From a virus (lineage: Duplodnaviria; Heunggongvirae; Uroviricota; Caudoviricetes): 64,000 bases of DNA. The position numbers were made by a program, and so were the translations under genes. Positions 1 to 64,000 of the stretch are shown here, one piece after another. How positions within the stretch are numbered: the stretch's first letter is position 1; each line of letters begins with the position of its first letter. The DNA is taken from IMG/VR virus record IMGVR_UViG_3300031555_002005; one strand, written 5' to 3'. The notes below the pieces were generated by a model that saw nothing but the letters and a program-made list of their open reading frames with translations, had not been told where the DNA came from and ran no database searches.

Positions 1-193
1 ATATTGAAGATTTCTTTGTTAATTTTGATGACTGTAATGGAAATGATCATGGAATTGGTTGGTGCGCCGACAATGTAAATAGCTCACAGTACAAAGTTAA
101 TATCCTTGACTTGTCTTTTGTAAATGTAGAAACCTATGATGAATATCCAGTATCAAAGGATACAATTAATAGATATAATCATGGGGTGATACA

Positions 194-400
194 ATGAGTA
201 AAAAATTTGTATTTGAAATTGAAGCATATGATGGCAATACAATGATGGCTTTTGAAGTCACAGTCAACGGAGACGAGCTTGAAGTAACCAAGACAATGGA
301 TTGTAGTCATGCAGATACAGACGCAGATTATATCTTTGATACAGAAGCAGACCTATATAGAATTCAATCAGACATATTGAGAATGGAGGGGTCTAATTAA
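194..400 (+). CDS. hypothetical protein (68 aa)
   Basis: ORF with upstream GGGGTG RBS; acidic small protein. Confidence 0.5.
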   Translation: MSKKFVFEIEAYDGNTMMAFEVTVNGDELEVTKTMDCSHADTDADYIFDTEADLYRIQSDILRMEGSN

Positions 401-561
401 TGAGAAAAATAACAGAAAAGGAATATAAGAAAATAAAGTCTTTAGAAAATGGTTTCTATAGAGGTGTTGAGAAATATTGCGAAGAACTGGAAGACACATG
501 GGATTTTGAGTATTACTTTCAAAAAATTATTGCGATTATTGATAGCGCAAGGAGGGAGTAA
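400..561 (+). CDS. hypothetical small protein (53 aa)
   Basis: ATG overlaps stop of the upstream ORF (TAATG); below the 60-aa track cut-off; weak RBS. Confidence 0.3.
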   Translation: MRKITEKEYKKIKSLENGFYRGVEKYCEELEDTWDFEYYFQKIIAIIDSARRE

Positions 562-563
562 GT

Positions 564-953
564 ATGGGAGCATGTTATAGTGTAAAAGTAAAAGTAAATG
601 TGCTTGATATGCCGGGAGCAATTAAGGCATTAAATGAGCATATTGTTAATGATACAAGTGCTGATTATTCTTTAGACGAGTATGCAGAACAAGGAATCAC
701 AACTGAAACATTTGATGGCTTGATGATGATTCTGTTGGCAAATCTTCAACAGGGAATTTTTGTTTACCAGGAAGGCAAGTTTACTATTTATGAAAGTGAC
801 TTTAATGCTTCTTATGGATGGGAGCGTATAATGATGGAGTGGTTTGAAGTGCTTGCGCCATTCCTTGCAAATGGTTCTCAGATGTTAATTTATCCTGATG
901 AAGATTATGATAAACTCGTAATTAGAAACGGGAAATGTGTGCAAATTCATTAG
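564..953 (+). CDS. hypothetical protein (129 aa)
   Basis: ORF preceded by AAGGAGGGAG RBS. Confidence 0.6.
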   Translation: MGACYSVKVKVNVLDMPGAIKALNEHIVNDTSADYSLDEYAEQGITTETFDGLMMILLANLQQGIFVYQEGKFTIYESDFNASYGWERIMMEWFEVLAPFLANGSQMLIYPDEDYDKLVIRNGKCVQIH

Positions 954-968
954 TTTGGAGGTATATGT

Positions 969-1178
969 ATGAAATACGTAGTTGTTGTAACAGAAAAACT
1001 TGAAAGAGGATATATTGTAGAAGCAGACAATCCAAAAGAAGCAGAAAAGAAAGTGTCGGAAGTATATAATAACCAGGAAATTACTCTTGATTATAGCGAC
1101 TATAATGGCTATGAGATTTCATGTGATAGAGAGGCAAGTGAATGTGACCTTGACCTTTATGACGATTTAGAAGATTAA
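969..1178 (+). CDS. hypothetical acidic protein (69 aa)
   Basis: ORF preceded by GGAGG RBS. Confidence 0.5.
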   Translation: MKYVVVVTEKLERGYIVEADNPKEAEKKVSEVYNNQEITLDYSDYNGYEISCDREASECDLDLYDDLED

Positions 1179-1207
1179 ACAATACAAAATTAACGGGAGG
1201 TGTAAAC

Positions 1208-2467
1208 ATGGATATTCTATTGAAGAAGTTCTTTGAAAAAGAACGATGGGAACAGGCACTTGAAACTGGTGTAGATAAGCACATTGACAAGGGAGAATTG
1301 AGAAAGCTTACATCTCCCGAAGTTAGACTTGCTTTGTATAGTGCAATTGTTAACGACAACTATGAGATTGCCCCGCCACATCAAGTACAGATTCCCAAAG
1401 ATAACGGAGACATGAGAATTGTATATGTCAATGAAAATGTTGACCGTATCTTCTTGTCTATTGTGAACAATCTTTTCTTTGAAATGTTCCCTGAGTTTGT
1501 GCATAAAAGCTGTAAGTCATATCAGTCTGGTATTGGCTGTGGCAAGATTGTACAGGAAGTTTCAAGAGAGATGGTTAAGGTAAACAGCAAGATTGTTGGC
1601 TTTAAGGCAGATTTAACTAAATACTTTGATACTGTTCCTATTAAGTACATAGATGAAATCTTTGACAGAATGGAAAGCAAAGTTGGTAAGTCCAAAATCA
1701 TTGATGTTGTGCGCAAGTATTATCATGCTGATTTATGCTTTGACTACAACGGAGAGCTTATTGAACATTATCAGTCTTTAAAGCAAGGTTGTGCAGTAGC
1801 AAGCTTCTTGGCTGATGCAGTGCTCTATCCAATCGATAAGGAAATCAGTGACATGGATGTTTACTATGTAAGATATTCTGATGATTTGCTTGTAGTTGGT
1901 AGGTGTTACGATGAAGCTTTTCAGATTTTAAAGGCAATGCTGAAAGAGATGGACATGACTTTGAATCCCAAGAAAGTAGAAACTGTTTGCAAAGACAGAT
2001 GGGTTAAATTCCTTGGTTTTAATATCAAAGGAAGCCAGATTACGCTTTCCAAGCAGCGTGTTAAGTCTTTCCAAAAGGAGATTGAAGCACGAACTATTAA
2101 GCAGCGCAAAACTTCTATGGAAAGAGCCATCAACCAAGTGAATAACTATCTCTATAAAGGAGATGGAACTTATTCTTGGGCGACATCTGTGTTACCTATT
2201 ATCAATGTAGAAAAAGACATTGATTCTTTGAATGAATTTGTCATGGATGCAATCAGAGCGTGTGCTACTGGTAAGAAAAAGATTGGAGGTCTGGGAAGTG
2301 TAAACAGCAAAGAAGACTATACAATTCTGCGTGGCACTGGCAAGAATGTGAGCGCAAACAGAGACAAGACTGAAAAGGAAATTGACGGTTTCCTAAGCTT
2401 AAGGTGCATGAGAAACGCTATTCTTACAAACCGAAGTGTATATGAGACTTTGGTAAGAAGTATGTAA
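1208..2467 (+). CDS. reverse transcriptase (retron/Abi/UG-DRT-like or DGR-like; class unresolved)
   Basis: RT motifs 1-7 read in the translation: IPKDNGDMRIV, SYQSGIGCGK, FKADLTKYFDTVP, QGCAVASFLADAVL, YVRYSDDLLVVG, LNPKKVE, FLGF. GGGAGG RBS. About 170-aa C-terminal extension. Confidence 0.85.
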   Translation: MDILLKKFFEKERWEQALETGVDKHIDKGELRKLTSPEVRLALYSAIVNDNYEIAPPHQVQIPKDNGDMRIVYVNENVDRIFLSIVNNLFFEMFPEFVHKSCKSYQSGIGCGKIVQEVSREMVKVNSKIVGFKADLTKYFDTVPIKYIDEIFDRMESKVGKSKIIDVVRKYYHADLCFDYNGELIEHYQSLKQGCAVASFLADAVLYPIDKEISDMDVYYVRYSDDLLVVGRCYDEAFQILKAMLKEMDMTLNPKKVETVCKDRWVKFLGFNIKGSQITLSKQRVKSFQKEIEARTIKQRKTSMERAINQVNNYLYKGDGTYSWATSVLPIINVEKDIDSLNEFVMDAIRACATGKKKIGGLGSVNSKEDYTILRGTGKNVSANRDKTEKEIDGFLSLRCMRNAILTNRSVYETLVRSM

Positions 2468-3018
2468 TCAAAGTTGTAATGCAGCAATAAATTGCAAGGC
2501 AACCGAATTCAACTATCTTCCGTCCACCGGCATATCAGAGGAGATACCCAGCTCGCTGTCGCTCCGCTGGAGTATCGCCTCGATCATGCAGGCGAACAGA
2601 AGCTAATATGAAGCAAATAAAGAAATGCATCGTGGTTGTGAGCAATTTAATTGGCAGTGCGGCCATAGATTGCAAGGTAATTAAATTCAATGACGCAGCA
2701 TACAATTCAGAAATTATGATCTTACTTGCGTGCTATCTCACGCCATAAGATCATAATCTTCTGGCCAATGCTGCATATATGAAGCTATTAAAGTAACGCA
2801 CCAATATTATGAGCAATCTACATTTGGAGTATACCAAAAGAAATGCAAGGCAGTTAAATTCAATACCCTGCAATTGATAAGCCCTAATATGAGGCTCCTT
2901 CAGGGTATCCCCTGAAGCTGCCTCATCTGATGGCTTCCAATCTCAGGGTTACATGAAACATCTAAAGTTATATACCGAAACTGTTGAGCATCTTATATTT
3001 TATAAAGGAGGTAAATCA
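2468..3018 (+). ncRNA. highly structured non-coding region downstream of the RT (candidate RT-associated ncRNA)
   Basis: No ORF. Three copies of TGCAAGG-N-TAAATTCAA (about 2493, 2670, 2844). Two ATATGAAGC-N-TAAAG boxes (2606, 2776). Perfect 12-bp hairpin 2713-2757. Nested hairpin 2888-2930. Confidence 0.45.
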
Positions 3019-3480
3019 ATGACTATCTATGAAGAGCTGATTAAGCGAGTTGAAGAGGGTGAGTCATTTTATATTAACTTTAAGAATCAGGCGCTCAAAA
3101 TTGGCAAGGAATTTATTGTTGCTGATGGTTTTTATGACGATGAACGCATTCTTTATACAACTTCTGAATTGGAAATGTCTGAGATTTTGGCATATATTGA
3201 AACGCTGTATGAAAACTACAAGTACTCTTTACCAAGCGAAAGAAGCGACAGTAGGCGCAGACAGTATTTTAAGGCACTGCCAGTGGACAAGCTTACTGAT
3301 AAGCAAATGGCAACTGGGCAAAGACGTGAGGTTGCAAGAGCGAGGCTTGAAGGTTTCATTCTTTGCATGATTGTTGATGGCTTCTTTGTATGGAACGAAG
3401 AAGAAATGGGCAAGTGGTTTTACCAGTCTAATAGAAATCCTGATTTAGTAATTCTGAGAAACTGGATTGAAAATAATTAA
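3019..3480 (+). CDS. hypothetical protein
   Basis: ATG at 3019 with AAAGGAGG RBS 7 nt upstream; the track ORF starts earlier at 2953 without an RBS. Confidence 0.55.
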   Translation: MTIYEELIKRVEEGESFYINFKNQALKIGKEFIVADGFYDDERILYTTSELEMSEILAYIETLYENYKYSLPSERSDSRRRQYFKALPVDKLTDKQMATGQRREVARARLEGFILCMIVDGFFVWNEEEMGKWFYQSNRNPDLVILRNWIENN

Positions 3481-3500
3481 TAGAAAAGGAGAATGATATT

Positions 3501-4424
3501 ATGATGCACAAAGAAAGAATGGAAAAGTTAAATAAGGCAGGTATAAACACTAGTAAGTATTTCACTGTTGATCTCGACAATGGAACTAAGATTCACCTTA
3601 TCATTGACGAGAATGGACAGCCTGTGGTTGTTAACAACAAGAACGATGAAATTGCTGAGCAGATTATTGCTGATGGCTATGTAAGAAACACCAAGCTTCA
3701 TAGAAGATTCGTTATGGCTCAGATGTTCCATATGCTTAACTATGTATCCTATGATGGAAAAGAGTCTGGCTATAATGCATACCTGAAGAATTACTATGGC
3801 TATCACTATACTCTCACCATGATGCTTGAAGAGGTTAGAGTGCTTGCTAAGCTGGAGGGTAGAGACAAGGAAAGTTTTGATGAGAGAAGCCACTTCTTTA
3901 CCAAGAGGGTTGTCATTGCTGTGCTTGAGGACTATGTGGAAAAGTTGAAGAAATATGTGGACAACCTGCCTGACCGCAAGTGCAAGGGTGTTCCTTATAA
4001 GAGAATTAAGGGTCAGGATATCTTTAATGCAGACCTTGACAAGAAGCTGTATGTTCCTTTGAGAAATAAGCTCAACTATGTTCGCTTTGCATCCAATTAT
4101 ACTGAAATCTATAATGCAATGCAGAAGTTTATGAATGATATGATTAAGCTTCCTTATGACACTCCTAAGAGTAAGATTTGGATTGATGCTTACAAGGGAG
4201 AAGGTGCTTACTATACTCTTAAGAATCTGATTATGTTCCATGAATGCAAGATTCTTGCTCGCTATGTGTTTTATACTACTAGTGAAAGTATGGACATTCT
4301 TAAGCAGAAACTTGATGAATACAAGGGAGAAGGCTGGAGAATGTTTGCTCTCATGAAGAAGGTAATTGAGGATAACAATTTTAACTTCAATGACAGAATG
4401 AAAGAAATATATTCTGACAAGTAA
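3501..4424 (+). CDS. hypothetical protein (307 aa)
   Basis: AAAAGGAGA RBS; no recognisable motifs. Confidence 0.6.
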   Translation: MMHKERMEKLNKAGINTSKYFTVDLDNGTKIHLIIDENGQPVVVNNKNDEIAEQIIADGYVRNTKLHRRFVMAQMFHMLNYVSYDGKESGYNAYLKNYYGYHYTLTMMLEEVRVLAKLEGRDKESFDERSHFFTKRVVIAVLEDYVEKLKKYVDNLPDRKCKGVPYKRIKGQDIFNADLDKKLYVPLRNKLNYVRFASNYTEIYNAMQKFMNDMIKLPYDTPKSKIWIDAYKGEGAYYTLKNLIMFHECKILARYVFYTTSESMDILKQKLDEYKGEGWRMFALMKKVIEDNNFNFNDRMKEIYSDK

Positions 4425-4803
4425 ACAACTGTCAGCAGATAGATACTGTTTAATGCACAAGGTATTTGTACTTCAATTTACCGTCTATTGATAACATCTT
4501 ACCAGCCAATTGGCGGCATATCTGCCGCCAGTTTCGCTGGTAATATGTCACATATACGGTATATATGAAACAGTTAAAGTAATATCTACAGAAATACAGA
4601 GTGCATTTGGTATAAGCGCCAATATACACAAGGGAATTGGTTCAATATAACCTGCGTAGACACCTGGTTACAGGATCCTTTATTCTGGATATCTCCCGAA
4701 ACAGGATCCTTTACCAGGTTAACGCAGGTTAAATATGAGACAGTTAAAGGGAGCTTGCGCAATTCATGAGTGTATATAATTTTATAAAAATGGAGGTTAA
4801 AAT
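4425..4803 (+). ncRNA. structured intergenic region with repeated boxes
   Basis: Hairpin GGCGGCATATCTGCCGCC near 4509. ATATGA[AG]ACAGTTAAAG boxes at 4561 and 4731 flank a roughly 80-nt perfect long hairpin (4649-4730). Confidence 0.4.
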
Positions 4804-5073
4804 ATGAGCAAAATGGCTTTTATTGAAAAACCAGAAGTTCCTAATTACATAATGAAAGATTTACGCCAGCGCAGAGAACTTGATGAAAATGACACATCTC
4901 AAGATGAAGAGATACTTGGGCTCAGTGGATTTGAGTTCTTTGATGAGTGGTTAAAGTGGAATGGGTTCCTTGGTTACACAAGAGATTTCATTGATGTAAT
5001 CTATTTTGCTTATGGAATTGATTTGACTGAATATCCGTTTTATGAAGAGATTGAAAGAAGCTTGATGGAATAA
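4804..5073 (+). CDS. hypothetical protein (89 aa)
   Basis: AATGGAGG RBS. Confidence 0.6.
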   Translation: MSKMAFIEKPEVPNYIMKDLRQRRELDENDTSQDEEILGLSGFEFFDEWLKWNGFLGYTRDFIDVIYFAYGIDLTEYPFYEEIERSLME

Positions 5074-5098
5074 AATATAAGATTTGGAGGTAATACAT

Positions 5099-5776
5099 AT
5101 GAAACAAGAAAAAGACTTTACAATGAGCAGACAGGAATACATAGATTTTCTTGCAAACAAAAGCAATGAAATCAATATGGGAAATAAGAACAGCAAGACT
5201 GGCGCAGCTTGTTTGAATCTTGCATTTCCTGTGGCTGTATGTCGTGAAGATGCACCTTGTAAGGCAACTTGCTATGCATGTAAAGGATGTCAGACTATGG
5301 CAAATGTGCAGGCAGCTTACTACAGAAATCTGAGACTGTATCATGATGATCCTGATAATTTCTTTGAACAGGTTTACTGCAAGGTAAAGTTCTCTGGACT
5401 ACCCAAAGTGAGACTGTTTGATAGTGGCGATTTTCCTGATGCAGACTTCTTGGTAAGGCTTGTGGATCTGTGTAAGAAAACTCCTGACACTAAGTATATG
5501 GCATTTACTAAGAAGTATGAGATTGTTAATGATTACATTGACAAGAATGGAGAGCTGCCTGAAAACCTTAACATTATATTCTCTGCATGGGACAAGCTTT
5601 GGGAAGTACCTAATCCTCATGGACTTGGTATGGCCTATGTGGATTTTAATGATAAGAGGTTGAATGCTGAATGGCCTAAAAACGCATTTATATGCCCCGG
5701 CAGAGCATCTACTTGTTCCGCTTGTGGCGCTTGCTGGTCTAAGAGACTTAAGGCAGTTGTGTTTCATCAGCACTAA
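5099..5776 (+). CDS. Cys-rich protein, possible Fe-S/radical-SAM-like phage protein
   Basis: TGGAGG RBS before the ATG at 5099; multiple CxxC/CxxxC clusters. Confidence 0.5.
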   Translation: MKQEKDFTMSRQEYIDFLANKSNEINMGNKNSKTGAACLNLAFPVAVCREDAPCKATCYACKGCQTMANVQAAYYRNLRLYHDDPDNFFEQVYCKVKFSGLPKVRLFDSGDFPDADFLVRLVDLCKKTPDTKYMAFTKKYEIVNDYIDKNGELPENLNIIFSAWDKLWEVPNPHGLGMAYVDFNDKRLNAEWPKNAFICPGRASTCSACGACWSKRLKAVVFHQH

Positions 5777-5857
5777 CAATACAAAATTAATGTAAATGTT
5801 TAAGTAGACCGTATCATTTCTTTTATAGTATAATATGAAGGAAATGAGGTGTATGTA

Positions 5858-6043
5858 ATGGGAAATAAAATCATTGAACTAACAAAAGTTAATGATGACC
5901 ATACTTGTCTTATTTGTTGCAAAAATGACGCAACAATTAAAATGAAAATCAATCGACTGGTGCTTGACGATAGTGTTACAAGTTTTTCAATTTGTGATGA
6001 TTGTCTTGCAAAGATGCAAAAGGATATTGAGACCTGCGAGTAA
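5858..6043 (+). CDS. zinc-ribbon small protein
   Basis: GAGGTG RBS; CLICC...CDDC. Confidence 0.5.
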   Translation: MGNKIIELTKVNDDHTCLICCKNDATIKMKINRLVLDDSVTSFSICDDCLAKMQKDIETCE

Positions 6044-6075
6044 GTGGGTCTCTTATTTTGTGATTACAATACAAA
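6044..6075 (+). terminator. rho-independent terminator
   Basis: GAGACC-TGCGAGTAAGT-GGGTCTC stem followed by TTATTTTG. Confidence 0.6.
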
Positions 6076-6108
6076 ATTAATGAAATGACGATTTGGTGAG
6101 GTAATAAA

Positions 6109-6309
6109 ATGGAATATAGATATGTGACTTGTCCTAATTGTGGTTTGAGTGATGGTAATGATGATAAGATTTTGTCTAGCAAAGTTATCGACAAATCATA
6201 CAATGGTGGGGAACTCGTGATTCTTGAAGAAAGAAAGTGTGATATCTGCCAAAAGATATACAGAGTGGAGATGCACTATACGCTCAAATACGAAGAGTTG
6301 AGAGTATAA
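6109..6309 (+). CDS. zinc-ribbon small protein
   Basis: GGTGAGG RBS; CPNCG...CDIC. Confidence 0.55.
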   Translation: MEYRYVTCPNCGLSDGNDDKILSSKVIDKSYNGGELVILEERKCDICQKIYRVEMHYTLKYEELRV

Positions 6310-6340
6310 AAGAGTGAGTGATTTTAAGTGAGGCAAATAT

Positions 6341-6946
6341 ATGATTATTGAACAGAAACGTTATGAAATTGCAGATGTCTTTGGCCTTTTAGGAGAAGAA
6401 TATCTTTGTAGAAATAATGATGGCGGTCAGTCTGGAAGTGATATTGTTGTAGATGGATTTAATGTACATCCAATTTCTCTTCGATATATGACATTCTATC
6501 AGAAAGGTACAAAGTGTGTTTGTTGTGGAAAAGAAGGAACCCACTTCAAGCTTTGTGGCGATGAAAATACAAATCGAAGACATTTTAATCTGTATGCAGA
6601 AGATGGAACTCTAATGACAAAAGATCATATTTTGCCTAAGAGTAAGGGTGGTCTTAATAGAGTATCTAATATGCAAACAATGTGTACAGACTGTAATAGC
6701 GCAAAAGGCTCTCACTGCCCTGGCTATGAAAAAGAATATATTGTTGGCCGAAATGCAGAGGGAAAAGAAATTGCATTTTCCTCAATTGAAAAGGCAGTTT
6801 ATCACTTGGTAAACAATCATATGAAGAAAAAGAATACCAAAGAGGATTGGGCAAGAAAAGCTATTAATATTACTTTGCAATTACTCAATGTAATTGAAAC
6901 AGGAGAGTGTTATCAAAATAGAATTTGGACAAAGGAAATGAGATAA
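6341..6946 (+). CDS. HNH homing endonuclease
   Basis: DHILPKSKGG...N...CTDCNSAKG HNH motif. Confidence 0.75.
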   Translation: MIIEQKRYEIADVFGLLGEEYLCRNNDGGQSGSDIVVDGFNVHPISLRYMTFYQKGTKCVCCGKEGTHFKLCGDENTNRRHFNLYAEDGTLMTKDHILPKSKGGLNRVSNMQTMCTDCNSAKGSHCPGYEKEYIVGRNAEGKEIAFSSIEKAVYHLVNNHMKKKNTKEDWARKAINITLQLLNVIETGECYQNRIWTKEMR

Positions 6947-6966
6947 ATATAAATGGAGGGATATTA

Positions 6967-7266
6967 ATGAGTAAAATTTCTCTTGAAAATGAATTTAACA
7001 TAAAGGAACTAAATCGTCTAAAGGAATTGGGATATCCAGAGTGTTGTACAACCCCATTAACTGCTGATGAAATTAAAAATTTAAAAATTGGCGCAGTTTG
7101 TTATGTCGCCACGCTGCAGTCCACATTCAAGCTCATGATGTTTACTGGCTATCTACAGAATGTAGATGAATTTAGTTTTTGCTGCTATCAGGGTACATAT
7201 TGGTATAAGGCAAGAAATGTTGCAAAAACATATAATGTATTTAATGCAAATATGAAGGAGGATTAA
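6967..7266 (+). CDS. hypothetical protein
   Basis: AATGGAGGGA RBS before the ATG at 6967. Confidence 0.5.
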   Translation: MSKISLENEFNIKELNRLKELGYPECCTTPLTADEIKNLKIGAVCYVATLQSTFKLMMFTGYLQNVDEFSFCCYQGTYWYKARNVAKTYNVFNANMKED

Positions 7267-7268
7267 CT

Positions 7269-7502
7269 ATGAAAGCTTTTACTATTAATGAAATGGAAAA
7301 TATTTTCGAGATTGGTCGTGCTATGCAGTGCGCAGCCGATGAAGGAGAAATTGAAATTGAAGATAGCAAGAATGCATTTCTTTTTGCAGCAAAACTTGCA
7401 ATGGAGTTTGAAGAAAAATATCCTGATTCTGAGGATTATTACTATGATCTGGATGAGTTCATTACAGAGAAAATTGTAAAGGAATTCAACAAAGGCAATT
7501 AA
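7269..7502 (+). CDS. hypothetical acidic protein
   Basis: AAGGAGG RBS. Confidence 0.6.
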   Translation: MKAFTINEMENIFEIGRAMQCAADEGEIEIEDSKNAFLFAAKLAMEFEEKYPDSEDYYYDLDEFITEKIVKEFNKGN

Positions 7503-7512
7503 ATAATAAATA

Positions 7513-7541
7513 GGGCCAGGGGTTTCCCTGGCCTTTTTTGT
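7513..7541 (+). terminator. rho-independent terminator
   Basis: GGGCCAGGGG-TTTC-CCCTGGCC followed by a T run. Confidence 0.7.
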
Positions 7542-7563
7542 ATTTAGAAAGGAGATTTAAATT

Positions 7564-8085
7564 ATGAGCACAAACTATGGATGGAAATTATTTGAGCAAG
7601 ATCCTGATGGTAACTTATATCCTTTGTTTCTGGACAAGAATACTGTATACCCCATTGATGAGTGGATTAATGCAGAAATTCACTATGGTGCAAAGTTCGC
7701 ACCGAGACCCGGTATTCATTGTGGAATCATTCCTGCGGCTCCTTGGCTCATGTCTGTTGATGCTCTTGGCAATGGATTTTATAAGGGAAGGCGCAAGGGC
7801 TGGAAGCGTGTTTGGGCATACATTGAATATAACTGCACTATCAATTATAACGATGAGGTGTCCAAGCTAAAGAAAAAGTGTTTTGAAGACAGAATTCCTG
7901 AGAATGGTTGGTATTACTTCAAGGAATATGGTAAGGCAACTTGGATTATTACTGATAAAATTAAGATCTTGAGAACTATTACCGAAGAAGAAAGACAGAA
8001 GATTCTTGGTAATGTTGGTTATGACGAAGCCAAGGAATTTATTCCATATAAAAATGCAATTCTGAAACGCAAAAAGATTGCATAA
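7564..8085 (+). CDS. hypothetical protein (173 aa)
   Basis: AAAGGAGA RBS. Confidence 0.6.
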   Translation: MSTNYGWKLFEQDPDGNLYPLFLDKNTVYPIDEWINAEIHYGAKFAPRPGIHCGIIPAAPWLMSVDALGNGFYKGRRKGWKRVWAYIEYNCTINYNDEVSKLKKKCFEDRIPENGWYYFKEYGKATWIITDKIKILRTITEEERQKILGNVGYDEAKEFIPYKNAILKRKKIA

Positions 8086-8111
8086 AATTGAACAAATATT
8101 CGAAATTAATT

Positions 8112-8140
8112 ATACTTGACAATCCAAAATTAATGTAGTA
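8112..8140 (+). promoter_or_regulatory. sigma-A-type promoter with the conserved element in the spacer
   Basis: TTGACA-atccaaaattaatgtag-TATAAT. Confidence 0.6.
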
Positions 8141-8164
8141 TAATGCAGAAAGGAAAAATTAAAA

Positions 8165-8410
8165 ATGAAACAGTGCTTATTTAATACTTGTTCTGACAAT
8201 TGCTGTGCATATTGTAAGTTGCATCATTGTTCTATGACAGTAAAGCAGATGAAGGCAAAGAACTGTCTTCAGAAACAGTGCTGGCATTTGGCAAAGAATG
8301 AAGAACATCCGTATTGGCGACAGAGAGACAATACAAAACAGAAGAGAAAGAATAGAAAGCAAGCTATTAATGATTATGTAAATTCTGTAAGTGGAGGTAT
8401 TTCTGTATGA
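8165..8410 (+). CDS. Cys-rich small protein
   Basis: ORF downstream of the promoter. Confidence 0.5.
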   Translation: MKQCLFNTCSDNCCAYCKLHHCSMTVKQMKAKNCLQKQCWHLAKNEEHPYWRQRDNTKQKRKNRKQAINDYVNSVSGGISV

Positions 8411-8625
8411 ACAAGGCAAGACGTAAGGCAATTCAGGATGCAGTAAGAAAAATTGAAGATCTTGTGCAAAATATTTTAGACGATGAACAGGAAGCATACG
8501 ACAACATGCCCGAAAGTTTGCAAGAATCTGAAAACGGATTGAATTCAGCAGAAGCGCAGGAAAATCTTGAAGCAGCTATTGACGCACTTGAAGAGGCAAT
8601 TTCTTATCTGGAGGATATTTGCTAA
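8407..8625 (+). CDS. hypothetical acidic helical protein
   Basis: ORF with GGAGG RBS. Confidence 0.5.
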   Translation: MNKARRKAIQDAVRKIEDLVQNILDDEQEAYDNMPESLQESENGLNSAEAQENLEAAIDALEEAISYLEDIC

Positions 8626-9044
8626 TGAGCGAAAGAGAGAATTTTATTGTCGTCAATGGTCAAAAATATTATACCGGAACTGTTTTTCTGATTGATTTTC
8701 ATGGTAAGGTACAAGAGGCATCTTTTGTCTGCACTGTTGTCAAGACAAATAGAGTTCGATGTAAACTTGCTAACTCTTACTGGTTTATACATGCTGACGA
8801 TTTTCGCAAAAGAATTGTTGAGATCACAGATAAGGTTGATTCCAGTGTGCACATGCCCGTTACCAAAACAATGAAAGACACTGAGATTGGCAGCCTGTTT
8901 ATTGGCTGGCTGTGGTATATTTTTCTTATGGCAATTAGCACGATTTTTAAAAATGCAATTGGACTGTGGTGTTTTATTTCTTGGGTGTTTTTTACTTGGA
9001 GAGCTAAGAAAATAAAAGAGGAGGGGACTTACATTGAGTGGTAG
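8619..9044 (+). CDS. membrane protein (C-terminal TM helices)
   Basis: Hydrophobic C-terminus. Confidence 0.5.
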   Translation: MLMSERENFIVVNGQKYYTGTVFLIDFHGKVQEASFVCTVVKTNRVRCKLANSYWFIHADDFRKRIVEITDKVDSSVHMPVTKTMKDTEIGSLFIGWLWYIFLMAISTIFKNAIGLWCFISWVFFTWRAKKIKEEGTYIEW

Positions 9045-10008
9045 ACTTGAAAAAGAAAGACAAATCGAACAGCAGGTCATGAAAAAACTTGACTCTATGC
9101 CTTCTATCTTAACAGACTATTATTATAGTTTAATTGGTGCAGGCAAATCATATAGAACTGCAAAAGTATATATAGAAAATGTAATTCAGTTTGTAAAATT
9201 TACATTTGGAAAAAATATTAAAGAAGACTTTTATTCTAGTGTGAACGCAATCCATATCAATAGATATATTGCTTCTCTGAGAACAAAGACTGTAAAAGGA
9301 AAAACGGAGCGCACATCTGATAGTCACAAAACATTAAATTGGTCTTCTTTAAATTCGTTTTTTCAATTCTTGGTTCCAGATTATATTTCCACAAACCCTG
9401 TGGCAAATACAAAAAGACCCAAAATGAAAGATAATCCAAATGTTACATTCTTGGACACGGAAGAAATGGCAAAAATCTTTAAAAATGTTAAAGAAAAAGC
9501 GAATCCACGAATGTTAAATAGAGATATGTGCCTTTTAAAACTTGGGTTTGCTACGGGCTTACGTATTTCTGCAATAGTACAAATTGATATTGATGATTTA
9601 GATTTAAAACGTAATCAAATCAGAATTACAGAAAAGGGAGATCATGACGATTATGTGATTATAGGAGATAATCTTAAAGCGCAAGTTGAACTGTGGCTAA
9701 AAGACAGAGAGGAATATTTTAGTGATGTAAACAGTAATGCTCTGTTTGTTTCGCAAGAAAAGAATAGACTTAGCGCACGATCTGTTAAGGATTTAATGGA
9801 TAAATATACACTTGGCGCAACTGATAAAAAGGTTACACCTCATGTAATGCGTCACTCTTGTGCGACAAATTTGTATGAAAAAACTGGAGATATTTATCTG
9901 TGTGCAAGACAGTTACATCATAAAAATGTATCTACAACACAGAGATATGCTGAGCTGTCTAAAGAGAAACAGAAAAAGGCGGCGAATATTCTTGATGACA
10001 TGATTTGA
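9034..10008 (+). CDS. tyrosine recombinase/integrase (XerD-like)
   Basis: R...HxxR...Y catalytic residues (GLRISA, HVMRHSCAT, TQRYAE); GAGGAGGGG RBS; TTG start. Confidence 0.75.
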   Translation: MSGRLEKERQIEQQVMKKLDSMPSILTDYYYSLIGAGKSYRTAKVYIENVIQFVKFTFGKNIKEDFYSSVNAIHINRYIASLRTKTVKGKTERTSDSHKTLNWSSLNSFFQFLVPDYISTNPVANTKRPKMKDNPNVTFLDTEEMAKIFKNVKEKANPRMLNRDMCLLKLGFATGLRISAIVQIDIDDLDLKRNQIRITEKGDHDDYVIIGDNLKAQVELWLKDREEYFSDVNSNALFVSQEKNRLSARSVKDLMDKYTLGATDKKVTPHVMRHSCATNLYEKTGDIYLCARQLHHKNVSTTQRYAELSKEKQKKAANILDDMI

Positions 10009-10042
10009 CAAGAATATGATTATTCCAACAATTACAAATTGA

Positions 10043-10071
10043 CAAACACGTGTTCGCAATGTATAATATTC
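10043..10071 (+). promoter_or_regulatory. sigma-A-type promoter
   Basis: TTGACA-N17-TATAAT. Confidence 0.55.
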
Positions 10072-10090
10072 CACGAAGGGGTGGCAAACA

Positions 10091-11005
10091 ATGTATCAAT
10101 CTGAAATGAAAGAGGGTTTTATAAAAGACTATATGAGATCAAGGGTGGTTGCTCGAACGTCTTTATATAGTTTATTCAGAAAAACAGAACCATTTGAAGA
10201 AGAGAATAAAAAGGATTGCAGTCAGTTCAATCAAGATGAAGCTTTATCTATGTACACAAAATTTAAAGCAAAATCAATTTATGTGCTTCTTAATTATAAT
10301 ACAATTTTAAAAGCTTATTGTGCATGGAGACACTATTACCATAAAGAAAAAGTTACGGACTCATATGACAATACTACTATAGAATTACTGAAACCATGTG
10401 TCCCAGAAGATAGTAATAAGTTTTTATCAAGAGAAGAAATAATAGAAATAGAAGATCAATTATATAATTGGACCGACAAGGCAATTGTAGAGTGTTTATG
10501 GGAAGGTATTTCTGGACCAAGTATGATTGACTTGGTGAATATCAATAGATCTATGGTCGATTTTAAGGAAAAGGAAATGTACTTTTCAGACGGAAGAATA
10601 ATTGAATTAACTGATAGGTTATGTGAGCTTTTAAACAAGACATTTGATGAAATTGAGTATATGTGCTACGGAGAATCATTAAGAGTTAAAAAGCTTGTTG
10701 GAATTGGCAATCTATACAAAGAAAGAGATAATGCGCATGCAACAGATTCAAATGATAAATATTTCAGATGGGTGTATAGGAAAGTACAAAATTTTAGAGA
10801 TCATGTTGGTATCCCCGGACTAACCATGAAAAATATACACATATCTGGTATGTATCATTATTTGTGTCAAGGGATGCAAGAAACTGGGCTTGACCTGAAA
10901 AGCTTCTTGAAATCTCAAGATGGTGCGGAATTGGCTTGTAAATATGGTTTTCATTCAGATAGTTACGTAGATAATTTAACACACCGCTTTAAAGATTTTG
11001 TTTAA
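10091..11005 (+). CDS. hypothetical protein (304 aa)
   Basis: GAAGGGG RBS. Confidence 0.55.
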   Translation: MYQSEMKEGFIKDYMRSRVVARTSLYSLFRKTEPFEEENKKDCSQFNQDEALSMYTKFKAKSIYVLLNYNTILKAYCAWRHYYHKEKVTDSYDNTTIELLKPCVPEDSNKFLSREEIIEIEDQLYNWTDKAIVECLWEGISGPSMIDLVNINRSMVDFKEKEMYFSDGRIIELTDRLCELLNKTFDEIEYMCYGESLRVKKLVGIGNLYKERDNAHATDSNDKYFRWVYRKVQNFRDHVGIPGLTMKNIHISGMYHYLCQGMQETGLDLKSFLKSQDGAELACKYGFHSDSYVDNLTHRFKDFV

Positions 11006-11035
11006 GTTATTGACATTATTAAGGGGGATTTAGAA

Positions 11036-11305
11036 TTGTTTCAGACTATTACTACAGAATTTACGAGAAAATTTAATGAATTGAACGGAAAAAATGCAGA
11101 TGTCCAAATTAAGCATGCTCTTTATGGATCTCAAAAAATTAAAAGATGTGTTCTCCATCCTTTTGTTGATGGGGAACGCATTGGATTAAATATTAATGAG
11201 GAAGATATTTACATTACAACTGAAGAGCTAAGGGAGACTAGGGTGGGGGCAAATCAATATGTTATTAAAGGGGAATTGATGGAATTATATATTAGTTTAT
11301 TATAA
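11036..11305 (+). CDS. hypothetical protein (TTG start)
   Basis: AAGGGGGA RBS. Confidence 0.45.
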   Translation: MFQTITTEFTRKFNELNGKNADVQIKHALYGSQKIKRCVLHPFVDGERIGLNINEEDIYITTEELRETRVGANQYVIKGELMELYISLL

Positions 11306-11327
11306 GAAAAGTATGGCGGCGAGGGAG

Positions 11328-11356
11328 GGCTTGACAAAATAGAAAAAATATGTTAT
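11328..11356 (+). promoter_or_regulatory. sigma-A-type promoter
   Basis: TTGACA-N17-TATACT, followed by the conserved element. Confidence 0.5.
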
Positions 11357-11389
11357 ACTATCACTAGCAAAAGAAACAATACAAAATGA

Positions 11390-11635
11390 ATGTGTGTTTT
11401 ACAGCTGGTGAAGGGAGGTTACATATGTTTGGAAGGCAGGGGAAAAGAGCGCACGTGGATTCAGTGCCAAAGTTGTGGGCATATATACCAAACAAACAAA
11501 AAAGTTTCTATTGAGAAATCGATAATTGAATCAGTTTGTCCAGAATGTGAGGGACATGTTGGGTTAAACTGCGGAGATAAAGAAGAAGATATTTATGTTT
11601 ATATGAATCCAAATTTAGATAATAGATACTACTAA
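11390..11635 (+). CDS. zinc-ribbon protein (start uncertain; possible TTG at 11429)
   Basis: CQSCGH...CPECEGH. Confidence 0.45.
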   Translation: MCVLQLVKGGYICLEGRGKERTWIQCQSCGHIYQTNKKVSIEKSIIESVCPECEGHVGLNCGDKEEDIYVYMNPNLDNRYY

Positions 11636-11693
11636 GGAAATTATATTTTTATAATTAACAATACAAAATTTATGACAAAAAGAGAGGTACTAT

Positions 11694-12047
11694 ATGGTTT
11701 ATTACGGAACTAGTAAAATTGAAACTCTATGGGTTGGGCCAGAGAACGACATGGATGATGTTTGCTGCATTGACATGACTAAGGCATATGATGAGAATAT
11801 GTTTTATGTTAGTACATGCTGTAATACTGATTGGGTGTGGAAGTTCAAGATGGAGGGAGAAACCAACTATGAAATGGTAAAGTACACCATTATTGATGAA
11901 ATTTTTGAATGCGAGAATATGATTGAACTGATGGATCATCTTGATGACATTTTTGGAGAACTTTTTGATGATATTGTTGCGTATGAAGATGAGGCACATG
12001 ATGAGCTGTGTTGTGAAAATTGCAACCATAGAAGTTGCTTGAATTAA
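11694..12047 (+). CDS. hypothetical acidic Cys-containing protein
   Basis: AGAGAGG RBS. Confidence 0.55.
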   Translation: MVYYGTSKIETLWVGPENDMDDVCCIDMTKAYDENMFYVSTCCNTDWVWKFKMEGETNYEMVKYTIIDEIFECENMIELMDHLDDIFGELFDDIVAYEDEAHDELCCENCNHRSCLN

Positions 12048-12071
12048 TAAATAGAAAAGTGTGTTGGTAAA

Positions 12072-12944
12072 ATGGAGGAAATTAATAATGGCGTTTTAAC
12101 AATACAAAAAATTTCAAATGAAAAACAAAATTGGTGTGTTTATTTACATACAAACAAAATAAATGGGAAGAAATATGTTGGTATCACTGGCCAAAATCCA
12201 GAAGATAGATGGAGAAGAGATGGTAAAGGATACAGAACTCAAAAGTATTTTTGGAGAGCAATTCAGAAATATGGATGGAACAACTTTAAACATGAAGTTG
12301 TTTTATATAACGAAACTTTTAAATACGCATGTGCCGTAGAAAAATGTTTAATAAAGCATTATAAATCTAATGATCCAAGGTATGGTTATAATCTTACTGA
12401 TGGTGGCGAAGGCGTTTCTGGTAGAACTCCATGGAATTATGGAATACCAATGTCTGACGAAATGAAAGAAATAATACGGAAAGCAAATACTGGGAGAAAA
12501 ATATCCGAAGAAACACGTAAAAAATTAATTAATGCAAAAAAGGGTAAGCCTCCCAATAACGCAGGGCGTCCAATGTCAGACGAAACAAAAAGAAAATTGT
12601 CAATGTCGCTTATTGGACGAGTGTTTGATGATGAGACAAAACAAAAAATTAGCAATTCCAAAAAAGGAAAATACACAGGCGTAGATAGCTCTAGACATCA
12701 CCCAATTTATTGCGTTGAATTAAATGAAATTTTTTGGGGTGCAAAGGCTGTGAAAGATAAGTATGGTTTTACCACATGTAATATTGGAGCATGTTGTAGA
12801 GGAGAGCGAAATTATGCCAATAAACATCCAGACACCGGAGAGAAGCTTCATTGGATCTATTGTGATGATGCAATAAAAAATGGATATATTACATCATTTC
12901 AACTTGATAATTACTATAAAGGATTAATGGACAAAGGAGATTAA
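12072..12944 (+). CDS. GIY-YIG homing endonuclease (I-TevI-like)
   Basis: NWCVYLHTN...KKYVGIT GIY-YIG motif plus NUMOD-like repeats; start codon uncertain. Confidence 0.75.
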   Translation: MEEINNGVLTIQKISNEKQNWCVYLHTNKINGKKYVGITGQNPEDRWRRDGKGYRTQKYFWRAIQKYGWNNFKHEVVLYNETFKYACAVEKCLIKHYKSNDPRYGYNLTDGGEGVSGRTPWNYGIPMSDEMKEIIRKANTGRKISEETRKKLINAKKGKPPNNAGRPMSDETKRKLSMSLIGRVFDDETKQKISNSKKGKYTGVDSSRHHPIYCVELNEIFWGAKAVKDKYGFTTCNIGACCRGERNYANKHPDTGEKLHWIYCDDAIKNGYITSFQLDNYYKGLMDKGD

Positions 12945-12948
12945 CAAA

Positions 12949-14016
12949 ATGAGCAACAGGGTATTTGATTTGCAGGAAACCAAGGGAACCTTTCAGGTGA
13001 GAGGTATTATTAATGGTGTAGAAAAGGATCGCTTCTATACTGATAAGAAGACTAAGACTGGCAAGGATTTTAGAGCAGTAAATTTTGGCTGCGAATATGA
13101 TGATAAGCAGACTATTTATCTAAATCTGAATGGTATGCCCCAGCAGAAGGTTTATTTTTCTAAGAGAAATCAGGCAACTGGCAAGACTGAAACTAAGGAC
13201 GTGCCTTGGGCAAATAGAAACAAGTTTAACGAAGAGGGCTTCCGCATGATTGGCGTTGGTCTTGGACTAACTAAGACTAGAGATAATAGTGGCAAGGAAG
13301 TTAATGACAAGAAGACTATGGCACCCTTTGATGCATGTGAGTATATCAATGCAAATCTAAAGGATGATATGTCTACTTTTATTAAGGGCAATGTCGAATT
13401 TAGCAGCTATACTGATAACGAAGGTAATATTCGTAGAAGTGTAAAGTATATTCCTAGCCAGATTTCTCTGTGTAAGGAAGTAGATTTCAGTAAGTATGAT
13501 GATGCAGATAATAAGCCTGCACATGATTTCACTCAGACCATTGTGTTTATGGGCGTAGATCAGGAAAAGGTAGATGATAAGGCAACTGGTAGATTCATTG
13601 TTTCTGCTAAGATTGTAACTTATTCTGATATTGTTGATACTGAATTCTATATTCTTGATAAGAGCCTAGCGAACCTATTTAAGAAGAATCTAAAGCCCTA
13701 TACTGCTATTACTGTACATGGTAAGATTGAAGTATCTCATAGCGTTCAGGAAGTTGAGGAAGAGGATTCTTGGGGTGAAGCAAATGCAATGAATAGAGTT
13801 TCTAATCCTACTAAGGCTGAAATGATTATTACGGGTGCCACTCCTAGTACTATTGATCGTGAGACTTATAATGAGAAGAATGTTGCAGAGGCGGTTGCAA
13901 AGGTAAAGGCATCTAAGACTGCCGAGCAGAATTTCTCTGGCAAGACAACTGAGAGTTCTGATGATAGTTGGGGCGATAGTTATGATGATACAGACGATGA
14001 GTCTGATCCATGGTAA
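12949..14016 (+). CDS. single-stranded DNA-binding protein-like
   Basis: Acidic C-terminal tail ending DDESDPW as in SSB/gp2.5; sits in the recombination module. Confidence 0.45.
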   Translation: MSNRVFDLQETKGTFQVRGIINGVEKDRFYTDKKTKTGKDFRAVNFGCEYDDKQTIYLNLNGMPQQKVYFSKRNQATGKTETKDVPWANRNKFNEEGFRMIGVGLGLTKTRDNSGKEVNDKKTMAPFDACEYINANLKDDMSTFIKGNVEFSSYTDNEGNIRRSVKYIPSQISLCKEVDFSKYDDADNKPAHDFTQTIVFMGVDQEKVDDKATGRFIVSAKIVTYSDIVDTEFYILDKSLANLFKKNLKPYTAITVHGKIEVSHSVQEVEEEDSWGEANAMNRVSNPTKAEMIITGATPSTIDRETYNEKNVAEAVAKVKASKTAEQNFSGKTTESSDDSWGDSYDDTDDESDPW

Positions 14017-14049
14017 TTAACATTTGACATAAAAGGAGATTAAAGATAT

Positions 14050-15198
14050 ATGGCAATAGCAAGAAGTGGAAGCACAATTAAACCAAAGCTAAACATGTTA
14101 TTTTATGGTGAGCCAGGTGTTGGTAAGTCAACTATGGCGCTACAGCTGGCTTATTTTAAGAGAGAGGATGGAACTCCTTTTAGATTACTAGTTCTAGATG
14201 CAGAGAGTGGCGGCTGTGAAGAATGCCTAGCTGAACTAGAAGAGAACGGTATTGATTTGAGAAACGTATATATTGTATATAGCCAGTCTCAGAAGGAAAT
14301 TAAGGAATACATTGCAAAGGTAAGAGATCACGAGCCATTCTACGAATTGGATGAAGATGGTAATGAAACTGATGAGATCGTTAAGGATGCTTATGGTGAA
14401 GACTTCTACCCTGATGCGCTAGTTCTAGATGGTACTTCTGTTCTAAAGCTAGTTAGCTCTCAGAGCCTACTGGATCTATCTAGAAAGAGAAATAAGATTA
14501 AGGCTGAAAAGTCTGGCGCAACTGCAGAAGAGAAGTTTGTTGCAGTAAGTAATGCAAACCTAGAGCTAAAGGACTACTCCCAGCTGAATTACTCAGGACA
14601 GGATCTAGTTCTTTCTCTGATGGCATGTGGTGTGCATGTTATTATCACTGCAAGAGAAAAGGACGAGACTGTTTCCGTCAAAGGAGACGATGGTAAGATT
14701 ACTAGCGTTGCTACTGGCAAGCGTGTGTATGATTCCTTTAAGGGAATGGATTACAACACTAAGACTCTAGTCAGATTGTATAGAGATGATCTAGGTCAGG
14801 TGTGTGCCGAAGTTATTAAGGATAGAACTCGTGTTTACTCTGCAGGTGAGATTATTGAGAATCCTTCCTTGCTTGCTTGGGAAAGTGTTATTCAGAAGGG
14901 TAAGGGCAAGGCAGATTTTACTTTGAGAAATGACTTGGACAAGGCAATTGACACCGATCAGGCAATCTTTGAAAAGCAGATGATGGGTAGTAATGCTGCG
15001 GAAGCAGAGGATAAATCTGTAGCTGCTGGTTCAGCTGATAGTTTGAGAGCAACAATCAAGAGTGCTGTTGCAAAGCTAAGTAATGAAGGTAAGCAGGAAA
15101 TGAAAAAGAAGCTGACTGAAGCAAATCTTCCTACGAATTTTACAAAGGTAACTGATGTAAATGTCCTTCAGCAGATTCTAAATATTGTTTCTGAATAA
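14050..15198 (+). CDS. RecA-fold ATPase (Sak4/RecA-like recombination protein)
   Basis: Walker A GEPGVGKST; Walker B LLVLDAESG. Confidence 0.5.
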   Translation: MAIARSGSTIKPKLNMLFYGEPGVGKSTMALQLAYFKREDGTPFRLLVLDAESGGCEECLAELEENGIDLRNVYIVYSQSQKEIKEYIAKVRDHEPFYELDEDGNETDEIVKDAYGEDFYPDALVLDGTSVLKLVSSQSLLDLSRKRNKIKAEKSGATAEEKFVAVSNANLELKDYSQLNYSGQDLVLSLMACGVHVIITAREKDETVSVKGDDGKITSVATGKRVYDSFKGMDYNTKTLVRLYRDDLGQVCAEVIKDRTRVYSAGEIIENPSLLAWESVIQKGKGKADFTLRNDLDKAIDTDQAIFEKQMMGSNAAEAEDKSVAAGSADSLRATIKSAVAKLSNEGKQEMKKKLTEANLPTNFTKVTDVNVLQQILNIVSE

Positions 15199-15217
15199 CA
15201 GTATGAAATTAATGTAG

Positions 15218-15240
15218 GGAGGCTTAGTCCTCCCTATCTT
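15218..15240 (+). terminator. rho-independent terminator
   Basis: GGGAGG-CTTAGT-CCTCCC followed by a T-rich run. Confidence 0.55.
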
Positions 15241-15272
15241 TATATATGCATTGGCAGAAATGGAGATCTAAA

Positions 15273-15929
15273 ATGGCTAATTCTACAGTAAGAAAGTGTG
15301 AGCATTGTAAGGACAGTATACTTATTGACAGAAATAATGTTCATGATGTAACACTGTTTAAAAATAAATATTATCATAGCAAGTGCTTTAAAGAACGTGT
15401 AGAACAAAGACTTGCAGGTAAAAATCCACATAAGATGTGGAAGGATGCATTGAGCCACGTGGGCGAGTATGAAAATGACGCAAAGGAAGCAATAGAATTT
15501 TGGTTCAATAGAGATGATATATACAATCACTTGTTAGACAACTATGATATTGTAGAGGTTCCAGGTACAGTATTTACACGTCTTGATGCGGTTATTACTG
15601 GTACATATGGACGTAAGTCAAAGCCAATTGACTATGCAGATTTTGTGTCATGTTGGCGTGATGGTCAAACAACTCTTAATAGGATTAACAGAAATAATAG
15701 GGTGAATGGTAAAAATATCGATGGAGTTCATAGAATAAATTATGACTTGGCAGTTGTTCTCAAGAAGTTTCCGCAGTGGAGAAAGCATCAAGAGAAATTG
15801 AAAGCTGAGCGCATTGAAGCTGAAAGAGCGCAAAGGGAAGCTGTGCGCATTAATTATGATAGCATGATCAGAACAGAAATCAAGCATGAAGGTTTGGATG
15901 ACATTTCTGATTTACTAGATGAATTTTAA
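15273..15929 (+). CDS. hypothetical protein with N-terminal zinc finger
   Basis: ATGGAGAT RBS before the ATG at 15273. Confidence 0.5.
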   Translation: MANSTVRKCEHCKDSILIDRNNVHDVTLFKNKYYHSKCFKERVEQRLAGKNPHKMWKDALSHVGEYENDAKEAIEFWFNRDDIYNHLLDNYDIVEVPGTVFTRLDAVITGTYGRKSKPIDYADFVSCWRDGQTTLNRINRNNRVNGKNIDGVHRINYDLAVVLKKFPQWRKHQEKLKAERIEAERAQREAVRINYDSMIRTEIKHEGLDDISDLLDEF

Positions 15930-15933
15930 GTAG

Positions 15934-17490
15934 GTGACAGAATTGCAAAATGAAAATAATGCAGTGAAATTTGATAAAACAAATGTACAGTCGGAGCTAT
16001 TGTTTTGCGGCTGTATGTATAAAGAACCAGATTTATATCTAAGTTATGGTGAATCTACAAAGTCTAAGTATGACTTGTCTGATCCTGCGACAAGATTTTT
16101 TTATGACTTGTTTGAAGATTACTATTTAACTTTCAGTCAGGATATTTCTCAGAACAAAATCAATAATTTTGTAACGCAAAACTCTGAAAGATTGAAGTCA
16201 TACAAGAGTTATGGTGGATGGAAAACCATTCAGAACATGATGGATTTAGCAGATCCTAATGATTTTAAGAACGTATTTAATACGGTCAAGAAGTATTCAT
16301 TGATTCGTGAATATGACAAGCAAGGATTCCCTGCTGAAAAAATGCTGTCAATGAAGAACTTCCAGTACATGACGGCTCATGATGTGTATCGTATGATGCG
16401 CAGTAAGGCAGATAAAATTAATACTAAAATTAATGTTATTGAAGAGCCTGTATTGCTTACTAAGGGAGTTTCTAAAGTTGTTGATTCTTATTTGTTGGCT
16501 CCGCAATTTGGCATTCAGACGCACTGGAAGGGATACAATGAATATTTTAGAGGTCTATTGCCTGGAAATGTTTTATTCCAAGGTTTTCTTTCCAATGAAG
16601 GTAAGTCAAGAAATCTTGTTAATCTAATTGCATATGTTACTCTTGTTAAAAAACAAAAGTTTATGCTGCTAAGTAATGAGATGACTGAAGATGCAATGAA
16701 GAACTGCTTGATTACTACTGTACTAAACTGCAAGGAATTTAAGGAACTTCATGGTGTTGAGCTTATGAAGCCTGAAAAAGAAATCACCATGGGCATGTAC
16801 AGAGATGATGTTACAGGTGAGTTTATAGAAAGAAAAAATGATGGCAAGGGAAACTTCACAGAAAGCGAAGAAGATTTCCTTAACAGAATTAAAAGCACAA
16901 AGGAATATCAGGACGTAATTAAGGTTGCCAACTGGATGGAAGAACAGCTGGAAGGCAAATTCTATTTTAATGATATTACCTCTGATTATAGCGATGAAGC
17001 AATTGAGTTGGAAGTCAGAAGAGCAAAGCTTGTTTATAATTGTAATTGCTTTGCGGTTGATACATTGAAAGCTTGGGGCGCTGAGGACTGGGTTAAGGTT
17101 AAGGCAACTGCTACCAAGATTGTTGAGCTTGGAAAGGAATTGAAGTTATTCGGTATGTGCACATTCCAGCTGACTGACGCAACAGTATTTGATAGTGTGT
17201 TTGATCTGTCGAGTAATAATATTGGTGCGGCTAAGGGCATAAAGCATCCAGTCGATTTATTGACGCTTGGTAAAAGAATTACACCAGAAGAATATCCGTC
17301 GTTGCAATATTTGGCTTATGACGATAATTGGGGCGAAGAGGTAGCACATGACCTTGATCCTCAGAAGCAATATTTTGGCCTGCGAATCGACAAGAACCGT
17401 CTAAATGAGAAGGGTAAGATACTATTGTTTTCCTACGATTTAAATTTCAATTTTTGGTACAACGAGGGAATTTTGATTAAAAAGAAATAA
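15934..17490 (+). CDS. DnaB-like replicative helicase (divergent)
   Basis: GxLxxxxxxxGKS pattern resembling the DnaB C-terminal domain; size 518 aa; non-ATG start. Confidence 0.4.
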   Translation: MTELQNENNAVKFDKTNVQSELLFCGCMYKEPDLYLSYGESTKSKYDLSDPATRFFYDLFEDYYLTFSQDISQNKINNFVTQNSERLKSYKSYGGWKTIQNMMDLADPNDFKNVFNTVKKYSLIREYDKQGFPAEKMLSMKNFQYMTAHDVYRMMRSKADKINTKINVIEEPVLLTKGVSKVVDSYLLAPQFGIQTHWKGYNEYFRGLLPGNVLFQGFLSNEGKSRNLVNLIAYVTLVKKQKFMLLSNEMTEDAMKNCLITTVLNCKEFKELHGVELMKPEKEITMGMYRDDVTGEFIERKNDGKGNFTESEEDFLNRIKSTKEYQDVIKVANWMEEQLEGKFYFNDITSDYSDEAIELEVRRAKLVYNCNCFAVDTLKAWGAEDWVKVKATATKIVELGKELKLFGMCTFQLTDATVFDSVFDLSSNNIGAAKGIKHPVDLLTLGKRITPEEYPSLQYLAYDDNWGEEVAHDLDPQKQYFGLRIDKNRLNEKGKILLFSYDLNFNFWYNEGILIKKK

Positions 17491-17547
17491 AAGCGAAACA
17501 AAAAGCTCAAAAAGAAAGGAATTTGACAACATGGAAGTGACTTAATA

Positions 17548-18603
17548 TTGGAACAAATCAATAATAATTGGTGTGTTTATATGCACACCAATATCATAAA
17601 TAATAAAAAATATATTGGAATTACGTGCAAGAAGCCAGAACATAGGTGGAATGAAGGCAAAGGATATAAACATAATAGATATTTTTGGAATGCAATTCAA
17701 AAATATGGTTGGGAAAATTTTAAACATGAAATTGTTTCATTTAACCTCTCTCACGATGATGCTTGTAAAATGGAAAAATATTTAATCGCTTATTATAGCT
17801 CGAATAATTCGATATATGGTTATAATCTTACAAGTGGTGGAGATAGTGGGTTTTTACATACTGAAGAAACAAAAGAGAGAATAAGACAAGCTAATAGTGG
17901 TATAAGCAATGCAATGTACGGTATTTCTCCAAAAGAACGAATGGATGAAGATACGTACAAACAATGGCTTTATAAGCAACAGACAAATAAACCACACGGT
18001 GAAGATAATCCACAATATGGTGTATCTCCAAAAGAGAGAATGGATGAAACAACATACCAAGAATGGTTGTACAAACAGAAAAATAACAAGCCAAAAGGGA
18101 AAGACCATCCTATGTATGGAGTGTCGCCACAGGAGCGAATGGACGAAGATACATACAAAAATTGGTTGGAAAAAATGAAAAATCCAGCCAAAAGCATATC
18201 TGTTAAGTGCATTGAAACAGATAAAATATATAAAAGTGCAAGAGAAGCAGAAAGAGAAACAGGAATTGCACACAGTTCAATTGTGAAGTCTTGTATGTCA
18301 GAAGATCATTCGGTAATTGCTGGCGGATTTCATTGGTGTTTGGGCAGCGATAATTTTTCTATGGAGGATCTTGGCTTAGAATATAAAGGTAAGAGGTACA
18401 TTAGGTGCATAGAGACTAATCGTATTTATAAAACAGCCAGAGAAGTTAAGAGAGAAACAGGTTTGGATGACTCATCCATTAACAAATGTTGCAAGGGATA
18501 TTATTTCAAAACAGTTGGTGGCCTTCATTGGGAATATATTTATTTGCTTCCAGAACAATACGAAGAATGGTGCAAAACCAACAACTTAACAACACAAAAT
18601 TAA
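17548..18603 (+). CDS. GIY-YIG homing endonuclease
   Basis: NWCVYMHTN...KKYIGIT; three tandem 32-aa linker repeats. Confidence 0.75.
   Translation: MEQINNNWCVYMHTNIINNKKYIGITCKKPEHRWNEGKGYKHNRYFWNAIQKYGWENFKHEIVSFNLSHDDACKMEKYLIAYYSSNNSIYGYNLTSGGDSGFLHTEETKERIRQANSGISNAMYGISPKERMDEDTYKQWLYKQQTNKPHGEDNPQYGVSPKERMDETTYQEWLYKQKNNKPKGKDHPMYGVSPQERMDEDTYKNWLEKMKNPAKSISVKCIETDKIYKSAREAERETGIAHSSIVKSCMSEDHSVIAGGFHWCLGSDNFSMEDLGLEYKGKRYIRCIETNRIYKTAREVKRETGLDDSSINKCCKGYYFKTVGGLHWEYIYLLPEQYEEWCKTNNLTTQN
17917..18190 (+). repeat. three tandem roughly 96-nt repeats within the GIY-YIG endonuclease gene
   Basis: YG(I/V)SPKERMDE(D/T)TY..WLYKQ repeated three times. Confidence 0.6.
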
Positions 18604-18624
18604 TAAACGAAAGAAGGGAAGTTC

Positions 18625-18885
18625 ATGGCAGTAAACCTACAATTACGTGCCGAACTCCCAGAGGATGCAATAGTCTTTGACAACATGTCATATGATGGTT
18701 CAATAGTGGGAGTAACGACAGATGGTAGAGTAGTTTATGACTACGATAAAATGGTAGAAGAATTAATGCATGATGAAGAATGGAGCTATGAAGAGGCCGC
18801 AGAGTGGATCGACTATAACACAATTAGAGCGCTTCCATATGCAGGCGAGAATGGTCCAATTATTATGTTTAGTATACTAGAATAA
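18625..18885 (+). CDS. hypothetical protein
   Basis: GAAGGGAAG RBS. Confidence 0.55.
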   Translation: MAVNLQLRAELPEDAIVFDNMSYDGSIVGVTTDGRVVYDYDKMVEELMHDEEWSYEEAAEWIDYNTIRALPYAGENGPIIMFSILE

Positions 18886-18892
18886 CCAGTTA

Positions 18893-18926
18893 GGCAGGGT
18901 AAAATTTGTTTATCCTGCCTAATTGA
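18893..18926 (+). terminator. rho-independent terminator
   Basis: TTAGGCAGG...CCTGCCTAA stem. Confidence 0.5.
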
Positions 18927-18980
18927 CATATGGAAAATTTTTGGTATAATAACAATACAAAATTAATAGGAGTGAATATT

Positions 18981-19118
18981 ATGGTAAATAAAGATAATTG
19001 TGATGCTTACGATAGTGGTTATTGTTATCGTTTAGGCAGACCTTTAACGGATGAAGAAGATGATATGTGCGAACATTGTTGTTGTGAAGATATTAAACAA
19101 ATAAAAGCAGAGTTTTAA
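18981..19118 (+). CDS. Cys-rich small protein
   Basis: AGGAGTG RBS; the track's earlier start overlaps promoter and motif. Confidence 0.45.
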   Translation: MVNKDNCDAYDSGYCYRLGRPLTDEEDDMCEHCCCEDIKQIKAEF

Positions 19119-19129
19119 GAGGTAAGAAT

Positions 19130-19486
19130 ATGATTAAAGTTATATATAGTAAAGACGGACAACCTATTTCTGACTTTAAGGTATACGATGCTGTTGACGA
19201 TATGATTGAAGTTTATAACACCCATAGAAACACAATCACACAAGATATTCCTATTAAAACTTCTAGTGAACTTTATCTATCGGTTTTTTCTCTGCGTGTA
19301 ATGGAAGGGAAAATTTCAGCGGACGAAGTAGAGTTTTACTGTGAAGACGAAAAGTTAGAATTCGATATCTATTTCGGAGTTTCAATATCAAAAAATCACG
19401 CTATGGGATTTTTTGCGGAAGTTACTGAGAAAGCCGTTGTAACTGGATATAAAAATATGAAACGAGATAGATGTTACGACATATAA
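19130..19486 (+). CDS. hypothetical protein
   Basis: AAGAGGTAAG RBS. Confidence 0.55.
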   Translation: MIKVIYSKDGQPISDFKVYDAVDDMIEVYNTHRNTITQDIPIKTSSELYLSVFSLRVMEGKISADEVEFYCEDEKLEFDIYFGVSISKNHAMGFFAEVTEKAVVTGYKNMKRDRCYDI

Positions 19487-19517
19487 AAGAAGATTTTTAA
19501 ATGGAGAAGATAAACTA

Positions 19518-19724
19518 ATGGAACAGAATGCAAAGATTAAACCCTTTAAATGGGCAGATCTTACACTAGTTGTGCAATTTGAACATTGCACAAAGTGCAA
19601 ATATTTTTCTAGTTGTTATGATATAAAAGAATTGGCATGTGAATATGATGGACGTTCACGTGTTGTTAAAAAAGTGCCAAATTATATAAGTCAAGATTGT
19701 TTTAAGGAAGGAAGCGAAGATTAG
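19518..19724 (+). CDS. hypothetical protein
   Basis: AATGGAGAAG RBS. Confidence 0.5.
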   Translation: MEQNAKIKPFKWADLTLVVQFEHCTKCKYFSSCYDIKELACEYDGRSRVVKKVPNYISQDCFKEGSED

Positions 19725-19726
19725 AA

Positions 19727-20254
19727 ATGAACCTAACAAAAGTAAGTAAATATATTAGTTTAATTTTGCGCCATAAGCCAGAAACAATTGGCATCAGCCT
19801 TGATGAGCATGGCTGGGCCAATGTAAAGGATCTTATTGATGGCGTAAATAAAACTCACAAGCTAGATATGAAAATGCTTGAAGAGATTGTAGCAACAGAT
19901 GATAAGCAGCGCTATTCTTTCAATGAAGATAAGACTATGATTCGTGCCAATCAGGGGCATTCTATTGATGTAGACGTGGAACTTGAAGAAGCTGTGCCTC
20001 CTGAGATGCTTTGGCATGGAACTGGTGTTAAATACATGAAGAGCATTGATACAGAGGGGCTTATTCCTAAGTCCAGATTGTATGTGCATTTGTCTACTGA
20101 TCCTAATACGGCAATGGAGGTCGGTAAGAGACATGGTGCACCTATGATTTACTGCATTGATGCGCTAAGAATGCATGAAGATGGATATAAGTTTTACAAA
20201 TCCAAGAACGGTGTGTGGTTAACTAAACATGTGCCTGCGGAGTATTTTAGGTAA
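19727..20254 (+). CDS. kptA: RNA 2'-phosphotransferase (Tpt1/KptA family)
   Basis: Strong similarity to E. coli KptA: LRHKPE, GW..V..L, RANQGHS, LWHGT, YVHLS, NGVWLT motifs. Confidence 0.85.
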   Translation: MNLTKVSKYISLILRHKPETIGISLDEHGWANVKDLIDGVNKTHKLDMKMLEEIVATDDKQRYSFNEDKTMIRANQGHSIDVDVELEEAVPPEMLWHGTGVKYMKSIDTEGLIPKSRLYVHLSTDPNTAMEVGKRHGAPMIYCIDALRMHEDGYKFYKSKNGVWLTKHVPAEYFR

Positions 20255-20265
20255 GGGAAAAGCGA

Positions 20266-20448
20266 ATGAAATGGATACATAAGGAAAATATAATTGGAGA
20301 GACAGTCAGTCATGAATGCTGTTGTTCTAAGTGTGGGTATGTAACCATAAGATACTCGCATTTAATTTATGATTTGAGAGCGGGAAAGCCATATAGTGCG
20401 CCTAAGTATAATTATTGCCCAAATTGTGGAGAGGGAGTGGAAGCATGA
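20266..20448 (+). CDS. zinc-ribbon small protein
   Basis: CCCSKCG...CPNCG. Confidence 0.45.
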   Translation: MKWIHKENIIGETVSHECCCSKCGYVTIRYSHLIYDLRAGKPYSAPKYNYCPNCGEGVEA

Positions 20449-20702
20449 ATATTAATCAAAAGTGTAACGGTAGAAATAATGTAATGATTGGTAGCTGCAA
20501 TGTAATTAAGGGAAGCAACATTATTAGTGGGTCTGCTATTATTGACGGAACTGTTATTGTTAATGGCGTAGAATTGCCACCGCCTCCTACTAAGTGCCGT
20601 AGCACTACAATTATTAATAATAAAGTATATATTGACGGCTATGAATTTAAGAATGGCAAATGGAAGAAGACGCTACGGGCGTGGTGGCATTTGTGGTTTT
20701 AA
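20445..20702 (+). CDS. hypothetical protein
   Basis: GGAGAGGGAG RBS before the ATG at 20445. Confidence 0.45.
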   Translation: MNINQKCNGRNNVMIGSCNVIKGSNIISGSAIIDGTVIVNGVELPPPPTKCRSTTIINNKVYIDGYEFKNGKWKKTLRAWWHLWF

Positions 20703-20714
20703 GGAGGTGTAAGT

Positions 20715-21509
20715 ATGCCCAAATTTTTTGTAAGTTCTGATATTCATAGTGCATATACTCCGTGGATGAAGGCATTAAAAGAAGCGGGTTTTGATGAAAA
20801 CAATCCTAGTCACAAAATTGTCGTATGCGGAGATTTGTTCGATAGACTGGATGAATCTATTCAGGTGTACGATTTTGTTAAGGACATGCTTGAAAAAGAT
20901 AAGTTAATTTACGTAAAAGGAAATCACGAAAGTCTAATGGAAGAATGCCTTGAAAGAGGATACCCTGGAAGGCATGATTGGTCAAATGGTACGGCAAAAT
21001 CTATTATTGACCTCGTTCCCCATGCAGAGAATTTTTATGATGGTTGCGCCGTCGTACGTGAAAAAATGAAATCTTTGTGGGGCAAGACTGTCAATTATTT
21101 TGAGACTAAGAATTATATTTTTGTACATGGCTGGATCCCGGTTATTTGCAAGGATAATTTGCCTAGCTATTATACTAGAAATAGAAAGTTTGAATTTAAC
21201 CCAGAGTGGCGTCATGCGCACTTTTCTGAGTGGGAACAGGCTAGATGGTTAAACGGTATGGATATGGCCAGAAAAGGCTTTGTGGAGCCTGAGAAGACTA
21301 TTGTATGCGGACACTGGCATTGCAGCTATGGTCATATGATGGATGATATGGCTAAGAATGGCCCATTTGATTGTATTGATGAATTTGGAGAAACTGCAAT
21401 TTGGGAACCTTATTATGGAAATGGTATAATTGCAATTGATCGCTGCACTGCACATACTGGAGAGGTTAATGTTCTTGTCATTGAGGATGAACTGTTGGAG
21501 GAATTATGA
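20715..21509 (+). CDS. calcineurin-like metallophosphoesterase (candidate 2',3'-cyclic phosphodiesterase/phosphatase)
   Basis: GDLFDR and GNHE motifs; AAGGAGG RBS. Confidence 0.7.
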   Translation: MPKFFVSSDIHSAYTPWMKALKEAGFDENNPSHKIVVCGDLFDRLDESIQVYDFVKDMLEKDKLIYVKGNHESLMEECLERGYPGRHDWSNGTAKSIIDLVPHAENFYDGCAVVREKMKSLWGKTVNYFETKNYIFVHGWIPVICKDNLPSYYTRNRKFEFNPEWRHAHFSEWEQARWLNGMDMARKGFVEPEKTIVCGHWHCSYGHMMDDMAKNGPFDCIDEFGETAIWEPYYGNGIIAIDRCTAHTGEVNVLVIEDELLEEL

Positions 21510-21661
21510 AAAAGTTAACAGCAAAGCAATGAGCAAACATACAATGGGCAAAGGGGAAAAATCCAATTCACTTATTTGGTAACGTATATTTGGTACGCTA
21601 TAAGTCTACACAGCTCTCTAAAATCCCATTTTATTTGATCAAAATTTTTAAAGAATACCCT

Positions 21662-21690
21662 CTTGACAAATAGAAATAAATATGCTATAA
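21662..21690 (+). promoter_or_regulatory. sigma-A-type promoter
   Basis: TTGACA-N17-TATAAT. Confidence 0.6.
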
Positions 21691-21738
21691 TACAGACACT
21701 TCAGAGATACAATACAAAATTAACGAAGGAGTAAAGAT

Positions 21739-22071
21739 ATGAGCAAGAATTACTTTGCCATTGAAAGAAACGAACAGTGTTGGACTCCCGTAATCCTGGC
21801 GGATAGAAACGGAAATCCCGCATTTGAAGAGTTTTTTGACATGAGCTATGATGAAATGAAGAACAGTGCGCTGCTTGAGGATTTCGTTGTTGCCGCTATG
21901 GAGGCAGCGGATATAGTTTGTGGTGTAGAAGATGATCAGACTATCATGACGCTTGTGGGCAGCGATGATGTTTTCATTTGGAGTATCATTATGGGATATG
22001 AAAATGATGATATTCGATATTGCCTTGTTGACTGGAAGAAAGATGGTCATTCTTACAGATATGCAACTTAA
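21739..22071 (+). CDS. hypothetical acidic protein
   Basis: AAGGAG RBS. Confidence 0.6.
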   Translation: MSKNYFAIERNEQCWTPVILADRNGNPAFEEFFDMSYDEMKNSALLEDFVVAAMEAADIVCGVEDDQTIMTLVGSDDVFIWSIIMGYENDDIRYCLVDWKKDGHSYRYAT

Positions 22072-22079
22072 ATACCCCC

Positions 22080-22108
22080 TTGACAAATAATGGAAAGTGT
22101 GCTATAAT
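22080..22108 (+). promoter_or_regulatory. sigma-A-type promoter (first of a tandem pair)
   Basis: CCCCTTGACAAAT-N-GTGCTATAATAC. Confidence 0.6.
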
Positions 22109-22158
22109 ACAGATACTTCAAAGGAGAGCGGCCTTGAATCGGGAGATTACAAAGGGGC

Positions 22159-22187
22159 TTGACAAATGAAGAAAGATGTGCTATAAT
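22159..22187 (+). promoter_or_regulatory. sigma-A-type promoter (second of a tandem pair)
   Basis: GGCTTGACAAAT-N-GTGCTATAATAT. Confidence 0.6.
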
Positions 22188-22233
22188 ATTTACAGCTTAA
22201 AACAATACAAAATTAATGAGAGGAACAAAAAAT

Positions 22234-22578
22234 ATGGCAATTAAGTATTTTGTAAACGAAGAGAAGCGACAGGTTATTGGTCTGCTGGAAAACACTCGGT
22301 GGGACGCACTGAATAAGATTTGTAAGACTGTTGCGGATACTGATTTTTGTGTAGTGCCCAATGAAAAGTACATGATGCCCTCTGAATTCAGAACTGTTGT
22401 CACCTGTGATCCTAGAGATGAGTTTGATGTAGAGATTGGTAAGAAGATTGCCAAGGAGCGTCTACTAAAGAATTATTACGCATCTCTTGATAAGCGTGTG
22501 AACAAGTTCTTGGACGCTGCGCTGATCTTCAATGGAAAGGTATTCAAGACTCCTGAAACGCTTGAAAATAACACTTGA
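22234..22578 (+). CDS. hypothetical protein
   Basis: GAGAGGAAC RBS before the ATG at 22234. Confidence 0.55.
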   Translation: MAIKYFVNEEKRQVIGLLENTRWDALNKICKTVADTDFCVVPNEKYMMPSEFRTVVTCDPRDEFDVEIGKKIAKERLLKNYYASLDKRVNKFLDAALIFNGKVFKTPETLENNT

Positions 22579-22603
22579 CAAAATGTAAGATGTATGATAT
22601 AAT
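22575..22603 (+). promoter_or_regulatory. sigma-A-type promoter driving the tRNA array
   Basis: TTGACA-N17-TATAAT followed by the conserved element. Confidence 0.55.
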
Positions 22604-22697
22604 ACATACACTTAATCACAATACAAAATTAATGGAAAGTTACGATTGAATAATGGGTAACGAGTCAGCTGATGAGGTTTAGAGCTGGCATGAATTT

Positions 22698-22774
22698 GGT
22701 TCCGTGGCTCAGTGGTCTAGAGCAGCGGGCTCATAATCCGTCAGACTTCGGTTCGAATCCGAACGGAACCACCA
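22698..22774 (+). tRNA. tRNA-Met/Ile2 (anticodon CAU), CCA encoded
   Basis: Cloverleaf folded by hand: acceptor GGTTCCG/CGGAACC, T-loop TTCGAAT. Confidence 0.75.
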
Positions 22775-22777
22775 AAT

Positions 22778-22854
22778 GCTCTAGTAGCTCAGTTGGTTAG
22801 AGTATTCGCCTGATAAGCGAAAGGTCGGCTGTTCAAGTCAGCCCTAGAGCACCA
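22778..22854 (+). tRNA. tRNA-Ile (GAU), CCA encoded
   Basis: Acceptor GCTCTAG/CTAGAGC; anticodon loop CTGATAA. Confidence 0.8.
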
Positions 22855-22857
22855 AAT

Positions 22858-22983
22858 GACGGTGTAGCTCAGTTGGAAGAGCAATAGCCTTTGTCAGATG
22901 CAGGCTTGCACTAATTCAGTTCGATTCTGAAGTTTGGCACCATAAGCTATGGGTCGAGAGTTCGAGCCTCTCCACCGTCACCA
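22858..22983 (+). tRNA. interrupted tRNA. A 57-nt anticodon loop (about 50 extra nt) contains a tRNA-like minihelix ending in CCA. Would be tRNA-Lys (UUU) if the insert is excised.
   Basis: Acceptor GACGGTG/CACCGTC; D-arm; anticodon stem ATAGC/GCTAT separated by 57 nt; T-arm GAGAG-TTCGAGC-CTCTC; CCA encoded. Confidence 0.55.
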
Positions 22984-23009
22984 AAAGAAATGGAGTTTAT
23001 TATGTATCA

Positions 23010-23265
23010 TTCTTATTCTTGGAAGAAACATCATGATTGGGTTAAAGCGATAAGGAAAAGAAAAGTTGCAAAAGACATTTTCCCTTTTTATGACGAATGC
23101 CCCGAATTACATAAGCTCCATCATTATTCTAAAAATAAATTTCATTGTGTTTGGACTTATTCTCCGAAAACAAAGCAGAATGGAATTTATAACTACAAAG
23201 TAAGTGACATGCGAAAAATCCAAAGATTATTTGATTCTAAAAAAGAATATGATATGGTCCCTTAG
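23010..23265 (+). CDS. hypothetical protein inside the tRNA array
   Basis: AAATGGAG RBS; stop overlaps the start of tRNA-Asn. Confidence 0.4.
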
Positions 23266-23331
23266 CTCAGTTGGCAGAGCAATAGGCTGTTAACCTATGT
23301 GTCGCTGGTTCGAGCCCAGCAGGGATCGCCA
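23256..23331 (+). tRNA. tRNA-Asn (GUU), CCA encoded
   Basis: Anticodon loop CTGTTAA; good cloverleaf. Confidence 0.8.
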
Positions 23332-23450
23332 AGCCTAGTTAGTTATCTGCGCAGATACGGCACATCCCATGGTTAAGGCGGCTGACCTTATAAAAGCCAC
23401 CCTGGTACGGTGATAATGCTTGCTAACGGCAAAACAACCGTACAACATAT

Positions 23451-23604
23451 ATCCCAGTAGCTCAGCTGGATAGAGCAACGGTCTTCGGGGAGTTCGTTAA
23501 AAGGTAAGATACTTTAGGATAAAACCTAAGGAGATTACAGTTCGAGTCTGTTGCTCCCCACCATAAACCGTAGGTCGGGGGTTCGAGTCCCTCCTGGGAT
23601 ACCA
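23451..23604 (+). tRNA. interrupted tRNA. An 87-nt anticodon loop (23483-23569) contains a nested tRNA-like element (23487-23563). Would be tRNA-Arg (UCU) if the element is excised.
   Basis: Acceptor ATCCCAG/CTGGGAT; D-arm GCTC..GAGC; anticodon stem ACGGT/ACCGT separated by 87 nt; T-arm GGGGG-TTCGAGT-CCCTC; CCA encoded. Confidence 0.55.
23487..23563 (+). ncRNA. nested tRNA-like element inside the anticodon loop (acceptor GGGGAGT/GCTCCCC, anticodon arm TTAGG-ATAAAAC-CCTAA, T-arm, CCA)
   Basis: Folded by hand; ends ACCA; flanked by CTTC and TAA, which would join into a 7-nt loop CTTCTAA. Confidence 0.4.
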
Positions 23605-23610
23605 AAATAT

Positions 23611-23745
23611 CGGGAACAGGTGGAATGGTATACACATCGGAACCATAACTGAGTTTTGATAAAAACTTGCCAACAGCAAATACGTGGACGTAAAATCCGA
23701 CGCTTTTGCAAGCATCCTTGGTTCGAATCCAAGGGTTCCCGACCA
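23611..23745 (+). tRNA. class-II-like tRNA with an extra stretch of about 47 nt (a 54-nt segment between the anticodon-stem strands)
   Basis: Acceptor CGGGAAC/GTTCCCG; anticodon stem TCGGA/TCCGA separated by 54 nt; long variable hairpin; T-arm CCTTGG-TTCGAAT-CCAAGG; CCA encoded. Confidence 0.4.
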
Positions 23746-23748
23746 AAT

Positions 23749-23823
23749 GGTCCCGTCGTCTAGTGGCTAGGACTCAGGATTTTCATTCCTGCAACAGGGT
23801 TTCGAATACCCTCGGGATCACCA
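23749..23823 (+). tRNA. tRNA-Glu (UUC), CCA encoded
   Basis: Anticodon loop TTTTCAT; T-arm AGGGT-TTCGAAT-ACCCT. Confidence 0.8.
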
Positions 23824-23896
23824 ATAAAGTAATTCTTGTCAAACGATACACAAAAGATGCTAAAGAATTACCTAATTTTAAAAGTTAGGTGATAGC

Positions 23897-24541
23897 ATGG
23901 AACAGAAGAAAAAAGATTATTCCAAGTATAGAAAAAAGTATTGGAGAGAACAAATAAAACATAGAGGTGTTCAATTTCTAGGTGGTGTGTGTCGTAATTG
24001 CGGAGGCGCTTTTGAAGATTGTTGCTATGATTTTCATCATTTAAATCCAAAAGAAAAAGACTTCACGATTGGAAATGTACAAACTAACGGAGCAAAAAGT
24101 TGGTTTAAAGTACGTGACGAATTAAAGAAGTGTGTACTATTATGTGCGAACTGTCATCGTCTTGCTCATGCAGGACTAATTGAAACAGATCTTCAGTTAT
24201 ATTTTAATGATGAATACTATGAATGGGATTTGACAAAATTTAAACTAATTGATTCATCAACTGGTTTGCCCAAGGATGCAAATATTACATGTCCTATATG
24301 CGGACAATACAAATCTCCAAATGCAAATAAATGTTCAGAGTGTGCAATGAAAGAGCAAATAAGATTTGAAGTCTCACGAGAAGAATTAAAAGAAATGATA
24401 TACACTATGGCATTTACTGATATTGGTAAAAAATATGGGGTTTCTGATAATTCTATTAGAAAAAGATGTGAAAAATTTGGATTACCATCTTACAAGAAAG
24501 ATATTCTAAAATACTCACCAGAAGAGTGGGCATCTATTTAG
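23897..24541 (+). CDS. HNH homing endonuclease
   Basis: HHLNPKEKD...CANCHRLAH. Confidence 0.75.
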   Translation: MEQKKKDYSKYRKKYWREQIKHRGVQFLGGVCRNCGGAFEDCCYDFHHLNPKEKDFTIGNVQTNGAKSWFKVRDELKKCVLLCANCHRLAHAGLIETDLQLYFNDEYYEWDLTKFKLIDSSTGLPKDANITCPICGQYKSPNANKCSECAMKEQIRFEVSREELKEMIYTMAFTDIGKKYGVSDNSIRKRCEKFGLPSYKKDILKYSPEEWASI

Positions 24542-24611
24542 ATATTATTCTATAAAACATAGACAATAAGTTTTAAGAATGTATATTCTGTTTTAAAGTT
24601 GTCATTTATAC

Positions 24612-24687
24612 GGTGGTGTAGCATAGTGGCTAATGCGCTGGACTGTCTCTCCAGTTACCGTGGGTTCGAGTCCCATCACCATCGCCA
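24612..24687 (+). tRNA. tRNA-Asp (GUC), CCA encoded
   Basis: Anticodon loop CTGTCTC. Confidence 0.75.
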
Positions 24688-24690
24688 TAT

Positions 24691-24775
24691 CGGTGAGTCG
24701 CCTAGTTGGTTAGGGCAGCAGACTGTAAATCTGCCGGTTTTACCATCGTTGGTTCAAATCCAACCTCACCGACCA
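24691..24775 (+). tRNA. tRNA-Tyr (GUA), CCA encoded
   Basis: Anticodon loop CTGTAAA; long variable arm. Confidence 0.8.
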
Positions 24776-24917
24776 GTCCTCTTGATGCAGCGAGAGTAAG
24801 ATAATTTCAGCCGATGACAAGGCTATACATTGGTACTGCATTACCGATTCACGACGTAAATACGGATATAACAACGTATTTGAAGGACAGTGCCAACTAC
24901 TGGTTAGTTGGAGATCT

Positions 24918-24992
24918 GCGGTAGTAGCTCAATGGTAGAGTTCCAGATTTCCAATCTGGCTGTTGCGAGTTCGAGTCTCGTCTACCGCTCCA
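24918..24992 (+). tRNA. tRNA-Gly (UCC), CCA encoded
   Basis: Acceptor GCGGTAG/CTACCGC; anticodon loop TTTCCAA. Confidence 0.8.
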
Positions 24993-25214
24993 TGCTATAT
25001 GGAGTATGCAACTTTAATTAAATGAATTTAGTAATAAAGACTTCGGGCCTTGATGCGTACGACAGGGCTTTATGTAAAGGTGGATTAATAAGCTTAGAAG
25101 TACAAAAAGCTAAATGAGTTTAATTCATTGGGGGTTGTGCATAGCTCCGCTTCATATAGCAACCACCTGAACAAATGACATAGTGTTATGTGTGGCTGAC
25201 CAACCTTAAGGTCA

Positions 25215-25700
25215 ATGAATATTGAACAAGTAATTCTTTATAAAAGAATCGAAAAAGTACTTAAGAATTACCTAATAAATGACTTGGGTGATTCACAAAT
25301 GAAGAAAAAGGAAAGCTATTGTTTGAATTGTGGAGTTTCTATACCAAATAGAAATAAATATTGCTCAAACAAATGCCAACTAGATTTCCAATATAAAGAG
25401 TATATACAGAGATGGAAAAATGGGCTTGAAGATGGTATGAGAGGTGAATATCTTATATCAGTACACATTAGAAAATATTTAATGGAAAAGTTTGATAACA
25501 AATGCTCAAAATGTGGATGGGGAGAAATAAATCCTTATACCAAAAATGTACCACTAGAAGTCCATCATAAAGATGGAGATTATACCAATAATTCAGAAGA
25601 CAATCTTGACTTACTATGTCCAAATTGTCACTCATTAACAGAAACATATAAAGCTGCAAATAAAGGCAATGGAAGAAAAGATCGTAAAAAATACACATAA
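25215..25700 (+). CDS. HNH homing endonuclease
   Basis: EVHHKDGD...NLDLLCPNCH. Confidence 0.7.
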   Translation: MNIEQVILYKRIEKVLKNYLINDLGDSQMKKKESYCLNCGVSIPNRNKYCSNKCQLDFQYKEYIQRWKNGLEDGMRGEYLISVHIRKYLMEKFDNKCSKCGWGEINPYTKNVPLEVHHKDGDYTNNSEDNLDLLCPNCHSLTETYKAANKGNGRKDRKKYT

Positions 25701-25703
25701 TAT

Positions 25704-25777
25704 GCCCCGATAGTTCAACGGTAAAACGGTGGATTTGTAATCCTCTGTTCTCGGTTCAAGTCCGGGTCGGGGCTCCA
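25704..25777 (+). tRNA. tRNA-Thr (UGU), CCA encoded
   Basis: Acceptor GCCCCGA/TCGGGGC; anticodon loop TTTGTAA. Confidence 0.65.
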
Positions 25778-25914
25778 TATTAAAAGCACAAGTGGATAAG
25801 TACTTTATAGTCAACTGACTAGTCATGTCACGAAAGGTAAGACGAGTTTGCACAAAAATGGCCATGGACATTTAGTGATGAATCCGCAAATCTACGAAAC
25901 GGAGGATATTGCCT

Positions 25915-25962
25915 ATGATTGTTTGTAGTGAATCCAGTGTGGGGGACACCCCACCCGCTTAG
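25915..25962 (+). CDS. conserved 15-codon mini-ORF (MIVCSESSVGDTPPA), copy A
   Basis: GGAGGA RBS; homologous copy at 30959; followed by hairpin 25971-25998 and then the next gene. Confidence 0.4.
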   Translation: MIVCSESSVGDTPPA

Positions 25963-26017
25963 TAGTGGGTTTCGCCGTTCCCACCAAAAACGGCGAACTT
26001 AATTAAGAGGTAATAAA

Positions 26018-26200
26018 ATGTGTAAACACCAAAACGGAAGTATATCAAGTATGTTTGGCATTCCAGTAGATCCTTGTGTGTACAAGGATATTGAAGCATA
26101 CAAGAATGTAACAGTAATTGTTAGCAAATGTATTCACTGTGGTGCTATTAATATCAGTTGGAAGCGTCAGGAAGATACTGAAGAAATTGAAGTTGAGTAA
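26018..26200 (+). CDS. Cys-containing small protein
   Basis: AGAGGTAA RBS. Confidence 0.5.
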   Translation: MCKHQNGSISSMFGIPVDPCVYKDIEAYKNVTVIVSKCIHCGAINISWKRQEDTEEIEVE

Positions 26201-26208
26201 TTAAATAT

Positions 26209-26299
26209 GGGGAATTGGCCGAGTGGTCGAAGGCAGCTGACTTGAAATCAGTAGACGGTGCTGAGCCGTCCGTGGGTTCGAATCCTACATTCCCCGCCA
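26209..26299 (+). tRNA. tRNA-Ser (UGA), CCA encoded
   Basis: Class II; anticodon loop CTTGAAA. Confidence 0.75.
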
Positions 26300-26344
26300 C
26301 AAAATGGGCTTACGGCTTCACCCAACCAAAGAAGCCGACGATAT

Positions 26345-26436
26345 GGAGCAGTACCCAAGTGGCTATAAGGGGACGCCCTGCTAAGGCGTTAGACCGAGCA
26401 ATCGGTGCGAGAGTTCGAATCTCTCCTGCTCCGCCA
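26345..26436 (+). tRNA. tRNA-Ser (GCU), CCA encoded
   Basis: Class II; anticodon loop CTGCTAA. Confidence 0.75.
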
Positions 26437-27064
26437 TGCACTCAAGGGCACTACAGATGTTACCGATATTAGAAAACTCATATCGCCCTCGTAAATACTA
26501 AGAATGGTGCGAAGTATTTACACAAATCTCACGCAACACTACTTATTGCAGTAAGTTGATTGAATAAAGGTGTTGCTTATATAGGGGAGTCGTTCAAAGG
26601 AAGGACTGTAGTCTCCAAAACTACCAATGGGATATCGTGATTCTCCTCCCCTGCCAAGTAAGTGATACTTAAATACTGCAGAATAAAGGATTTGCCTTCC
26701 AGGGAACTGTGCCTGCATAGATCCCGTTTACTGGTGTTGATGCCAAAGTACACGGTGCAGTAGCCAGCTGATAAAGCCAACAACAAAGATTGGCCGCTTG
26801 TTTCGTGCGGCATATAAAAGTGAAACTCGCTAGTCACAGTGTGAACCTGAAAAAGATGCTTCGTCAAAAGCTTAAAATGGCATCGCTCTTCAATAATTGG
26901 CGGTTGTTGGAAATCTAAAGAAAGGAAATTATGTATCATGTGGAAGACTTTTAAAAAGAGACTTTTTGATGCTATTGTTGAATACGGTAAGTTTGTTCAG
27001 TTTATGTATTCCTAATAGCGTTATTAAGTGGATCATTGAGCCTAAAAAGCTTAATGATTCCCTC

Positions 27065-27093
27065 TTGACAAATCTTAAAACATGTGATATAAT
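27065..27093 (+). promoter_or_regulatory. sigma-A-type promoter
   Basis: TTGACA-N17-TATAAT, followed by the conserved element and tRNAs. Confidence 0.55.
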
Positions 27094-27128
27094 TCCTTCA
27101 GTTCAAAGGAACAATACAAAATTAATAT

Positions 27129-27216
27129 TGGGGATTCGCCTAGAGGCTAAGGGCGGCGGGCTTTGACCCCGTTTGGAGAAATCCTATCGTGTGTTCGAAT
27201 CACACATCCCCAACCA
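27129..27216 (+). tRNA. tRNA (anticodon UUG, Gln-like) with an atypically long variable arm
   Basis: Acceptor TGGGGAT/ATCCCCA; anticodon loop CTTTGAC; T-arm GTGTG-TTCGAAT-CACAC. Confidence 0.5.
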
Positions 27217-27219
27217 TAT

Positions 27220-27296
27220 AGAGCCGTAGCCAAGCGGTTAAGGCATCAGACTCTGACTCTGACATTTCATTGGTTCAAATCCAATCGGCTCTACCA
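27220..27296 (+). tRNA. tRNA-Gln (CUG), CCA encoded
   Basis: Acceptor AGAGCCG/CGGCTCT; anticodon loop CTCTGAC. Confidence 0.7.
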
Positions 27297-27322
27297 TTAT
27301 TTATTTGACATTAAAGAAGTGA

Positions 27323-27922
27323 TTGACATTGGCGAAACATGTAACTACAGAAGAAATAGCAACAAGAATAAAAAATACTTTTAAACAAAATGTTTCATTA
27401 GTTGGAGAATATAAGAATAAACGATCAAAATTAACATTACATTGTAATGATTGTGGACATGAATGGGAATCTCCATCAAGTAGTGTTATATATGGAGATA
27501 GACACGAGTGTCCTCGGTGTGGAAGACATGCAAAACAATTGAATGAATTTCAATGTACAAACTGTGGACAAGTTGTGTATCGTAAAGATTCAGACATTAA
27601 AAAGAATCAAACAGGTAATTTCTTTTGTTCTCAACAATGTGGAAATGAGTTTAAAAATCGAATACGAAAAGAAAGTGGAGAATGGGATAACTCGTTAAGC
27701 TATAGACGGAAAGCATTTGAAACTTATGAACATTTATGTTGTGTATGCGGTTGGAATGAAGATGAAAGAATTTTAGAAGTTCATCATAAAGATGAAGATC
27801 GTACAAACAATATGGTAAATAATCTATGTATTCTATGTCCTACATGTCATAGAAAAATAACATTAGGATATTATGAATTAACAGATGATTTCAAGCTAGT
27901 TGATAAAAATCAAAAGAATTAA
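27323..27922 (+). CDS. HNH homing endonuclease (start uncertain)
   Basis: EVHHKDEDRTNN...CPTCHRK; N-terminal CxxC pairs. Confidence 0.65.
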   Translation: MTLAKHVTTEEIATRIKNTFKQNVSLVGEYKNKRSKLTLHCNDCGHEWESPSSSVIYGDRHECPRCGRHAKQLNEFQCTNCGQVVYRKDSDIKKNQTGNFFCSQQCGNEFKNRIRKESGEWDNSLSYRRKAFETYEHLCCVCGWNEDERILEVHHKDEDRTNNMVNNLCILCPTCHRKITLGYYELTDDFKLVDKNQKN

Positions 27923-27925
27923 TAT

Positions 27926-28003
27926 CCGGTAGTGGCCAAATTTGGTAAGGCTCTTGATTTGGGTTCAAGAAATTTGCACGTTCGAGTCGTGTCTACCGGA
28001 CCA
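27926..28003 (+). tRNA. tRNA-Pro (UGG), CCA encoded
   Basis: Acceptor CCGGTAG/CTACCGG; anticodon loop TTTGGGT. Confidence 0.75.
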
Positions 28004-28028
28004 CAAAAAATAACAAAAGGAGATTTTT

Positions 28029-28202
28029 ATGCTAGAATTTGGAACAACTGTAACCGATACCAACACTGGATATTCAGGTAAGATCACCGCACGTGCAGAG
28101 TATAATATTGGTACAATTTTGTATCTGGTCGAAAGCGTTGATACAACTGGTAGACCGATTGAACAGTGGATTAACTCTGAAAGAATTGAAGTAGAAATTT
28201 AA
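28029..28202 (+). CDS. hypothetical small protein (57 aa)
   Basis: AAGGAGA RBS. Confidence 0.5.
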   Translation: MLEFGTTVTDTNTGYSGKITARAEYNIGTILYLVESVDTTGRPIEQWINSERIEVEI

Positions 28203-28212
28203 AAAATACCCC

Positions 28213-28240
28213 TTGACAAATCAGAATTATATGATATAAT
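28213..28240 (+). promoter_or_regulatory. sigma-A-type promoter for the tRNA-like cluster
   Basis: TTGACA-N16-TATAAT, then the conserved element. Confidence 0.5.
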
Positions 28241-28269
28241 ACAAGCAGTTCAAGGGAACAGTACAAAAT

Positions 28270-28560
28270 TAATAAAGGCGCACACAGCAAATTTACTATA
28301 TGGTTAAAATTTTTTATGTTTGTGTTAAAAAATGAGAAGGTTCAAATCCTTTAAAAATTTCATGCGCCTTGACAAAAAAAGACACTAACAGCAACTTTAT
28401 TAACTATACAATTTGGGCTTGTAAATATTGTTAATAGTGTCTTGAATATGGGAACGTCCGGTGGCAGTAAATAAGTGCATGGAGTGGGCAGCACACACAG
28501 CAATTTTACTTAACAATTTCTGGAAAAAATTGACTCCTTGGTTCAACTCCGAGGGTTCCC
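28270..28560 (+). ncRNA. three hairpin-enclosed RNA units, each carrying a CACANACAGCAA(A)TTT motif
   Basis: 8-bp closing stems AAGGCGCA/TGCGCCTT, AAGACACT/AGTGTCTT, AGTGGG/CCCACT. T-arm-like GGTTCAAATCC inside unit 1. Confidence 0.35.
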
Positions 28561-28582
28561 AAAAATCCCACTAACTTAATAT

Positions 28583-28712
28583 GCGGAAGTAGCTCAGCTG
28601 GGAGAGCAATAGTATTTATTTAAAAATGTGTTTAGATTAACACTAACAGCAATTTTTATTTAAAGAAGAAGTTGGGGACTATGGGTCGTAGGTTCGAGCC
28701 CTACCTTCCGCA
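28583..28712 (+). tRNA. interrupted tRNA: 64-nt anticodon loop carrying the ACAGCAATTTTTA motif
   Basis: Acceptor GCGGAAG/CTTCCGC; D-arm GCTC-AGCTGGGA-GAGC; anticodon stem ATAGT/ACTAT separated by 64 nt; T-arm GTAGG-TTCGAGC-CCTAC. Confidence 0.5.
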
Positions 28713-28724
28713 TCAACTAAATAT

Positions 28725-28852
28725 GCCAGAGTAGCTCAGTTGGTAGAGCACGTATATATCAACCAACGTGGTATGAAAATTTCACGCACAGCAATTTTAA
28801 TGATTCTTGCCTTTTAAGCACGTTGTCGTGGGTTCGAGTCCCATCTCTGGCA
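28725..28852 (+). tRNA. interrupted tRNA: about 55 extra nt between the D- and T-arms carrying the ACAGCAATTTTA motif
   Basis: Acceptor GCCAGAG/CTCTGGC; D-arm GCTC-AGTTGGTA-GAGC; T-arm GTGGG-TTCGAGT-CCCAT. Confidence 0.45.
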
Positions 28853-28862
28853 AACTTTATAT

Positions 28863-28981
28863 GGCGCAATGGTGTAATGGTAGCACAACGTAATAATTGA
28901 GGTTTGTTAAAATCTTAAACTGCAATTTTACAATGCATGATCACGCCGTAGGTTGAAGTTCGATTCTTCATTGCGTCTCCA
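28863..28981 (+). tRNA. interrupted tRNA-like: about 45 extra nt carrying a CTGCAATTTTA motif; CCA encoded
   Basis: Acceptor GGCGCAA/TTGCGTC; D-arm GTGT-AATGGTA-GCAC; T-arm TGAAG-TTCGATT-CTTCA. Confidence 0.4.
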
Positions 28982-28997
28982 AATTAACAATTAAATA

Positions 28998-29118
28998 AAG
29001 GCACATACAGCAATTTTAAATTCTGAAGCAGCCATTTTGCTTTGTAGTATAACTGGTTAGTACGCAGGACTGATAATCCTGAAATGCTGGTTCGAGTCCA
29101 GTCTTTAAAAATGTGCCT
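28998..29118 (+). ncRNA. 9-bp-stem-enclosed unit: the motif plus a tRNA-like 3' three-quarter (anticodon arm CAGGA-CTGATAA-TCCTG, T-arm)
   Basis: Outer stem AAGGCACAT/ATGTGCCTT; no canonical acceptor pairing found. Confidence 0.35.
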
Positions 29119-29353
29119 TGCAATTAAAAGAGAGACGAACAGCAAATTGATTGAATTAAAGAAGATAGAAAACTTATTTACTAATTATTGTTGTTTTATT
29201 TATGTATTAGATTATTTATCACTTTTAAGTCTCTCGAATAAATAAAATCTCCAAAGACGCTAACAGCAATGTACGACTTGACTGCAAATCAATAATCGTA
29301 AAATGCGTCTTGGATTTTAGTAATAAAATCAAAACTTTTAGGAGGAACAAAAA

Positions 29354-30907
29354 ATGGAATTTATGAGTGCAGTTAGACAGACTCTCAATAATGAGTACAA
29401 TGTGTCTATCACTGAGAACGGCGCAGTTGGTTATAGAACCACTGGCAAGGAGCTGCTTGACCTGAACTTTGCAGTAGCATCTCTTCGTAAGATGACCGAT
29501 GCAGAAGTCGCAAAGAGATTCAAGAAGGCTTTTTGTGAAGATCAGGTTCTCGCAATGAAGTGGCTGTTCTACGCAAGAGACGTTCGTGGTGGTTTGGGTG
29601 AGCGTAGACTGTTCAGAGTTGTTCTGGCAGATCTGGTACAGTCCAATCCTGAAATGGTTATTCCTGTCATGAATCTGATTCCTGAGTATGGTCGCTACGA
29701 TGACCTGTGGTGTCTGTTAGATGACAAGGAAGCAGCTAATGTGATTTATCAGATTGTTGATAATCAGCTGAAGCGTGACTGGGAAAACATGGCTTCAAAG
29801 AAGCCTATTTCTATTCTGGCAAAGTGGATGCCTTCTATCAATGCATCTTCTGCTAAGACCAAGGAATACGGAAAGAAGCTGTGCAAGGCTCTGAAGATGA
29901 CTGAGCGTGAATACCGCAAGGCTCTGAGCAAGCTTCGTGCATATCTGGATGTTGTTGAAGTTAAGATGTCCGATAAGAACTGGTCTGCAATTAAGTATGA
30001 AGCAGTTCCTTCTCGTGCAAATCTGATTTACAACAGCGCATTCCTGAGAAATGACGAAGCAAGACGTAGAGAATATCTTGGCCAGCTTGAAAAGGGCGAG
30101 ACTAAGATTAACGCATCTACTCTGTTCCCTCACGATATTGCTCATAAGTATACTAACAACTCATGGGGTCGTGGTCTAAAGGCAAAGGATGCAACCATTG
30201 AAGCTCTGTGGAAGGCGCTACCTGACACTGTAAATGGCTGTGGTAATACTATTGTTGTTGCTGACGGCTCTGGTAGTATGACTTGCACTGTTGACAATCA
30301 CTCTCGTGTTACTGCACTTGAAGTTGCAAACGCACTGGCAATTTACTTTGCTGAGCACTCTTCTGGTCAGTTCAAGGATAAGTACATTACTTTCTCTGAA
30401 AGACCTCAGTTTGTTGACTTCAGCAATTGTAAGACTCTGCATGACAAGCTACACACTGCACTAATGCATAATGAAGTTGCAAATACTAACATCGAAAAGG
30501 TGTTTGATTTGATTCTGACTTCTGCGGTCAATAACCATATGCATCAGGAAGATCTTCCTCAGAACATCCTGATCATCTCTGATATGGAGTTTGATAGCTG
30601 TGCAACTTCTGGCAATGTTGATCGTTGGAGCTACCGTAACAGACCTACTCAGAAGCTATTCGATGTTATCGCTCAGAAGTACGCAAGAGCAGGTTACAAG
30701 ATGCCTCGTCTGGTATTCTGGAATGTAAACTCTCGCACTGGTACTATTCCTGTAAAGGAAAATGACCTTGGTGTGGCACTGGTCAGCGGTTTCTCTGTAA
30801 ACGTTGCCAAGATGGTCATGAGTGGCAAGACTGATCCTTTCGAGTGTCTGCTTGAAACTCTGAACTCTGAGAGATATGCTCCTGTTGAGGAAGCTTTAAA
30901 TCAGTAA
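29354..30907 (+). CDS. vWA-domain protein (DUF2828-like; possibly a Ro60/TROVE-related RNA-binding protein)
   Basis: MIDAS motif VVADGSGSM in the C-terminal half; helical N-terminal domain; GGAGG RBS. The family assignment is from memory. Confidence 0.5.
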   Translation: MEFMSAVRQTLNNEYNVSITENGAVGYRTTGKELLDLNFAVASLRKMTDAEVAKRFKKAFCEDQVLAMKWLFYARDVRGGLGERRLFRVVLADLVQSNPEMVIPVMNLIPEYGRYDDLWCLLDDKEAANVIYQIVDNQLKRDWENMASKKPISILAKWMPSINASSAKTKEYGKKLCKALKMTEREYRKALSKLRAYLDVVEVKMSDKNWSAIKYEAVPSRANLIYNSAFLRNDEARRREYLGQLEKGETKINASTLFPHDIAHKYTNNSWGRGLKAKDATIEALWKALPDTVNGCGNTIVVADGSGSMTCTVDNHSRVTALEVANALAIYFAEHSSGQFKDKYITFSERPQFVDFSNCKTLHDKLHTALMHNEVANTNIEKVFDLILTSAVNNHMHQEDLPQNILIISDMEFDSCATSGNVDRWSYRNRPTQKLFDVIAQKYARAGYKMPRLVFWNVNSRTGTIPVKENDLGVALVSGFSVNVAKMVMSGKTDPFECLLETLNSERYAPVEEALNQ

Positions 30908-30958
30908 ACTGGTACACGCAAGTGTCTTGTTTAAATAATCCAAAGGAGGACTTTGCCT

Positions 30959-31006
30959 ATGATTGTATCAGCTAATTCCAACTTGGAGGATTGTCCACCA
31001 GCTTAG
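30959..31006 (+). CDS. conserved 15-codon mini-ORF (MIVSANSNLEDCPPA), copy B
   Basis: GGAGGA RBS; about 75-nt conserved element shared with 25893-25975. Confidence 0.4.
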   Translation: MIVSANSNLEDCPPA

Positions 31007-31073
31007 GTGGAGTCCTGGGTAAGACTTAAAACTGCCCATTCAGACATTAACAGCAAACAATAATTACTTGGTT

Positions 31074-31148
31074 GCGAGGTTAGCTTAGCTGGTCTAAAGC
31101 AATAGATGTGAAAATCTATGATCACTGGTTCGAACCCAGTACCTTGTG
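31074..31148 (+). tRNA. tRNA-like with a non-canonical (6- or 8-nt) anticodon loop; identity undetermined; no CCA
   Basis: Acceptor GCGAGGT/ACCTTGT with G-U pairs; D-arm GCTT..AAGC; ATAGA-TGTGAAAA-TCTAT; T-arm ACTGG-TTCGAAC-CCAGT. Confidence 0.4.
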
Positions 31149-31176
31149 TTTAAGTGATAATGTCTAGTTTCTATAT

Positions 31177-31254
31177 TGCGGAGTGGACAAGAGGTCTAAG
31201 TCGCCAGCCTCATAAGCTGGAGGTCGCTGGTTCGAATCCAGCCTCACGCAACCA
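31177..31254 (+). tRNA. tRNA-like with CAU anticodon arm; acceptor stem imperfect (possible pseudo-tRNA or mis-parse)
   Basis: CCAGC-CTCATAA-GCTGG; T-arm GCTGG-TTCGAAT-CCAGC; acceptor pairs only 5 of 7. Confidence 0.3.
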
Positions 31255-31257
31255 TAT

Positions 31258-31344
31258 GCCGCTGTGGTGGAATCGGTAGACACCAGGGACTTAAAATCCC
31301 TTGCTGACAACAGCGTACGAGTTCGAGTCTCGTCAGCGGCACCA
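31258..31344 (+). tRNA. tRNA-Leu (UAA), CCA encoded
   Basis: Acceptor GCCGCTG/CAGCGGC; anticodon loop CTTAAAA; long variable arm. Confidence 0.8.
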
Positions 31345-31379
31345 TAAAAAATATTGGCACTTTGAAAGGAGAAATTAAA

Positions 31380-31538
31380 ATGCCTGTATTTTATATTTTA
31401 GTCATTCTCGCAGCGTGTCTGTTGTGGTTCTTACTAGCTTTTATGTTTAAGCCAATGGGAAAGCTTGGACATAGAATCTGGAAAGATGCAGTAGATGCAA
31501 TGAATGAGGATGATGAAAACGAAAACAAAAAGGAGTAA
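31380..31538 (+). CDS. small membrane protein (52 aa)
   Basis: AAGGAGAAA RBS; hydrophobic N-terminus. Confidence 0.5.
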   Translation: MPVFYILVILAACLLWFLLAFMFKPMGKLGHRIWKDAVDAMNEDDENENKKE

Positions 31539-31544
31539 AAACAA

Positions 31545-32465
31545 ATGAGAAAAGGTAGTATTGGCGCAATTCTTCTGGCATTTCTGATCTTTGGTGGACT
31601 GCTTCTATGTCTAGCATGCACAGAAAAGATTCCGACTGGTTATGTTGGTGTTGTTTACAACATGAGCGGTGGCGTAGATGGTGAAGTGCTTTCCCAGGGC
31701 TTCCATATCGTAGCACCCACTAAGAAGGTAACCACTTATTCTGTAGGACTAGAGCAGAGTTATCTGTCTTCTGAAGATGTTGGCGACTCCCCGAAGGATG
31801 AAAGTTTCAACATTCCTACTTCTGATGGTAAGACTGTCCGTGTAAATCTAGAATTCTCTTATCGTTTTGATTCCGAGCGTGTTGCAGAAACCTTTACTAT
31901 GTTTAAGGGTAAGTCTGGTGAAAACATTAAGGAAACCTTTATTAAGCCCAAGGTAATGGCATGGACTCAGGAAGTTTCCGCAAAGTATCCTGTTACAGAC
32001 ATTTTTGGTGACAAGCGTACTGCTATCAATGCAGAGCTAGACATTTATCTGCGTGAAAAGTTTGCACCTTATGGCATTATTATTGACACTGTAAACTTTA
32101 CTGACATTTCTGTTGACAATGAAACTGCCGCAGCAATTCAGAAGAAGGTTAATGCACAGCAGGAACTAGAGCTTGCAAACATTGAAGCAGAAACTGCAAA
32201 GATTCAGGCCCAGAAGGACAAAGAGGTTGCACGTGTTCAGGCAGAAAAGGACAAGGAAGTTGCCGCTATTAAGGCAGAGCAGAAGATTATTGCAGCCGAA
32301 GCAGATGCCGAGGCACTAAGAATTGCATCTGAAGCAGAAGCAGAAGCAAACCGTGAGATCGCAGCTTCTCTGACTCCTCAGCTAATCGAGAAGATTAAGT
32401 ATGAGCAGTGGAATGGTCAGATGCCCAAGGTCACTGGTGGCAGTTCTATTGTAAGTATTGATTAA
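31545..32465 (+). CDS. SPFH/band-7 (prohibitin/HflK-like) membrane protein
   Basis: N-terminal TM; SPFH core; Ala/Glu-rich coiled-coil repeats. Confidence 0.7.
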   Translation: MRKGSIGAILLAFLIFGGLLLCLACTEKIPTGYVGVVYNMSGGVDGEVLSQGFHIVAPTKKVTTYSVGLEQSYLSSEDVGDSPKDESFNIPTSDGKTVRVNLEFSYRFDSERVAETFTMFKGKSGENIKETFIKPKVMAWTQEVSAKYPVTDIFGDKRTAINAELDIYLREKFAPYGIIIDTVNFTDISVDNETAAAIQKKVNAQQELELANIEAETAKIQAQKDKEVARVQAEKDKEVAAIKAEQKIIAAEADAEALRIASEAEAEANREIAASLTPQLIEKIKYEQWNGQMPKVTGGSSIVSID

Positions 32466-32485
32466 AACTAAATTGAGGTAACACA

Positions 32486-32749
32486 ATGAAGAAGAACAAG
32501 CAGGATATTCTCACTCTAAAGACTCAGGAATATGCATCTGCGGCAAAGGAAGCAGAAAATGCAGTGTCTATGGTTTCTACTGCTATGAATCGTCTAAAGG
32601 CAGCAAACCATAGAATGGAAAGCAACATGAAGGACATTCGAGAGTATTGTACCAACATGATGGCTATTCATGATCAGATGGGCAAGGATCATGCCCACAA
32701 TGAAGCAGTTATTTCCAACTTTTCTAAGCTGCTATGCATTGAAGAGTAA
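32486..32749 (+). CDS. hypothetical protein
   Basis: GAGGTAA RBS. Confidence 0.55.
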   Translation: MKKNKQDILTLKTQEYASAAKEAENAVSMVSTAMNRLKAANHRMESNMKDIREYCTNMMAIHDQMGKDHAHNEAVISNFSKLLCIEE

Positions 32750-32756
32750 TTAAATA

Positions 32757-32780
32757 TAGGGGTGTTTTACACCCCTAAAA
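32757..32780 (+). terminator. rho-independent terminator
   Basis: AGGGGTG-TTTTA-CACCCCT. Confidence 0.6.
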
Positions 32781-32858
32781 TATTAATAACAGGCTCATAT
32801 TATTTACAACAAAATGCAAGTTCGAGTCTTAAATAAATTTTAAGCGGGTGACAAGAAC

Positions 32859-33704
32859 TTGAAAAAATTTCATATCATTTGTGCACTAATATTGATTATT
32901 ACATTAATTATTGGTTGTGCACATGTACCAAATAATAATAACATTTCAAATAATATAATAGAAACAACAGTTGTTGAAACTGAAATTCCAGCAACAACAG
33001 AAGCAGAATACACTTTCTTTAATCCAGATAGCATATTTTCATATGAATATATTTATGATGGAGAAATTATTCCACATATTTTATTTACGCCTTCAATAAG
33101 TGATGAAAGTAGACCAAAGCCATTAATTGTATGGCTACATGGAACTGGCGAAAGAAATGCAAATAAGCTAGATTTTTTACTATCTGGTCTACCTTTAACA
33201 ATCAACATGTGGTTAACTGATGGATTTGATGCTTATGTTCTATGTCCACATCTAACTGGTAAATGGAATATTAGCGTTTGGAATTACATTTATTCAGCAG
33301 ATAATTTAAAATTATTATTGGATAAATTTATCAGTGAACATAATGTAGACACAGGCAATATTGTTATTGTTGGTCACAGCTTAGGCGGTCAAGGCGCACT
33401 ATATATGGCACATCAGTTGCCAGAGTATTTTTCTAAATGCGTTGTTCTTAGTGGATATCCAGCAGGAATAGATATTTCAGAAATCAAAATACCTACTATC
33501 GGATATGTTGGACAATATAACTGTGGAGAAAGCCGTGACAGCATTAATTATATGATGAACTATTTCGCCCCAGTTTTCGGAGAAGAAAATACATTTAGCA
33601 TTCCAACTTCTCATGGTAAATTACCATTTGTAGTTTTCAATCAGGATGTTGATGATAATAATAGATCAGATGTTATTGAATGGATGTTTGATGGCATTGA
33701 TTAA
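32859..33704 (+). CDS. lipoprotein alpha/beta-hydrolase (esterase-like)
   Basis: Lipobox LIIGC; GHSLGG nucleophile elbow; TTG start. Confidence 0.6.
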   Translation: MKKFHIICALILIITLIIGCAHVPNNNNISNNIIETTVVETEIPATTEAEYTFFNPDSIFSYEYIYDGEIIPHILFTPSISDESRPKPLIVWLHGTGERNANKLDFLLSGLPLTINMWLTDGFDAYVLCPHLTGKWNISVWNYIYSADNLKLLLDKFISEHNVDTGNIVIVGHSLGGQGALYMAHQLPEYFSKCVVLSGYPAGIDISEIKIPTIGYVGQYNCGESRDSINYMMNYFAPVFGEENTFSIPTSHGKLPFVVFNQDVDDNNRSDVIEWMFDGID

Positions 33705-33707
33705 TAT

Positions 33708-33792
33708 GCAGGTGTGTATGGAATGGTAGACAGGGTAGACTCAAAATCTACTGGCATATGCCGTGTGGGTTCGAATCCCACCACCTGCACCA
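33708..33792 (+). tRNA. tRNA-Leu (CAA), CCA encoded
   Basis: Acceptor GCAGGTG/CACCTGC; anticodon loop CTCAAAA; long variable arm. Confidence 0.75.
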
Positions 33793-33957
33793 AATCCCAA
33801 AGCTGACAGAGCGCAGGGGTGAACTTGATGATCCCGTCAGCAGGGCCCGAGCTAAGCCGGGAAGGAAAGCGGCGCTTTTCGGTGAAGTGCGACGCCAAGG
33901 ATATATCTGGAGAACTGTGTTCTCAATTTAAGGGTTATATCAAACCGAATTAAATAT

Positions 33958-34049
33958 CCAGCAATGGCGAAAATGGTAAACGCAGTCCGCAGTAGGATTG
34001 CCTGATAGCGCAGTCGGGCATGATAGTTCAAGTCTATCTTGCTGGGCCA
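33958..34049 (+). tRNA. tRNA-like with an enlarged 25-nt anticodon loop; CCA encoded
   Basis: Acceptor CCAGCAA/TTGCTGG; D-arm GCG..CGC; stem GTCCG/CGGGC separated by 25 nt; T-arm GATAG-TTCAAGT-CTATC. Confidence 0.35.
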
Positions 34050-34089
34050 GAATTAAATTAAAAAAAACAAAAAAGGACGGTAACAAATT

Positions 34090-34290
34090 ATGCATTACGA
34101 ACTACCCGCAATGGAGCGACATGCCATGGAAGAACGAATTAATGAGCTTGAATCTATGCTCAAAGCTATGCAGTCTGATTTTGCAAAGAGCGCAAGAGGA
34201 ATTTCTCCGTGTTTCTTCTGTGCCAAAGATGATAGTTGTCAGTGTGTAGACGATAAAAAGTGTGAGTTTGTATGGGAAAAGCATAATTAA
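34090..34290 (+). CDS. hypothetical Cys-containing protein
   Basis: ORF with a weak RBS. Confidence 0.35.
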   Translation: MHYELPAMERHAMEERINELESMLKAMQSDFAKSARGISPCFFCAKDDSCQCVDDKKCEFVWEKHN

Positions 34291-34306
34291 TTAGGAGGAA
34301 ACAAAA

Positions 34307-34429
34307 ATGTTTAACACTATTGATTCACTAAAGACTCGTATTCATAATCTGCAGCAGCGTGACCCTGTTGCTAATGCAAAGATTATTGCAAAGCTGAAGC
34401 GAAGAATCCGTGCACTAGAAAATAAGTAA
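34307..34429 (+). CDS. small basic helical protein (40 aa)
   Basis: AGGAGGAAAC RBS. Confidence 0.5.
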   Translation: MFNTIDSLKTRIHNLQQRDPVANAKIIAKLKRRIRALENK

Positions 34430-34439
34430 AAAATATAAA

Positions 34440-34470
34440 GCCAGGGGTCTTCCCTGGCTTATTTTTTTTG
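34440..34470 (+). terminator. rho-independent terminator
   Basis: GCCAGGGG-TCTT-CCCTGGC followed by a T8 run. Confidence 0.75.
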
Positions 34471-34476
34471 TTACTT

Positions 34477-34505
34477 GACAAAATGGTAAAATGTGTTATA
34501 ATAAC
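34477..34505 (+). promoter_or_regulatory. sigma-A-type promoter
   Basis: TTGACA-N16-TATAAT, then the conserved element. Confidence 0.55.
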
Positions 34506-34535
34506 AATACAAATTTAATGAAGGGAGTATACATA

Positions 34536-35630
34536 GTGACATATCTTGACTACGCTGCCACAACGCCAATATGTGATGCAGCACAGCAAACAATAATTAA
34601 GTATTTAAATTACTTTGGCAACCCATCAAGTTCTCATGAGTTTGGAAGACAATCCAGACTGTTAATCGAAGATGCACGTGAAAGAATTGCCCAATGTATC
34701 AACGCAGATCCTAGTGAAATTTACTTCACGTCTGGAGGTTCTGAAGCAAATACACTTGCGTTAAACAATAGGAGATATTCAGCGTCTTCAAAATTTGAGC
34801 ATCATTCTGTGGTGTCAAATTGGCCAAAAATTTCTATTACAAAAGATGGATTTATCAAGGTACATAAACTAAATAATATGATCTCAGAATGGTGGGAGGT
34901 TCCATTTGATGTTATGTCTTGCATGTATGTGAACAATGAAATTGGAACAATACAGCCAGTAAAAGAGCTATCTACTGTAGCGCATAGATATGGTATTTTA
35001 CTTCACACTGACGCAGTTCAGGCAATGCCTTATGTACACATAGACGTTAAAGATTTGGGTTGCGATATGTTATCTGCAAGTGGGCATAAGTTTGGTGCAC
35101 CAAAAGGCATAGGATTTTTATATGCAAATTCTCGTTCAAGAATCAAGCCGATCATTAATGGAGGCAAGCAAGAAAACTCTATGCGCCCAGGTACTGAAAA
35201 TATTTTAGGCATTCTGGCCATGGCTTCGGCGCTTGAAGACGCTGTGGAACATATGGATGAACGTAATGAGCGCATTAAATCTTTAAGAGACAGTCTGCTT
35301 GATAAGTTACTTAAAATTGATGGAGCGCATCTTAATGGCTCACTTGAAAATCGCATTCCAGGCAACATCAATATCAGATTTGATGGGGTTTACGGTTCAA
35401 GACTAGTTACATTGTGCAGTTTATATGGAGTTTATATTTCCGCAGGATCTGCATGCAACGAAGGCACCACTGAGCCAAGCCACGTGCTTAAAGCAATTAA
35501 TCTATCAGACGAAGAAGCATTAAGTAGCGTAAGAATTACTTTGGGGCATCAAACTACCGAAGAAGATGTTAACATAGCAGCAGATATTATTACAGCACTA
35601 GTTAAAAGGATTCGTTCAGATGAATCTTAA
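34536..35630 (+). CDS. cysteine desulfurase (NifS/IscS-like, class V aminotransferase)
   Basis: SGHKFGAPKG PLP-lysine motif; GAAGGGAG RBS with GTG start at 34536. The track start at 34491 overlaps the promoter. Confidence 0.75.
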   Translation: MTYLDYAATTPICDAAQQTIIKYLNYFGNPSSSHEFGRQSRLLIEDARERIAQCINADPSEIYFTSGGSEANTLALNNRRYSASSKFEHHSVVSNWPKISITKDGFIKVHKLNNMISEWWEVPFDVMSCMYVNNEIGTIQPVKELSTVAHRYGILLHTDAVQAMPYVHIDVKDLGCDMLSASGHKFGAPKGIGFLYANSRSRIKPIINGGKQENSMRPGTENILGILAMASALEDAVEHMDERNERIKSLRDSLLDKLLKIDGAHLNGSLENRIPGNINIRFDGVYGSRLVTLCSLYGVYISAGSACNEGTTEPSHVLKAINLSDEEALSSVRITLGHQTTEEDVNIAADIITALVKRIRSDES

Positions 35631-35694
35631 GACATTTGTTATAATGTGCGCTATTATGCTTTCAGCAATGTTTATTAGCTGGTGTATAATACTC

Positions 35695-35723
35695 TTGACA
35701 ATACAAAATTAATGTGTTATAAT
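35695..35723 (+). promoter_or_regulatory. sigma-A-type promoter with the conserved element as spacer
   Basis: TTGACA-atacaaaattaatgtgt-TATAAT. Confidence 0.6.
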
Positions 35724-35755
35724 GATGGCACATTAAGAACTAACAGGTGAGCAGA

Positions 35756-36790
35756 ATGGATATCAGAGATCTGAAAGAAGAAATTTTGAATAGAGAGCTC
35801 ATTTCTGATATCTTGACAGAGCTTGGATGTCATCATGTCAGAGATAAAGGCGATTATATCCAAGCAGGCAATCGTGATGGAGATAACCCAAGCAGTATTG
35901 TAGTTTATAAGAATGAATATATCAGCTGTATCAACTATACAAGACAGATAACTAAAAATGGTAGAACAGCTGATATTTTTGACTTGGTTGCTTATGTAGA
36001 GGATTGTTCCTTCGCTGAGGCAATGAAATTTGTATGCGGAGTTGCAGGAATTGATTATTACGGTGAAAGAGAAGATTTGCCTGAGTCATTGCAAATTCTT
36101 CGTATGCTAAAAGATATGAGCATCAATGATGATGATGAAGATAATAGCCAAGTGAAGCCAATATCTGAAAAAATATTGAGCTACTATCTTCATTGTGGCA
36201 ATAAGATGTTTGAAGATGACAATATCTCTCTTGAAACCCAAAAAGAATTTGAGATTGGGTATGATCCTCAAAGCAATTATATTACTATCCCTATTCGTGA
36301 CAGTCTAGGAACGCTTTGTGGTATCAAGGGGCGCTATTTTGGTGAGCCTGACGAGTCACACACCAAATATACGTATTTGGAAAAGTGCAATAAGTCTAAA
36401 ATTTTATACGGATATTGGCAAAATCGAGAGCATATCAAGCAAAATAAGTATATATATGTGTTAGAAAGCGAAAAGGCAGTTCAGCAATTAGCTACTATTG
36501 GAGTGCGTTCATGCGTATCGACTGGCGGCAAAACTATTTCTAAGTACCAAGTTGAAGAGATTATACGAACTGGATGCACTCCAATTCTTGCACTTGATAA
36601 GGATGTTGATGAAGAAGAGTTAAAAAAAATAGCATCAATGTTTATGGATGGCATCACCGTTTATGCTGTTATAGATAAAGAAAACATTCTTGATGAAAAA
36701 GAAAGCCCATCTGATTGCCCCGAGAAATGGGCAAAGCTTGTTAATAATCATATCTATGATATTAGCAAAGGGGGTGAGTCAGATGGTTAG
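35756..36790 (+). CDS. DNA primase (Toprim domain)
   Basis: N-terminal zinc-binding region; Toprim E...DxD (YVLESEKAV ... LDKDVDEEE). Confidence 0.55.
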   Translation: MDIRDLKEEILNRELISDILTELGCHHVRDKGDYIQAGNRDGDNPSSIVVYKNEYISCINYTRQITKNGRTADIFDLVAYVEDCSFAEAMKFVCGVAGIDYYGEREDLPESLQILRMLKDMSINDDDEDNSQVKPISEKILSYYLHCGNKMFEDDNISLETQKEFEIGYDPQSNYITIPIRDSLGTLCGIKGRYFGEPDESHTKYTYLEKCNKSKILYGYWQNREHIKQNKYIYVLESEKAVQQLATIGVRSCVSTGGKTISKYQVEEIIRTGCTPILALDKDVDEEELKKIASMFMDGITVYAVIDKENILDEKESPSDCPEKWAKLVNNHIYDISKGGESDG

Positions 36791-36983
36791 GTTTGAAGAT
36801 GAGTGTGTTGGATGCCCTCCAGAAATTGGATGTATGGGAGAATATTGCCCTTATAAAAACGTCCCTACATTATATTGCGATGAATGCGAGGAAGAGAATC
36901 AACTTTATTGGTTTGATGGCCAACAGCTTTGTCTTGGTTGTATAGAGGCACGATTGGAAAGGGTTGAATACGACGATGATTGA
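36783..36983 (+). CDS. zinc-ribbon small protein
   Basis: GGGGGTGAG RBS; CVGC...CDEC...CLGC. Confidence 0.45.
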   Translation: MVRFEDECVGCPPEIGCMGEYCPYKNVPTLYCDECEEENQLYWFDGQQLCLGCIEARLERVEYDDD

Positions 36984-37133
36984 TAAAAATAAGAAAAAAG
37001 AAGAGGCTAAACAGCAGCGCAATCTGTGGCCAATGAGTCCAGTAACAAGAATTGTTGAGAGCCGAAAAAAGTATAACAGGCAAAAAGATCGCAAGAATAA
37101 GAAATTGTATGATTAAAAAAGAGGTAGAGTGTT

Positions 37134-37550
37134 GTGGATTTGACAAAGAAAGACAGAGCATATTTTAATATTGCAAAAGAAGTATCTAAGCTGTCTGATT
37201 TTCCTAGAGTTCAAATTGGTGCGTGTGCAGTATACAAGCATAAAGTAATCAGCACAGGTTGTAACTCTATGCGCACAAGCCCTCTTCAGAAGAAATATAA
37301 TCAGTACAGATTTACGGTGGAAACTCCACACACTTGCCACGCCGAAACAAGTTGCCTTAAGCCGCTTATTGGGCGCAAGGATATCGATTTTAGAAATGTA
37401 GATATTTACATATTCAGGTCTTATAAAAACGGCGAACTGGGGCTTGCACGGCCTTGTGAGAGCTGTTTTAACTTGATAAAAGACCTTGGAATCAGAAATA
37501 TTTATTACTCTAATGAGGGCGGGTTCTCTCATGAAGAGATTATATATTAA
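37134..37550 (+). CDS. dCMP/cytidine deaminase
   Basis: HAE...PCESC zinc-binding motifs; GTG start with AGAGG RBS. Confidence 0.75.
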   Translation: MDLTKKDRAYFNIAKEVSKLSDFPRVQIGACAVYKHKVISTGCNSMRTSPLQKKYNQYRFTVETPHTCHAETSCLKPLIGRKDIDFRNVDIYIFRSYKNGELGLARPCESCFNLIKDLGIRNIYYSNEGGFSHEEIIY

Positions 37551-37579
37551 CAATACAAAATTAATAAGGAGAGTTATTA

Positions 37580-37741
37580 ATGAGTCAACAGGATATATAC
37601 GAATCTCTTTGTAAGAAGTGTTATATTCGTATTATGAAGCCGACCAAGAAGGAAATTAAGAAGATTGTTATGAGTGACGAAGAGTATCAGTGTGATTGTT
37701 GTAATAAGACTGATTACATTGTTGAGTATGTGGAGGATTAA
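37580..37741 (+). CDS. zinc-ribbon small protein (53 aa)
   Basis: AAGGAGAG RBS; CKKC...CDCC. Confidence 0.5.
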   Translation: MSQQDIYESLCKKCYIRIMKPTKKEIKKIVMSDEEYQCDCCNKTDYIVEYVED

Positions 37742-37743
37742 CA

Positions 37744-38520
37744 ATGACAGAAGAAAGACTGAAATTCATTCAGCCAATTTTAGACACATTTGAGAATGAA
37801 GATATTAAAGAATTTGCAGTTGTTTTGCTTGGCGATTTGCCTGATTATATTTGGCATGTAGGCGCAAGCTCCACTGGCAAATATCACCCAGCATATTCGC
37901 TTGGAGAAATGGGTTTGATGAGACATCAAGTTGCAGTAGTTAGATTTTTAAATTTCTTTTTGGAGTTAGAACAATATAATAGCAAGTTAACAAGCAGAGA
38001 AAGGGATCTTATTAGACTTTCTGGACTTGTGCACGATGGGCGCAAATCAGGATCTCAGGAAGATTATGAAAAGTCCAAGTACACCAGATTTAATCATCCT
38101 ATTCTGATGGCAGACGTAATTAGAAGTTTTGATGGAAAGTATTTAACTCATGAAGAAATTGAAATGGTAGCCGATACCATTAGCAAACATATGGGACAAT
38201 GGAACGAAGACAAAAAAACTGGTGTTGAGCTTCCTAAGCCTAATAATAAGTTTGCCAGAATGGTTCATGTTGCAGACTATCTTGCATCTAGAAAATGCTT
38301 GACTATGGACTTTGATGGATATTTCATGGTGCAAGAAAATGTTGAATTTGATGAGAATTATACACTACCATTCGGTAAGCATTCAGGTAAACGTCTAATT
38401 GATGTGTATAGATCTGCGCCTGACTATATTGCGTGGATGGAAGAAAACATTAAAAAGCCTGATATTTTGAATATGATTAAGGCAATGAAAGAACATTTGA
38501 ATAAGGAGAATAAAGAATGA
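37744..38520 (+). CDS. HD-domain phosphohydrolase-like protein
   Basis: H...HD (GLVHDGRK) pattern. Confidence 0.45.
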   Translation: MTEERLKFIQPILDTFENEDIKEFAVVLLGDLPDYIWHVGASSTGKYHPAYSLGEMGLMRHQVAVVRFLNFFLELEQYNSKLTSRERDLIRLSGLVHDGRKSGSQEDYEKSKYTRFNHPILMADVIRSFDGKYLTHEEIEMVADTISKHMGQWNEDKKTGVELPKPNNKFARMVHVADYLASRKCLTMDFDGYFMVQENVEFDENYTLPFGKHSGKRLIDVYRSAPDYIAWMEENIKKPDILNMIKAMKEHLNKENKE

Positions 38521-38939
38521 AGGTTGAAGTGCTAACTGGTGGAGAATTTCGTGATGTCGTAAGTCATCTACATATTGCAGCAAAGCGTACATATAGATGT
38601 CCGCATGATCCATACAATGACCATCCTTATTATGAAGTTTGGAAAGTAGAAAAGTGTGACCTAGGCAATATTGAATCATTCTGTATGAATGAAGAAATTT
38701 TCTGCTGCTTTTCAAATGGCGAGCACAGAGGAACCGCATATGATTTCCTAACCATTAATGGTGTTGGAGTAATTGCTTGGCAAGAGGGAAGCAAGAAAGA
38801 TACATTTAATTGTCTAAGTGATTACTTTAAGGATTGTATTGGTGTAACTGATAGCTATAAGATTGGCGCTTATTCTGTGTATCTGGCAAAGACTAACGGT
38901 TGGTCTTTGAGTGATATGTGGAAGAAATTGGAGGGCTAA
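38517..38939 (+). CDS. hypothetical protein
   Basis: ORF overlapping the upstream stop. Confidence 0.5.
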   Translation: MKVEVLTGGEFRDVVSHLHIAAKRTYRCPHDPYNDHPYYEVWKVEKCDLGNIESFCMNEEIFCCFSNGEHRGTAYDFLTINGVGVIAWQEGSKKDTFNCLSDYFKDCIGVTDSYKIGAYSVYLAKTNGWSLSDMWKKLEG

Positions 38940-38943
38940 GAGA

Positions 38944-39399
38944 ATGACTGTAACAGAGTGCAAGGTAGAAACGATTAAGCACATTGAAAATGTAAGAATG
39001 TATATTAGAATGTTTACAGATGCACTTACAACTCGTGGAGTTAAACATGATGCTTCTAAGCTAGAAAGTCCAGAAGTAGAAGCATTTACTAAATGCACTC
39101 CAAAGTTGGCAAAACTGACTTACGGAACACCAGAATATAACGAGTCACTAAAGGAACTTAATACAGCACTTCAACATCACTATGCGTGTAATCGTCATCA
39201 TCCTGAGCATTTTAGCAAAGGTATTAACGATATGACTCTTGTTGATGTTGTGGAAATGTTATGTGATTGGAAGGCTGCTAGTATGAGGCAACATGATGGC
39301 AATCTGCTCAAATCAATTGAAATTAACGCAACAAGATTTGGATATGATGACCAGCTAAAGCAGATCTTTATTAATACTGCAAAAATGCTTGATGAATAA
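38944..39399 (+). CDS. hypothetical protein (His-rich motif RHHPEH)
   Basis: GAGGGCTAAGAGA RBS. Confidence 0.45.
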   Translation: MTVTECKVETIKHIENVRMYIRMFTDALTTRGVKHDASKLESPEVEAFTKCTPKLAKLTYGTPEYNESLKELNTALQHHYACNRHHPEHFSKGINDMTLVDVVEMLCDWKAASMRQHDGNLLKSIEINATRFGYDDQLKQIFINTAKMLDE

Positions 39400-39426
39400 A
39401 TGTTGATTTTATTTGAGGTATGAAAA

Positions 39427-39834
39427 ATGAGTAATGAATGGAAAGATTATCAGCATGATATTCGGACAGATTTTGAATATAACTTTGAATCTTCAATTGA
39501 TGGTATTCCAGATGGCTGGATTAAGTCATTTTTCCCTCAATTAAAAGACGAATTGTTTAAAGCGTGCGGCGCATATGCGGACGAGATAATGTTTTATCAG
39601 ATTAAAGAAAAGTACGGGCAGTTAACTGTGTACTGGAATTTCCCCGATAAAGATTATTATACAGATATAGACAATAAAGATATTGAAGAGATCATTCCGA
39701 CTGTCCAAGATATTATTAAGAGGTATACTGAAATTAGCAGACATACCTGTATAATCTGTGGCAAAGAAACAGCACATATGACGTATGGACATATCATTGT
39801 GCCGCTTTGTGGTAGTTGCGAAGATAAACTTTAA
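39427..39834 (+). CDS. hypothetical protein
   Basis: GAGGTA RBS. Confidence 0.5.
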   Translation: MSNEWKDYQHDIRTDFEYNFESSIDGIPDGWIKSFFPQLKDELFKACGAYADEIMFYQIKEKYGQLTVYWNFPDKDYYTDIDNKDIEEIIPTVQDIIKRYTEISRHTCIICGKETAHMTYGHIIVPLCGSCEDKL

Positions 39835-39848
39835 CTAAAATAAACAAA

Positions 39849-39880
39849 TGGCCGAAGTGATCTTTGGCCATTTTGCCATA
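39849..39880 (+). terminator. rho-independent terminator
   Basis: GGCCGAAGTGATCTTTGGCC followed by ATTTTG. Confidence 0.65.
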
Positions 39881-39939
39881 TTGATTTCTGGAAAATATAT
39901 GATATACTAACAGTACAAAATGAATGGAGGTACAAAACA

Positions 39940-40104
39940 ATGCTTGATCTAAAATATGAACTGAAGAAATGTAAGGAATGTAGCTGCTCTAGATGCAGTC
40001 TAAATGGAACAAATGGATGCTTTATTGAAGTTGCTATTAAAGAGCTTGATAGATATGAGCAGGCTTTTGATTCCATGGAAAAACATAAGAATGATGAAGA
40101 TTAA
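39940..40104 (+). CDS. Cys-rich small protein (54 aa)
   Basis: AATGGAGGTA RBS. Confidence 0.5.
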   Translation: MLDLKYELKKCKECSCSRCSLNGTNGCFIEVAIKELDRYEQAFDSMEKHKNDED

Positions 40105-40123
40105 TTAGAAAGGACAATAAGAA

Positions 40124-41509
40124 ATGGCTTATACAGCATTTATTACAAGAATTAAGAATCTGCGTACACACCCTAAGGCGGATCGACTGCAGATGGGTGA
40201 GTGCTTTGGTAACACTGTAATTGTCTCTCTGGAATACGAGGACAACCAGCTTGGCATTTACTTCCCTTCTGATGGACAGATTAGCACTGCATTTGCAGAA
40301 GCAAATAACCTGCTTCGCAAGAAGGATGAAAACGGCAATAACATTGGCGGTTACATGGATCCCGACAAGCGCAACGTCACTGCTATTAAGCTTCGTGGAG
40401 AAAAGTCTGATGGCCTGTTCCTGCCTCTGAAGTCTCTTGAGCCTTTTGGTGACATTACCACTCTGCGTGAGGGTGACCGAATTGATAACTTTAATGGACA
40501 TGAGATTTGCTGCAAGTATGTACCTTTTAAGCGTGAACGTACTGCCGCAGGTGGAGCAGGAAAGCGCATTAAGCGTAGAGCTAAGAGAAGCATTGCACCT
40601 CTGTTTTATGAGCATATGGACACTGAGCAGCTCGCCTACAATCTGGCAGCTTTTAAGCCCGGTGACGAGATTGAAATCACTCTAAAGATGCATGGCACTT
40701 CTCAGCGAACTGCACACCTACCTGTGTTTAAGGACTACAAGCGCACAATCTGGGACAAACTATTCCGTCGTGAAGGTACTCCTGTTTATGATTGGGGTTA
40801 CGTCTCTGGCACTCGTCGTACTGTTCTAGAGAATTTTGAAGGTGGATATTATGGATCTAACGAGTTCCGTGAAGCACATTCTAAGTTCTTTGAGGGCAAG
40901 CTGTGGAAGGGCGAAGAGGTCTACTACGAGGTGGTTGGTTTCACTCATACTGGCGCACCTATTATGTCTACGGCAGACAATAAGAAGCTGAACGACAAGG
41001 AGTTTGTTAAGCAGTATGGAAAGACTACTACTTTCTCTTATGGTTGTGCCCCTGATGGTGTAAATTCCGCAGATGGAGTTATTCCTCAGTCTGATATCTA
41101 CGTTTACCGTATGACAATGACCAATGAAGATGGTGATGTTGTCGAGTACACTCCTGATTTCATGCGCTATCGTTGTGAGCAGATGGGTGTTAAGACTGTC
41201 CCTGTGATGTGGAAGGGCACTATTCCTTACGCAGATTGGCTTGAAGCTAACACGTGGGAAAGCGCAGGGCATTATGCAATTACTCGTGCAGAAAAGTACT
41301 ATGATGGTCCCGACCCTATTGGCAAGACTCATGTCCGTGAAGGCGTTGTAGTTCGTATTCTGAACCGTCCTAAATTCTGTGCATACAAGCATAAGAACTG
41401 GTCTTTCAAGGCTCTTGAAGGAATTGTTAAGGTTGAAGCTGAGGCTCCTGATATGGAAGAAGCCGATGGCATTAATGAGGAAGTGATGACTGATGAATTT
41501 TCACAGTGA
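40124..41509 (+). CDS. RNA ligase (Rnl2/Rnl5-type nucleotidyltransferase) fused to an N-terminal EMAP/Trbp111-type tRNA-binding OB domain
   Basis: N-terminus HPKADRL...SDGLF resembles a tRNA-binding OB fold. Ligase motif I LKMHGTS (KxHG), motif IV EGVVVR, motif V KHKNWSFK. Confidence 0.7.
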   Translation: MAYTAFITRIKNLRTHPKADRLQMGECFGNTVIVSLEYEDNQLGIYFPSDGQISTAFAEANNLLRKKDENGNNIGGYMDPDKRNVTAIKLRGEKSDGLFLPLKSLEPFGDITTLREGDRIDNFNGHEICCKYVPFKRERTAAGGAGKRIKRRAKRSIAPLFYEHMDTEQLAYNLAAFKPGDEIEITLKMHGTSQRTAHLPVFKDYKRTIWDKLFRREGTPVYDWGYVSGTRRTVLENFEGGYYGSNEFREAHSKFFEGKLWKGEEVYYEVVGFTHTGAPIMSTADNKKLNDKEFVKQYGKTTTFSYGCAPDGVNSADGVIPQSDIYVYRMTMTNEDGDVVEYTPDFMRYRCEQMGVKTVPVMWKGTIPYADWLEANTWESAGHYAITRAEKYYDGPDPIGKTHVREGVVVRILNRPKFCAYKHKNWSFKALEGIVKVEAEAPDMEEADGINEEVMTDEFSQ

Positions 41510-42302
41510 TGAATGGATCATGCGGAATGTTCGAGAGCACTACAACGAGGCTCTCGAACACTTCCCCGAAGATAGAATTGTAGGTATCTTTTATCAGGGC
41601 AGCGGTAACTACGGCCTTGACTATGAAGGTTCTGATGTAGACACCAAGCTGATTGTCACGCCAACCTTTGAAGATATTGCAATGAATAAAAAGGCAGTAA
41701 GTACAACTCATATCAGAGAGAATGAAGAGCACATCGATTTTAAGGATATTAGACTCTATATCCAGACTTTCAGAAAGCAAAACTTGAACTTCCTAGAAAT
41801 CCTGTTTACTAAATATGCAATTATCAATCCTATGTATAAAGATGAATGGGATAGACTTGTAAAGGCTCGTGAGAAAATTGCACGCTATGCACCTGTACAG
41901 GCTATTAAGTCTATGAAGGGCATTGCAAAAGAAAAGTATCATGCAATGGAACATCACTATCCTGCACGAATGGCATGGATTGAGAAGTTTTCTTACGATC
42001 CGAAACAACTGCATCATCTACTGAGAGTTAATGAATATATCAGCAGATACATTGACGGCGAATCATATGAAGATTGCTTGATTTCAAAAATGCCAGACTA
42101 TTTACAGTCAGTAAAACTTGGTTTTCACAACCTGGATGATGCTCGCATGATTGCTAATTGGGCTATTGGCTGTATTGATAAAATGTGCGATAAGTATCTA
42201 GAGACTTGTTCAACTGAAGTTGATAAAGATGTTGATGTTCTACTTGATGATGTGCAGTACAACATTATGAAGATTGCTATTAAGAAAGAAATTGGTGATT
42301 AA
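41493..42302 (+). CDS. Pol-beta-superfamily nucleotidyltransferase
   Basis: GSGNYGLDYEGSDVDTKL NTase signature. Confidence 0.6.
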   Translation: MNFHSDEWIMRNVREHYNEALEHFPEDRIVGIFYQGSGNYGLDYEGSDVDTKLIVTPTFEDIAMNKKAVSTTHIRENEEHIDFKDIRLYIQTFRKQNLNFLEILFTKYAIINPMYKDEWDRLVKAREKIARYAPVQAIKSMKGIAKEKYHAMEHHYPARMAWIEKFSYDPKQLHHLLRVNEYISRYIDGESYEDCLISKMPDYLQSVKLGFHNLDDARMIANWAIGCIDKMCDKYLETCSTEVDKDVDVLLDDVQYNIMKIAIKKEIGD

Positions 42303-42303
42303 A

Positions 42304-43200
42304 ATGAACAGACCTAGTTTAATTTTACTTGTCGGAATTCCCGGCTCAGGCAAAACTACATACGCAGAAAAATATATTAAAGAGAATCCCAATACAGTAC
42401 ATCTTTCCTCCGACAAGATTCGTGAAGAACTTTGGGGTAATGAAGCTACTCAGGGCGACAACAACAAAGTGTTTTCTCTGATGCAGTCTAGAGCAATTGA
42501 AGCACTGAATAACGGACAGTCTGTGGTATATGACGCTACGAACATTACAAGAAAAGACAGATCTTACATTATCACTCTTTGCCCTAAGTTTGCTAAGATT
42601 GAGTGCCATATTATTTGGGCACCTATTGAGACTTGCATCGAGAGAGACGCTGCCAGAGAACGCACTGTTGGCAAGGAAGTCATTGATAGAATGCTTAAGC
42701 GATTCCAGGCACCTTATTATGATGAAGGGTTTGATGGTATCTATATTCGTTATTCTGATGACAATTTTAATGCAAAAGAATACAGTAAAAAGATAGTTAT
42801 GAACATGGATATCCCTCATGATAACCCTCATCACACTTTGAATATTTTAGATCATTGTGCTGAAGCAGGATCATATTTTTATGAAAGAGGTCAGTATGAC
42901 GAAGTGTGGGTGGCAGCTATGTATCATGACATAGGAAAACCATACGTAAAAGCATTTGTTGATAGCAAAGGTAATCCTTGTGAGAATGCTCATTACTACC
43001 AGCATCAATGTTTGGGTTCATATATGTATTATGGAATGACTAGTGAAATTGGTGGTACTAGTGACACATGGGTAAAAATTGCTTGGCTGATTTCCACACA
43101 TATGGATCCTTATCTAAATACGAAATATTACAATAGACTTCCTGCTTATCTAAAGAAACAGGTAGATTTGCTTCACGAGGCGGACAGGAATGCACATTAA
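42304..43200 (+). CDS. pnk: polynucleotide 5'-kinase fused to a C-terminal HD-domain phosphoesterase (RNA end-healing enzyme)
   Basis: Walker A LLVGIPGSGKTTYA as in T4 Pnk; C-terminal H...HD motifs (HHTLNILDH, MYHDIGK). Confidence 0.7.
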   Translation: MNRPSLILLVGIPGSGKTTYAEKYIKENPNTVHLSSDKIREELWGNEATQGDNNKVFSLMQSRAIEALNNGQSVVYDATNITRKDRSYIITLCPKFAKIECHIIWAPIETCIERDAARERTVGKEVIDRMLKRFQAPYYDEGFDGIYIRYSDDNFNAKEYSKKIVMNMDIPHDNPHHTLNILDHCAEAGSYFYERGQYDEVWVAAMYHDIGKPYVKAFVDSKGNPCENAHYYQHQCLGSYMYYGMTSEIGGTSDTWVKIAWLISTHMDPYLNTKYYNRLPAYLKKQVDLLHEADRNAH

Positions 43201-43260
43201 GTAATTAAAAATAAAAGATGCATAGACGATACAAAATTAATGTAAAATTGGAGTGGTTCT

Positions 43261-44049
43261 ATGCCAAATAAAATTGATAAAAAAACAGAAAAAGATATAA
43301 TTGATTTATATAATAATGGATACGGGACTATGGAAATATCACAAAAATGTGAAATTCATAGAGCAACTGTTCAAAGAATTTTAAAAAGAAATAATATAGA
43401 TTTACGTAAACGTACACCTGTACATTATGACATTCATTTCTTTGACGAATACAATGAAAATAGTTGTTATTGGGCAGGGTTTATTGCAGCAGATGGATAT
43501 GTGAGATCCGACAGAGCAGCTGTAACAATACATTTAGCAAGTGTAGATTATGAGCATTTGTTAAAACTTGCCAAATTAACCAATTATGAAGGGAACGTCA
43601 AACTCAATAAGAATGATTGTTATATTACATTTGCTGGCAAATGGTTTCAAGATGCTCTAGATAAAAATTTTAATATACGTCCAAATAAAACATTTGATAT
43701 TACAATTCCAGACAAAATTCCAGAAGATATGGTTAAACATTTTATTCGTGGTTACTTTGATGGCGATGGTAGTGTAACTCATACAAACAATTATTTACGC
43801 ATTAATTTCACTTCTGGATCTGAAACTATGCTTCAACAGATTATGAATTTTGTATATAACAATAATATATTAGTTCGAAATAATACTGGAATGCCACCAA
43901 TCCATCAATATGTAATTAACTATTCTTGTAGTGTTGCATATAAAATTCTAGACATATTATATGGATGTTCATCAGACTTAACAAGACTGGATAGAAAATA
44001 TCAATTATATTTAAGTTATAAAAAATCTAAAAGTCCATTGGCAAATTAA
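43261..44049 (+). CDS. LAGLIDADG homing endonuclease with N-terminal HTH
   Basis: GFIAADGYV and GYFDGDGSV motifs. Confidence 0.75.
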   Translation: MPNKIDKKTEKDIIDLYNNGYGTMEISQKCEIHRATVQRILKRNNIDLRKRTPVHYDIHFFDEYNENSCYWAGFIAADGYVRSDRAAVTIHLASVDYEHLLKLAKLTNYEGNVKLNKNDCYITFAGKWFQDALDKNFNIRPNKTFDITIPDKIPEDMVKHFIRGYFDGDGSVTHTNNYLRINFTSGSETMLQQIMNFVYNNNILVRNNTGMPPIHQYVINYSCSVAYKILDILYGCSSDLTRLDRKYQLYLSYKKSKSPLAN

Positions 44050-44069
44050 TTTGATTGGAGAATAATATT

Positions 44070-44903
44070 ATGGATACAAGTGAACTAGCAAAAAGAATGA
44101 AAGACTATGAGTCTGTGCCAAAAGCAAGGCTGATGAGGCGTTGTCCCGTGGCATGTCGTATTGACGGAAAGGCTCACCATAGCTTTACAAAAGGATTCAA
44201 AAGACCGTTTGACGAAGTTTATATTAAGTCGATGCAGAAAACAGCAAAATATTTATGTGAAAATGTACAAGGTGTTGTGCTGTCATATCAGCAGTCAGAT
44301 GAAATTACTTTGATTTTAATTGACTATAAAGAATTCAACACATCTCCATATTTTGACTACGAAATTCAAAAGCTGTGTTCAATTCTAGCTTCTATGGCAA
44401 CTATGGCGTTCAATAAGTTTTTTGCAAACGAATGTTGTCAGTGGTTTGAAAATAACATTGATTGGAGTGACCTAGACGTTGTCGCAGCAGATGAAGATAT
44501 CAAGAAGTTGTTTAATGCCTATACCAAGGCTTGTGAAAAAGGTGCAATGTTCGATGCTAGAGTATTTAATATCCCTAAGGAAGAAGTCATGAACCTTCTA
44601 TATTGGAGACAGTTAGATGCTACTAGAAACAGCATTCAAATGGTTGGGCAGGCAAACTTCTCTCATAATCAGCTTCACGGTAAGAACTGTAGCGATATTC
44701 AGGATATGTTAATGTTCGAAAAGGGCATCAACTGGAACGATTATCCGACTCACCTAAAGCGTGGCAGCTGTTGTATTAAGAAACCTTTCAAGATTAATGA
44801 GGGCACCGAGCAGGAAACAGTTCGTAACAAATGGGTAATTGACACTGAGATACCTATTTTCACGCAAGATAAAGATTATGTAAATAAATTGATTTTTATT
44901 TAA
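44070..44903 (+). CDS. Thg1-like protein (tRNA 3'-5' nucleotidyltransferase / tRNA 5'-end repair)
   Basis: RIDGKAHHSFTKGFKRPFD matches the Thg1 signature RIDGRNFHKFT...FEKPND. Confidence 0.65.
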   Translation: MDTSELAKRMKDYESVPKARLMRRCPVACRIDGKAHHSFTKGFKRPFDEVYIKSMQKTAKYLCENVQGVVLSYQQSDEITLILIDYKEFNTSPYFDYEIQKLCSILASMATMAFNKFFANECCQWFENNIDWSDLDVVAADEDIKKLFNAYTKACEKGAMFDARVFNIPKEEVMNLLYWRQLDATRNSIQMVGQANFSHNQLHGKNCSDIQDMLMFEKGINWNDYPTHLKRGSCCIKKPFKINEGTEQETVRNKWVIDTEIPIFTQDKDYVNKLIFI

Positions 44904-44986
44904 AAAAGTTCTTGACAAACAAAGAATATATGATATAATACACACAGTTAAATAACAACACAAAATTAATTAAGGAGAAAAACATT

Positions 44987-45595
44987 GTGGGTAAATATCA
45001 GAAAAAAGTAAATCGCTTTTCTCAAATTCAAAAAGTAGTGATTTACGTAATCATTTTTGCTATTGTGATTATGACTCCCGTTGTAAGTCAACGAGTCAAG
45101 TACGAAAAGCAAATTGCAGAAATTAATGCCAATCACGAAGAAGAGATGGTTGCTCTTCGTGCAGAATTACAGAGTGATTACGAATCCAAAGTCTCTGAAC
45201 TTGAACAATACTATGAATATGGTGGAGATGTTTCTCAGATCGAACGAGAAGCAGAATACATCGCAAAGGTTATTTATGGCACTGCTCGCAATCATGTGGA
45301 TTCCGATAAGAAAGCTGTTGTGTGGTGTATCTTAAATCGAGTTGAACATTATGCCCACCCTGACACTATTGCAGAAGTTTGTGAACAGCCTAAACAGTGG
45401 ATGGGCTACTCTAGTGACAATCCAGTTTTAACTGAGAATTATGATTTAGCTCTAGCTGAATTAAAGACCTGGTATAACGATGGTCATCGCCCTATGAGTA
45501 GTGACTACATCTATTTATCTTGGTCTTCCAAGGAAATTCTGTTGCGAGATACTTTTGAAGAAAACAAGAACACCCATTATTGGCGTATGAGATAA
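44987..45595 (+). CDS. SleB-like cell-wall hydrolase with N-terminal membrane anchor
   Basis: VVWCILNRVEH..HPDTIAEVCEQPKQW Hydrolase_2 motif; GTG start with AAGGAG RBS. Confidence 0.6.
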   Translation: MGKYQKKVNRFSQIQKVVIYVIIFAIVIMTPVVSQRVKYEKQIAEINANHEEEMVALRAELQSDYESKVSELEQYYEYGGDVSQIEREAEYIAKVIYGTARNHVDSDKKAVVWCILNRVEHYAHPDTIAEVCEQPKQWMGYSSDNPVLTENYDLALAELKTWYNDGHRPMSSDYIYLSWSSKEILLRDTFEENKNTHYWRMR

Positions 45596-45607
45596 AGGAG
45601 ACTTTAA

Positions 45608-46156
45608 ATGAAGAGTTCAAAGATTGTATTAATTACTATTGCAATTATTATTGCAACTATTCTACTGGGTGTATTTGCATTCCAGGGTGTGCAGAATAAA
45701 GCAATTTCCCTAGAGGAGCAGATTTACACTGCATACTCTGACATTGATGTTCAGCAGAAGCGCAGAGCAGACCTTATTCCCAATCTGGTAGACTGCGTTA
45801 AAGCATATGACAAGCATGAATATCAGACTCTGATGGACGTTGTGAGCGCAAGAGGCACTGATTCTGACCAGTCTGTAGCAGAAATCCAGACTATGATTCA
45901 GGCGGTTGCAGAAGCGTATCCTGACCTGAAGAGCAATGAGAACTATAAGGAGCTTATGAATGAGCTTGCAACCACAGAGAATCTAATTGCAAACTACCGT
46001 AGCAACTATAATAAATGGATCAAGAGCTATAATCAGTATGTTCGCAAGTTCCCTAACAAGCAGATTCTAAGTATGCTTGGCTATGAAGCAGTTGCCTATA
46101 CTTATTTGGACTATAATACGTCTGCCGATGCCCCTACTAATTTGTTTGGTGATTAA
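45608..46156 (+). CDS. lemA: LemA family membrane protein
   Basis: N-terminal TM plus the LemA-like motif RADLIPNLV. Confidence 0.65.
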   Translation: MKSSKIVLITIAIIIATILLGVFAFQGVQNKAISLEEQIYTAYSDIDVQQKRRADLIPNLVDCVKAYDKHEYQTLMDVVSARGTDSDQSVAEIQTMIQAVAEAYPDLKSNENYKELMNELATTENLIANYRSNYNKWIKSYNQYVRKFPNKQILSMLGYEAVAYTYLDYNTSADAPTNLFGD

Positions 46157-46158
46157 TA

Positions 46159-46911
46159 ATGAAAGTTACAAAACGAGAAGTTCTGTTTAGCATTGTTATT
46201 GTTTGTGCCATGCTCATCATTGGTATTGTTATTGCTGGCAATATCAATGATGCAGTTATGGAAAAGCAGCAAGAATATATTACTGCATTGCAAATTAATA
46301 ATGATAAAGACCTATTTGAATATGGTATGAGAACGAACGTTGGTAATGCATTTGTATATGGTGAGCTAAAAGCTGTTGACACCGTGACGTTCGATGAAAT
46401 TGGTGGAGAATATTCATATGTTGAAAAAGTCAAAGAGAGATACACAAGACACACCAGAACCGTAACAAAAACTAGAACTGTTAATGGCAAGACTCAAACA
46501 TATACTGAAACAGAAGTGTATTGGACCTGGGATGAAGTAGATAGTTGGGATAAACATTCTGAGAAAATTACATTTTTAGACGTTGAGTTTGATTATGGTA
46601 AAATTAATTTTCCCAGTGAACGTCATATTGACACACAAGATGGCGGATATCATATTAGATATGTATACTATGGTGCACCAACATACAGCATTGGTACAAT
46701 TTATACAAATTTAAAAGATGATACAATTTCTAACTATACCACTATGTATCATAACTGCACAATTGAAGAAACTCTTGAGATTAAAACAAACGATTTTGGA
46801 ATTATATTCTTTTGGATTTGTTGGGTTTTCCTAACTGGCGTAGTTGTTTATGGATTCTATTATATCGACAATAGGTGGCTCGAAGACAACTATAGAAGAA
46901 GATATTATTAA
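46159..46911 (+). CDS. membrane protein (N- and C-terminal TM helices)
   Basis: Hydrophobic termini. Confidence 0.5.
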   Translation: MKVTKREVLFSIVIVCAMLIIGIVIAGNINDAVMEKQQEYITALQINNDKDLFEYGMRTNVGNAFVYGELKAVDTVTFDEIGGEYSYVEKVKERYTRHTRTVTKTRTVNGKTQTYTETEVYWTWDEVDSWDKHSEKITFLDVEFDYGKINFPSERHIDTQDGGYHIRYVYYGAPTYSIGTIYTNLKDDTISNYTTMYHNCTIEETLEIKTNDFGIIFFWICWVFLTGVVVYGFYYIDNRWLEDNYRRRYY

Positions 46912-46917
46912 TTTATA

Positions 46918-46950
46918 CGGGTCACGGCAAAACTGTGGCCCGTTTTTTGT
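46918..46950 (+). terminator. rho-independent terminator
   Basis: CGGGTCAC...GTGGCCCG followed by a T6 run. Confidence 0.6.
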
Positions 46951-46964
46951 ATATATTGTCAATA

Positions 46965-46993
46965 TTGACAATACAAAATTAATGTGGTATAAT
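46965..46993 (+). promoter_or_regulatory. sigma-A-type promoter with the conserved element as spacer
   Basis: TTGACA-atacaaaattaatgtgg-TATAAT. Confidence 0.6.
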
Positions 46994-47021
46994 AGCGATG
47001 CTAGAAAGGAGTTGGAATTAT

Positions 47022-48749
47022 TTGAAATATAAACTAATAGGAAGCAATGATACAAATAATATAATTAAAACAATATTAAACAACAGAGGAATAGAAGACT
47101 GGAATGGGTACATTAACCTTAGTAAAGCTCCACGAGACACATATGATAACTTGGATAATATTGCAAAAGCTGTTTTTGCGTTTGATTTGCACTATGTACA
47201 GAAACATCCAATTGCAATTCTTGTGGACAATGACGTTGATGGTGTTTGTAGTAGTACATTAATGTACAGGTTTATTAAGACACTTGATCCAGATTACGAT
47301 GTTAGAATGTATGTTCACAGAAAAAATAAGAGTCATGGACTAGATGGAGACTTCGACATTGACAGTGATATTAAGTTGTTAATTGTGCCAGATGCAGGAT
47401 CCAACGATGTTGCAGAGCATAAAAGACTGTATTACGAGCTTGGAATTGATTGTTTGTGTTTAGACCATCACCAAGTAACTGTTGATACAAGCAAGAGCCC
47501 AGCGATCATTGTTAACAATCAAACAAGTGATAGATATGAAAACAAAGGATGCTGTGGCGCATCAGTGACACTAGAATTCTGCAGAGCACTAGAAGAATTT
47601 TATTGGGAAGACGTATGCGACGATCTGTTAGACCTTGCCGCTGTGGCAAATGTATGTGACATTATGCCAATCACTGAATTTGAAACTAGAGCAGTAATTA
47701 ATGAGGGCTTGTCTAATATAAACAACAAGATGCTACAAGAAATCATTAAAGCTCAAGACTTCTCCATGAAAGGTATTGTGAGTCCACATACAGTAGGTTT
47801 TTATGTTGGCCCTCTAATCAATGCTTTTATTCGCATGGCAACTTTTGAAGAGCGTCAACTACTTGTTCGAGCATTTTGCGAAGATGAGTCTGAAACTTTT
47901 TCGTACACAAAACGTGGAGAATCACTACCAACTGAAGAGAACATTTATGAACATGTTGTTCGACTAATGAAGTCATATAAGGGCAAACAAGACCGACAGA
48001 GACAAAATACTTTACCTACGCTTGTAAACAAGGGTAAAGAGTGTGATGGTAACGTTGCACTTATTGATGCCACTGGCATTATTGACACATCTCTAACAGG
48101 AGTTGTGGCAATCAAGGTTTCAGAATCTTTAAACAAGCCAACATTACTTTTACAACAAAGAAATGACAAAGTGTATGGAGGAAGTGGCAGAGTATTTGAT
48201 AACTGTCCAATAGAAGACTTCAGAGCACTTGTTGATGAATGTCCTTACACCACCTTGGCACAAGGGCACCCAGGTGCATTCGGAATTGAGATTCCAGTTG
48301 AGAATATAGGACTTGCAAGAGATTGGCTTAACGAGCGGCTTGCGAATGTTGATATGGATAAAGTCTACAACGTTGACTTCGAAATCAACGCAGAAAATCT
48401 TTCTATTCCAATGTTCCAAGCGCTTGACCAAAACAAAACACTTTGGGGACATAACGTTAACGAACCTTTGTTCGCAATTAATAATCTACACATATCTTCT
48501 GAGAACTCTAGAATCTGTGGCAAAAGTCAAAATACAATTCAGATTTATGATGAAGTAGCAAACGTAAAGTATGTTATGTTCTTCTGCAATGGAGCAGAGG
48601 AACTGTATCAATGGATTAGTAATAACTGGGGAGATGATAAAGCAGTTATTACTGTTATTGGTACACTTGGATTGAGCTTGTATGAAGGTAAGCTAGATAG
48701 TCAAGTTATTATTAAGGATGCAAGAATAGAAAAAACAATACAAAATTAA
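47022..48749 (+). CDS. DHH-family phosphoesterase (RecJ-like ssDNA exonuclease)
   Basis: DNDVDG and CLDHHQ DHH motifs; probable TTG start after AAAGGAG. Confidence 0.65.
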   Translation: MKYKLIGSNDTNNIIKTILNNRGIEDWNGYINLSKAPRDTYDNLDNIAKAVFAFDLHYVQKHPIAILVDNDVDGVCSSTLMYRFIKTLDPDYDVRMYVHRKNKSHGLDGDFDIDSDIKLLIVPDAGSNDVAEHKRLYYELGIDCLCLDHHQVTVDTSKSPAIIVNNQTSDRYENKGCCGASVTLEFCRALEEFYWEDVCDDLLDLAAVANVCDIMPITEFETRAVINEGLSNINNKMLQEIIKAQDFSMKGIVSPHTVGFYVGPLINAFIRMATFEERQLLVRAFCEDESETFSYTKRGESLPTEENIYEHVVRLMKSYKGKQDRQRQNTLPTLVNKGKECDGNVALIDATGIIDTSLTGVVAIKVSESLNKPTLLLQQRNDKVYGGSGRVFDNCPIEDFRALVDECPYTTLAQGHPGAFGIEIPVENIGLARDWLNERLANVDMDKVYNVDFEINAENLSIPMFQALDQNKTLWGHNVNEPLFAINNLHISSENSRICGKSQNTIQIYDEVANVKYVMFFCNGAEELYQWISNNWGDDKAVITVIGTLGLSLYEGKLDSQVIIKDARIEKTIQN

Positions 48750-48767
48750 TATAAAAGGAGCAATAAA

Positions 48768-49937
48768 ATGATTCATTCTTATCAGAAACCTTTGAGTGGC
48801 AAAAGTGTTGGTGTAGTATTTGGCTCTTTTGCCCCTCTACACCAAGGTCATCTGGACTGCATTATGAGGGCAAAGAAAGAAAATGATGGCGGCGCAATTG
48901 TAATCGTTTGCGGATTCGACGGTGACAAGGGTGGTAAAATGATGCCACTAAAGCGAAGATACAGATATGTTAGAGAGTTCTTCTCTGATGATGATTTGGT
49001 TGCTGTATATGCAATTGATGACGGTGAGATTGGCGCAGAGCCTTATCCTAATGGTTGGGAAAAGTGGCTCGACGAGTTTTGGAATATTTGGGAAAAGGCC
49101 ACTGAGCTATCTTGGAAAGAAACAGATGGTCCAGAAGGTTTTGAAACTAGTGTTAGTTTGGAACGTCCTAAGCGCCACTGGTATGCAGGTGACCCTAATT
49201 ATGTGAGTGACCTCGTTGAACGTGGCGAAGAAGCAACTCTGCTTGACCGTGTAGCAGACAATCCTATTTGTGCAACAATGATTCGTCAGAATCCTATTAA
49301 GCACTGGGATAAAATTACTTTCCCCTTCCGTCGTCTGTTTAGCCACAACATTCTAATTTGTGGCACAGCATCTGAAGGTAAATCAACTCTTACAACGGAT
49401 CTTGGTAAGTATTTCAATGCGCCTTATAGCTATGAATGGGCACGTGACTATATGAGAGAAAGTTGCGTTATTGACTGGGAACTAGATGGCGCAGATTATA
49501 TGGCTTTCCTTGAAGGCCAGTACAACCTAAACAAGCAGATGATTAATTCTCCTGGCAATCATGGCATTTTCTTTGCTGATTCTGACTCTATGGTAACTAG
49601 AATGTATGCAGAGTATTATGCTCAGGATGAAACTTGTGCGCTTACTCAAGAAGAATTTGAACGAGTAGCAGTAATGGCCGATGAAATTACACGTAAATCT
49701 CGTTGGGACAAGATCTTCTTACTGGCACCGCATGGTGTATTTGTTGACGACCATGAAAGATATATGGCTCATTCTGGCATGAAGGAACGGCAAGAGCTAT
49801 TTGAAATCCTATGCAGAAACATTAAGGAATCTGGAAACTGGGACAAGGTTACAATTCTAACTGGAAACTATTACGAAAATTTCATGGCAATTGTAAGTTA
49901 TGTAAAAGATCGAATTGAGAAAGGCATGGCTGATTAA
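48768..49937 (+). CDS. nadR: NadR-like bifunctional NMN adenylyltransferase / ribosylnicotinamide kinase
   Basis: GSFAPLHQGH (HxGH nucleotidyltransferase) N-terminal domain; C-terminal P-loop GTASEGKST. Confidence 0.7.
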   Translation: MIHSYQKPLSGKSVGVVFGSFAPLHQGHLDCIMRAKKENDGGAIVIVCGFDGDKGGKMMPLKRRYRYVREFFSDDDLVAVYAIDDGEIGAEPYPNGWEKWLDEFWNIWEKATELSWKETDGPEGFETSVSLERPKRHWYAGDPNYVSDLVERGEEATLLDRVADNPICATMIRQNPIKHWDKITFPFRRLFSHNILICGTASEGKSTLTTDLGKYFNAPYSYEWARDYMRESCVIDWELDGADYMAFLEGQYNLNKQMINSPGNHGIFFADSDSMVTRMYAEYYAQDETCALTQEEFERVAVMADEITRKSRWDKIFLLAPHGVFVDDHERYMAHSGMKERQELFEILCRNIKESGNWDKVTILTGNYYENFMAIVSYVKDRIEKGMAD

Positions 49938-50429
49938 ATGGCTAAAATGTATTTAATGTGCGGTTGCAGTGGCGCAGGAAAGACAACATTTGCAAAAGAG
50001 TTTGCCAAGAAAAATAGCCTTAAGTATTTAGGTATTGATGATTTCTACGCACTAGTCAATGGTGATGAATGTATACACACTAATTCATTTGAAGTGTGGA
50101 TTGAATTTTATAAAGCAATTCATGAAGCAGAGATTAATAATCTTGACGTAGTTATTGATACAAATGCAATTACTCGTTCTCATCGTGAACAGTTTATTGA
50201 TTGGTTTCCAACTTTTGAACATCATCTAATTTACATTAAAGCTACACATGACCTAAGAAAGCAGAACAATAAATCTCGTCGCAGACAAGTTCCAGACGAT
50301 GTAATGGATAAAATGCGTGACCAATTTCAAATACCTTTGTTGAGTGAAAAGTTTAAAACAATCACAATAATTAGAAACGTTGATAATAATTTTAGAGTAC
50401 CTATTGTATTAAAAGGAGAAGCAAAATGA
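49938..50429 (+). CDS. P-loop kinase (AAA_33/zeta-like)
   Basis: MCGCSGAGKTT Walker A. Confidence 0.5.
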   Translation: MAKMYLMCGCSGAGKTTFAKEFAKKNSLKYLGIDDFYALVNGDECIHTNSFEVWIEFYKAIHEAEINNLDVVIDTNAITRSHREQFIDWFPTFEHHLIYIKATHDLRKQNNKSRRRQVPDDVMDKMRDQFQIPLLSEKFKTITIIRNVDNNFRVPIVLKGEAK

Positions 50430-51118
50430 AGAATTGGGTATTGAAGAATTTTTGGAATGGATACACTCTTTTCGAGAAGCTGTTTATGCTAGTAGCAGTA
50501 GCAATGCAGGTGATTGTCTTTATGATTACACCTGATAGTTGGCTAAATATCGTAGCTGGCCTTGCTGGTGTAGTGTCTGTTATTATGTGCGCCAAGGGTA
50601 GAACCATGTTCTATTTTATTGGCTTTATTCAGACGGTAACGTATCTGGTTCTTGCATGGCAGAATAGATTTTATGGCGAAGTGCTTGAAAACATTTTCTA
50701 CTTTGTAACTATGATTTTGGGCATTTTTGAGTGGAAGAAGAATGAAGTCACCAATGCTGACGGTACTGAGGATGTTATTGCCAAGAAGTTCAGTCCCACT
50801 CAGTGGATTCTGTCTATTGCTGGCACTGTAATTGCAACGATGGCTATGGGTTACTGGTTAGACGGTATTGGTAGCGCACAGGCATATACAGATGCAGCTA
50901 CTAATGTTATGGCTATCTTTGCTCAGCTTTTAATGGTTTGGAGATTCCGTGAGCAGTGGATTTGGTGGATCGTAATTGATCTGTTCTGCATCAAGATGTG
51001 GTTCGTTGCAGGTAATTGGTCCATGGTTGCAATGTACATTGTTTGGACTGTAAATGCAATTTATGGTTGGATTAATTGGAGTAAGTTGAACAAGATTCAG
51101 AGCGTTAAGGAGGCTTAA
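50426..51118 (+). CDS. pnuC: PnuC nicotinamide riboside transporter
   Basis: About 230-aa polytopic membrane protein, Trp-rich, with PnuC-like layout, immediately after NadR. Confidence 0.6.
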   Translation: MKNWVLKNFWNGYTLFEKLFMLVAVAMQVIVFMITPDSWLNIVAGLAGVVSVIMCAKGRTMFYFIGFIQTVTYLVLAWQNRFYGEVLENIFYFVTMILGIFEWKKNEVTNADGTEDVIAKKFSPTQWILSIAGTVIATMAMGYWLDGIGSAQAYTDAATNVMAIFAQLLMVWRFREQWIWWIVIDLFCIKMWFVAGNWSMVAMYIVWTVNAIYGWINWSKLNKIQSVKEA

Positions 51119-51120
51119 AT

Positions 51121-51567
51121 ATGACACTAGAAAAGCTACAGTCTGAAATGGTTCAGGCTATGAAGGACAAAGATAAACTACGCAAGTCCGTACTTTCTGG
51201 ACTTGTGGACGCAGTAAAGAAAGCATCTATGACCAATAATGGTCGTATTGAAATTACAGAGCAGCTTGTTGATGAAGTTCTGTTAAAGTATAAGAAAATG
51301 GTTCAAGAACAGATTGACACTTGTCCTGCAAAGCGCATTGAAACTCTTGAAGAGTATAAGGCGCAGATGGCAGTTGTTACCGAATTTGCACCTACTCTGA
51401 TCACTGATGAAACTGAGATTCATTATCTCATTCTTGACATTGTTAATAATGAACATGAATTCTCAAAATCAAATAGAGGCGTTCTTATGAAGATTCTTGC
51501 TCCTGTACTGAAGGGTAAGGCAGATATGAGTATTGTTAATAAGGTACTTGGAGGAATGTTGCAGTGA
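51121..51567 (+). CDS. GatB/YqeY-domain protein
   Basis: N-terminal LQSEMVQAMKDKDKLRKSVL resembles the YqeY family. Confidence 0.55.
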   Translation: MTLEKLQSEMVQAMKDKDKLRKSVLSGLVDAVKKASMTNNGRIEITEQLVDEVLLKYKKMVQEQIDTCPAKRIETLEEYKAQMAVVTEFAPTLITDETEIHYLILDIVNNEHEFSKSNRGVLMKILAPVLKGKADMSIVNKVLGGMLQ

Positions 51568-52841
51568 ACACTAATATATTTGTGCCAAAGCAAATCAATG
51601 TTGGTTTTCAAAATCGCAAAGATACATATTCTGGCAAGCTCGCATATGTAATTTACTTTGACGAAAAAGGAAAACTTCGCAAAGAAACTTCATGGAATAG
51701 TTGGAGAGATGAGAACATCCCCAATGAAATCTATGACAATGAGCCAACTGAAGGATTTGTTTTAAACAAAAAGGTTGGCGGTGTGGAAGAATGTTGGGGC
51801 TGGGATCCAAGAAAAACATACACAAGAGTCTATGATCCAAGAGGATTTGAATTTGAAATTACAATTCCTAATCTGCTATGGATTCTAGAAAACGCCAATT
51901 GTATTAAGGGCAAGGGTCTTGAAGGTGAGTTTGTTTATGGTTGGGATGGAAAGGAACTATTGCTAGTTCCTGTAGACTCTGCAGACTATAAAGAAATTGA
52001 AAGAAAGAATAAGATTTTCCACAATAACGAATTTATTAAAGCAAAAGACTTAAAAGTTGGCGCAACATATTTAAGTAAAAACGACGGTAAATACGTATAT
52101 ATGGGAAAGTTTGATAAATATGAACAAGGTTATTGGAAAAATGGTTTGTTCTTTACAACTCGCAAAAAGATGATTAAATATTGTGAAGAAAACAATATTC
52201 CGCCAACAAAAACATATAATGGTTATTGGACTACAAGCTGTTATGAAGCAGATAAGTGGGATTATGGCCCTGTTGGTAAACAGCATTGTTTCTATTACTC
52301 ATGGACAGACAGTAATGGTGCAGAGCGTTCTACATTTGAATGGAAAGCTTCAATTAGTAAATTTTTAATTAATGTAATTGATGAAAATTGTAATGCAAAT
52401 TATGCAACATATTTTGATTCATTGGAGCGCAAGCCAAGCTATTCTATGCCAGATAACGATAAAGTAACATACCACGAAGAGTTACTTGAAGACTTCTCTA
52501 AAAGAGCATATACTCCAAATTATTATTGGCCATATGCAACAGTTTATTTTTATTCAAATATAAATGGCAAAATTGAACGTTTTAAAATTGTTCCTAAAAA
52601 TAGTAATGTTAATGAATATGTGTTATATAAATGCAAAGTAGATAATAATTATGCAGAAAAAGAAGTTCTAGATATTTTTCCTGTAATAAGTGAAGAAAAA
52701 ACTGAATATCGTTGGCCATATAAAAAGTACACAGAACATCACATGATTCCAGCAACATGGCAGGAAATATATAATAAAATGAAACCAATGTACAAGCAAA
52801 CTTATTTAACTAATGGAAAAGAATATACAAAGGGGTATTAA
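51564..52841 (+). CDS. hypothetical protein (425 aa)
   Basis: GTG start overlapping the upstream stop. Confidence 0.5.
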   Translation: MNTNIFVPKQINVGFQNRKDTYSGKLAYVIYFDEKGKLRKETSWNSWRDENIPNEIYDNEPTEGFVLNKKVGGVEECWGWDPRKTYTRVYDPRGFEFEITIPNLLWILENANCIKGKGLEGEFVYGWDGKELLLVPVDSADYKEIERKNKIFHNNEFIKAKDLKVGATYLSKNDGKYVYMGKFDKYEQGYWKNGLFFTTRKKMIKYCEENNIPPTKTYNGYWTTSCYEADKWDYGPVGKQHCFYYSWTDSNGAERSTFEWKASISKFLINVIDENCNANYATYFDSLERKPSYSMPDNDKVTYHEELLEDFSKRAYTPNYYWPYATVYFYSNINGKIERFKIVPKNSNVNEYVLYKCKVDNNYAEKEVLDIFPVISEEKTEYRWPYKKYTEHHMIPATWQEIYNKMKPMYKQTYLTNGKEYTKGY

Positions 52842-52843
52842 TT

Positions 52844-53257
52844 ATGAGCAAGAATGATGATAGAATTTTAACTCTCAAGAAACAGATTGAAGACAAGAAG
52901 AAGGAGCTAGGTAAGCAGCCTAGATTCACTCCTGTAACCACATGTATGTTTACTTATAACGGCAATAGAGTGAATATTCACACTCTAACATCTGTTAAGG
53001 ATATTAATGCAATGTTAGTTTATTTTAATATCTACGCCATGTCTGCAGAGAACCTTGGCATTAACCTAGAAGATGTTGCTTTTGATGGTTTTTCTGTTGC
53101 TGATTGGATGGAAGACCTACATTCTAAGAAGACAGTTATTGAATATACCGCAAAGAAGTCTCAGCTAACTGTAATGGAAAAGAAGTTGGACAAGCTACTA
53201 TCTGACGATAAGAAGACAGAGCTAGAAATTGATGCAATTGCTGACCTGTTGGGGTGA
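52844..53257 (+). CDS. hypothetical protein
   Basis: ORF. Confidence 0.5.
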   Translation: MSKNDDRILTLKKQIEDKKKELGKQPRFTPVTTCMFTYNGNRVNIHTLTSVKDINAMLVYFNIYAMSAENLGINLEDVAFDGFSVADWMEDLHSKKTVIEYTAKKSQLTVMEKKLDKLLSDDKKTELEIDAIADLLG

Positions 53258-53262
53258 TAAAT

Positions 53263-53616
53263 ATGTTTGGTTTTAACAAAAATAATAGCTTTAGTCGAAT
53301 TGTTATTAATGGAAAATCCATTGACTGTGTTGGTAATAACATTACTGTACAAAACGGCAAAGTCATCGTTGATGGCAAGGTAATTCAGTCCAACATTGGA
53401 TATGATATCAAGGTTGTTGTATATGGTGACGTAAATAAGCTTGATTGCGCTGGCTCTGTTGAAGTGCATGGCAATTGTGGTTCCATTGATTGTAGCGGCA
53501 GCTGTAAAGTAGATGGTAATGTTAATGGTGACATTGACGCAAGTGGATCTGTGACTTGTGGTAATGTCTCAGGTGATATTGATTGCAGTGGAAGTGTAAG
53601 ATGTAGAAGGGGATAA
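53263..53616 (+). CDS. Gly/Asp/Cys-rich repeat (beta-helix-like) small protein
   Basis: GGGGTGA RBS; repeats DCxGSV. Confidence 0.45.
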   Translation: MFGFNKNNSFSRIVINGKSIDCVGNNITVQNGKVIVDGKVIQSNIGYDIKVVVYGDVNKLDCAGSVEVHGNCGSIDCSGSCKVDGNVNGDIDASGSVTCGNVSGDIDCSGSVRCRRG

Positions 53617-53617
53617 A

Positions 53618-55573
53618 GTGAATAAAATTGATAGAATTAAAGAACTCGTAGAGCTGCTAAATCATTATCGAAATGAATATTATAACAACTCTCGCAGTGA
53701 AATCTCAGATTTTGAATATGACCAGTTATTTGACGAACTTGTTAGTCTAGAATCAGAAACTGGTTTTATTATGGCAGTGTCACCAACACAAACAGTTGGT
53801 TATGAGGTTAAGTCAGAACTGAAAAAAGTGAAACATAATCATCCTATGTTGTCACTTGATAAAACCAAAAGCGTAGATGATGTACTTTCATTCCTTGATG
53901 GAAAAGATGGCGCAATTATGGCCAAGATGGATGGGCTGACATGTTCGCTACGATATTTGAATGGAGAGCTTGTTTCTGCTGAAACGAGAGGCAATGGTGA
54001 GGTCGGAGAGGATATTTTGCACTGTGCAAAAACTATTAAAAATATTCCTCTTAAAATTAATTGCACAGAAGAAATCATTATTGATGGCGAAGTGATTATT
54101 ACATATGATGACTTTGAAAAAATCAATTCCACATTACCAGACGATCAAAAATACAAACATCCACGAAACCTTGCGTCAGGATCTATTAGACAGCTTGATA
54201 GCAATATTGCCGCACAAAGAAACATGAAGTTCATTGCGTGGAAAGTTATTAAAGGTTGTAGTAATAATTCTTTTATACGTAGGTTGATGTTTGCAAGTGG
54301 ACTTGGGTTTAGCACTACTCCACTAATTCCACTGCCGACGATTTTTCAAAATAAAGAGCAGATTCAAATTGCGATTGAACAAATTAAGATTTGGTCTAAA
54401 GAAGAAGGATATCCTATTGACGGATGTGTGTTTGGATATGACGATGTAGCTTATGGTAAATCACTTGGTGCAACAGGACACCATCTGCGTAGCCAACTTG
54501 CTTTTAAGTTTTATGATGAGTTATATCCTACAAGATTACAATATATTGATTGGACAATTGGTAAGTCTTCTCAGCTAACACCAACAGCAGTATTTGATAC
54601 TGTAGAAATTGATGGAGCCGATGTGTCACGTGCATCACTACATAATATCAGTATTATTAAAAATCTTGGACTGACTAATGGTTGTACTGTAAATGTATTT
54701 AAGGCCAATCAAATTATCCCACAGATTGACTCTTGTGAAAATGATGGCAGTGGTGATATTGAAATCCCTATGACTTGCCCGATTTGTGGAGGAGCAACTG
54801 CTATTAAAAGAGATAATGAATCTGAGGTGCTAATCTGTACAAATTCTGAGTGTGCGGGCAAGAAGCTTGCGCAGTTTACTCACTTTGTTTCTAAGAAAGG
54901 TATGGATATTAAAAATTTATCTGAGGCAACACTTCAAGATTTGATCTCACATGGATTTATCCACAACTTCAAAGACATTTACCATCTTGCTGACCATAAA
55001 CAGCAACTTATTCGTCTAGATGGATTTGGCAAAAAATCAGTGGAAAATCTGCTAAAATCTATTGAAGATTCGAGGAATGTGAAGCTTGAGAATTTTATTG
55101 CTGCACTAGGCATTCCAAACATTGGACTATCAGCGTCTAAAACTATATCAAAACACTTCAGTGGCAGCTATAAAGAATTAATGAATACATATTTTTACTG
55201 GCGTTTTGATTGGACAGCTCTTGAAGACTTTGGAGATGTTATGGCAGAAAGTATCAATAAGTATTTGTGTAATCATTTTGAAGAAATTAATGAATTGGCC
55301 GATGAAATGAATTTTATACTTCCAGAGGAGCATAATGATAATTCTCTTGAAGGATTAAAGTTTTGCATAACTGGCAGTTTCAGTCAGCCTAGAGATGGCC
55401 TCAAGAAGCAGTTAGAGAGCCGTGGAGCCAAGTTTATCAGCTCCGTGAGCAAGAATCTGGACATTCTTTTCGCAGGAGAGAAGGCTGGCAGCAAGCTTAC
55501 AAAGGCACAACAGCTTGGTGTTAGAGTTGCAAATGAAGAAGAATTAATGAAGATGCTTGGAGAACATATATGA
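53618..55573 (+). CDS. ligA: NAD-dependent DNA ligase
   Basis: KMDGL adenylation motif; CPICGG zinc finger; HhH; C-terminal BRCT-like; GTG start. Confidence 0.85.
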   Translation: MNKIDRIKELVELLNHYRNEYYNNSRSEISDFEYDQLFDELVSLESETGFIMAVSPTQTVGYEVKSELKKVKHNHPMLSLDKTKSVDDVLSFLDGKDGAIMAKMDGLTCSLRYLNGELVSAETRGNGEVGEDILHCAKTIKNIPLKINCTEEIIIDGEVIITYDDFEKINSTLPDDQKYKHPRNLASGSIRQLDSNIAAQRNMKFIAWKVIKGCSNNSFIRRLMFASGLGFSTTPLIPLPTIFQNKEQIQIAIEQIKIWSKEEGYPIDGCVFGYDDVAYGKSLGATGHHLRSQLAFKFYDELYPTRLQYIDWTIGKSSQLTPTAVFDTVEIDGADVSRASLHNISIIKNLGLTNGCTVNVFKANQIIPQIDSCENDGSGDIEIPMTCPICGGATAIKRDNESEVLICTNSECAGKKLAQFTHFVSKKGMDIKNLSEATLQDLISHGFIHNFKDIYHLADHKQQLIRLDGFGKKSVENLLKSIEDSRNVKLENFIAALGIPNIGLSASKTISKHFSGSYKELMNTYFYWRFDWTALEDFGDVMAESINKYLCNHFEEINELADEMNFILPEEHNDNSLEGLKFCITGSFSQPRDGLKKQLESRGAKFISSVSKNLDILFAGEKAGSKLTKAQQLGVRVANEEELMKMLGEHI

Positions 55574-55893
55574 TAAATATGGCGCCAATAGTATTAAACT
55601 TAATTAACGCATCAAGGCGTCCTACTGCAAGTAAAAGACAGCCTAATCCAAATTACAAGCATCCTGCATCAGTAGCTAATCGAGATATTCTTGATGGTAG
55701 AGGTTTAAAACCACTTGGGCACACAAATATTCCTATGTCACCAGTGAAACCGTCTGTCAAACATAATATACATATCAAAATGACTTATGATAATGTATGG
55801 CATATTTATGTTAATAATAAGCTAACATTTAGTACTACTTCAAACAAGAATTTACTAAAACATTTAGCAACAATTATTAATAATAAAAATTAA
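55570..55893 (+). CDS. hypothetical basic protein
   Basis: ORF. Confidence 0.45.
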   Translation: MINMAPIVLNLINASRRPTASKRQPNPNYKHPASVANRDILDGRGLKPLGHTNIPMSPVKPSVKHNIHIKMTYDNVWHIYVNNKLTFSTTSNKNLLKHLATIINNKN

Positions 55894-55894
55894 T

Positions 55895-55927
55895 TGAAAA
55901 GGGCACATGGGCTATCTATGTGCCCTT
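55895..55927 (+). terminator. rho-independent terminator
   Basis: GGGCACAT-GGGCTATCT-ATGTGCCC followed by TTAATTTG. Confidence 0.65.
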
Positions 55928-55936
55928 AATTTGCAC

Positions 55937-55964
55937 TTGACAAACTAGAAATTTCTGCTATAAT
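55937..55964 (+). promoter_or_regulatory. sigma-A-type promoter
   Basis: TTGACA-N16-TATAAT, then the conserved element. Confidence 0.55.
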
Positions 55965-55997
55965 AACAGTACAAAATTAATGAAAGGAATAACCAAT

Positions 55998-56483
55998 ATG
56001 GCAAGTAACAATATTGTCAACAATTACTGTAGCACTCTTATTCAGATTGCAACTGACGTGGTAAAAAAGTACGAAAGCAACGTAGAAATTATCAAGAAGA
56101 CTGAAGATGAGCTGAATGACGTTTATCACGAAATTGAGCTTGGTAAACCTCAGGATCTTTATGGCGGATATAAACTGTATAAACAAGTGAAGGATTTGCG
56201 TATGCAGAGAAGACAGGCCAAGGATGAGAATGATTTGCTCAAAGACATGTATGACTATATTAAGAGTCAGCCAGGACAGTCTTTCAAGAGTAAGATTCAG
56301 TCTATTCAGGGAAGCTCTGCAAAGGTTTATGAAGCACAGAATCGTAGAACTTATAATCCTCGACAAAGAAGTGATTTGACTATTACGAATAAGACTTGTG
56401 AGGTAAATAGACCGTTTGAGGATTTGATGAAGGAATTTAAGCAGACGAAGGTAACAATGCAGGGTGGCAAGTTAAGGAAGTGA
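55998..56483 (+). CDS. hypothetical protein
   Basis: AAAGGAATAA RBS before the ATG at 55998. Confidence 0.5.
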   Translation: MASNNIVNNYCSTLIQIATDVVKKYESNVEIIKKTEDELNDVYHEIELGKPQDLYGGYKLYKQVKDLRMQRRQAKDENDLLKDMYDYIKSQPGQSFKSKIQSIQGSSAKVYEAQNRRTYNPRQRSDLTITNKTCEVNRPFEDLMKEFKQTKVTMQGGKLRK

Positions 56484-56487
56484 ATTA

Positions 56488-57627
56488 ATGGTTTTAACTA
56501 ATGGACAAGAAAAAGGATTAAAGATAGCGGTTGAAAGATATAAAAAAGGAAAGCCGTACACAACTATTGTCGGGTACGCTGGAACTGGTAAAACGACACT
56601 TGTTAGATTTATTGTGGATGAACTCAAGCTACATGACTCTAAAGTTGTATACATTGCATACACAGGAAAGGCTGCATTAGTTCTACGTAACAAAGGATGT
56701 ACTAATGCTATGACCGCCCATAGGCTATTATATAAATCAGAAGAGCTTCCAGACGGAACATTTATTCATACGCCAAAAAAGAAGCTGGACAGAAATTATG
56801 ATCTAATTGTTTGTGATGAGGCGTCAATGCTGCCACAGGAGATGATAGACCTATTGTTGTCACACAGTGTTCATGTATTATTTCTTGGTGATAATGCACA
56901 GCTCCCTCCAATTGAAGGCAAGCAGACTATTCTCAATAATCCAAATGTATTTTTAACAGAGGTTACGAGGCAAGCACTTGATAATCCTATTATTCAATTA
57001 TCTATGGATGTGCGAGAAGGAAAACGGCTTGAATATGGCGGTGACAAGCGATGCAGAGTAATGCAGAATGACAAAGTTACAGATGCGTTGTTGCTTGGTG
57101 CAGATCAAATTATTGTTGGTAAAAATATTACCAGACATAAGATTAATGAGTATATGCGTCAATTAAAATGGGGAGAAAAATATTCTAAAGATCCCCTAGA
57201 AGGAGAAAAGTGTATTTGTCTTAAAAATAACTGGAACGAAACCGCATCAAATGGAGATCCATTAATTAATGGGCAAATTGGGCAGTTAACAAACATTCAC
57301 ATAATTGAAATGCCCCCTTATGAGAAAGTTATTGTTGCAGATTTTATATCTGATGATGGTGGAGTTTATGAAGATTTATTAATTGACTATAAGTTAATGG
57401 TTGAGGGAAAATCCACTGTAAATAAAGATAATTGGAAACAATATGCCGGTGCGCCAAAATTGCTTGAATTTGCATATGCATATGCGATCACTTGTCATAA
57501 GAGCCAAGGTTCTGAGTTTAATCGTGTGATTTTATTTGAAGAGTGGCTAGGAGATTATGAACAGCATCAGAAGTGGTTATATACCGGAATCACGAGAGCT
57601 TCAAAACAATTAGTAATTGTTAAATAA
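56488..57627 (+). CDS. RecD/Dda-like superfamily-1 DNA helicase
   Basis: Walker A GYAGTGKTT; LIVCDEASML; C-terminal motifs. Confidence 0.75.
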   Translation: MVLTNGQEKGLKIAVERYKKGKPYTTIVGYAGTGKTTLVRFIVDELKLHDSKVVYIAYTGKAALVLRNKGCTNAMTAHRLLYKSEELPDGTFIHTPKKKLDRNYDLIVCDEASMLPQEMIDLLLSHSVHVLFLGDNAQLPPIEGKQTILNNPNVFLTEVTRQALDNPIIQLSMDVREGKRLEYGGDKRCRVMQNDKVTDALLLGADQIIVGKNITRHKINEYMRQLKWGEKYSKDPLEGEKCICLKNNWNETASNGDPLINGQIGQLTNIHIIEMPPYEKVIVADFISDDGGVYEDLLIDYKLMVEGKSTVNKDNWKQYAGAPKLLEFAYAYAITCHKSQGSEFNRVILFEEWLGDYEQHQKWLYTGITRASKQLVIVK

Positions 57628-57660
57628 ACAATACAAAATTAATATAAGTGAGGTGAGAGT

Positions 57661-58314
57661 ATGGGAAAAATAATTGATATGACCGGATGGGTTATGAGTG
57701 AACATGGTGTTCCTGATAGCAAATGGAAAGTTATAGAGCGGTCTAAATCTTTAGACGGGAAAAATAGTTTTTGGTTATGCGAATGCTCCTGTGATAATCA
57801 TACAAGAAAAATTATAGCACGGCATAGTCTTGTAAGCGGAAATAGTAAGTCTTGTGGGTGTTTGTCAGCAGAAGAAACAAGTAAGAGAATAAGTACTCAT
57901 AAAATGTCTGGATCTCGCCTTCATAATATATGGAAAAGCATGAAAGAAAGATGCTATAACATTAATCACAACCAATATAAAGACTATGGCGGAAGAGGAA
58001 TTGCTATATGCGAAGAATGGAAAGATGATTTTATTTCTTTTTATAACTGGGCAACAAGTAATGGTTATAGTGACAATTTGACAATAGATAGGATTGATAA
58101 TAATAAAAATTACTGTCCTGAAAATTGTAAATGGAGCACAAGAAAAGAACAAAATAATAATCAGCGAACTAATCATTTGCTTACATATAACAATAAAACA
58201 CAAACAATGGCGCAGTGGGCGGAAGAGATTGGATTGAATCCACGTACATTGCAAACACGTATTTCAAGAGGATGGAATGTACAAGATGCATTGTTCGGAA
58301 AAGCACAAAATTAA
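57661..58314 (+). CDS. HNH (HNH_3/AP2-type) homing endonuclease
   Basis: NLTIDRIDNNKNYCPENC...NQRTNH. Confidence 0.65.
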   Translation: MGKIIDMTGWVMSEHGVPDSKWKVIERSKSLDGKNSFWLCECSCDNHTRKIIARHSLVSGNSKSCGCLSAEETSKRISTHKMSGSRLHNIWKSMKERCYNINHNQYKDYGGRGIAICEEWKDDFISFYNWATSNGYSDNLTIDRIDNNKNYCPENCKWSTRKEQNNNQRTNHLLTYNNKTQTMAQWAEEIGLNPRTLQTRISRGWNVQDALFGKAQN

Positions 58315-58333
58315 TGAGAGGGAGTGATATAAA

Positions 58334-61300
58334 TTGAGTTTTGTGAATCTTCATGTTCACTCAGCACAAGGTTCATTACTAGATTCAATTTTAACTATTG
58401 ACCAAATGGTCAAGTATGCTGTAGATAATAAACAACCAGCTATTGCACTGTCTGACCATGGAACAATGCATGGTTTTGTGGACCAAGTAGAGCTGTGTAA
58501 TAAACATGGCATTAAGCCCATTGTTGCTTGTGAAATTTATGAGGTAGATAACTACCTTGAAAAGCAAGATACTAAAGAATATAAACAGCCAAGATATCAC
58601 TTGCTTCTTATTGTCAAAACACAGCAAGGTCTAAAAAATCTATTTAAAATTGTAAGTGAAGCATCGACGACTGGTTTTTATGGCAAGCCAAGAATTTCAA
58701 TTCCTTGGATAAAAGATAATAATCTTGGTGATGGCATTATTTGCCTTACCGCATGTCAAGCAGGTCGTGTTAGTAGATATCTTGAAGCAGAAAGATATAA
58801 AGAAGCAGAAGAATATGTTAAGCTTCTTAAAGATACTTTCGATTATGTATCTCTTGAAATTCAATCTCACCCCACAGAACAGCAGTTGGCATGCAATACT
58901 TTAATTTTTAATTTTGCAAGATATATGAAAATGCCTTATGTCATTACTACTGATGCACATATGTTAAGCGCCGATCAGCTTGATTCTCATTCCATTTTTG
59001 TTGAAATCGGTGAAGGTCGTGAAGCCGGTGAGATTTATTCAGGATGTCATTTGCAAAATGAAAAAGATGTCTACAAATATTTAGGCAACTGGAATCTAGA
59101 CAGAGTAATTCAGGCGGGAATTGACGAAACAATTAAAATCACAAATATGATTGATGATGGTATTGATTATGGTCTAGGACATGGTAGTATTACTCCTGTA
59201 GTTGATGTTCCTGCAGAATATTCATCTCATGCAGACTATTTGCACTATCTTGTTTTCCAAACGTTTAATGAAAAGTTTGGATGGATGAGTAAAGAAGAGC
59301 AAGAAATTAGACGAGAGAGACTTGAAAGAGAGCTTCCTGTTATTAACGCTCTAGATTACACAGACTATTTTATTATGCTTTATATGATTGCAAAAGAAGC
59401 AGATAAACGTGGACTTCCTAGAGGGTATTCTAGAGGTTCTGGCGCAAACTGCTTGTGTCTATTTATGCTAAATGTCACTCAGGTTGACAGTGTAAGATGG
59501 ACGCTTGATTTTTCTCGTTTTGCTAATATGGGTCGTATTGGTAGTCTAGCAGACTTCGACTGGGATATTTCTAAGCGTAGACGTAAAGAAATTATTGAAA
59601 TTACAGAAGAGTTATTTGGCAAAGAAAACGTGGCACCAATTGCTACATTTAATACATTGTCTACAAAGGTTGCAATCAAAGATATTGGTAAGGTTCTTAA
59701 TGAAAAAGAAAGTAGCCCATATTTTGGTCAGATTCCATATTCAGTACGTGATGAAGTTGCAAAAATGATTCCTACTGTAAAAACATTAAGCGACCTTGGT
59801 GAAGCCGAAGAAAAAGATGTCTTGCTACGAGAACTCGTTGGTAAAAATGAAAAGCTTGACACAATTCACAAACAATTCCCTATGTGGTTTAAGTATGTTA
59901 TGGATCTTGAAGGACTTCCTAAGAGTAGGGGTAGACATGCAAGTGCAACATTGATTACGCCACATCCAGTTATTGAGCATATGCCATTATGTCTTGATAA
60001 CGACAAAAATGTTATGGCTCAGCTTGAAATGCATGCCGCTATGGACAAGCTGGGTTATTGTAAAATGGACTATCTTGGTCTTGAAAATCTTGACATTATT
60101 GATGATGCTTTAAAAAATGCAGGCTTGACATGGGATAATGTTAACATCAACCATCTAAACATTGATGACAAAAAAGTCTTTGATGAAGTATACAATTCTG
60201 GCAATACAATTGGAATTTTCCAGTTTGAATCTGCCGAAGCTAGAGCGATGAGTATTGCTGCGCATGTTGACAATATTGAAGATGTTATTGCAGTGAATGC
60301 AAGTAATCGTCCTGGCACTAAAAATAGTTTTCCTGACTACTGCAAGAATAAGCTACATCCAGAAAGTATAGAAAGCATCCATAAAGACCTTGATACTTTA
60401 TTTAAAACTACTCATAGTATTCTTTTGTACCAAGAAGATGCACTTCATTTATTTGCATATGCAGGTTTTCCCGAGGAAAAACAAGATGTTGCAAGAAGAG
60501 CAATTGGTAAGAAGAAAAAAGATGTCATGGCTTCTTTGTACGAAGAATTTAAAAATGGATTAGTTGCAAAGCAATGGTCAGAAAAGCAGATTCAAGATGT
60601 ATGGGCATTGCTTGCTAAGCAGGCAGAATATTCTTTTAACCGTGGGCATGCAGTTGCATACAGTTTGTTATCTTATTTGACAGCTTGGTTAAAAGTTTAT
60701 TATCCTGTTCAGTTTATGACTGCACTATTGACTGCAAAATCAGACCGTACTGAAAAGCTGAGCGCAATTATTAATGATTGTAATCGAATGGGTATCCAAG
60801 TGCTTCCTCCGAAGATCAATGAATCAAAGCAGTCATTTACGGGCAATGCCGCTAAGCGTGAGATTCTATTTGGATTTGGCGCAGTTAAAGGCATTGGAGA
60901 TTCAGTTATCTCTAAGATTATTGAAAATCAGCCATATAAAAGCTTTGATGATTATGTTGATAAAGTTCAAGATAAAACTGCAACTATTGCTCTCATTAAA
61001 GCAAATGCGTTTCCAACCAAAGATAGAATGAAACTTATGCAGAAATATGCAAAGAGTTTGTATCCTGAAAAAGAATATAAACCAGTTTCTTCTTTGCCCA
61101 CTAAAGCCAGGCTTCTACTTGATTGGGATATTGACACTTCCGATTATATGATTGGCAAAAAGGTCGATAAAGAAAGAGTGCTTAATATTTATAATCAAAA
61201 GCGCAAAGAAATATTTGATGCAGATCAAAAGCAAAAGTTTAAAGCTTTTATGGCAGAGTTTAAATGTAAATATGCGGAAGATGAATTCTTGTGGGAATTC

Positions 61301-61675
61301 CAGAGTCTATCTATGTTTATCACATTTAATCCTTTGAAAGAAGCCTATGATCTTATTGGCACCGAGTGGGATGATGTTCCAAGTGGCAACAAAGCAGTTG
61401 TGCCATGTGTTATTGTAGATATCAAACGTAAAAAGGATAGAAATAATAATCAGTTTGCATATTTAGATTTGTGTATTAATGACCGCATTCTAGAAGCAAC
61501 TATTTGGAGTAAACAGCTTAAAGAATATGCTGAGCTTATCACAAAGGGTAGTTGTATTTGCATTCTTGGTAAAAAAGAAGAAGAACATTTATTTGTTGAG
61601 AAGATTAAGCCGTATCAGGTTTGGCTTAACAAGATCAAAAAGCTTAAAGCAAAAGCTAATATTTATAACTATTAA
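58334..61675 (+). CDS. dnaE: DNA polymerase III alpha subunit (DnaE-type) with N-terminal PHP domain
   Basis: MSFVNLHVHSAQGSLLDS PHP motif; 1113 aa; polymerase core motifs; TTG start with GAGGGAG RBS. Confidence 0.85.
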   Translation: MSFVNLHVHSAQGSLLDSILTIDQMVKYAVDNKQPAIALSDHGTMHGFVDQVELCNKHGIKPIVACEIYEVDNYLEKQDTKEYKQPRYHLLLIVKTQQGLKNLFKIVSEASTTGFYGKPRISIPWIKDNNLGDGIICLTACQAGRVSRYLEAERYKEAEEYVKLLKDTFDYVSLEIQSHPTEQQLACNTLIFNFARYMKMPYVITTDAHMLSADQLDSHSIFVEIGEGREAGEIYSGCHLQNEKDVYKYLGNWNLDRVIQAGIDETIKITNMIDDGIDYGLGHGSITPVVDVPAEYSSHADYLHYLVFQTFNEKFGWMSKEEQEIRRERLERELPVINALDYTDYFIMLYMIAKEADKRGLPRGYSRGSGANCLCLFMLNVTQVDSVRWTLDFSRFANMGRIGSLADFDWDISKRRRKEIIEITEELFGKENVAPIATFNTLSTKVAIKDIGKVLNEKESSPYFGQIPYSVRDEVAKMIPTVKTLSDLGEAEEKDVLLRELVGKNEKLDTIHKQFPMWFKYVMDLEGLPKSRGRHASATLITPHPVIEHMPLCLDNDKNVMAQLEMHAAMDKLGYCKMDYLGLENLDIIDDALKNAGLTWDNVNINHLNIDDKKVFDEVYNSGNTIGIFQFESAEARAMSIAAHVDNIEDVIAVNASNRPGTKNSFPDYCKNKLHPESIESIHKDLDTLFKTTHSILLYQEDALHLFAYAGFPEEKQDVARRAIGKKKKDVMASLYEEFKNGLVAKQWSEKQIQDVWALLAKQAEYSFNRGHAVAYSLLSYLTAWLKVYYPVQFMTALLTAKSDRTEKLSAIINDCNRMGIQVLPPKINESKQSFTGNAAKREILFGFGAVKGIGDSVISKIIENQPYKSFDDYVDKVQDKTATIALIKANAFPTKDRMKLMQKYAKSLYPEKEYKPVSSLPTKARLLLDWDIDTSDYMIGKKVDKERVLNIYNQKRKEIFDADQKQKFKAFMAEFKCKYAEDEFLWEFQSLSMFITFNPLKEAYDLIGTEWDDVPSGNKAVVPCVIVDIKRKKDRNNNQFAYLDLCINDRILEATIWSKQLKEYAELITKGSCICILGKKEEEHLFVEKIKPYQVWLNKIKKLKAKANIYNY

Positions 61676-61680
61676 TTGTT

Positions 61681-61734
61681 AAGTCAAGAGGGAATTACCA
61701 CCCTCTTGACAATACAAAATTAATGTGATATAAT
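61681..61734 (+). promoter_or_regulatory. terminator-like hairpin overlapping a sigma-A promoter
   Basis: GTCAAGAGGG...CCCTCTTGAC hairpin whose 3' arm contains TTGACA; atacaaaattaatgtga spacer; TATAAT. Confidence 0.55.
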
Positions 61735-61766
61735 ATATCCGACTACAATGAAAGGAAGGTATTACA

Positions 61767-62090
61767 ATGGAAGATGAAATGAAGACCATTGAAGATCAGG
61801 AAAATGATAAGCCCGTTCTAGACGACGATGCTCTAAAGGGAGCAATTGAGGAACAGCTTTCTAAGATTCGAAGACAGTCTATGATTTTAGGCTTTAGAGT
61901 AAGCTGTCAGACTGTTCTAGACAAGATCACCGCATTTGAAAGATCCCCTGGCAGCAAGTCTAACAATGATCATAAGAGACTTATTAAGGATATTAAAAAG
62001 TTTGTAGAAACTGGACTTGCTCGTAAGATGAATGAGAATGGTGAAATCGAAGTTCCAGAAGAAACTGAATCTGAAACAGTACAAAATTAA
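61767..62090 (+). CDS. hypothetical acidic protein
   Basis: GAAAGGAAGG RBS. Confidence 0.55.
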   Translation: MEDEMKTIEDQENDKPVLDDDALKGAIEEQLSKIRRQSMILGFRVSCQTVLDKITAFERSPGSKSNNDHKRLIKDIKKFVETGLARKMNENGEIEVPEETESETVQN

Positions 62091-62104
62091 TGGAGGGCAA
62101 ATAC

Positions 62105-62818
62105 ATGAAAGTAACAATTTTAAACCCTGAAGAAACTACAAGACTTTTTGAGTATTGGGGAAAAGCAAGCTGTGTATGTTATGATACTGAAACCGACACT
62201 CCTGCAAATGTTGGTAAGCATTGTATGAATAGTGGCCATTTCTCTGGAAGTCGTGGAAGATTTATCTTATTCAAAGTAGAGGGCTGCCCCAGATTTACAA
62301 TTGATCAAGCCGTCAGACATGAAGTTGGCGTAATGAAAAATGTACAGTCATTTAGATACGTAAGTAAAGATGCGTTTGTCTATGAAATCCCTGTAGAAAT
62401 TACTGACAATCATGAGCTATTAGAAAAGTACCATGTACATATGATGGCTGCTAGAGATCTTTACTGTGAAATTCAGGAGTATGTTCTGAATAAAACTGGT
62501 TCTCATGAAAGAGCAAATGAACAGGCGAGACATGTTATTCCTATTTCTACTCATGCAGATTTTGTTATTGGCATGACTGTAGAAGCACTTATTCATTTTG
62601 AAAATTCTAGACTGTGCATCAGAGCAGAAGATAAAATTAGAGAACTGGCTTTAGGATTTAAAAATGCGACACTTGAACTTCTCCCTGAACTAAAAGAAAA
62701 GCTAGTTCCTAACTGTCAGGAGTTGCTGTGGTGCCCTGAGGGCAAAGCATCTTGCGGTGCATATCCTACCAAGAAACAGCTTAAGCAAATGATTGCAGAG
62801 GTGAGGGTTCGTGGATAA
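62105..62818 (+). CDS. thyX: flavin-dependent thymidylate synthase (ThyX-like)
   Basis: RHEVGVMKNVQSFRY resembles the ThyX RHR-x7-S motif; AATGGAGGG RBS before the ATG at 62105. Confidence 0.55.
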   Translation: MKVTILNPEETTRLFEYWGKASCVCYDTETDTPANVGKHCMNSGHFSGSRGRFILFKVEGCPRFTIDQAVRHEVGVMKNVQSFRYVSKDAFVYEIPVEITDNHELLEKYHVHMMAARDLYCEIQEYVLNKTGSHERANEQARHVIPISTHADFVIGMTVEALIHFENSRLCIRAEDKIRELALGFKNATLELLPELKEKLVPNCQELLWCPEGKASCGAYPTKKQLKQMIAEVRVRG

Positions 62819-63374
62819 TACTCTTTATTTATTCGTGGGCAAAAGTGCATCAGGCAAAACAACTGTGGCAAATTTTCTAGAACAAAAACATGGTTTTAAA
62901 CAGGTAAATTCCTACACCACAAGACCTCCTAGATATGAAGGTGAAATTGGTCACATCTTTGTAAGTGATGAAGAGTTTGATGATCTTGGAGAGATGGTGG
63001 CGTATACAGAATACAATGGTCATCGCTACGGCACAACAGCAGAACAGCTAGATCAGTGCCAGATGTATGTAGTTGATGTGCCTGGAGTGGAAACACTACT
63101 AGAAAGATATGAAGCAGATAGGCAAATTGCGATTTTATATTTTAGCACCAATGTTTGCACTCGCATTAATCGAATGATAGATAGAGGTGATAGCGATATG
63201 GCTATTATTTCTAGGCTTTTGCAAGACGAGAAAGAAGATTGGCATGACAAACTAGATGATGTTGTTTGGCGATATAGAGCTTATTATAACCGTCGAATTT
63301 TTTTGTTTGACATGTATGCAGATGATGATCTAGCATCTGTAGTCACTAGAGCTGAGCGCCACATGGGGGTGTAA
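62811..63374 (+). CDS. guanylate kinase-like (d)NMP kinase
   Basis: GKSASGKTT P-loop and the SYTTRPPRxxE guanylate kinase signature. Confidence 0.7.
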   Translation: MDNTLYLFVGKSASGKTTVANFLEQKHGFKQVNSYTTRPPRYEGEIGHIFVSDEEFDDLGEMVAYTEYNGHRYGTTAEQLDQCQMYVVDVPGVETLLERYEADRQIAILYFSTNVCTRINRMIDRGDSDMAIISRLLQDEKEDWHDKLDDVVWRYRAYYNRRIFLFDMYADDDLASVVTRAERHMGV

Positions 63375-63376
63375 AC

Positions 63377-63928
63377 ATGGTGATTGTATGTGATGTAGAC
63401 AATGTGATATGTAATCTTCAAGAAGTTGTAGTTAACTTATTTAATGAGCGCAATGGCACACATTATACACTTAATCATTTTACTGAGTATGATGTAATGA
63501 ATGTTTTACCTACATCTGATGCAATTAAAATGCGAGATATATACAGCGAAACAGGCTTATACAATATTGTAAAGCCGCTTATTGGGGCACAAGATTCATT
63601 ACAAAAATTAATTAGTGACGGTCATCAAGTATATTTGGTGACCGACGCAATTCCAAAAACATATGGAGAAAAAGTTGAATTTATTCATCGGTATTTTCCA
63701 TTCATCGATGATGGGCATATTGTTGCCATGAAACACAAGCATTTATTTAGATGTGATGTACTTATTGAAGATAATTTAGCTAATCTTCTTGCGAAGCCTT
63801 ATTATCATCGAATCTGTTTCAACTATCCTTGGAACGAATCAAAAAAGGATTATGTTTACGGCATTCATCGTTGTTACAACTGGGATGATGTTGTTGCAGC
63901 GATTAATAAAATTAATGATTTGGAGTGA
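63377..63928 (+). CDS. HAD-superfamily 5'(3')-deoxyribonucleotidase
   Basis: N-terminal DVDNV (DxDx[TV]) motif. Confidence 0.6.
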   Translation: MVIVCDVDNVICNLQEVVVNLFNERNGTHYTLNHFTEYDVMNVLPTSDAIKMRDIYSETGLYNIVKPLIGAQDSLQKLISDGHQVYLVTDAIPKTYGEKVEFIHRYFPFIDDGHIVAMKHKHLFRCDVLIEDNLANLLAKPYYHRICFNYPWNESKKDYVYGIHRCYNWDDVVAAINKINDLE

Positions 63929-64000
63929 TGAATATTGAACGTTCAAGAATGGCTTGGAGAAGATAATCAGTTAGGAATTGATATCTGGGAAAAAAAGTAC

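Follow-up and report, generated by a model that had tools for sequence, protein, structure and literature searches.

Organization of the interrupted tRNA genes

The 64,000-nt stretch of IMGVR_UViG_3300031555_002005 analysed here, referred to as the window, encodes a tRNA-Lys(UUU) and a tRNA-Arg(UCU) whose anticodon loops are each interrupted by a tRNA-like element. Genes of this architecture are called nested below. Their coordinates, together with those of the RNA repair and end-healing genes discussed later, are collected in Table 1.

Table 1. Nested tRNA genes and other features of the window
Feature	Position	Strand	Evidence or description
Reverse transcriptase	1208-2467		
Tpt1/KptA RNA 2'-phosphotransferase	19727..20254	+	PF01885 E=3e-48; intact R-H-R-R tetrad by alignment
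Calcineurin-like metallophosphoesterase, possible 2',3'-phosphate end-healing	20715..21509	+	PF00149 E=1e-13
Exon 1 of tRNA-Lys(UUU)	22858..22892	+	Sequence; Rfam 55.8 bits; own covariance model R1 68.2 bits
tRNA-like insert (putative intron), 50 nt	22893..22942	+	Sequence, four homologues, 74-gene class
Exon 2 of tRNA-Lys(UUU)	22943..22983	+	Sequence, Rfam alignment
Small basic ORF, 91 aa	22990..23265	+	Starts 7 nt after the nested Lys gene
Nested tRNA-Arg(UCU), whole gene	23451..23604	+	Rfam 52.4 bits with 80-nt loop insertion
Arg exon 1	23451-23486	+	Ends CUUC
Arg insert	23487-23563	+	77-nt cloverleaf-like RNA, 6-nt 'anticodon' loop, ends ACCA
Arg exon 2	23564-23604	+	Starts UAA
ATP-dependent RNA ligase, candidate exon joiner	40124..41509	+	phrog_968 'RNA ligase' E=9e-66; motif I KMHG
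RlaP-like Pol-beta nucleotidyltransferase	41493..42302	+	PF10127 weak; phrog_388 E=3e-17
Polynucleotide 5'-kinase (P-loop) and HD phosphohydrolase fusion (Pnk-HD), end-healing	42274..43200	+	AAA_33 E=1e-27, HD domain

In the nested Lys gene, the acceptor strands GACGGTG (22858-64) and CACCGTC (22973-79) pair, and a D-arm, a T-arm (GAGAG-TTCGAGC-CTCTC), A73 and an encoded CCA (22981-83) complete the outer tRNA, in agreement with an earlier reading of the sequence only. The anticodon-stem strands ATAGC (22884-88) and GCTAT (22946-50) lie 57 nt apart, a distance made up of CTTT (22889-92), the 50-nt insert and TAA (22943-45). Exact removal of the insert leaves the loop CUUUUAA of a tRNA-Lys(UUU), again as first read. 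Exon 1 thus supplies the 5' strand of the acceptor stem, the D-arm, the 5' strand of the anticodon stem and loop nucleotides 32-35 (CUUU). Exon 2 supplies loop nucleotides 36-38 (UAA), the 3' strand of the anticodon stem (GCUAU), the variable loop, the T-arm, the 3' strand of the acceptor stem, A73 and CCA.

Against the Rfam tRNA model (RF00005, gathering score 29) the outer gene scores 55.8 bits and aligns end to end over model positions 1-71, with 53 nt of the anticodon loop treated as an insertion. By cloverleaf and score it belongs to this family. ARAGORN missed the gene in default mode. Its intron mode, a check proposed in the sequence-only reading, did find the gene but placed it in another register as tRNA-Met(CAU) with an intron at position 34; this assignment was rejected because the same register yields differing anticodons in the homologues. 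When exons 1 and 2 are joined, ARAGORN reports a 76-nt tRNA-Lys(ttt), in which the exon-exon junction reads ...AUAGCCUUUUAAGCUAU... and is spanned by the k-mer AGCAATAGCCTTTTAAGCTATGGGTC. The window contains no Lys or Arg tRNAs detectable by ARAGORN other than the nested ones, and the nested gene is the sole Lys(UUU) gene of the phage within the window.

The nested Arg gene lies 470 nt downstream of the nested Lys gene. ARAGORN in default mode labels its inner element tRNA-??? and identifies the spliced product as tRNA-Arg(tct). The tRNA genes of the window are arranged in the order Met-Ile-[nested Lys]-orf-Asn-[nested Arg]-Glu, and locus L324 has the identical gene order with every gene intact. 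The nested Lys and Arg genes occupy the syntenic slots of intact ones. An orthologous nested Arg gene is present in L325 and L326. The closest strain, L328, which has an identical Tpt1 protein, was considered as a clean pair of filled and empty sites and rejected: because the same slot holds a different, intact Lys gene, L328 represents a cassette swap and not an intron plus/minus allele.

The small ORF between the two nested genes has no Pfam or PHROG match. Its family was found at seven nested loci and at no others, and is marked by the motif LHxYSKNKIHCSCPMC, of which the window copy has a degenerate form. Weak Rfam matches to YrlA at 28.7 kb span two adjacent genes and were dismissed as spurious.

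Structure and conservation of the insert

The insert is composed, in order, of a 7-bp acceptor-like stem (GUCAGAU/GUUUGGC), a small hairpin GCAGGCUUGC, a T-arm-like hairpin (UUCAG-UUCGAUU-CUGAA), A73 and CCA, and lies after nucleotide 35 of the loop (35|36). The T-arm-like hairpin of 5 bp with a 7-nt loop, the A and the CCA had been described correctly at the outset, but the stem has 7 bp, three of them G.U, and not 6. The insert accordingly has the features of a tRNA minihelix: a 7-bp acceptor stem, a 5-bp T-stem, a 7-nt loop, N73 and CCA, with G1-C72 and U(-1). It is probably a degenerate tRNA in the form of an acceptor/T-arm minihelix that ends in A73-CCA.

The fold is conserved in four homologues: pairing persists in 56/56 pair cells, one by a compensatory change and three through wobble changes; identity is 76-90% in the insert versus 67-85% in the exons. 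The homologous inserts lie at 35|36 in the window and L334 and at 36|37 in L325 and L333, and the loop CUUUUAA is obtained in all four only if exactly the tRNA-like element is removed. Across the class, too, the insertion site varies whereas the insert ends never do; the boundaries of the intervening sequence are set by its own tRNA-like fold and not by exon sequence or position.

It should be noted that the minihelix is not singled out by thermodynamic folding alone. The minimum free energy of the unspliced gene is -42.4 kcal/mol, versus -34.3 for the double-tRNA model; the minimum-energy fold keeps the outer stems and the closing stem of the insert, with both T-arms misfolded. The T-arm of the spliced tRNA is likewise misfolded at minimum energy.

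Recurrence across phages

A strict detector applied to both strands of 5.0 Mb of phage DNA returned 95 matches, corresponding to 74 distinct nested genes, and none when the same sequences were reversed. Since 74 distinct genes stand against zero in the reversed null, the architecture is far above chance. The DNA came from two IMG/VR pattern scans and from loci fetched via unrelated proteins; the discovery patterns demanded CCA and GTTCRA, a bias only partly lifted by a blind census that used a covariance model of the outer tRNA alone. This census found 11 interrupted genes with a reconstitutable loop, and in all 11 the insert runs from an acceptor stem to N73-CCA (CAA in one).

Although the detector permitted insertion sites from 32|33 to 37|38, the 74 genes are interrupted only at 34|35 (n=15), 35|36 (n=43) and 36|37 (n=16). 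Throughout the class, inserts of 44-135 nt start at the 5' end of an acceptor stem and finish with N73-CCA (one CAA). U(-1) occurs in 64/74, G1-C72 or C1-G72 in 71/74, and A or G as N73 in 64/74, with CCA present. About a fifth have non-canonical 'T-loops' such as GGCAGCA, GUCAUCA and UGCAAGA.

Removal of the insert gives a perfect 7-nt loop with U33, R37 and intact outer stems in the 74 genes, and the spliced set retains the invariants U8, G18G19, U33 and T54-A58. The discriminators fit tRNA identity (A73 in Lys, G73 in most Asn and Gln, U73 in Gly(UCC)). After in-silico excision, ARAGORN reports a canonical tRNA with the predicted anticodon for nearly all of the ~67 genuine genes (69 candidates), whereas it never finds the outer tRNA in unspliced candidates. 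An intact twin is present in the same locus for only one of 85 nested anticodons, and an intact Lys copy for 0/26 loci with a nested Lys gene versus 11/17 others (p=2e-6). Nested genes thus supply the tRNAs that the phage set otherwise lacks.

Several inserts amount to complete tRNAs, including Gly-UCC, Asp-GUC, Thr-UGU and a CUA suppressor. Those of Gly and Thr have homologues among phage tRNAs that stand alone, which shows that inserts derive from tRNAs. Suppressor-like tRNAs with a CUA anticodon occur as some of the nested inserts. The same phages also contain a separate class of tRNA-scaffolded RNA that lacks a reconstitutable anticodon.

The class, with at least 74 members in uncultured phages, is probably widespread and restricted to phages. 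Among 50,697 GenBank phage records, megablast and blastn detected no cultured relative, whether the query was the region, the gene by itself or a locus rich in nested genes. When junction-spanning inserts were joined into a 4.5-kb concatenate, the only matches were tRNA-Gly and tRNA-Thr genes that stand alone, and nested genes did not come to light in any cultured phage of these records. A scan of 185,579 species genomes yielded only two nested genes, both on contigs resembling mis-binned phage. In the freely available full-text literature, no account was found of phage tRNAs with tRNA-like inserts in their anticodon loops.

RNA repair and end-healing genes

The window carries a phage RNA repair system of RNA ligase, RlaP and Pnk/phosphoesterase at 40124-43200, the order of which is kept in about 70 related loci. 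In addition to its PHROG assignment, the ligase has weak matches to PF09414 and the PHA02142 OB domain. Against the PDB, a sequence search returned nothing for the ligase, and the best but weak profile matches were the nucleotidyltransferase domain of T4 Rnl2 and the N-terminal OB domain of NgrRnl. In 68 related loci the RlaP-like gene adjoins that of the ligase; RlaP extends the 3'-OH of damaged RNA by 1-2 nt (PMC12776372). Pnk-HD is present in 69 related loci, and its PDB matches are Pnkp1, the kinase of C. thermocellum Pnkp and T4 Pnk. The Tpt1 gene is located 2.6 kb upstream of the nested Lys gene and is adjoined by the metallophosphoesterase in several assemblies. Genes for NAD salvage are also encoded in the window.

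Ligase, Pnk and RlaP genes were enriched near nested genes, with repair genes in 9/51 nested loci versus 1/85 control tRNA-array loci (p=6e-4, for loci that are not phylogenetically independent). The module is common in this phage group, with or without nested tRNAs nearby. Of ten further ORF clusters enriched near nested genes, the only ones recognised were a second family of RNA ligases, a metallophosphoesterase and ClpP. No 3' nuclease cutting right after CCA was identified among the phage genes or nested-locus ORF clusters examined.

Candidate splicing pathway and alternative scenarios

Recurrence, synteny, complementation of the tRNA set, discriminators and the homologues with two insertion sites strongly support the original claim of a tRNA-shaped intervening sequence whose removal would restore tRNA-Lys(UUU). 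With moderate confidence, we favour the reading that the locus encodes a functional phage tRNA-Lys(UUU) whose anticodon is split at 35|36 by a degenerate tRNA, and that the insert is removed by RNase P and a cut at the CCA end, followed by sealing with the repair ligase. Host RNase P would cut just 5' of the inner acceptor stem, leaving a 3'-OH on exon 1 after U35. An RNase Z/BN-like enzyme, or another phage or host endonuclease, would cut right after the inner CCA and free exon 2. The outer acceptor, D, anticodon and T stems would hold the exon halves together while the ligase at 40124-41509 joined them; any imperfect ends could be repaired by RlaP and Pnk-HD. The products would be the 76-nt tRNA-Lys(UUU) and a free 50-nt minihelix.

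Support for the enzymology (RNase P, RNase Z or a CCA-end nuclease, and the ligase at 40124) is circumstantial only. It comes from the insert ends, which are those of mature tRNAs, from U(-1), G1-C72 or C1-G72, R73 and CCA, which typify RNase P substrates, and from the enrichment of ligase, Pnk and RlaP genes near nested genes. RNase Z of B. subtilis is inhibited by CCA, and to our knowledge cutting after CCA has been reported only for T. maritima RNase Z and E. coli RNase BN. Ends with 3'-OH and 5'-P would make Pnk-HD, the metallophosphoesterase and Tpt1 needless, and the presence of these enzymes therefore hints at 2',3'>P / 5'-OH chemistry.

Such chemistry is the basis of a second scenario, in which the insert would be removed as an intron by healing and sealing: Pnk-HD and/or the metallophosphoesterase would heal 2',3'>P and 5'-OH ends, the ligase would seal them, and Tpt1 would strip the junction 2'-phosphate, as it does when fungi and plants splice tRNAs. 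The complete set (Pnk-HD, metallophosphoesterase, Tpt1 with an intact tetrad, ligase and NAD salvage) lies within 25 kb of the nested genes, and the close relatives that bear Tpt1 (L324, L325 and L326) also have nested tRNAs. Beyond these relatives, however, Tpt1 is missing from all other nested and ligase loci. Nested tRNAs lie within 10 kb at only three of 73 Tpt1 loci, and Tpt1 was rejected as a general partner of nested tRNAs; outside the window lineage, the names of Tpt1 contigs, compared by eye, are unlike those of nested contigs. Given this lack of co-occurrence beyond the window lineage, the nested loci do not appear to be Trl1 + Tpt1-type splicing systems. A candidate endonuclease was not found among the examined genes, and insert ends that equal mature tRNA ends are more simply explained by tRNA end-processing enzymes. 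These kinds of enzyme have, moreover, been explained in the literature as counter-defence against anticodon nucleases (PMC7824862). We consider this scenario unlikely.

A third scenario, which we regard as less probable still, holds that the gene is not spliced. It would then be a processing cassette that releases an inner RNA (a decoy, a regulator or a real tRNA) and two halves, or a gene inactivated by a mobile tRNA-like element. Some inner elements, being full tRNAs, are probably functional alone, and the tRNA-scaffolded RNA class without a reconstitutable anticodon occurs in the same phages. Two distinct outer Lys tRNAs contain the identical 61-nt insert, and Lys and Arg genes have inserts that resemble each other, which suggests mobility; HNH endonuclease ORFs are also enriched (17/51 nested loci versus 16/149). 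A dead or unspliced gene, on the other hand, would not retain the 7-nt loop, U33, R37, stems, invariants and matching discriminators seen in the 74 genes, would not be the sole gene for its anticodon, as in the comparison of intact Lys copies above, and would not stand where intact Lys and Arg genes are found in syntenic loci. The decoy or deliberately split tRNA that the sequence-only reading offered as an alternative is disfavoured.

Removal by a self-cleaving or self-splicing ribozyme, or as a canonical group I or BHB-type intron, is very improbable. Group I introns do occur in the anticodon loops of bacterial and phage tRNA genes, and small ribozymes are common near phage tRNAs, but the insert is only 50 nt long (44-135 nt in the class), has no conserved sequence besides its tRNA-like features, and shows neither a group I match nor a bulge-helix-bulge. 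Group I introns have a conserved P3-P9 catalytic core and are usually >200 nt, and their exclusion in the initial reading holds, with no Intron_gpI match at the gathering threshold or at E up to 10. For the ribozyme check proposed there, 22840-23000 was compared with Rfam under a permissive cutoff (E up to 10); besides the tRNA match this gave unrelated noise only, with no hammerhead, twister, HDV-like or group I match. A BHB motif has two 3-nt bulges separated by a 4-bp helix, with 37|38 as its canonical site. The junctions of the nested gene instead flank a helix of 7 bp and fall in an internal loop (4 x 7 nt) that separates two helices, and the sites of the class are never at 37|38; the insert is thus not a BHB-type intron, as had been argued.

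Comparison with known systems

The proposed splicing by end-processing enzymes and a repair ligase shares elements with several known systems. As in archaeal and eukaryotic introns (BHB; EndA/TSEN; RtcB or Trl1 + Tpt1), a short, non-self-splicing insert interrupts the anticodon loop and would presumably be released by two endonucleolytic cuts, after which an RNA ligase joins the exon halves; the window encodes Pnk, phosphoesterases, an ATP-dependent ligase and Tpt1, the same enzyme classes as the fungal pathway. In contrast to these introns, the phage insert lacks a BHB, lies at 34|35 to 36|37, within the anticodon or directly 3' of it and never at 37|38, is tRNA-shaped and CCA-ended, and has boundaries that equal mature tRNA ends. 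We know of no EndA-type splicing in bacteriophages. Split, permuted and multi-intron tRNAs of archaea and red algae are likewise unconventional architectures that need cutting and ligation, and the C/D box sRNA in the archaeal tRNA-Trp intron is a precedent for an intron that encodes a second RNA, comparable to the nested Gly, Asp, Thr and suppressor tRNAs. However, these disrupted tRNAs use BHB and EndA, none nests one tRNA inside another, and none is viral or bacterial.

Group I introns also interrupt the anticodon loops of bacterial-type tRNAs, often after U, and are mobile; they differ from the phage insert in size, in their catalytic core and in having no tRNA-like fold. In mitochondrial tRNA punctuation, MALAT1 mascRNA and plant t-elements, a tRNA-shaped module similarly allows RNase P and RNase Z to define the ends of the flanks. 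Those flanks are not religated, whereas the phage flanks are tRNA halves and the phage module encodes CCA.

A parallel in phages is found in T4 Pnkp/Rnl1, which acts on tRNA-Lys cut by PrrC, and in the Rnl-RlaP-Pnk kits of jumbo phages (PMC7824862), where halves held by the tRNA body are rejoined at a break in the anticodon loop. The classic substrate is tRNA-Lys(UUU), and the window carries such a kit. Unlike the T4 break, which is damage inflicted on an intact tRNA by a host nuclease, the nested gene itself encodes the discontinuity, and an RNA of 44-135 nt has to be removed first.

Possible origin and implications

A broader and more doubtful proposal is that nested genes represent a third kind of tRNA intron with a third splicing pathway, based on the usual enzymes of tRNA end maturation, RNase P and a CCA-measuring nuclease, and on a phage repair ligase, and that they arose when a mature tRNA was ligated into a broken loop and copied to DNA. 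The repair system might have ligated a mature tRNA (5'-P ... CCA-3'OH) into an anticodon loop that a host anticodon nuclease had opened. The ligated RNA could then have been copied back to DNA; the window encodes a reverse transcriptase. Such an origin would explain why inserts equal mature tRNAs exactly, their confinement to positions 34-37, and the preference for the typical nuclease targets Lys-UUU, Gln-UUG, Glu-UUC, Asn, Ile, Leu and Arg. The arrangement may tie the supply of key tRNAs to phage enzymes, or may hide precursors from anticodon nucleases.

A small RNA cleanly excised from a tRNA scaffold by natural design would be of interest for RNA engineering. Because standard finders miss or mis-assign nested genes, with ARAGORN reporting either nothing or Met-CAU, phage tRNA repertoires, and the codon-usage inferences and recoding predictions made from them, are incomplete. 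The substrates of bacterial-type Tpt1 are a long-standing puzzle. If the genes are spliced as proposed, the 'RNA repair' ligases, RlaP, Pnk and perhaps bacterial-type Tpt1 of phages would have a housekeeping role, and RNase P together with 3'-end processing could serve as a splicing endonuclease pair. This would constitute a previously undescribed protein- or RNP-dependent tRNA splicing in viruses that infect bacteria, in which the intron is a tRNA mimic, and would add a third class of tRNA intron beside group I and BHB.

A tRNA-Lys gene interrupted within its anticodon

The canonical tRNA body that the sequence-only reading had placed at 22858-22983 is present exactly as described, with an acceptor stem (GACGGTG/CACCGTC), a D-arm (TAGCTCAGTTGGAAGAGCA), a T-arm (GAGAG-TTCGAGC-CTCTC), A73 and an encoded CCA. 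The anticodon-stem strands ATAGC (22884-88) and GCTAT (22946-50), as read from the sequence, lie 57 nt apart, and this spacer consists of CTTT, a 50-nt insert (22893-22942) and TAA. The gene aligns with 71/71 positions of the Rfam tRNA model (55.8 bits, gathering score 29), the mid-loop segment being handled as an insertion, and is not detected by ARAGORN in default mode. In addition to a small hairpin, the insert contains the T-arm-like hairpin (UUCAG-UUCGAUU-CUGAA) and the A73-CCA end attributed to it earlier; its closing stem has 7 bp (GUCAGAU/GUUUGGC, three G.U pairs) and not 6 bp. The initial observation on this gene is therefore confirmed. The MFE fold (-42.4 kcal/mol, against -34.3 kcal/mol for the double-tRNA model) retains the outer stems and the insert closing stem and misfolds both T-arms; because the spliced tRNA is misfolded likewise, thermodynamics alone is uninformative here.

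Several over-long Rfam tRNA matches occur in the window, among them a second nested gene (see table) whose insert (23487-23563), a complete cloverleaf-like RNA with the 3' end ACCA, is called separately by ARAGORN, as a tRNA whose anticodon loop is an odd one of 6 nt. Excision would leave the loop CUUCUAA of a tRNA-Arg(UCU). No Lys or Arg gene besides the nested ones is present among the 21 ARAGORN tRNAs of the window. Odd tRNAs were also seen at 27129-27216, 31073-31149 and 33958-34049, namely a Gln(UUG) of 88 nt with a long variable arm and two tRNA-like genes with abnormal anticodon loops, labelled '??? (ga)' and '??? (ag)' by ARAGORN.

Features of the window and of fetched loci from other phage contigs (L numbers)
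Feature	Source	Coordinates	Remarks
Second nested gene	window	23451-23604	anticodon stem ACGGU/ACCGU; loop CUUC + 77-nt insert + UAA
Tpt1/KptA RNA 2'-phosphotransferase	window	19727-20254	PF01885, E=3e-48; catalytic R-H-R-R intact
Metallophosphoesterase	window	20715-21509	
RNA ligase	window	40124-41509	phrog_968, E=9e-66; weak Rnl2 and NgrRnl-OB similarity
RlaP nucleotidyltransferase	window	41493-42302	
Pnk-HD	window	42274-43200	kinase related to Pnkp1, C. thermocellum Pnkp, T4 Pnk
Thg1-like 3'-5' polymerase; NAD-centred module	window	44055-44903, 43261-44049, 48768-51118	module: NMN adenylyltransferase, NMN transporter, NAD-dependent DNA ligase
Free-standing HNH (three) and GIY-YIG (two) ORFs	window	23897-24541, 25215-25700, 27323-27922, 12072-12944, 17548-18603	in and around tRNA array
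Reverse transcriptase and tyrosine recombinase/integrase-like genes	window	1208-2467, 9034-11005	reverse transcriptase: RVT_1, E=9e-22
DUF2828/DUF7788 gene	window	29354-30907	TROVE-like; phrog_850 'RNA-binding'
Class 2 RNAs	window	28583-28712, 28725-28852, 28863-28981	
Class 2 RNAs	other loci	L001 9427-9672; L005 9271-9646; L300 6770-7122; L302 2187-2700; L274 1712-2267; L311 6318-7090	
Small basic protein family	window and other loci	window 22990-23265; L015 6991-7368(-); L090 3935-4318(-); L099 27-386; L124 203-499(-); L204 5394-5699; L187 10512-10913	motif LHxYSKNKIHCSCPMCxxKTNNKG

Nested genes in other phages

The window comes from a large phage whose DnaE-type polymerase is closest to that of Clostridium phage Amboise (47% identity), and it has no nucleotide match in GenBank phages. 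Relatives obtained through the DUF2828 protein encoded inside the tRNA cluster yielded a third nested case, an Asn(GUU) gene with a 71-nt insert (L001 6937-7079). Many further genes came from two IMG/VR scans with the pattern inner T-loop - N - CCA - loop remainder - outer T-loop, and more from loci fetched via ligase and Tpt1 proteins, independently of any DNA pattern. A strict detector was run on both strands of 403 sources (5.0 Mb); it demanded an insert with at least 6/7 acceptor-stem pairs, a 5-bp/7-nt hairpin and CCA, and an outer tRNA with a 5/5 anticodon stem, a reconstituted 7-nt loop with U33 and R37, a T-arm with TTC and at least 6/7 acceptor-stem pairs. It returned 95 matches, corresponding to 74 distinct genes, and 0 on the reversed sequences. 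Contigs with nested genes are typically 100-230 kb. When prokaryotes were scanned with a single genome for each species, only two nested genes were returned, both on contigs resembling mis-binned phage.

Because the patterns had forced CCA and GTTCRA, a covariance model was built from the spliced outer tRNAs only and searched on 85 protein-chosen loci (1.7 Mb), where over-long matches fell into two classes. The first comprises 11 distinct genes in which a 7-nt loop can be reconstituted and the insert starts at the 5' end of an acceptor stem and stops at N73-CCA (CAA in one variant). Since 11/11 fit, the equation of the insert with a CCA-ended tRNA-like element does not appear to be a search artefact. 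A nested Ile(UAU) gene in L255 (910-1056) and L283 (1269-1415) has ACAA in place of ACCA and the hairpin loop GGCAGGA, which points either to a CCA requirement that is not strict or to a copy in decay.

The second class is something different. In these RNAs, characterized by a hairpin and the motif (U)AACAGCAA, a 50-65-nt module, consisting of the hairpin and conserved motif (written as DNA, (T)AACAGCAAnnTT), replaces the anticodon arm, and the other three arms (acceptor, D and T) are normal. None has a reconstitutable anticodon, and CCA is missing in many of the about 35 distinct copies seen. They form tandem sets of 3-4 adjoining the DUF2828/DUF7788 gene, often with an Rnl-RlaP-Pnk module near, and are probably tRNA-like RNA partners of a Ro/TROVE-type RNP; Rfam YrlA matches near them are weak and extend over adjacent genes. 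At 28990-29125, an outer 7-bp stem (GGCACAT...ATGTGCC) surrounds a 70-nt tRNA-Ile(GAU)-like gene (29041-29110) whose acceptor stem is poor, with the CAGCAATTTTA motif, as in class 2, upstream; this may be a permuted or extended class 2 RNA.

Boundaries, structure and mobility of the inserts

It should be noted that the 7-nt-loop rule is insufficient to set the register, since the window gene also allows CT+CATAA (Met-CAU), the register that ARAGORN picks in intron mode. Homologues of the insert rule this out. Four diverged tRNA-Lys genes share one insert family (76-90% identity), at CTTT-insert-TAA in the window and L334 and at CTTTT-insert-AA in L325/L326 and L333, and CUUUUAA results in all four only if exactly the tRNA-like element is removed. 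A fixed-position excision rule would produce differing and partly nonsensical anticodons. These differing insert sites support the earlier prediction of a tRNA-Lys(UUU), and comparative evidence strongly supports a tRNA-shaped intron whose removal would yield it.

Among the 74 genes, insertion falls between nucleotides 34 and 35 in 15, 35 and 36 in 43, and 36 and 37 in 16, with no other sites found though the detector permitted 32/33 to 37/38; every insert interrupts or adjoins the anticodon triplet. Exon bases flanking the insert are variable and the insert ends invariant, so the putative intron is delimited by its own fold. All 56/56 pair cells of the minihelix model in the four homologues are standard pairs, compared with 19-45% when the 3' partners are slid by 1-3 columns. 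There is one compensatory pair (the first T-stem pair, U-A to C-G) and three one-sided changes preserve pairing (G-C to G.U, G.U to G-C, U.G to U-A), covariation that, with four sequences, is supportive and not statistically decisive.

Inserts are 44-135 nt long (median 66); pair 1-72 is G-C in 54 and C-G in 17, N73 is A in 53 and G in 11, and the preceding base is U in 64/74. Most hairpin loops are UUCRANN, with about one fifth otherwise (GGCAGCA, GUCAUCA, UGCAAGA). In a few genes the insert is a complete tRNA (Gly-UCC, Asp-GUC, Thr-UGU, CUA-suppressor-like), the Gly and Thr ones sharing 85-88% identity with stand-alone tRNA genes of cultured phages. The inserts thus form a continuum from tRNA-in-tRNA to degenerate minihelix, and that of the window Lys gene belongs to the latter extreme.

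Mobility or gene conversion is suggested by an identical 61-nt insert in two different outer Lys genes, related inserts in Lys and Arg genes, and enrichment of HNH endonuclease ORFs in nested-tRNA loci (17/51 vs 16/149). Exchange of tRNA genes and inserts as cassettes may be the work of the HNH and GIY-YIG ORFs of the window. Reverse transcriptase and recombinase/integrase-like genes are found in this lytic-looking large phage, and the former bears on the idea that nested inserts arose by retro-insertion. In L328 (5021-5174), the slot of the nested Lys and small ORF (window 22858-23331) holds an intact, different tRNA-Lys with the unusual loop CCTTTAA, and the Tpt1 protein and the 5' half of the Arg gene are identical to those of the window, which shows fast cassette turnover inside one phage population.

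Nested genes as tRNAs

Four independent lines of evidence suggest that the nested genes are functional tRNAs. Of 69 candidates, ~67 are genuine genes, and upon in-silico excision almost every one of these becomes a canonical ARAGORN tRNA with the predicted anticodon; unspliced, the outer tRNA is never called. U8, G18G19, U33 and T54-T55-C56-A58 are invariant in the spliced set, the long variable arm is present in nested Leu genes, and discriminators match the identity rules of the reconstituted anticodons (A73 in Lys, Ile and Leu, G73 in most Asn and Gln, U73 in Gly(UCC)). An intact twin occurs in the same locus for just 1/85 nested anticodons. In loci with at least 6 intact tRNAs, intact Lys(UUU) is found in 0/26 nested-Lys loci vs 11/17 loci without nested Lys (Fisher p=2e-6), and Asn and Gln show the same trend. 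Gene order agrees: the window has Met-Ile-[nested Lys]-orf-Asn-[nested Arg]-Glu and L324 has Met-Ile-Lys-Asn-Arg-Glu, every gene intact, while Lys and Arg are both nested in L325 and L326.

Proposed processing of the nested transcripts

The insert ends correspond to mature tRNA ends, and U(-1), G1-C72, R73 and CCA are classic determinants of bacterial RNase P. In the simplest pathway, and the most likely working mode of these genes, RNase P would cleave 5' of the insert, an endonuclease would cut right behind CCA, the outer stems would keep the two halves together and RNA ligase would seal the nick. This is the best-supported mechanism, and we give it about even chances. Exon joining could be performed by the predicted ligase-RlaP-Pnk-HD module, whose gene order recurs in ~70 related loci. 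Repair genes lie within 9/51 nested loci found by DNA pattern alone vs 1/85 control tRNA-array loci (p=6e-4, the loci not being phylogenetically independent). The 3' cut is the weak point: to our knowledge only some RNase Z/BN enzymes cleave after CCA, and no candidate nuclease for it was found. A small basic protein family found only in nested-tRNA loci (7 vs 0), often adjoining the nested gene and without Pfam or PHROG matches, is a candidate accessory factor on thin evidence. RlaP is reported to add 1-2 nt to 3' ends of damaged RNA (PMC12776372) and could provide tolerance of imprecise cuts.

Alternatively, the halves could be joined through 2',3'>P and 5'-OH ends by healing and sealing. 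Tpt1, followed by the metallophosphoesterase directly upstream of the tRNA cluster, the Thg1-like enzyme and the NAD salvage genes, together with Pnk-HD and ligase, make up a fungal/plant-type tRNA-splicing set, so this route stays a candidate. We consider it unlikely, as Tpt1 is missing from every other nested and ligase locus and, although close relatives occur in at least 73 IMG/VR phage contigs, nested tRNAs lie within 10 kb of just 3/73 Tpt1 loci, which rejects Tpt1 as a general partner. Moreover, the whole kit has already been explained as counter-defence against anticodon nucleases, in a jumbo-phage RNA-repair survey that does not mention tRNA introns (PMC7824862). The Thg1-like gene, which matches the PHROG tRNA-His guanylyltransferase in two stretches, is possibly split by, or next to, a LAGLIDADG endonuclease gene.

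Known introns fit poorly: BHB splicing is rejected because both junctions belong to an internal loop of 4 x 7 nt that surrounds a 7-bp helix, and sites never fall between 37 and 38. The Lys insert, at 50 nt and without an Rfam match, is neither a group I intron, for which the sequence-only reading had already judged it far too short, nor any known small ribozyme in Rfam.

Implications

As far as can be told, the nested genes form an undescribed class outside both known kinds of tRNA intron; no description was found in the openly accessible full-text literature. In logic they resemble tRNA punctuation and mascRNA-type processing, with T4-type anticodon-loop repair as the other half. In L253 (2476-2627) and L254 (409-562), nested tRNA-Ile(UAU) genes have full cloverleaf inserts with an amber-suppressor-like CUA anticodon (labelled 'Pyl' by ARAGORN), suggesting that stop-codon recoding tRNAs may hide inside other tRNA genes. 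A reasonable evolutionary reading is that a phage with the means of resealing broken anticodon loops is able to tolerate tRNA genes whose insert is excised by host processing enzymes, or even to exploit them.

Follow-up and report, generated by a model that had tools for sequence, protein, structure and literature searches.

A tRNA-like insert within the anticodon of a phage tRNA-Arg(UCU) gene and its possible removal by tRNA-processing enzymes

The window analysed here, a 64,000-nt stretch of a Caudoviricetes virus (IMG/VR record IMGVR_UViG_3300031555_002005), carries a tRNA operon in the order Met-Ile-Lys-ORF91-Asn-Arg-...-Glu, in which the Lys and Arg genes are each interrupted by a smaller element. 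The operon is headed by a consensus sigma-70 promoter, and no + strand terminator was found between this promoter and position 24000. The features of the region are as follows.

22575..22603, + strand: consensus sigma-70 promoter, TTGACA-17-TATAAT (12/12), TG-extended
22858..22983, + strand: nested tRNA-Lys(UUU) gene with a 50-nt acceptor/T-arm insert (22893-22942), the second nested gene of the window
22990..23265, + strand: 91-aa ORF directly after the nested tRNA-Lys
23451..23486, + strand: 5' exon of tRNA-Arg(UCU), with acceptor, D-arm including A20, 5' anticodon-stem strand and C32 U33 U34 C35
23487..23563, + strand: 77-nt tRNA-like element (putative intron), with G1, 7-bp acceptor, weak D-arm, T-arm, discriminator A and CCA
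23564..23604, + strand: 3' exon of tRNA-Arg(UCU), with U36 A37 A38, 3' anticodon-stem strand, variable loop, T-arm, acceptor, A73 and CCA
23897..24541, + strand: free-standing HNH endonuclease gene (PHROG HNH families, E 2e-23)

The outer tRNA-Arg could be read directly in the + strand, and all of its elements were found where the preliminary description had placed them: acceptor ATCCCAG/CTGGGAT (23451-57 / 23594-600), D-arm GCTC-AGCTGGATA-GAGC within the 5' exon, anticodon stem ACGGT/ACCGT (23478-82 / 23567-71), and in the 3' exon the T-arm GGGGG-TTCGAGT-CCCTC followed by A-CCA. The Rfam tRNA model spanned 23451-23601 end to end with 52.4 bits (gathering score 29), aligning model positions 1-71 with a single insertion, which fell in the anticodon loop. 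The insertion site lies between anticodon bases 35 and 36. The two strands of the anticodon stem are 84 nt apart (4 + 77 + 3), not 87 nt as had been given earlier. When exactly 23487-23563 was removed, the loop became CUUC/UAA (the slash marks the junction), the anticodon loop of tRNA-Arg(UCU) as previously proposed, and the joined exons read ...ACGGUCUUC/UAAACCGU... across the splice point. The joined loop CUUCUAA is canonical, with 7 nt, U33 and a purine at 37. ARAGORN with its intron option off called the spliced sequence tRNA-Arg(tct). The joined exons matched 11 uninterrupted phage tRNA-Arg(UCU) genes in the D-arm, anticodon arm and variable loop, 30 nt of the 5' exon being identical to them, and could be aligned over their full length with the tRNA-Arg that related phages have in uninterrupted form. 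In E. coli, tRNA-Arg identity rests on A20, C35 and A/G73; A20 (in the D-loop AGCTGGATA), C35 and A73 are all present here. Judged from its sequence, 23451-23604 is thus a tRNA-Arg(UCU) gene interrupted by a 77-nt element. It is the sole tRNA-Arg that ARAGORN found in the window, where AGA makes up 53% of the Arg codons of the ORFs.

The insert extends from G1 of its acceptor stem to its 3' ACCA and is flush with both exons. Its parts were likewise all present: a 7-bp acceptor GGGGAGT/GCTCCCC with one U-G pair, a middle arm TTAGG-ATAAAAC-CCTAA (loop AUAAAAC), and a T-arm ACAG-TTCGAGT-CTGT (loop UUCGAGU) followed by A-CCA. The acceptor stem was retained in the MFE fold. By sequence, the insert has the features of a bacterial RNase P substrate (7-bp acceptor, T-arm, G1, A-CCA). 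It had been described as a complete tRNA-like element; the likeness to tRNA stood, the completeness did not, for the D-stem is weak (about 2 bp) and the anticodon position reads AAA, not a normal decoding anticodon. ARAGORN labelled the insert 'tRNA-???', and its score against the Rfam tRNA model (27.8 bits, E 1.7e-4) was just below the gathering score of 29, so that as a decoding tRNA it failed on Rfam threshold, D-stem and anticodon loop alike. On the same grounds (sub-threshold score, about two D-stem pairs, loop AUAAAAC) an assignment as tRNA-Phe(AAA) was rejected. A search of Rfam at E up to 10 returned no ribozyme or intron match for the insert; with only 77 nt here and a family member of 44 nt that is too small, a group I intron or self-cleaving ribozyme was also rejected. 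A bulge-helix-bulge (BHB) or archaeal intron was rejected on junction geometry, which does not fit. On its sequence features, the insert is tRNA-like but not demonstrably a complete tRNA.

The nested tRNA-Lys (Rfam 55.8 bits, also recovered by the structural scan described below) has its insert at the same 35/36 position, with the loop CUUU/UAA, and after splicing was called tRNA-Lys(ttt) by ARAGORN. It is identical in L016, while relatives carry an uninterrupted tRNA-Lys. The 91-aa ORF behind it is missing from the relative L002, whose tRNA-Lys is uninterrupted; weak homologues lie beside nested tRNAs in L148 and L201, and a search for a family match to this ORF found none. The sequence of L002 ends within the tRNA-Arg anticodon loop.

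The nested tRNA-Arg was also found in L016, which comes from a second, independent sample and shows point differences. Relative to the window, five positions of the outer T-stem were changed with pairing preserved, i.e., by compensatory changes, and the insert had 3 substitutions, one of them pair-preserving in its T-stem, and the middle loop GUAAAAC. In L137 and L139-L141 both tRNA-Arg(UCU) and tRNA-Lys(UUU) were uninterrupted, so that intron-plus (window, L016) and intron-minus alleles of tRNA-Arg(UCU) coexist among relatives; the intron-less site reads GCAACGGTCTTCTAAACCGT. In L001, a 60%-identity relative, the part fetched held plain tRNAs only. The Arg insert is homologous to the insert of L282. 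Furthermore, the identical tRNA-Arg site GCAACGGTCTTC/.../TAAACCGT holds versions of about 900 nt with a GIY-YIG ORF in L175, L202 and L194, and in L162 a tRNA-Lys holds an HNH-bearing version. HNH homologues occur inside nested-tRNA introns or at most about 1 kb from them in many viral loci; they lay no more than about 1 kb from the junction in 27 of 68 loci, on the same strand in all of them. The window insert carries no ORF of its own, and the HNH gene, a candidate homing endonuclease by its sequence, follows the nested tRNA-Arg after about 290 nt. Presence and absence among relatives, together with GIY-YIG or HNH genes inside sister copies or adjoining short ones, suggest homing-intron behaviour of the element at the level of DNA, with a candidate link to these endonucleases.

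To see how far the arrangement extends, a strict structural scan demanded 7/7 acceptor pairs, an adjacent T-stem and an N-CCA end, with flanks closing a 5-bp stem and a 7-nt loop that contains U33 and R37. The window and its relatives yielded 5 distinct matches and unrelated DNA, 1.51 Mb scanned on both strands, yielded 0, in keeping with the earlier view that the arrangement is real and not due to chance. The flush G1...NCCA design, first noticed at two loci, recurred in a tRNA-Asn (L137) and a tRNA-Leu (L141), and a generic pattern recovered it in at least 34 of 68 viral matches vs 1 of 120 in cellular genomes. The outer tRNAs in these at least 34 further viral contigs were tRNA-Lys, Asn, Ile and Arg; since the pattern imposed CCA/TAA at the 3' junction, this census is biased to tRNAs with U36-A37-A38. 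Other searches gave nothing of the kind. The INPHARED phage genomes held no relative of the tRNA region and no near match to 13 nested tRNAs, and a distant search of them gave ordinary tRNAs only, with no cultured phage having the nested arrangement identified. Viral contigs, in a collection without the window's lineage, were also scanned for exact matches to the insert, to its T-arm/acceptor and to the 3' junction, and none was found. A metagenome scan with the pattern GGTCTTC-N{50,80}-CCATAAACCGT produced 120 matches, all chance or protein-coding, with 0 in a tRNA.

In viral contigs 21 further distinct inserts had ends coinciding exactly with tRNA-type ends (G1...N-CCA). Flush excision in silico gave a standard tRNA by ARAGORN in 24/24 cases, without any selection for the acceptor, D and T arms of the outer gene. 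In the alignment of 24 inserts, column 1 was G in 22 and NCCA was present in all, the latter having been imposed by the scans. Cells of the acceptor and T-stem were paired in 98.6% vs 42-49% in slid controls, and double-sided changes were seen at 11 of 12 acceptor/T-stem pairs; acceptor pairing was part of the selection of inserts, whereas the T-stem pairs were not for most sequences. The inner acceptor and T stems covary, and from these alignments the structure is under selection. Together with the outer T-stem of L016, this provides the conservation with compensatory changes that the preliminary description had proposed to look for. Insert sizes ranged from 44-nt minihelices through complete tRNAs (Gly, Asp, Thr) to about 900 nt with GIY-YIG or HNH genes. 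ARAGORN recognised Gly-UCC, Asp-GUC and Thr-UGU with matching discriminators, and such tRNA-type inserts shared 78-88% identity with annotated tRNA-Gly and tRNA-Thr of phages; those inserts that are real tRNAs must be processed by RNase P and at their 3' ends. At the other extreme, the smallest inserts (44-61 nt) consist of acceptor, T-arm and NCCA only, and an acceptor/T-arm minihelix is the classical minimal substrate of RNase P and RNase Z. Because these smallest members are bare minihelices, the 77-nt copy is most likely a non-decoding processing handle, an alternative that had been raised earlier and appears to fit this copy best.

The window also encodes a set of RNA ligation and repair genes.

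19727-20254, + strand: RNA 2'-phosphotransferase Tpt1/KptA (Pfam PTS_2-RNA 3e-48)
20715-21509, + strand: calcineurin-like phosphoesterase (Metallophos 1e-13)
40124..41509, + strand: ATP-dependent RNA ligase, candidate exon joiner (phrog_968 'RNA ligase', E 9e-66)
41493-42302, + strand: nucleotidyltransferase adjoining the ligase, RNA repair gene
42274-43200, + strand: polynucleotide kinase with HD domain (Pnkp-like), RNA end-healing gene by the ligase
44055..44903, + strand: Thg1-like 3'-5' nucleotidyltransferase, of the tRNA 5'-end repair family (Pfam Thg1 1.2e-27; phrog_4717 1.9e-86)

The ligase showed a weak Pfam RNA_ligase match and a PHA02142 OB domain. Its N-terminus resembles, below the cut-off, the DRB0094 ligase (DRB0094/Rnl5 type), and ligases of this type prefer nicks in duplexes over loops. 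A sequence search of the PDB with the ligase gave no match. It is conserved in L137 and L141, both of which have nested tRNAs, and 5 of the 68 generic-pattern contigs were among the matches listed (the best 80, from one clade) in a ligase-alignment search of viral contigs. Tpt1 passed the NCBIfam equivalog cut-off (250.7 vs 239). [quoted passage not shown]

The reading we lean towards, with moderate confidence, is that the insert may be a mobile, tRNA-shaped intron that is cut by RNase P and after its CCA, the exons being sealed by the phage ligase. The intron would imitate the part of a tRNA known to the end-processing enzymes, i.e., an acceptor stacked on a T-arm, with G+1, discriminator and CCA. 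The host would transcribe the operon from the sigma-70 promoter at 22575 into a polycistronic tRNA transcript; the promoter is visible and its use is presumed. RNase P would then cleave 5' of G23487, as at every tRNA of the operon, leaving a 5' exon that ends in ...CUUC-3'OH. An endonuclease would have to cut directly 3' of CCA and leave a 3' exon beginning 5'-P-UAA..., which is the weakest step. This cut might be made by RNase E, by an enzyme of the RNase Z/BN type or by one that the phage encodes. For RNase Z, CCA is an anti-determinant in Bacillus-type hosts, and cleavage by RNase E is imprecise; we know of no enzyme that would be bound, in the host of this phage, to cleave precisely behind an encoded CCA. 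The outer acceptor, D/T and anticodon stems would keep the exons together, and the nick in the anticodon loop would be sealed by the ATP-dependent RNA ligase (40124-41509), with kinase, phosphoesterase and Tpt1 on hand if ends need healing. In other phages the insert released in this way could be a complete second tRNA.

The same intron might instead be removed by a chemistry of the fungal or plant kind, in which the ends are healed by kinase and phosphoesterase and joined by the ligase, after which Tpt1 strips the 2'-phosphate from the junction, the tRNA shape serving only as a recognition fold. These four proteins are encoded in the window, Tpt1 at equivalog level, and we know of no established substrate for bacterial or phage Tpt1. 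However, neither a splicing-endonuclease nor a 2H cyclic phosphodiesterase domain was detected among the about 60 window ORFs scanned, the junctions do not have BHB geometry, and such a pathway has no use for G+1, the NCCA end or a minimal acceptor/T-arm, all of them features on which RNase P and RNase Z depend. Moreover, these repair genes are common in large phages irrespective of introns, as described in a paper that also takes up the Tpt1 substrate question in bacteria and phages (PMC9503650). We regard this chemistry as unlikely. It is also rather improbable that a selfish insertion has simply inactivated the gene, leaving a tRNA-Arg pseudogene or two halves and at most an inner RNA. In its favour are the mobility of the element and its tie to homing endonucleases, the relatives that manage with uninterrupted copies, and the fact that we know of no bacterial splicing machinery for such introns. 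Against it, the outer exons are intact, and the insertion is always flush and restores a 7-nt loop, which neutral disruption would not need. The 24 flush removals all giving a canonical tRNA, the compensatory T-stem changes in L016 and the reliance on AGA as the main Arg codon, with one tRNA-Arg in the window, indicate that, by its sequence, the outer gene is kept functional.

Alternatively, the inner element could be a working decoding tRNA, one locus holding two tRNA genes. The Gly, Asp and Thr inserts of other phages support this idea; yet the low Rfam score, the two-pair D-stem and the AAA anticodon, which ARAGORN could not assign in AUAAAAC or in GUAAAAC of L016, speak against it for the window copy, and 17 of 25 family members were not called tRNAs by ARAGORN, making it very improbable here. 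Chance resemblance or an assembly chimera has a negligible probability. Repetitive tRNA arrays do break assemblies, as the end of L002 inside a tRNA-Arg anticodon loop may illustrate, but the point-differing copy from an independent sample (L016), the empty sites in relatives, the blank control DNA, a viral census with dozens of independent examples and the uniform outcome of excision argue that the arrangement, on sequence grounds, is neither chance nor an assembly artefact.

The only precedent that we found is the tRNA introns of Lak megaphages, which were called 'enigmatic' (Devoto et al. 2019, Nat Microbiol; PMC6784885). Like the window insert, they lie in the anticodon loop of phage tRNA genes, include a tRNA-like acceptor/T-arm module with its 3' strand directly at the 3' splice site (Table S6, PMC6784885), and vary in presence among variants; one of them, in a tRNA-Thr, was noted to 'encode a possible tRNA' (PMC6784885). 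They differ in opening with an additional 5' hairpin, followed by an A/U linker and then the tRNA-like part, in ending after the discriminator (+1) without CCA, and in being placed near 37/38 (Table S6, PMC6784885), whereas the window intron is the tRNA-like element alone, starting at G1, ending in ACCA and sitting flush at 35/36. That paper offers no mechanism, family definition or homing-endonuclease link for the Lak introns (PMC6784885).

The introns of archaeal and eukaryotic tRNAs (EndA/TSEN; RtcB or Trl1 with Tpt1) are also short, located in the anticodon region, removed by proteins and joined by a ligase, and Tpt1 and kinase are encoded in the window as well. However, they lie at 37/38 and the window insert at 35/36, inside the anticodon, where the junctions form a 4-nt/7-nt internal loop (CUUC vs A-CCA-UAA) between the anticodon stem and the inner acceptor; the 3-nt bulges flanking a 4-bp helix that define a BHB are absent. 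Group I introns have a conserved P3-P8 ribozyme core and are typically 200 nt or more. Those with homing endonuclease genes are also mobile in tRNA anticodon loops, with present and absent alleles, and they too have GIY-YIG/HNH genes that stand alone next to the intron or lie in a peripheral portion of its RNA (PMC3984707; PMC13011429). The ORF-less inserts of the present family (44-135 nt, no Rfam intron or ribozyme match) are, in contrast, too small for a P1-P9 core; with no room for a ribozyme, their removal would have to rely on trans-acting enzymes. In tRNA punctuation of mitochondrial transcripts and in MALAT1 mascRNA, a tRNA-shaped module is itself the signal for RNase P and RNase Z to cut at its two ends, and the minimal inserts are minihelix substrates as in such processing signals. 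There the flanks are separate products that are never rejoined, but here they are tRNA halves needing ligation. For that final step, T4 offers a parallel: its Pnkp and Rnl1 (ligase, kinase and phosphatase activities) reseal tRNA-Lys after PrrC has cut its anticodon loop. The halves are held by the tRNA body and the loop is resealed, as proposed here. The T4 break is host-inflicted damage with cyclic-phosphate/5'-OH ends, whereas here it would be programmed by gene architecture, and the window ligase is not detectably Rnl1-like (for T4 tRNA repair, see the reviews PMC3400036, PMC1920235). It is somewhat less likely than not, at close to even odds, that the inserts form a distinct class of mobile intron, a tRNA mimic with neither ribozyme nor BHB that uses RNase P, a CCA-proximal cut and a phage ligase.

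To our knowledge, bacteria and phages are thought to have self-splicing (group I/II) introns only, and protein-dependent tRNA splicing is regarded as an archaeal and eukaryotic trait. A widespread family of phage inserts whose removal at their own tRNA-type ends restores tRNAs would imply enzyme-dependent splicing in bacterial cells, carried out by RNase P together with a 3' endonuclease and a phage ligase. If this is true, insertions of homing endonucleases in tRNA anticodons would be phenotypically silent, giving these enzymes a third 'neutral vehicle' besides group I introns and inteins, and the enigma of the Lak introns would be explained. Cassettes of RNA ligase, Pnk and Tpt1 would gain a housekeeping role in bacterial tRNA splicing; phage RNA ligases, and perhaps bacterial or phage Tpt1, would have a natural substrate, both roles being long-standing puzzles. 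One locus would yield two tRNAs where the insert is a real tRNA. Standard annotation would miss such tRNAs, as ARAGORN and the bacterial mode of tRNAscan skip nested genes, and intron mode mis-assigns their anticodons (Met for Lys, His for Asn).

The structural scan also returned a further copy of the tRNA-like element.

26583..26656, + strand: stand-alone paralogue of the tRNA-like element, AGGGGAG...CTCCCCT-G-CCA

This paralogue has no recognisable outer tRNA; its 5' part is similar to the Arg insert, and it was found in L015 too.

The nested tRNA reported at 23451-23604 in the preliminary description was found with all of its listed features, and the Rfam tRNA model matched the gene end to end with 52.4 bits (gathering score 29) and one long insertion in the anticodon loop. 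Its parts were read directly from the sequence:

23451-23604, + strand, outer tRNA-Arg(UCU), 5' half: ATCCCAG-TA-GCTC-AGCTGGATA-GAGC-A-ACGGT-CUUC
same gene, 3' half, resuming after 77 nt: UAA-ACCGT-AGGTC-GGGGG-TTCGAGT-CCCTC-CTGGGAT-A-CCA
23487-23563, + strand, insert: GGGGAGT...TTAGG-ATAAAAC-CCTAA...ACAG-TTCGAGT-CTGT-T-GCTCCCC-A-CCA

The anticodon-stem strands lie 84 nt apart, not 87 nt as described. The insert, taken for a complete tRNA-like element, has the listed stems and CCA, but its D-stem is weak and its 'anticodon' AAA abnormal; ARAGORN calls it 'tRNA-???', and alone it scored 27.8 bits against the Rfam model, slightly under the threshold. The 7-nt loop CUUCUAA that CUUC and UAA would form was compared with 11 uninterrupted tRNA-Arg(UCU) genes. 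These ordinary genes, from 11 viral contigs, match ...GTAGCTCAGCTGGATAGAGCAACGGTCTTC exactly, that being the search pattern that picked them; next come TAA and the 3' strand of the anticodon stem, mostly as TAAACCGTAGGTC. Compared with them, the loop is restored solely by removing exactly 23487-23563, a span that starts at G1 of the inner acceptor, stops at the final A of the inner CCA and separates anticodon positions 35 and 36. The tRNA-Lys(UUU) at 22858-22983 carries a 50-nt acceptor/T-arm insert (22893-22942), also at 35/36, and both junctions read ...ACCA/TAA (slash, junction), the shared CCATAA of the preliminary description. ARAGORN in intron mode detects both nested genes with a different intron placement, giving Met(cat) and Arg(tcg). 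The nested gene is the sole tRNA-Arg found by ARAGORN in the window, where AGA makes up 53% of Arg codons.

The nested arrangement is not chance, as had been argued, nor is it an artefact. L016, a 914-nt contig from another sample, has both nested genes. Its Arg insert differs from the window copy at three positions, one of which (A50 to G) preserves a T-stem pair. The compensatory changes sought in relatives appear in its outer T-arm, where five stem positions are changed (GGGGG/CCCUC to GAUGG/CUAUU, with one G-C pair replaced by U-A through a double change) and pairing is kept, the signature of a gene still required to fold as a tRNA. Furthermore, a strict structural scan for the full arrangement gave 5 distinct matches in the window and its relatives and 0 in 1.51 Mb of unrelated DNA. 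The observation is real, and its interpretation as a processed tRNA-in-tRNA is supported as far as sequence reaches.

Empty sites were also found. In five related phage contigs, collected via a conserved gene at window 29354-30907, tRNA-Arg(UCU) and tRNA-Lys(UUU) are uninterrupted and can be aligned over their full length with the joined exons of the window; tRNA-Lys is likewise uninterrupted in the close relative L002. This near-identical contig from the source project breaks off at 5311 (window 23484), within the anticodon loop of tRNA-Arg (...GCAACGGTC); a fork in the assembly graph, caused by intron-plus and intron-minus alleles coexisting in the population, would fit such a break. Two of the five contigs carry other flush inserts:

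L137: 71 nt, GGGATAG...CTATCCC-T-CCA, outer loop becoming CUGU/UAA
L141: 47 nt in tRNA-Leu(UAA), loop CUU/AAAA, position 34/35

The L137 gene, miscalled as His by ARAGORN, is a tRNA-Asn because of its loop and its discriminator G. In L001, a related phage, 16581-16617 matches the Rfam abiF RNA motif (39.6 bits, gathering score 37) directly 3' of the tRNA array.

A generic scan pattern, encoding only 'T-loop, 13 nt, CCA, TAA, 13-15 nt, T-loop', matched 68 loci in viral contigs, at least 34 of them genuine nested cases, and at least 120 loci in bacterial and archaeal genomes, with 1 genuine case among the matches listed. Thirty viral loci (21 distinct inserts, 44-135 nt) hold flush G1...NCCA inserts at 35/36 of tRNA-Lys(UUU), Asn(GUU) or Ile(GAU), and at least four further nested loci are long versions; the census is a lower bound biased to tRNAs with U36-A37-A38 because the pattern forced CCA/TAA. 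The cellular case (L282) comes from a MAG contig of 12.6 kb and has an insert homologous to the window Arg insert, with CCTAAGGAGATTA[C/A]AGTTC in common. When inserts were excised in silico, ARAGORN, run without its intron option, recognised a standard tRNA in 24 of 24 cases; selection had not drawn on the outer acceptor, D or T arm. Across 24 inserts, acceptor and T-stem columns were paired in 98.6% of cells versus 42-49% with slid partners, where acceptor pairing was a selection criterion and T-stem pairing, in one subset of inserts, was none save for the pattern-fixed G53; both-sided changes occurred in 11 of the 12 stem pairs. Flush tRNA-shaped inserts form a widespread, phage-specific family.

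The inserts range widely in completeness. ARAGORN called three of them ordinary tRNAs (Gly-UCC, Asp-GUC, Thr-UGU), two being 78-88% identical to annotated stand-alone phage tRNA-Gly and tRNA-Thr; five, including the window's, were 'tRNA-???' and 17 were not tRNAs. The 44-nt insert, the shortest, forms an acceptor/T-arm minihelix plus NCCA and nothing more. At the other extreme, L175, L202 and L194 carry ~900-nt inserts at the identical tRNA-Arg site (GCAACGGTCTTC/.../TAAACCGT), whose ends form a 7-bp acceptor, T-arm and N-CCA and whose interior in L175 and L202 encodes a GIY-YIG endonuclease; in L162, tRNA-Lys holds a 735-nt insert with an HNH gene. At 27 of the 68 loci, homologues of the window HNH genes or of a 91-aa ORF are found no more than ~1 kb from the splice junction, on the same strand in every case and inside the intron in eight. 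In the window, an HNH gene is 290 nt downstream of the nested tRNA-Arg, and the 91-aa ORF directly follows the nested tRNA-Lys and is missing where tRNA-Lys is uninterrupted. Judged from these present and absent alleles and the endonuclease association, the family behaves as a homing intron. The L175 GIY-YIG gene (1916-2630) has in-frame TAG codons, one aligning with Gln in L202 (NNG*YN, NNGQYN), which suggests that this phage reads TAG as an amino acid, like Lak and crAss-like alternative codes. A stand-alone tRNA-like element kin to the Arg insert (AGGGGAGTCGTTCAAAGGAAGGACT...CTCCCCT-G-CCA) occupies window 26583-26656 (L015 2744-2817). It has an arm GTAGT-CTCCAAA-ACTAC, in which CCA resembles an anticodon, and its surroundings show no outer tRNA; no convincing + strand ORF was found in 26440-27060.

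A group I intron was ruled out, the insert being too small and an Rfam intron match absent, and a BHB intron by position and geometry; no BHB-type splicing endonuclease domain was found among the window ORFs scanned. RNase Z cuts CCA-less precursors right after the discriminator. The sole precedent found in the literature is the report of 'enigmatic introns' in Lak megaphage tRNA genes, one of which 'may encode a tRNA', and it proposed no mechanism (Devoto et al., 2019; PMC6784885). Those introns end directly after the discriminator, without CCA (PMC6784885), whereas the window insert is flush at both ends, has a CCA end, lies at 35/36 and lacks their 5' hairpin. The Lak 3' end at the RNase Z site fits a 3' splice site whose position would follow the way the host matures tRNA 3' ends. 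Neither that report nor other literature found describes the family's breadth, minimal handles, complete inner tRNAs, homing-endonuclease cargo or phage specificity.

Stacked acceptor/T-arm, G+1 and NCCA are the features read by RNase P (as in its model substrates) and tRNA 3'-processing enzymes. The insert copies retain them, G1 in 22 of the 24 aligned, the insert ends coincide with tRNA ends, and the outer tRNA is kept intact. RNase P would cut 5' of G23487 and a second endonuclease directly after CCA, and the nicked anticodon loop, its halves held by the outer tRNA body, would be sealed by a phage ligase. Of these steps the 3' cut is the least secure, since no enzyme can be assigned to it with confidence. 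The candidate ligase is the phage's ATP-dependent RNA ligase (phrog_968, E 9e-66), whose gene lies beside those for a nucleotidyltransferase, a Pnkp-like kinase/HD protein and a Thg1-like enzyme. Alternatively, at least one cut could leave cyclic-phosphate/5'-OH ends, as the Tpt1 and kinase encoded in the window may indicate; however, the two may just as well serve general repair against nucleases, for which large phages are commonly equipped (PMC9503650). Splicing by tRNA end-processing enzymes and a ligase would make this a mechanistically new intron class, a reading with a substantial, though somewhat less than even, chance of being right.

The window is part of a large uncultured phage (GC ~0.36, genes all on the + strand) encoding DNA polymerase III alpha, LigA, RecJ and numerous homing endonucleases, with a tRNA array at 22.7-34.1 kb and Tpt1 and phosphoesterase genes 3 kb upstream of it. 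A perfect sigma-70 promoter, by sequence match, heads the operon with the nested tRNAs. Near-identical promoter/leader modules (TTGACA-17-TATAAT, then ...ACAAAATTAAT) at 22575, 27065 and 28214 each head a separate tRNA operon. Tpt1, a NadR-like NMN adenylyltransferase/kinase, a PnuC NMN transporter and NAD-dependent DNA ligase form a NAD-centred set (19727-20254, 48768-51118, 53618-55573), by which the phage seems to provide for its own NAD+. A reverse transcriptase ORF at 1208-2467, well away from the tRNA array, is closest to group II intron RT/maturase (112 bits, under the family cut-off).

Another, distinct type of tRNA interruption seems to be present within 28260-29300:

28583-28712, 28725-28852 and 28863-28981, + strand: over-long tRNAs
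L137 9314-9673, L139 4972-5221, L140 7947-8199 and L141 9271-9649: matching regions in relatives

These inserts are AT-rich, 32-57 nt, each containing a hairpin followed by ACAGCAAWTTT, a motif with about nine copies in 1 kb, of which some belong to non-tRNA elements closed by a stem. The insert of 28725-28852 lies within the 5' strand of the anticodon stem (CG/.../TGC-CTTTTAA-GCACG), identically placed in three relatives, with differing anticodons (UUU, UGU, UGU, UAU). The motif cluster is always directly upstream of a phrog_850 'RNA-binding protein' gene (DUF2828 and DUF7788, window 29354-30907). Two paralogous tRNA-like RNAs (23606-23745 and 28450-28556), with common acceptor GGGAAC/GTTCCC and T-arm CTTGG-TTCRAWT-CCRAG, each have a ~50-nt insert bearing ACAGCAA. 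The former, whose variable arm is long and which ends in CCA, folds much better than shuffles (z = -3.9) and may be a Leu-UAA-like tRNA with G33.

Follow-up and report, generated by a model that had tools for sequence, protein, structure and literature searches.

The closest described relatives of the element reported here come from several quarters. The trpL and hisL attenuators and the arrest peptides ermCL, tnaC, secM and mifM have a short leader ORF with its own ribosome-binding site (RBS), and mutually exclusive hairpins extend over this ORF, the position of the ribosome outweighing the sequence of the peptide. The luteovirus-type frameshift knots and the MuLV readthrough signal are pseudoknots with a stem 1 (S1) of 4-5 bp, a loop 1 (L1) consisting of a single C, a stem 2 (S2) of 6 bp, a junction of one nucleotide and an A-rich loop 3 (L3), placed 5-8 nt past the ribosomal A-site codon. 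At the 3' ends of MALAT1 and MEN-beta a tRNA-like mascRNA leads to a cut by RNase P and an A-rich tertiary structure directly upstream could protect the new 3' end, while in the Firmicute 5' stabilisers (ermC leader with stalled ribosome, cryIIIA STAB-SD, SP82 polypurine) a perfect Shine-Dalgarno (SD)-like site, a short translated leader or both keep a ribosome bound and thereby change decay. Among phages, the species 1 and 2 RNAs of T4 are short non-tRNA units that share transcripts with tRNAs or are transcribed close to them and that tRNA-processing enzymes set free, and the lambda bar minigenes are short translated ORFs that affect translation in cis or in trans.

The 64,000-nt stretch of DNA analysed here (the window), from a large uncultured phage of the gut, contains a conserved module of about 105-110 nt twice, each time 5' of tRNA genes. 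The module joins a 15-codon mini-gene, whose RBS is strong, to a compact RNA pseudoknot on its 3' side. Unlike attenuators and arrest peptides, the module has no terminator, no regulatory codon run and no ORF or RBS to unmask; its downstream 'gene' is a tRNA, its potential stall motif is not universal and its ORF is shorter. It shares topology and placement with the luteovirus and MuLV signals, but differs from them in that a genuine stop codon occupies the A site, that slippery site and extended frame are both lacking, that the hosts are bacterial, and that a recoding product is impossible in the tRNA-adjacent copies. The likeness to MALAT1 and MEN-beta is a functional analogy only, as these are nuclear lncRNAs of eukaryotes in which a U-rich/A-rich triple helix takes the place of an H-type knot and which have no sequence relation to the module; for the latter an RNase P cut and protection are proposed by analogy. 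Whereas the Firmicute stabilisers protect downstream mRNA from 5'-to-3' decay, the RNA downstream of the module is a tRNA that would be cut away by RNase P. The bar minigenes, which are 2-codon ORFs acting by peptidyl-tRNA drop-off, and the T4 RNAs have no sequence or structural relation to it. Finally, one of the two knot types (A-type, GGUUUC-stem-UUCC...AAAAA-stem) aligns locally with the wcaG motif of marine cyanophages (RF01761), but the match covers a single hairpin (positions 57-84) of a model of 98 nt, the context is different, and with scores of 15.2 and 19.1 bits, where the gathering threshold is 42, this identity was rejected.

An earlier note on this DNA had described the two copies as homologous elements of about 75 nt. 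Both are present and homologous as noted, but the size given falls short of the real extent. The window has exactly two occurrences of a 14-mer common to both copies, TTGCCTATGATTGT, every other match requiring three mismatches, and a profile built from the copies (nhmmer) finds copy A at E = 1e-31 and copy B at E = 1e-25. Together with some 30 distinct further copies in viral and metagenome contigs, this establishes that the likeness of the two is more than chance. A regular-expression search of the window and the homologous loci for M-I-...-PP-stop behind an SD returned the known copies and no further mini-ORFs.

Copy A, with its 5' flank, RBS, mini-ORF, hairpins and pseudoknot, spans positions 25890-25998 (all features are on the + strand) and has orthologues at nine other loci. 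Its SD, GGAGGA (25901-25906), lies 8 nt 5' of the AUG at 25915, where mini-ORF A begins (MIVCSESSVGDTPPA, 15 codons plus UAG, 25915-25962); the frame is kept in all homologues. An SD-like G-run within the ORF provides the 5' arm of a predicted hairpin, P2 (GUGGGG/CCCCAC, 25939-25954), with equivalent pairings in homologues (UGGAG/CUCCA, GGAGGA/UCCUCC, CGGAG/CUCCG). A second predicted hairpin, P3 (ACCCGCU/AGUGGGU, 25953-25970), carries the stop codon UAG in its tetraloop, and its 3' arm overlaps S1 of an H-type pseudoknot (25965-25997). In this knot GUGGG (25965-25969) pairs with CCCAC (25980-25984) to form S1 and UUCGCCG (25971-25977) with CGGCGAA (25991-25997) to form S2, L3 being A-rich (CAAAAA). 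The 7-bp hairpin which the earlier note had seen behind copy A is thus correct as to its sequence but does not stand alone: it is S2 of the pseudoknot. Both stems covary in the orthologues (S1, AUGGG/CCCAU(U) and GAG/CUC; S2, GGCCG/CGGCC and UGCCG/CGGCA), and copy A is the sole match to the A-type knot pattern within the window. In relatives the gene for tRNA-Ser(UGA) directly follows the A-type copies; here an ORF of 60 aa (26018-26200) intervenes between copy A and this gene (26209-26299).

Copy B (30935-31040), with orthologues at 18 loci, begins 28 nt 3' of the stop codon of a DUF2828/DUF7788 gene (29354-30907). Its end lies 33 nt 5' of the first downstream tRNA gene (31073-31149), which is followed by tRNA-Met and tRNA-Leu. 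On its 5' side lies a small hairpin, ACAC-GCAA-GUGU (30914-30925), which is followed by the AU-rich UUGUUUAAAUAAUCC and has covarying counterparts 5' of other B-type copies (GUAC/GUAC, CACAC/GUGUG, GCAC/GUGC). The SD GGAGGA (30945-30950, in the context AAGGAGGA) precedes mini-ORF B (MIVSANSNLEDCPPA, 15 codons plus UAG, 30959-31006). An internal SD-like GGAGGA at codons 9-11 (30985-30990), the GGAGG of which is kept in most copies, serves as the 5' arm of P2 (UGGA 30984-30987 with UCCA 30994-30997). In P3 (UCCACC/GGUGGA, 30994-31011) the two Pro codons make up the 5' arm, with the stop codon in the loop; this hairpin covaries across copies (CCAC/GUGG, CCCC/GGGG, CCGC/GCGG, CCAAUC/GAUUGG, CCGA/UCGG). 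Copy B, too, has an equivalent H-type pseudoknot (31010-31038) with covarying stems, its S1 consisting of GAGUC (31010-31014) and GACUU (31023-31027), L1 of C31015, S2 of UGGGUA (31016-31021) and UGCCCA (31033-31038), and L3 of AAAAC. The stems of both knot types were found by explicit stem searches; a plain MAFFT alignment yields almost no structure with RNAalifold, as the hairpins slip register and the 3' part is pseudoknotted.

The further copies of the module, which come mostly from uncultured phage contigs of the ruminant gut, are likewise linked to tRNA genes. In nearly all of the roughly 30 copies a tRNA starts 3-10 nt 3' of the module, and some have another tRNA 3-47 nt upstream. At least eight identities are found downstream (Met, Ser, Ala, Arg, Asp, Glu, Leu and Lys), unrelated to the codon content of the mini-ORF. 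Related phages keep two to three paralogues per genome, and megablast and blastn searches with the region and with each copy retrieved no homologue of the mini-ORF element from cultured phages. Perfect consensus promoters are located at 22575 and 28213 of the window and none directly 5' of either copy. The ordinary genes of the window resemble the mini-ORFs in SD type and spacing, and SDs and promoters are Firmicute-like. At five loci a drum RNA adjoins the A-type copies as a separate upstream unit, whereas an Rfam search of the window revealed none. GOLLD and pistol RNAs were found in related contigs.

Several lines of evidence bear on whether the mini-ORF is translated. From the AUG to codon 14 (42 nt) the 30 copies contain no indel, while indels are many in the region 3' of codon 14; the frame-disrupting indels in homologues which the earlier note had named as speaking against a peptide-level element are thus absent. 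GGAGGA-N8(9)-AUG is kept even in copies that were retrieved independently of the SD, by nhmmer or by the pseudoknot alone (L003-B, L061, L063, L134 and L072/L183), and the SD-N8-AUG arrangement is retained in three sequence-divergent subfamilies, the third of which lies 5' of tRNA-Lys (L009, L183). The two variants of this tRNA-Lys subfamily have a common AUG-to-Pro-Pro length, one codon longer than elsewhere. In-frame stops are absent where column frequencies, a statistic that ignores the relatedness of the sequences, predict 4.85, whereas in the other two frames they are near or above expectation (11 versus 8.7 and 37 versus 34.9). The ratio pN/pS is 0.67 in the mini-ORF frame as compared to 1.48 and 0.92 in the other two, a modest signal, and variability falls from codon position 3 through 2 to 1. 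Moreover, the pairing of P2 moves register in homologues with the total length unchanged. The lack of indels, the retention of SD-N8-AUG and the avoidance of in-frame stops make it likely that the mini-ORF is translated. Then again, the SD of the mini-ORF is about 70% paired in predicted nested folds, which would be odd for a heavily translated cistron.

The peptide, by contrast, is poorly conserved and largely free to vary. The ending D(T/C)PPA-stop, which the earlier note had taken as conserved, is not a family-wide one: in 9 of the 30 copies the stop codon after PPx is lost and ORFs of 21-40 codons run into the pseudoknot. Pro-Pro itself is found in 25 copies and replaced by Pro-Ile or Pro-Lys in the other five with the pairing of P3 kept, the flanking residues being variable; the C-termini thus include PPA, PPV, PPEA, PIG and PKF directly before the stop as well as extensions of 6-25 residues. 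Residues in the middle of the peptide vary strongly, the third subfamily has nothing but Pro-Pro in common with the others, and every amino acid that is conserved falls on a segment that pairs in the RNA or resembles an SD. The stop codon is UAG in 11 of the 30 mini-ORFs.

The pseudoknot has a far wider distribution than the mini-ORF. Copy B matches the consensus nnUC-C-UGGGYA-N-GAnn-nnAAAC-UGCCC without mismatch at 31013-31037 and, by this consensus and its covarying S1, its knot belongs to a widespread family shared by many unrelated phages; at least 120 other viral contigs have the knot but not the mini-ORF. One particular S1 pair can form in all of 112 distinct B-type instances, with six pair types, and the covariation score of 0.261 compares with 0.103 in shuffles, none of 500 reaching the observed value. 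The family extends to rumen, marine and soil phages and to cultured phages including one of Moorella. Where a long ORF lies upstream, the knot starts 5-7 nt past the stop codon in 38 of 72 cases, as compared to 2-4 nt between stop codon and S1 in the mini-ORF copies. A distance of 5-7 nt is about the shortest at which a terminating ribosome, given the length of its mRNA channel, need not unwind the knot. The genes upstream of these stand-alone knots, 27 of 72 of which end in UAG, include capsid-like and small heat-shock-like ones and, to judge from their kind, are presumably highly expressed. Other short ORFs ending just 5' of stand-alone knots are essentially absent, which argues that the knot is generally independent of the mini-ORF, and in 8 of 111 knots without mini-ORF a tRNA starts 3-13 nt downstream, typically at 3-6 nt. 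Rfam 15 covariance models (among them preQ1, SAM-II/V, guanidine-III, pistol, HDV-like and tmRNA) gave no match at E <= 1-10 for either copy or for 12 other knot loci, a search of limited sensitivity as such models cannot represent pseudoknots, and literature searches turned up no prior description of module or knot; as far as these searches reach, the knot is undescribed. Other identities were rejected as well: ARAGORN finds no one- or two-piece tmRNA, and the ORF, which starts from an AUG behind an SD, is not part of the tRNA; T-box-like elements, boxA antitermination, pistol, HDV-like/theta ribozymes, preQ1-I and guanidine-III lack model matches or defining features, which, judged by sequence, makes the ribozyme and ligand-binding readings improbable rather than refuted.

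But why would a tRNA array contain so short a reading frame? The earlier note had proposed a leader peptide, in which a stall at Pro-Pro-(Ala)-stop senses Pro-tRNA, EF-P or translation capacity and a hairpin switch controls the downstream tRNAs. As expected of an attenuation leader, there is a short open frame with a putative RBS, GGAGGA-N8-AUG, in all copies. A single ribosome position is moreover marked by GGAGG 4-7 nt 5' of the Pro codons, by the prevalent Pro-Pro and by S1 of the knot, which begins 8-10 nt past the second Pro codon, and the segments GGAGG, CCNCC, GUGG(G) and CCCAC can pair 1:2, 2:3 or 3:4 in an attenuator-like manner. However, neither copy has an intrinsic terminator, since ACUUAAUUAAG or AUUCAGAC, and not a U tract, comes after the hairpin, which is itself S2 of an H-type pseudoknot. 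Nor is there a run of regulatory codons, as the middle codons vary and the identity of the downstream tRNA changes without any match to them, and with a tRNA 3-10 nt downstream there is no ORF whose RBS could be unmasked, nor is control of Rho access by a stall supported. The replacement of Pro-Pro with pairing kept, the unconserved stop position, a nascent chain of 13-14 residues, which is shorter than known arrest peptides, and the occurrence of the knot without a leader ORF are equally hard to reconcile with such a device, and strong EF-P-dependent contexts differ from the variable residues that flank Pro-Pro here. A classical attenuator or EF-P/tRNA sensor is therefore not supported, and we regard the leader peptide as quite improbable. 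Hardly any credence can be given to the knot as a recoding signal for -1/+1 frameshifting or stop readthrough at CCA-CCC-GCU-UAG. Its compact H-type topology, its A-rich L3 and its position 5-7 nt past the A-site codon (5-9 nt being the placement of recoding signals) agree with this reading, as does the frequency of UAG in genes and mini-ORFs alike, but there is no canonical slippery heptamer (X XXY YYZ), the median extension past the stop is 7-10 codons in all three frames, the spacing varies between 5, 6 and 7 nt and so is not tied to one frame, and in the mini-ORF copies a tRNA gene follows a few nucleotides past the knot.

The remaining alternatives differ in whether RNA or peptide would be the selected product. 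The module could be a purely non-coding structured RNA, either a small RNA excised from the tRNA array or a cis element, with SD-like tracts and AUG of structural significance and the open frame as a by-product. Indeed GGAGGA forms the 5' arm of P2, UCC can pair with the SD, CCNCC contributes to P2 and P3, and AUGAUUG would form the apical loop of a hairpin P1; P3 and the pseudoknot are backed by covariation, whereas stop codon and Pro-Pro are lost from part of the copies, the predicted folds pair most of the SD, and the element occurs among other non-coding RNAs (drum, GOLLD, pistol). Against this stand the absence of indels across two hairpin loops in 30 copies, the avoidance of in-frame stops, the codon-periodic variability, the preservation of SD-N8-AUG across divergent subfamilies and the register shifts of P2 at fixed total length, so that we consider this reading unlikely, albeit one to be taken seriously. 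Conversely, the layout of RBS, ORF, stop and knot is that of a gene, the same knot stands at a similar distance behind real and apparently highly expressed genes, and related phages maintain two to three paralogues, all of which would fit a highly expressed functional micropeptide of about 15 aa (MI[VA]x[SA][EKN]Sxx[EG][DE]xPP...) stabilised by a 3' pseudoknot like the capsid genes of other phages. A peptide whose middle is highly variable at a pN/pS of about 0.7, whose C-terminus changes freely and whose third subfamily retains just Pro-Pro makes this improbable.

We tentatively favour, with somewhat less than even confidence, a composite RNA module of phage tRNA arrays, in which a mini-cistron is combined with a 3' pseudoknot that would mark and protect a boundary at which RNase P cuts the RNA. 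The module would be transcribed within long early transcripts from the upstream consensus promoters, which are of the sigma-70 type, and cleavage by RNase P at the downstream tRNA would leave an RNA 3' end a few nucleotides past the pseudoknot. The latter would act as a 3' cap that stops 3'-to-5' exonucleases and would insulate the folding of the adjoining tRNA. Ribosomes on the mini-ORF would cover the RNA up to this cap and melt P2 and P3, the competitors of S1, so that the act of translation would matter and the peptide would not. Since the ORF enters the pseudoknot in 9 of the 30 copies, a cap that is intact during translation cannot be essential. It weighs against the model that exonucleases would be stopped by a simple stable hairpin as well and that no reason is offered for a translated spacer in a tRNA leader. 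Furthermore, the knot is strongly conserved in sequence (UC-C-UGGGYA...AAAC-UGCCC), which hints at a specific partner that the model does not name, for example the ribosome, RNase P, a protein or a ligand. A bolder and in our view decidedly unlikely reading is that the knot represents a new widespread class of phage RNA which binds a universal partner, such as the ribosome or RNase P, at the interface of terminating ribosomes and RNA processing, and that the mini-ORF delivers ribosomes to the knot in an otherwise untranslated tRNA array. If this were true, the maturation or stability of phage tRNAs would depend on ongoing translation.

Phage tRNA arrays are usually regarded as nothing more than rows of tRNAs; those described here contain a conserved, apparently translated mini-cistron joined to a pseudoknot, and the knot is a recurrent signal, at a set distance past stop codons and directly 5' of tRNAs, in phages of many environments. 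Should the composite module with its cap or processing boundary prove right, it would explain how segments of polycistronic phage transcripts differ in stability without termination of transcription, and it would provide a compact part for synthetic biology. A lower-identity candidate variant of the knot, with an S2 of only 4 bp, is present in Staphylococcus aureus phages including B166 (NC_028859.1, 21040-21066), and if this is a true member of the family, a genetically tractable phage makes the question directly testable.

Copies A (25890-25998, + strand) and B (30935-31040, + strand) resemble each other beyond chance. At both sites, as the earlier note had described, an SD sequence GGAGGA (25901-25906 and 30945-30950, respectively) precedes a mini-ORF, which encodes MIVCSESSVGDTPPA and a stop in copy A (25915-25962, AUG at 25915) and MIVSANSNLEDCPPA and a stop in copy B (30959-31006). 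The 14-mer TTGCCTATGATTGT common to the two occurs exactly twice in the window, and the family profile matches with E = 1e-31 at A and 1e-25 at B. Further copies were collected by scanning viral, metagenome and genome contigs for a pattern, by searching fetched loci with a profile and by scanning for the pseudoknot alone. The collection holds 30 distinct copies, which fall into two orthologous types and come mainly from ruminant or other gut metagenomes, for example of giraffe and yak caecum. A-type copies usually lie before tRNA-Ser and B-type copies before tRNA-Met, and a third, sequence-divergent type lies before tRNA-Lys (contigs L009/L010 and L183). The tRNA gene (Met, Ser, Ala, Arg, Asp, Glu, Leu or Lys) begins 4-10 nt 3' of the module in nearly all copies, and in several another tRNA ends 3-47 nt upstream of it. 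In the window a 60-codon ORF, absent from relatives, separates copy A from tRNA-Ser, and copy B stands 33 nt from the following tRNA.

Three hairpins and an H-type pseudoknot (the knot) are predicted in the module. P1 is an imperfect hairpin with the 14-mer around the AUG in its loop, in which UCC of codon 7 pairs with the 3' half of the SD. P2 consists of codons 9-14, with an SD-like GGAGG as 5' arm and CUCC or UCC as 3' arm; its register of pairing shifts among copies and its length is constant. P3, with the Pro codons as 5' arm, holds the stop codon, when present, in its loop, and its stem covaries (CCAC/GUGG, CCCC/GGGG, CCGC/GCGG, CCAAUC/GAUUGG, CCGA/UCGG). The hairpin that the earlier note placed behind copy A is stem S2 of the knot. 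The A-type knot combines S1 GUGGG/CCCAC with S2 (UU)CGCCG/CGGCG(AA) and a loop 3 of CAAAAA, and the B-type knot S1 (G)AGUC/GACU(U) and a loop 1 of C with S2 UGGGYA/UGCCCA and a loop 3 of NAAAC. Both stems covary, S1 with the variants AUGGG/CCCAU, GAG/CUC, GUUC/GAAC, GGUG/CACC and CGUC/GACG, and S2 with GGCCG/CGGCC, UGCCG/CGGCA, GAGCA/UGCUC, AGGCA/UGCCU and UGCGCCA/UGGCGCA. Since P3 and S1 of the A-type use the same GUGGG they are mutually exclusive; in the B-type 2-3 nt of S1 are shared with an extended P3.

The knot is an independent module. The pattern CTGGGYANGANNNNAAACTGCCC matches at least 120 viral contigs from many environments, only a handful of which carry the mini-ORF, and the consensus (contigs L067-L185) is nnUC-C-UGGGYA-N-GAnn-nnAAAC-UGCCC, with its sole window site at 31013-31037. 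The UC directly 5' of the pattern is present in 114 of 115 instances although it lies outside the search pattern. One S1 pair is paired in all 112 distinct instances, by six pair types, and the next in 86 of them; the covariation score of these instances is 0.261 as compared to 0.103 when shuffled (0 of 500 shuffles equal it), and slid controls reach at most 0.093. An ORF of at least 80 codons ends just upstream of the knot in 72 of 111 instances, and the spacing between its stop and S1 has a sharp maximum at 5-7 nt (38 of the 72). Such genes are repeatedly capsid-like (products ending ...KNRL... or ...AAYAAAGSSVFS) or small heat-shock-like (...PEEKKPKTITIK). A tRNA begins 3-13 nt downstream in 8 of 111 knots without a mini-ORF, and the A-type knot too is found alone (contigs L060, L062/L064 and L065). 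For knots of the family that precede tRNAs, the usual gap is 3-6 nt. In contig L146, about 70 nt 5' of the matched knot, two knots stand in tandem about 35 nt apart, the first being a variant, UCCUGGGUACAGACGUUAAACUGCCC. BLAST of cultured phages with a 36-nt knot query led to two matches whose sequence was read. That of Moorella phage MTATph1 (170434-170462) fits the consensus; that of Staphylococcus aureus Phietavirus B166 (NC_028859.1, 21040-21066; about 85% identity) is a candidate variant, CGAC-C-UUAGCA-U-GUCG-UUAAAC-UGCU, with a stem 2 of just 4 bp, flanked by the minor head protein gene and the scaffold gene; a predicted promoter is annotated there in the record. Further matches at the BLAST level come from phages of Corynebacterium, Nostoc and Latilactobacillus and from a microvirus-like record.

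But is the mini-ORF a reading frame? The arrangement SD-N8(9)-AUG is invariant across the mini-ORF copies and the third subfamily, also in copies retrieved without using that feature (L003-B, L061, L063, L134 and L072/L183). Frame-disrupting indels, on whose absence the earlier note had staked its peptide-level claim, are indeed absent from the 42 nt between AUG and codon 14 in all 30 copies, and many occur after codon 14. Pro-Pro of the third type, at codons 14-15, is shifted one codon 3' relative to types A and B, and the two variants of this third type share the same AUG-to-Pro-Pro length despite widely differing middles. In-frame stops number 0 versus 4.85 expected from column frequencies, and pN/pS is 0.67 in frame versus 1.48 and 0.92 in the other frames, both statistics being indicative only as they ignore sequence relatedness; stops in the other two frames are near expectation (11 versus 8.7 and 37 versus 34.9). 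Variability rises from codon position 1 to position 3. Each conserved residue of the peptide coincides with an RNA feature. To judge from these sequences, the frame is probably kept open and translated, with the peptide product not being what is selected.

The helicase site of the ribosome is positioned about 11 nt 3' of the first base of the P-site codon. A knot 5-7 nt past the stop is thus near the minimum spacing that spares it from unwinding by a terminating ribosome. RNase P cleavage at a tRNA 3-8 nt past the knot would leave a 3' tail too short for a 3'-to-5' exonuclease to grip. Given its placement after stop codons and before tRNAs, we therefore read the knot as a putative non-terminating 3' cap or boundary element, which would stabilise the upstream RNA segment and insulate folding; the MALAT1 triple helix plus mascRNA offers a formal analogy for such a cap with a downstream tRNA. 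The mini-ORF module would then be a minimal cistron with a knot cap, set at junctions inside tRNA arrays, and ribosomes on the mini-ORF would cover the RNA up to the cap and remodel P2 and P3 against S1. As a whole we hold this reading tentatively, as possible though somewhat short of probable. It is a remote possibility that the knot represents a categorically new element that interacts with the ribosome or RNase P.

A pure non-coding RNA, in which the mini-ORF would have no part as a frame, seems unlikely. Distinctly less credible is a functional micropeptide. Against a selected peptide stand its highly variable middle, the loss of the stop in 9 of 30 copies (ORFs of 21-40 codons, as compared to 15 codons in 18 and 16 in 3), and the substitution of Pro-Ile or Pro-Lys for Pro-Pro in 5 of 30. 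The earlier note proposed a stalling or attenuation leader peptide that might sense tRNA or EF-P, and what remains of this idea is a geometry: an SD-like tract, Pro-Pro and the pseudoknot's leading edge converge on one ribosome position, and the segments are able to pair alternatively 1:2, 2:3 or 3:4. As an attenuator, however, the device fails, having no terminator, regulated ORF or cognate codon run; moreover, Pro-Pro and the stop are not kept in all copies and the knot is present elsewhere without a leader ORF. We consider such a sensor very unlikely. Recoding at the stop is extremely improbable, as no frame extends past the stop of the genes upstream of knots.

The ingredients, a leader ORF, an H-type pseudoknot and tRNA-punctuated processing, are of known kinds. 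The combination of mini-ORF and knot, and likewise the widespread post-stop-codon knot, appear undescribed: neither is in Rfam 15, where no model matches either knot type, and a literature search found no prior description. The A-type knot shows similarity to a single hairpin of the wcaG motif of cyanophages, at 15-19 bits versus a gathering score of 42.

The window is an early, replication-type region of a large uncultured phage for which a search of cultured phages found no close relative. Its genes include those for a DnaB-like helicase, a large DNA polymerase, RNA ligase, RecJ, an NAD-dependent ligase and NMN adenylyltransferase, and its + strand carries an array of over 20 tRNA genes with HNH endonuclease genes in between. 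Two of the latter (25215-25700 and 27323-27922), with zinc-ribbon N-termini, lie between tRNA genes, and the array resembles a homing-element target. SD sequences of window genes are of the AAGGAGG type. Five perfect sigma-70 promoters, TTGACA-17-TGnTATAAT (12/12, with extended -10 TG; 22080-22108, 22159-22187, 22575-22603, 27065-27093 and 28213-28240, all +), presumably drive the tRNA array and early genes; none of these five lies directly upstream of copy A or copy B, which are thus internal to long transcripts. A DUF2828/DUF7788 protein gene (29354-30907; match to the PHROG family 'RNA-binding protein'), whose product we take to be Ro60/TROVE-like, directly precedes copy B, a Band-7/SPFH protein gene (31545-32465) follows the tRNAs, and an RNA ligase gene (40124-41509) lies in or beside the array, which hints at a theme of RNA repair or tRNA protection. 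A weak YrlA-like match was seen at 28680-28757 (25 bits versus a gathering score of 69).

The tRNA islands of the related phages are rich in non-coding RNAs. Drum RNA (RF02958, 58-74 bits) adjoins the 5' end of A-type copies with an overlap of about 2 nt in contigs L002 (5646-5756), L007 (7622-7732), L021 (868-985) and L026 (4743-4853); it also matches L072 (2085-2194) and was not detected in the window. A pistol ribozyme (61.6 bits) lies directly 3' of a tRNA in contig L031 (1743-1812), and a GOLLD RNA fragment (36.6 bits), cut off by the contig end, lies in related phage contig L008 (1-145). In L002 an A-type copy is directly followed by a tRNA-like gene of about 108 nt (GAAGCAG...CUGCUUCACCA; about 5425-5533, - strand), for which ARAGORN made no call and which may be another insertion-bearing tRNA; the same sequence type occurs in L003, L005 and L008. 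In the window, four Rfam tRNA matches are 123-151 nt long (22858-22983, 23451-23604, 28582-28714 and 28724-28853), with insertions of 50-77 nt predicted in or near the anticodon loop by ARAGORN with introns allowed; the last is called tRNA-Stop with anticodon UUA and is a possible ochre suppressor. Finally, a window ORF of 419 aa (1208-2467) matches reverse-transcriptase families (phrog_1423, E = 1e-18).
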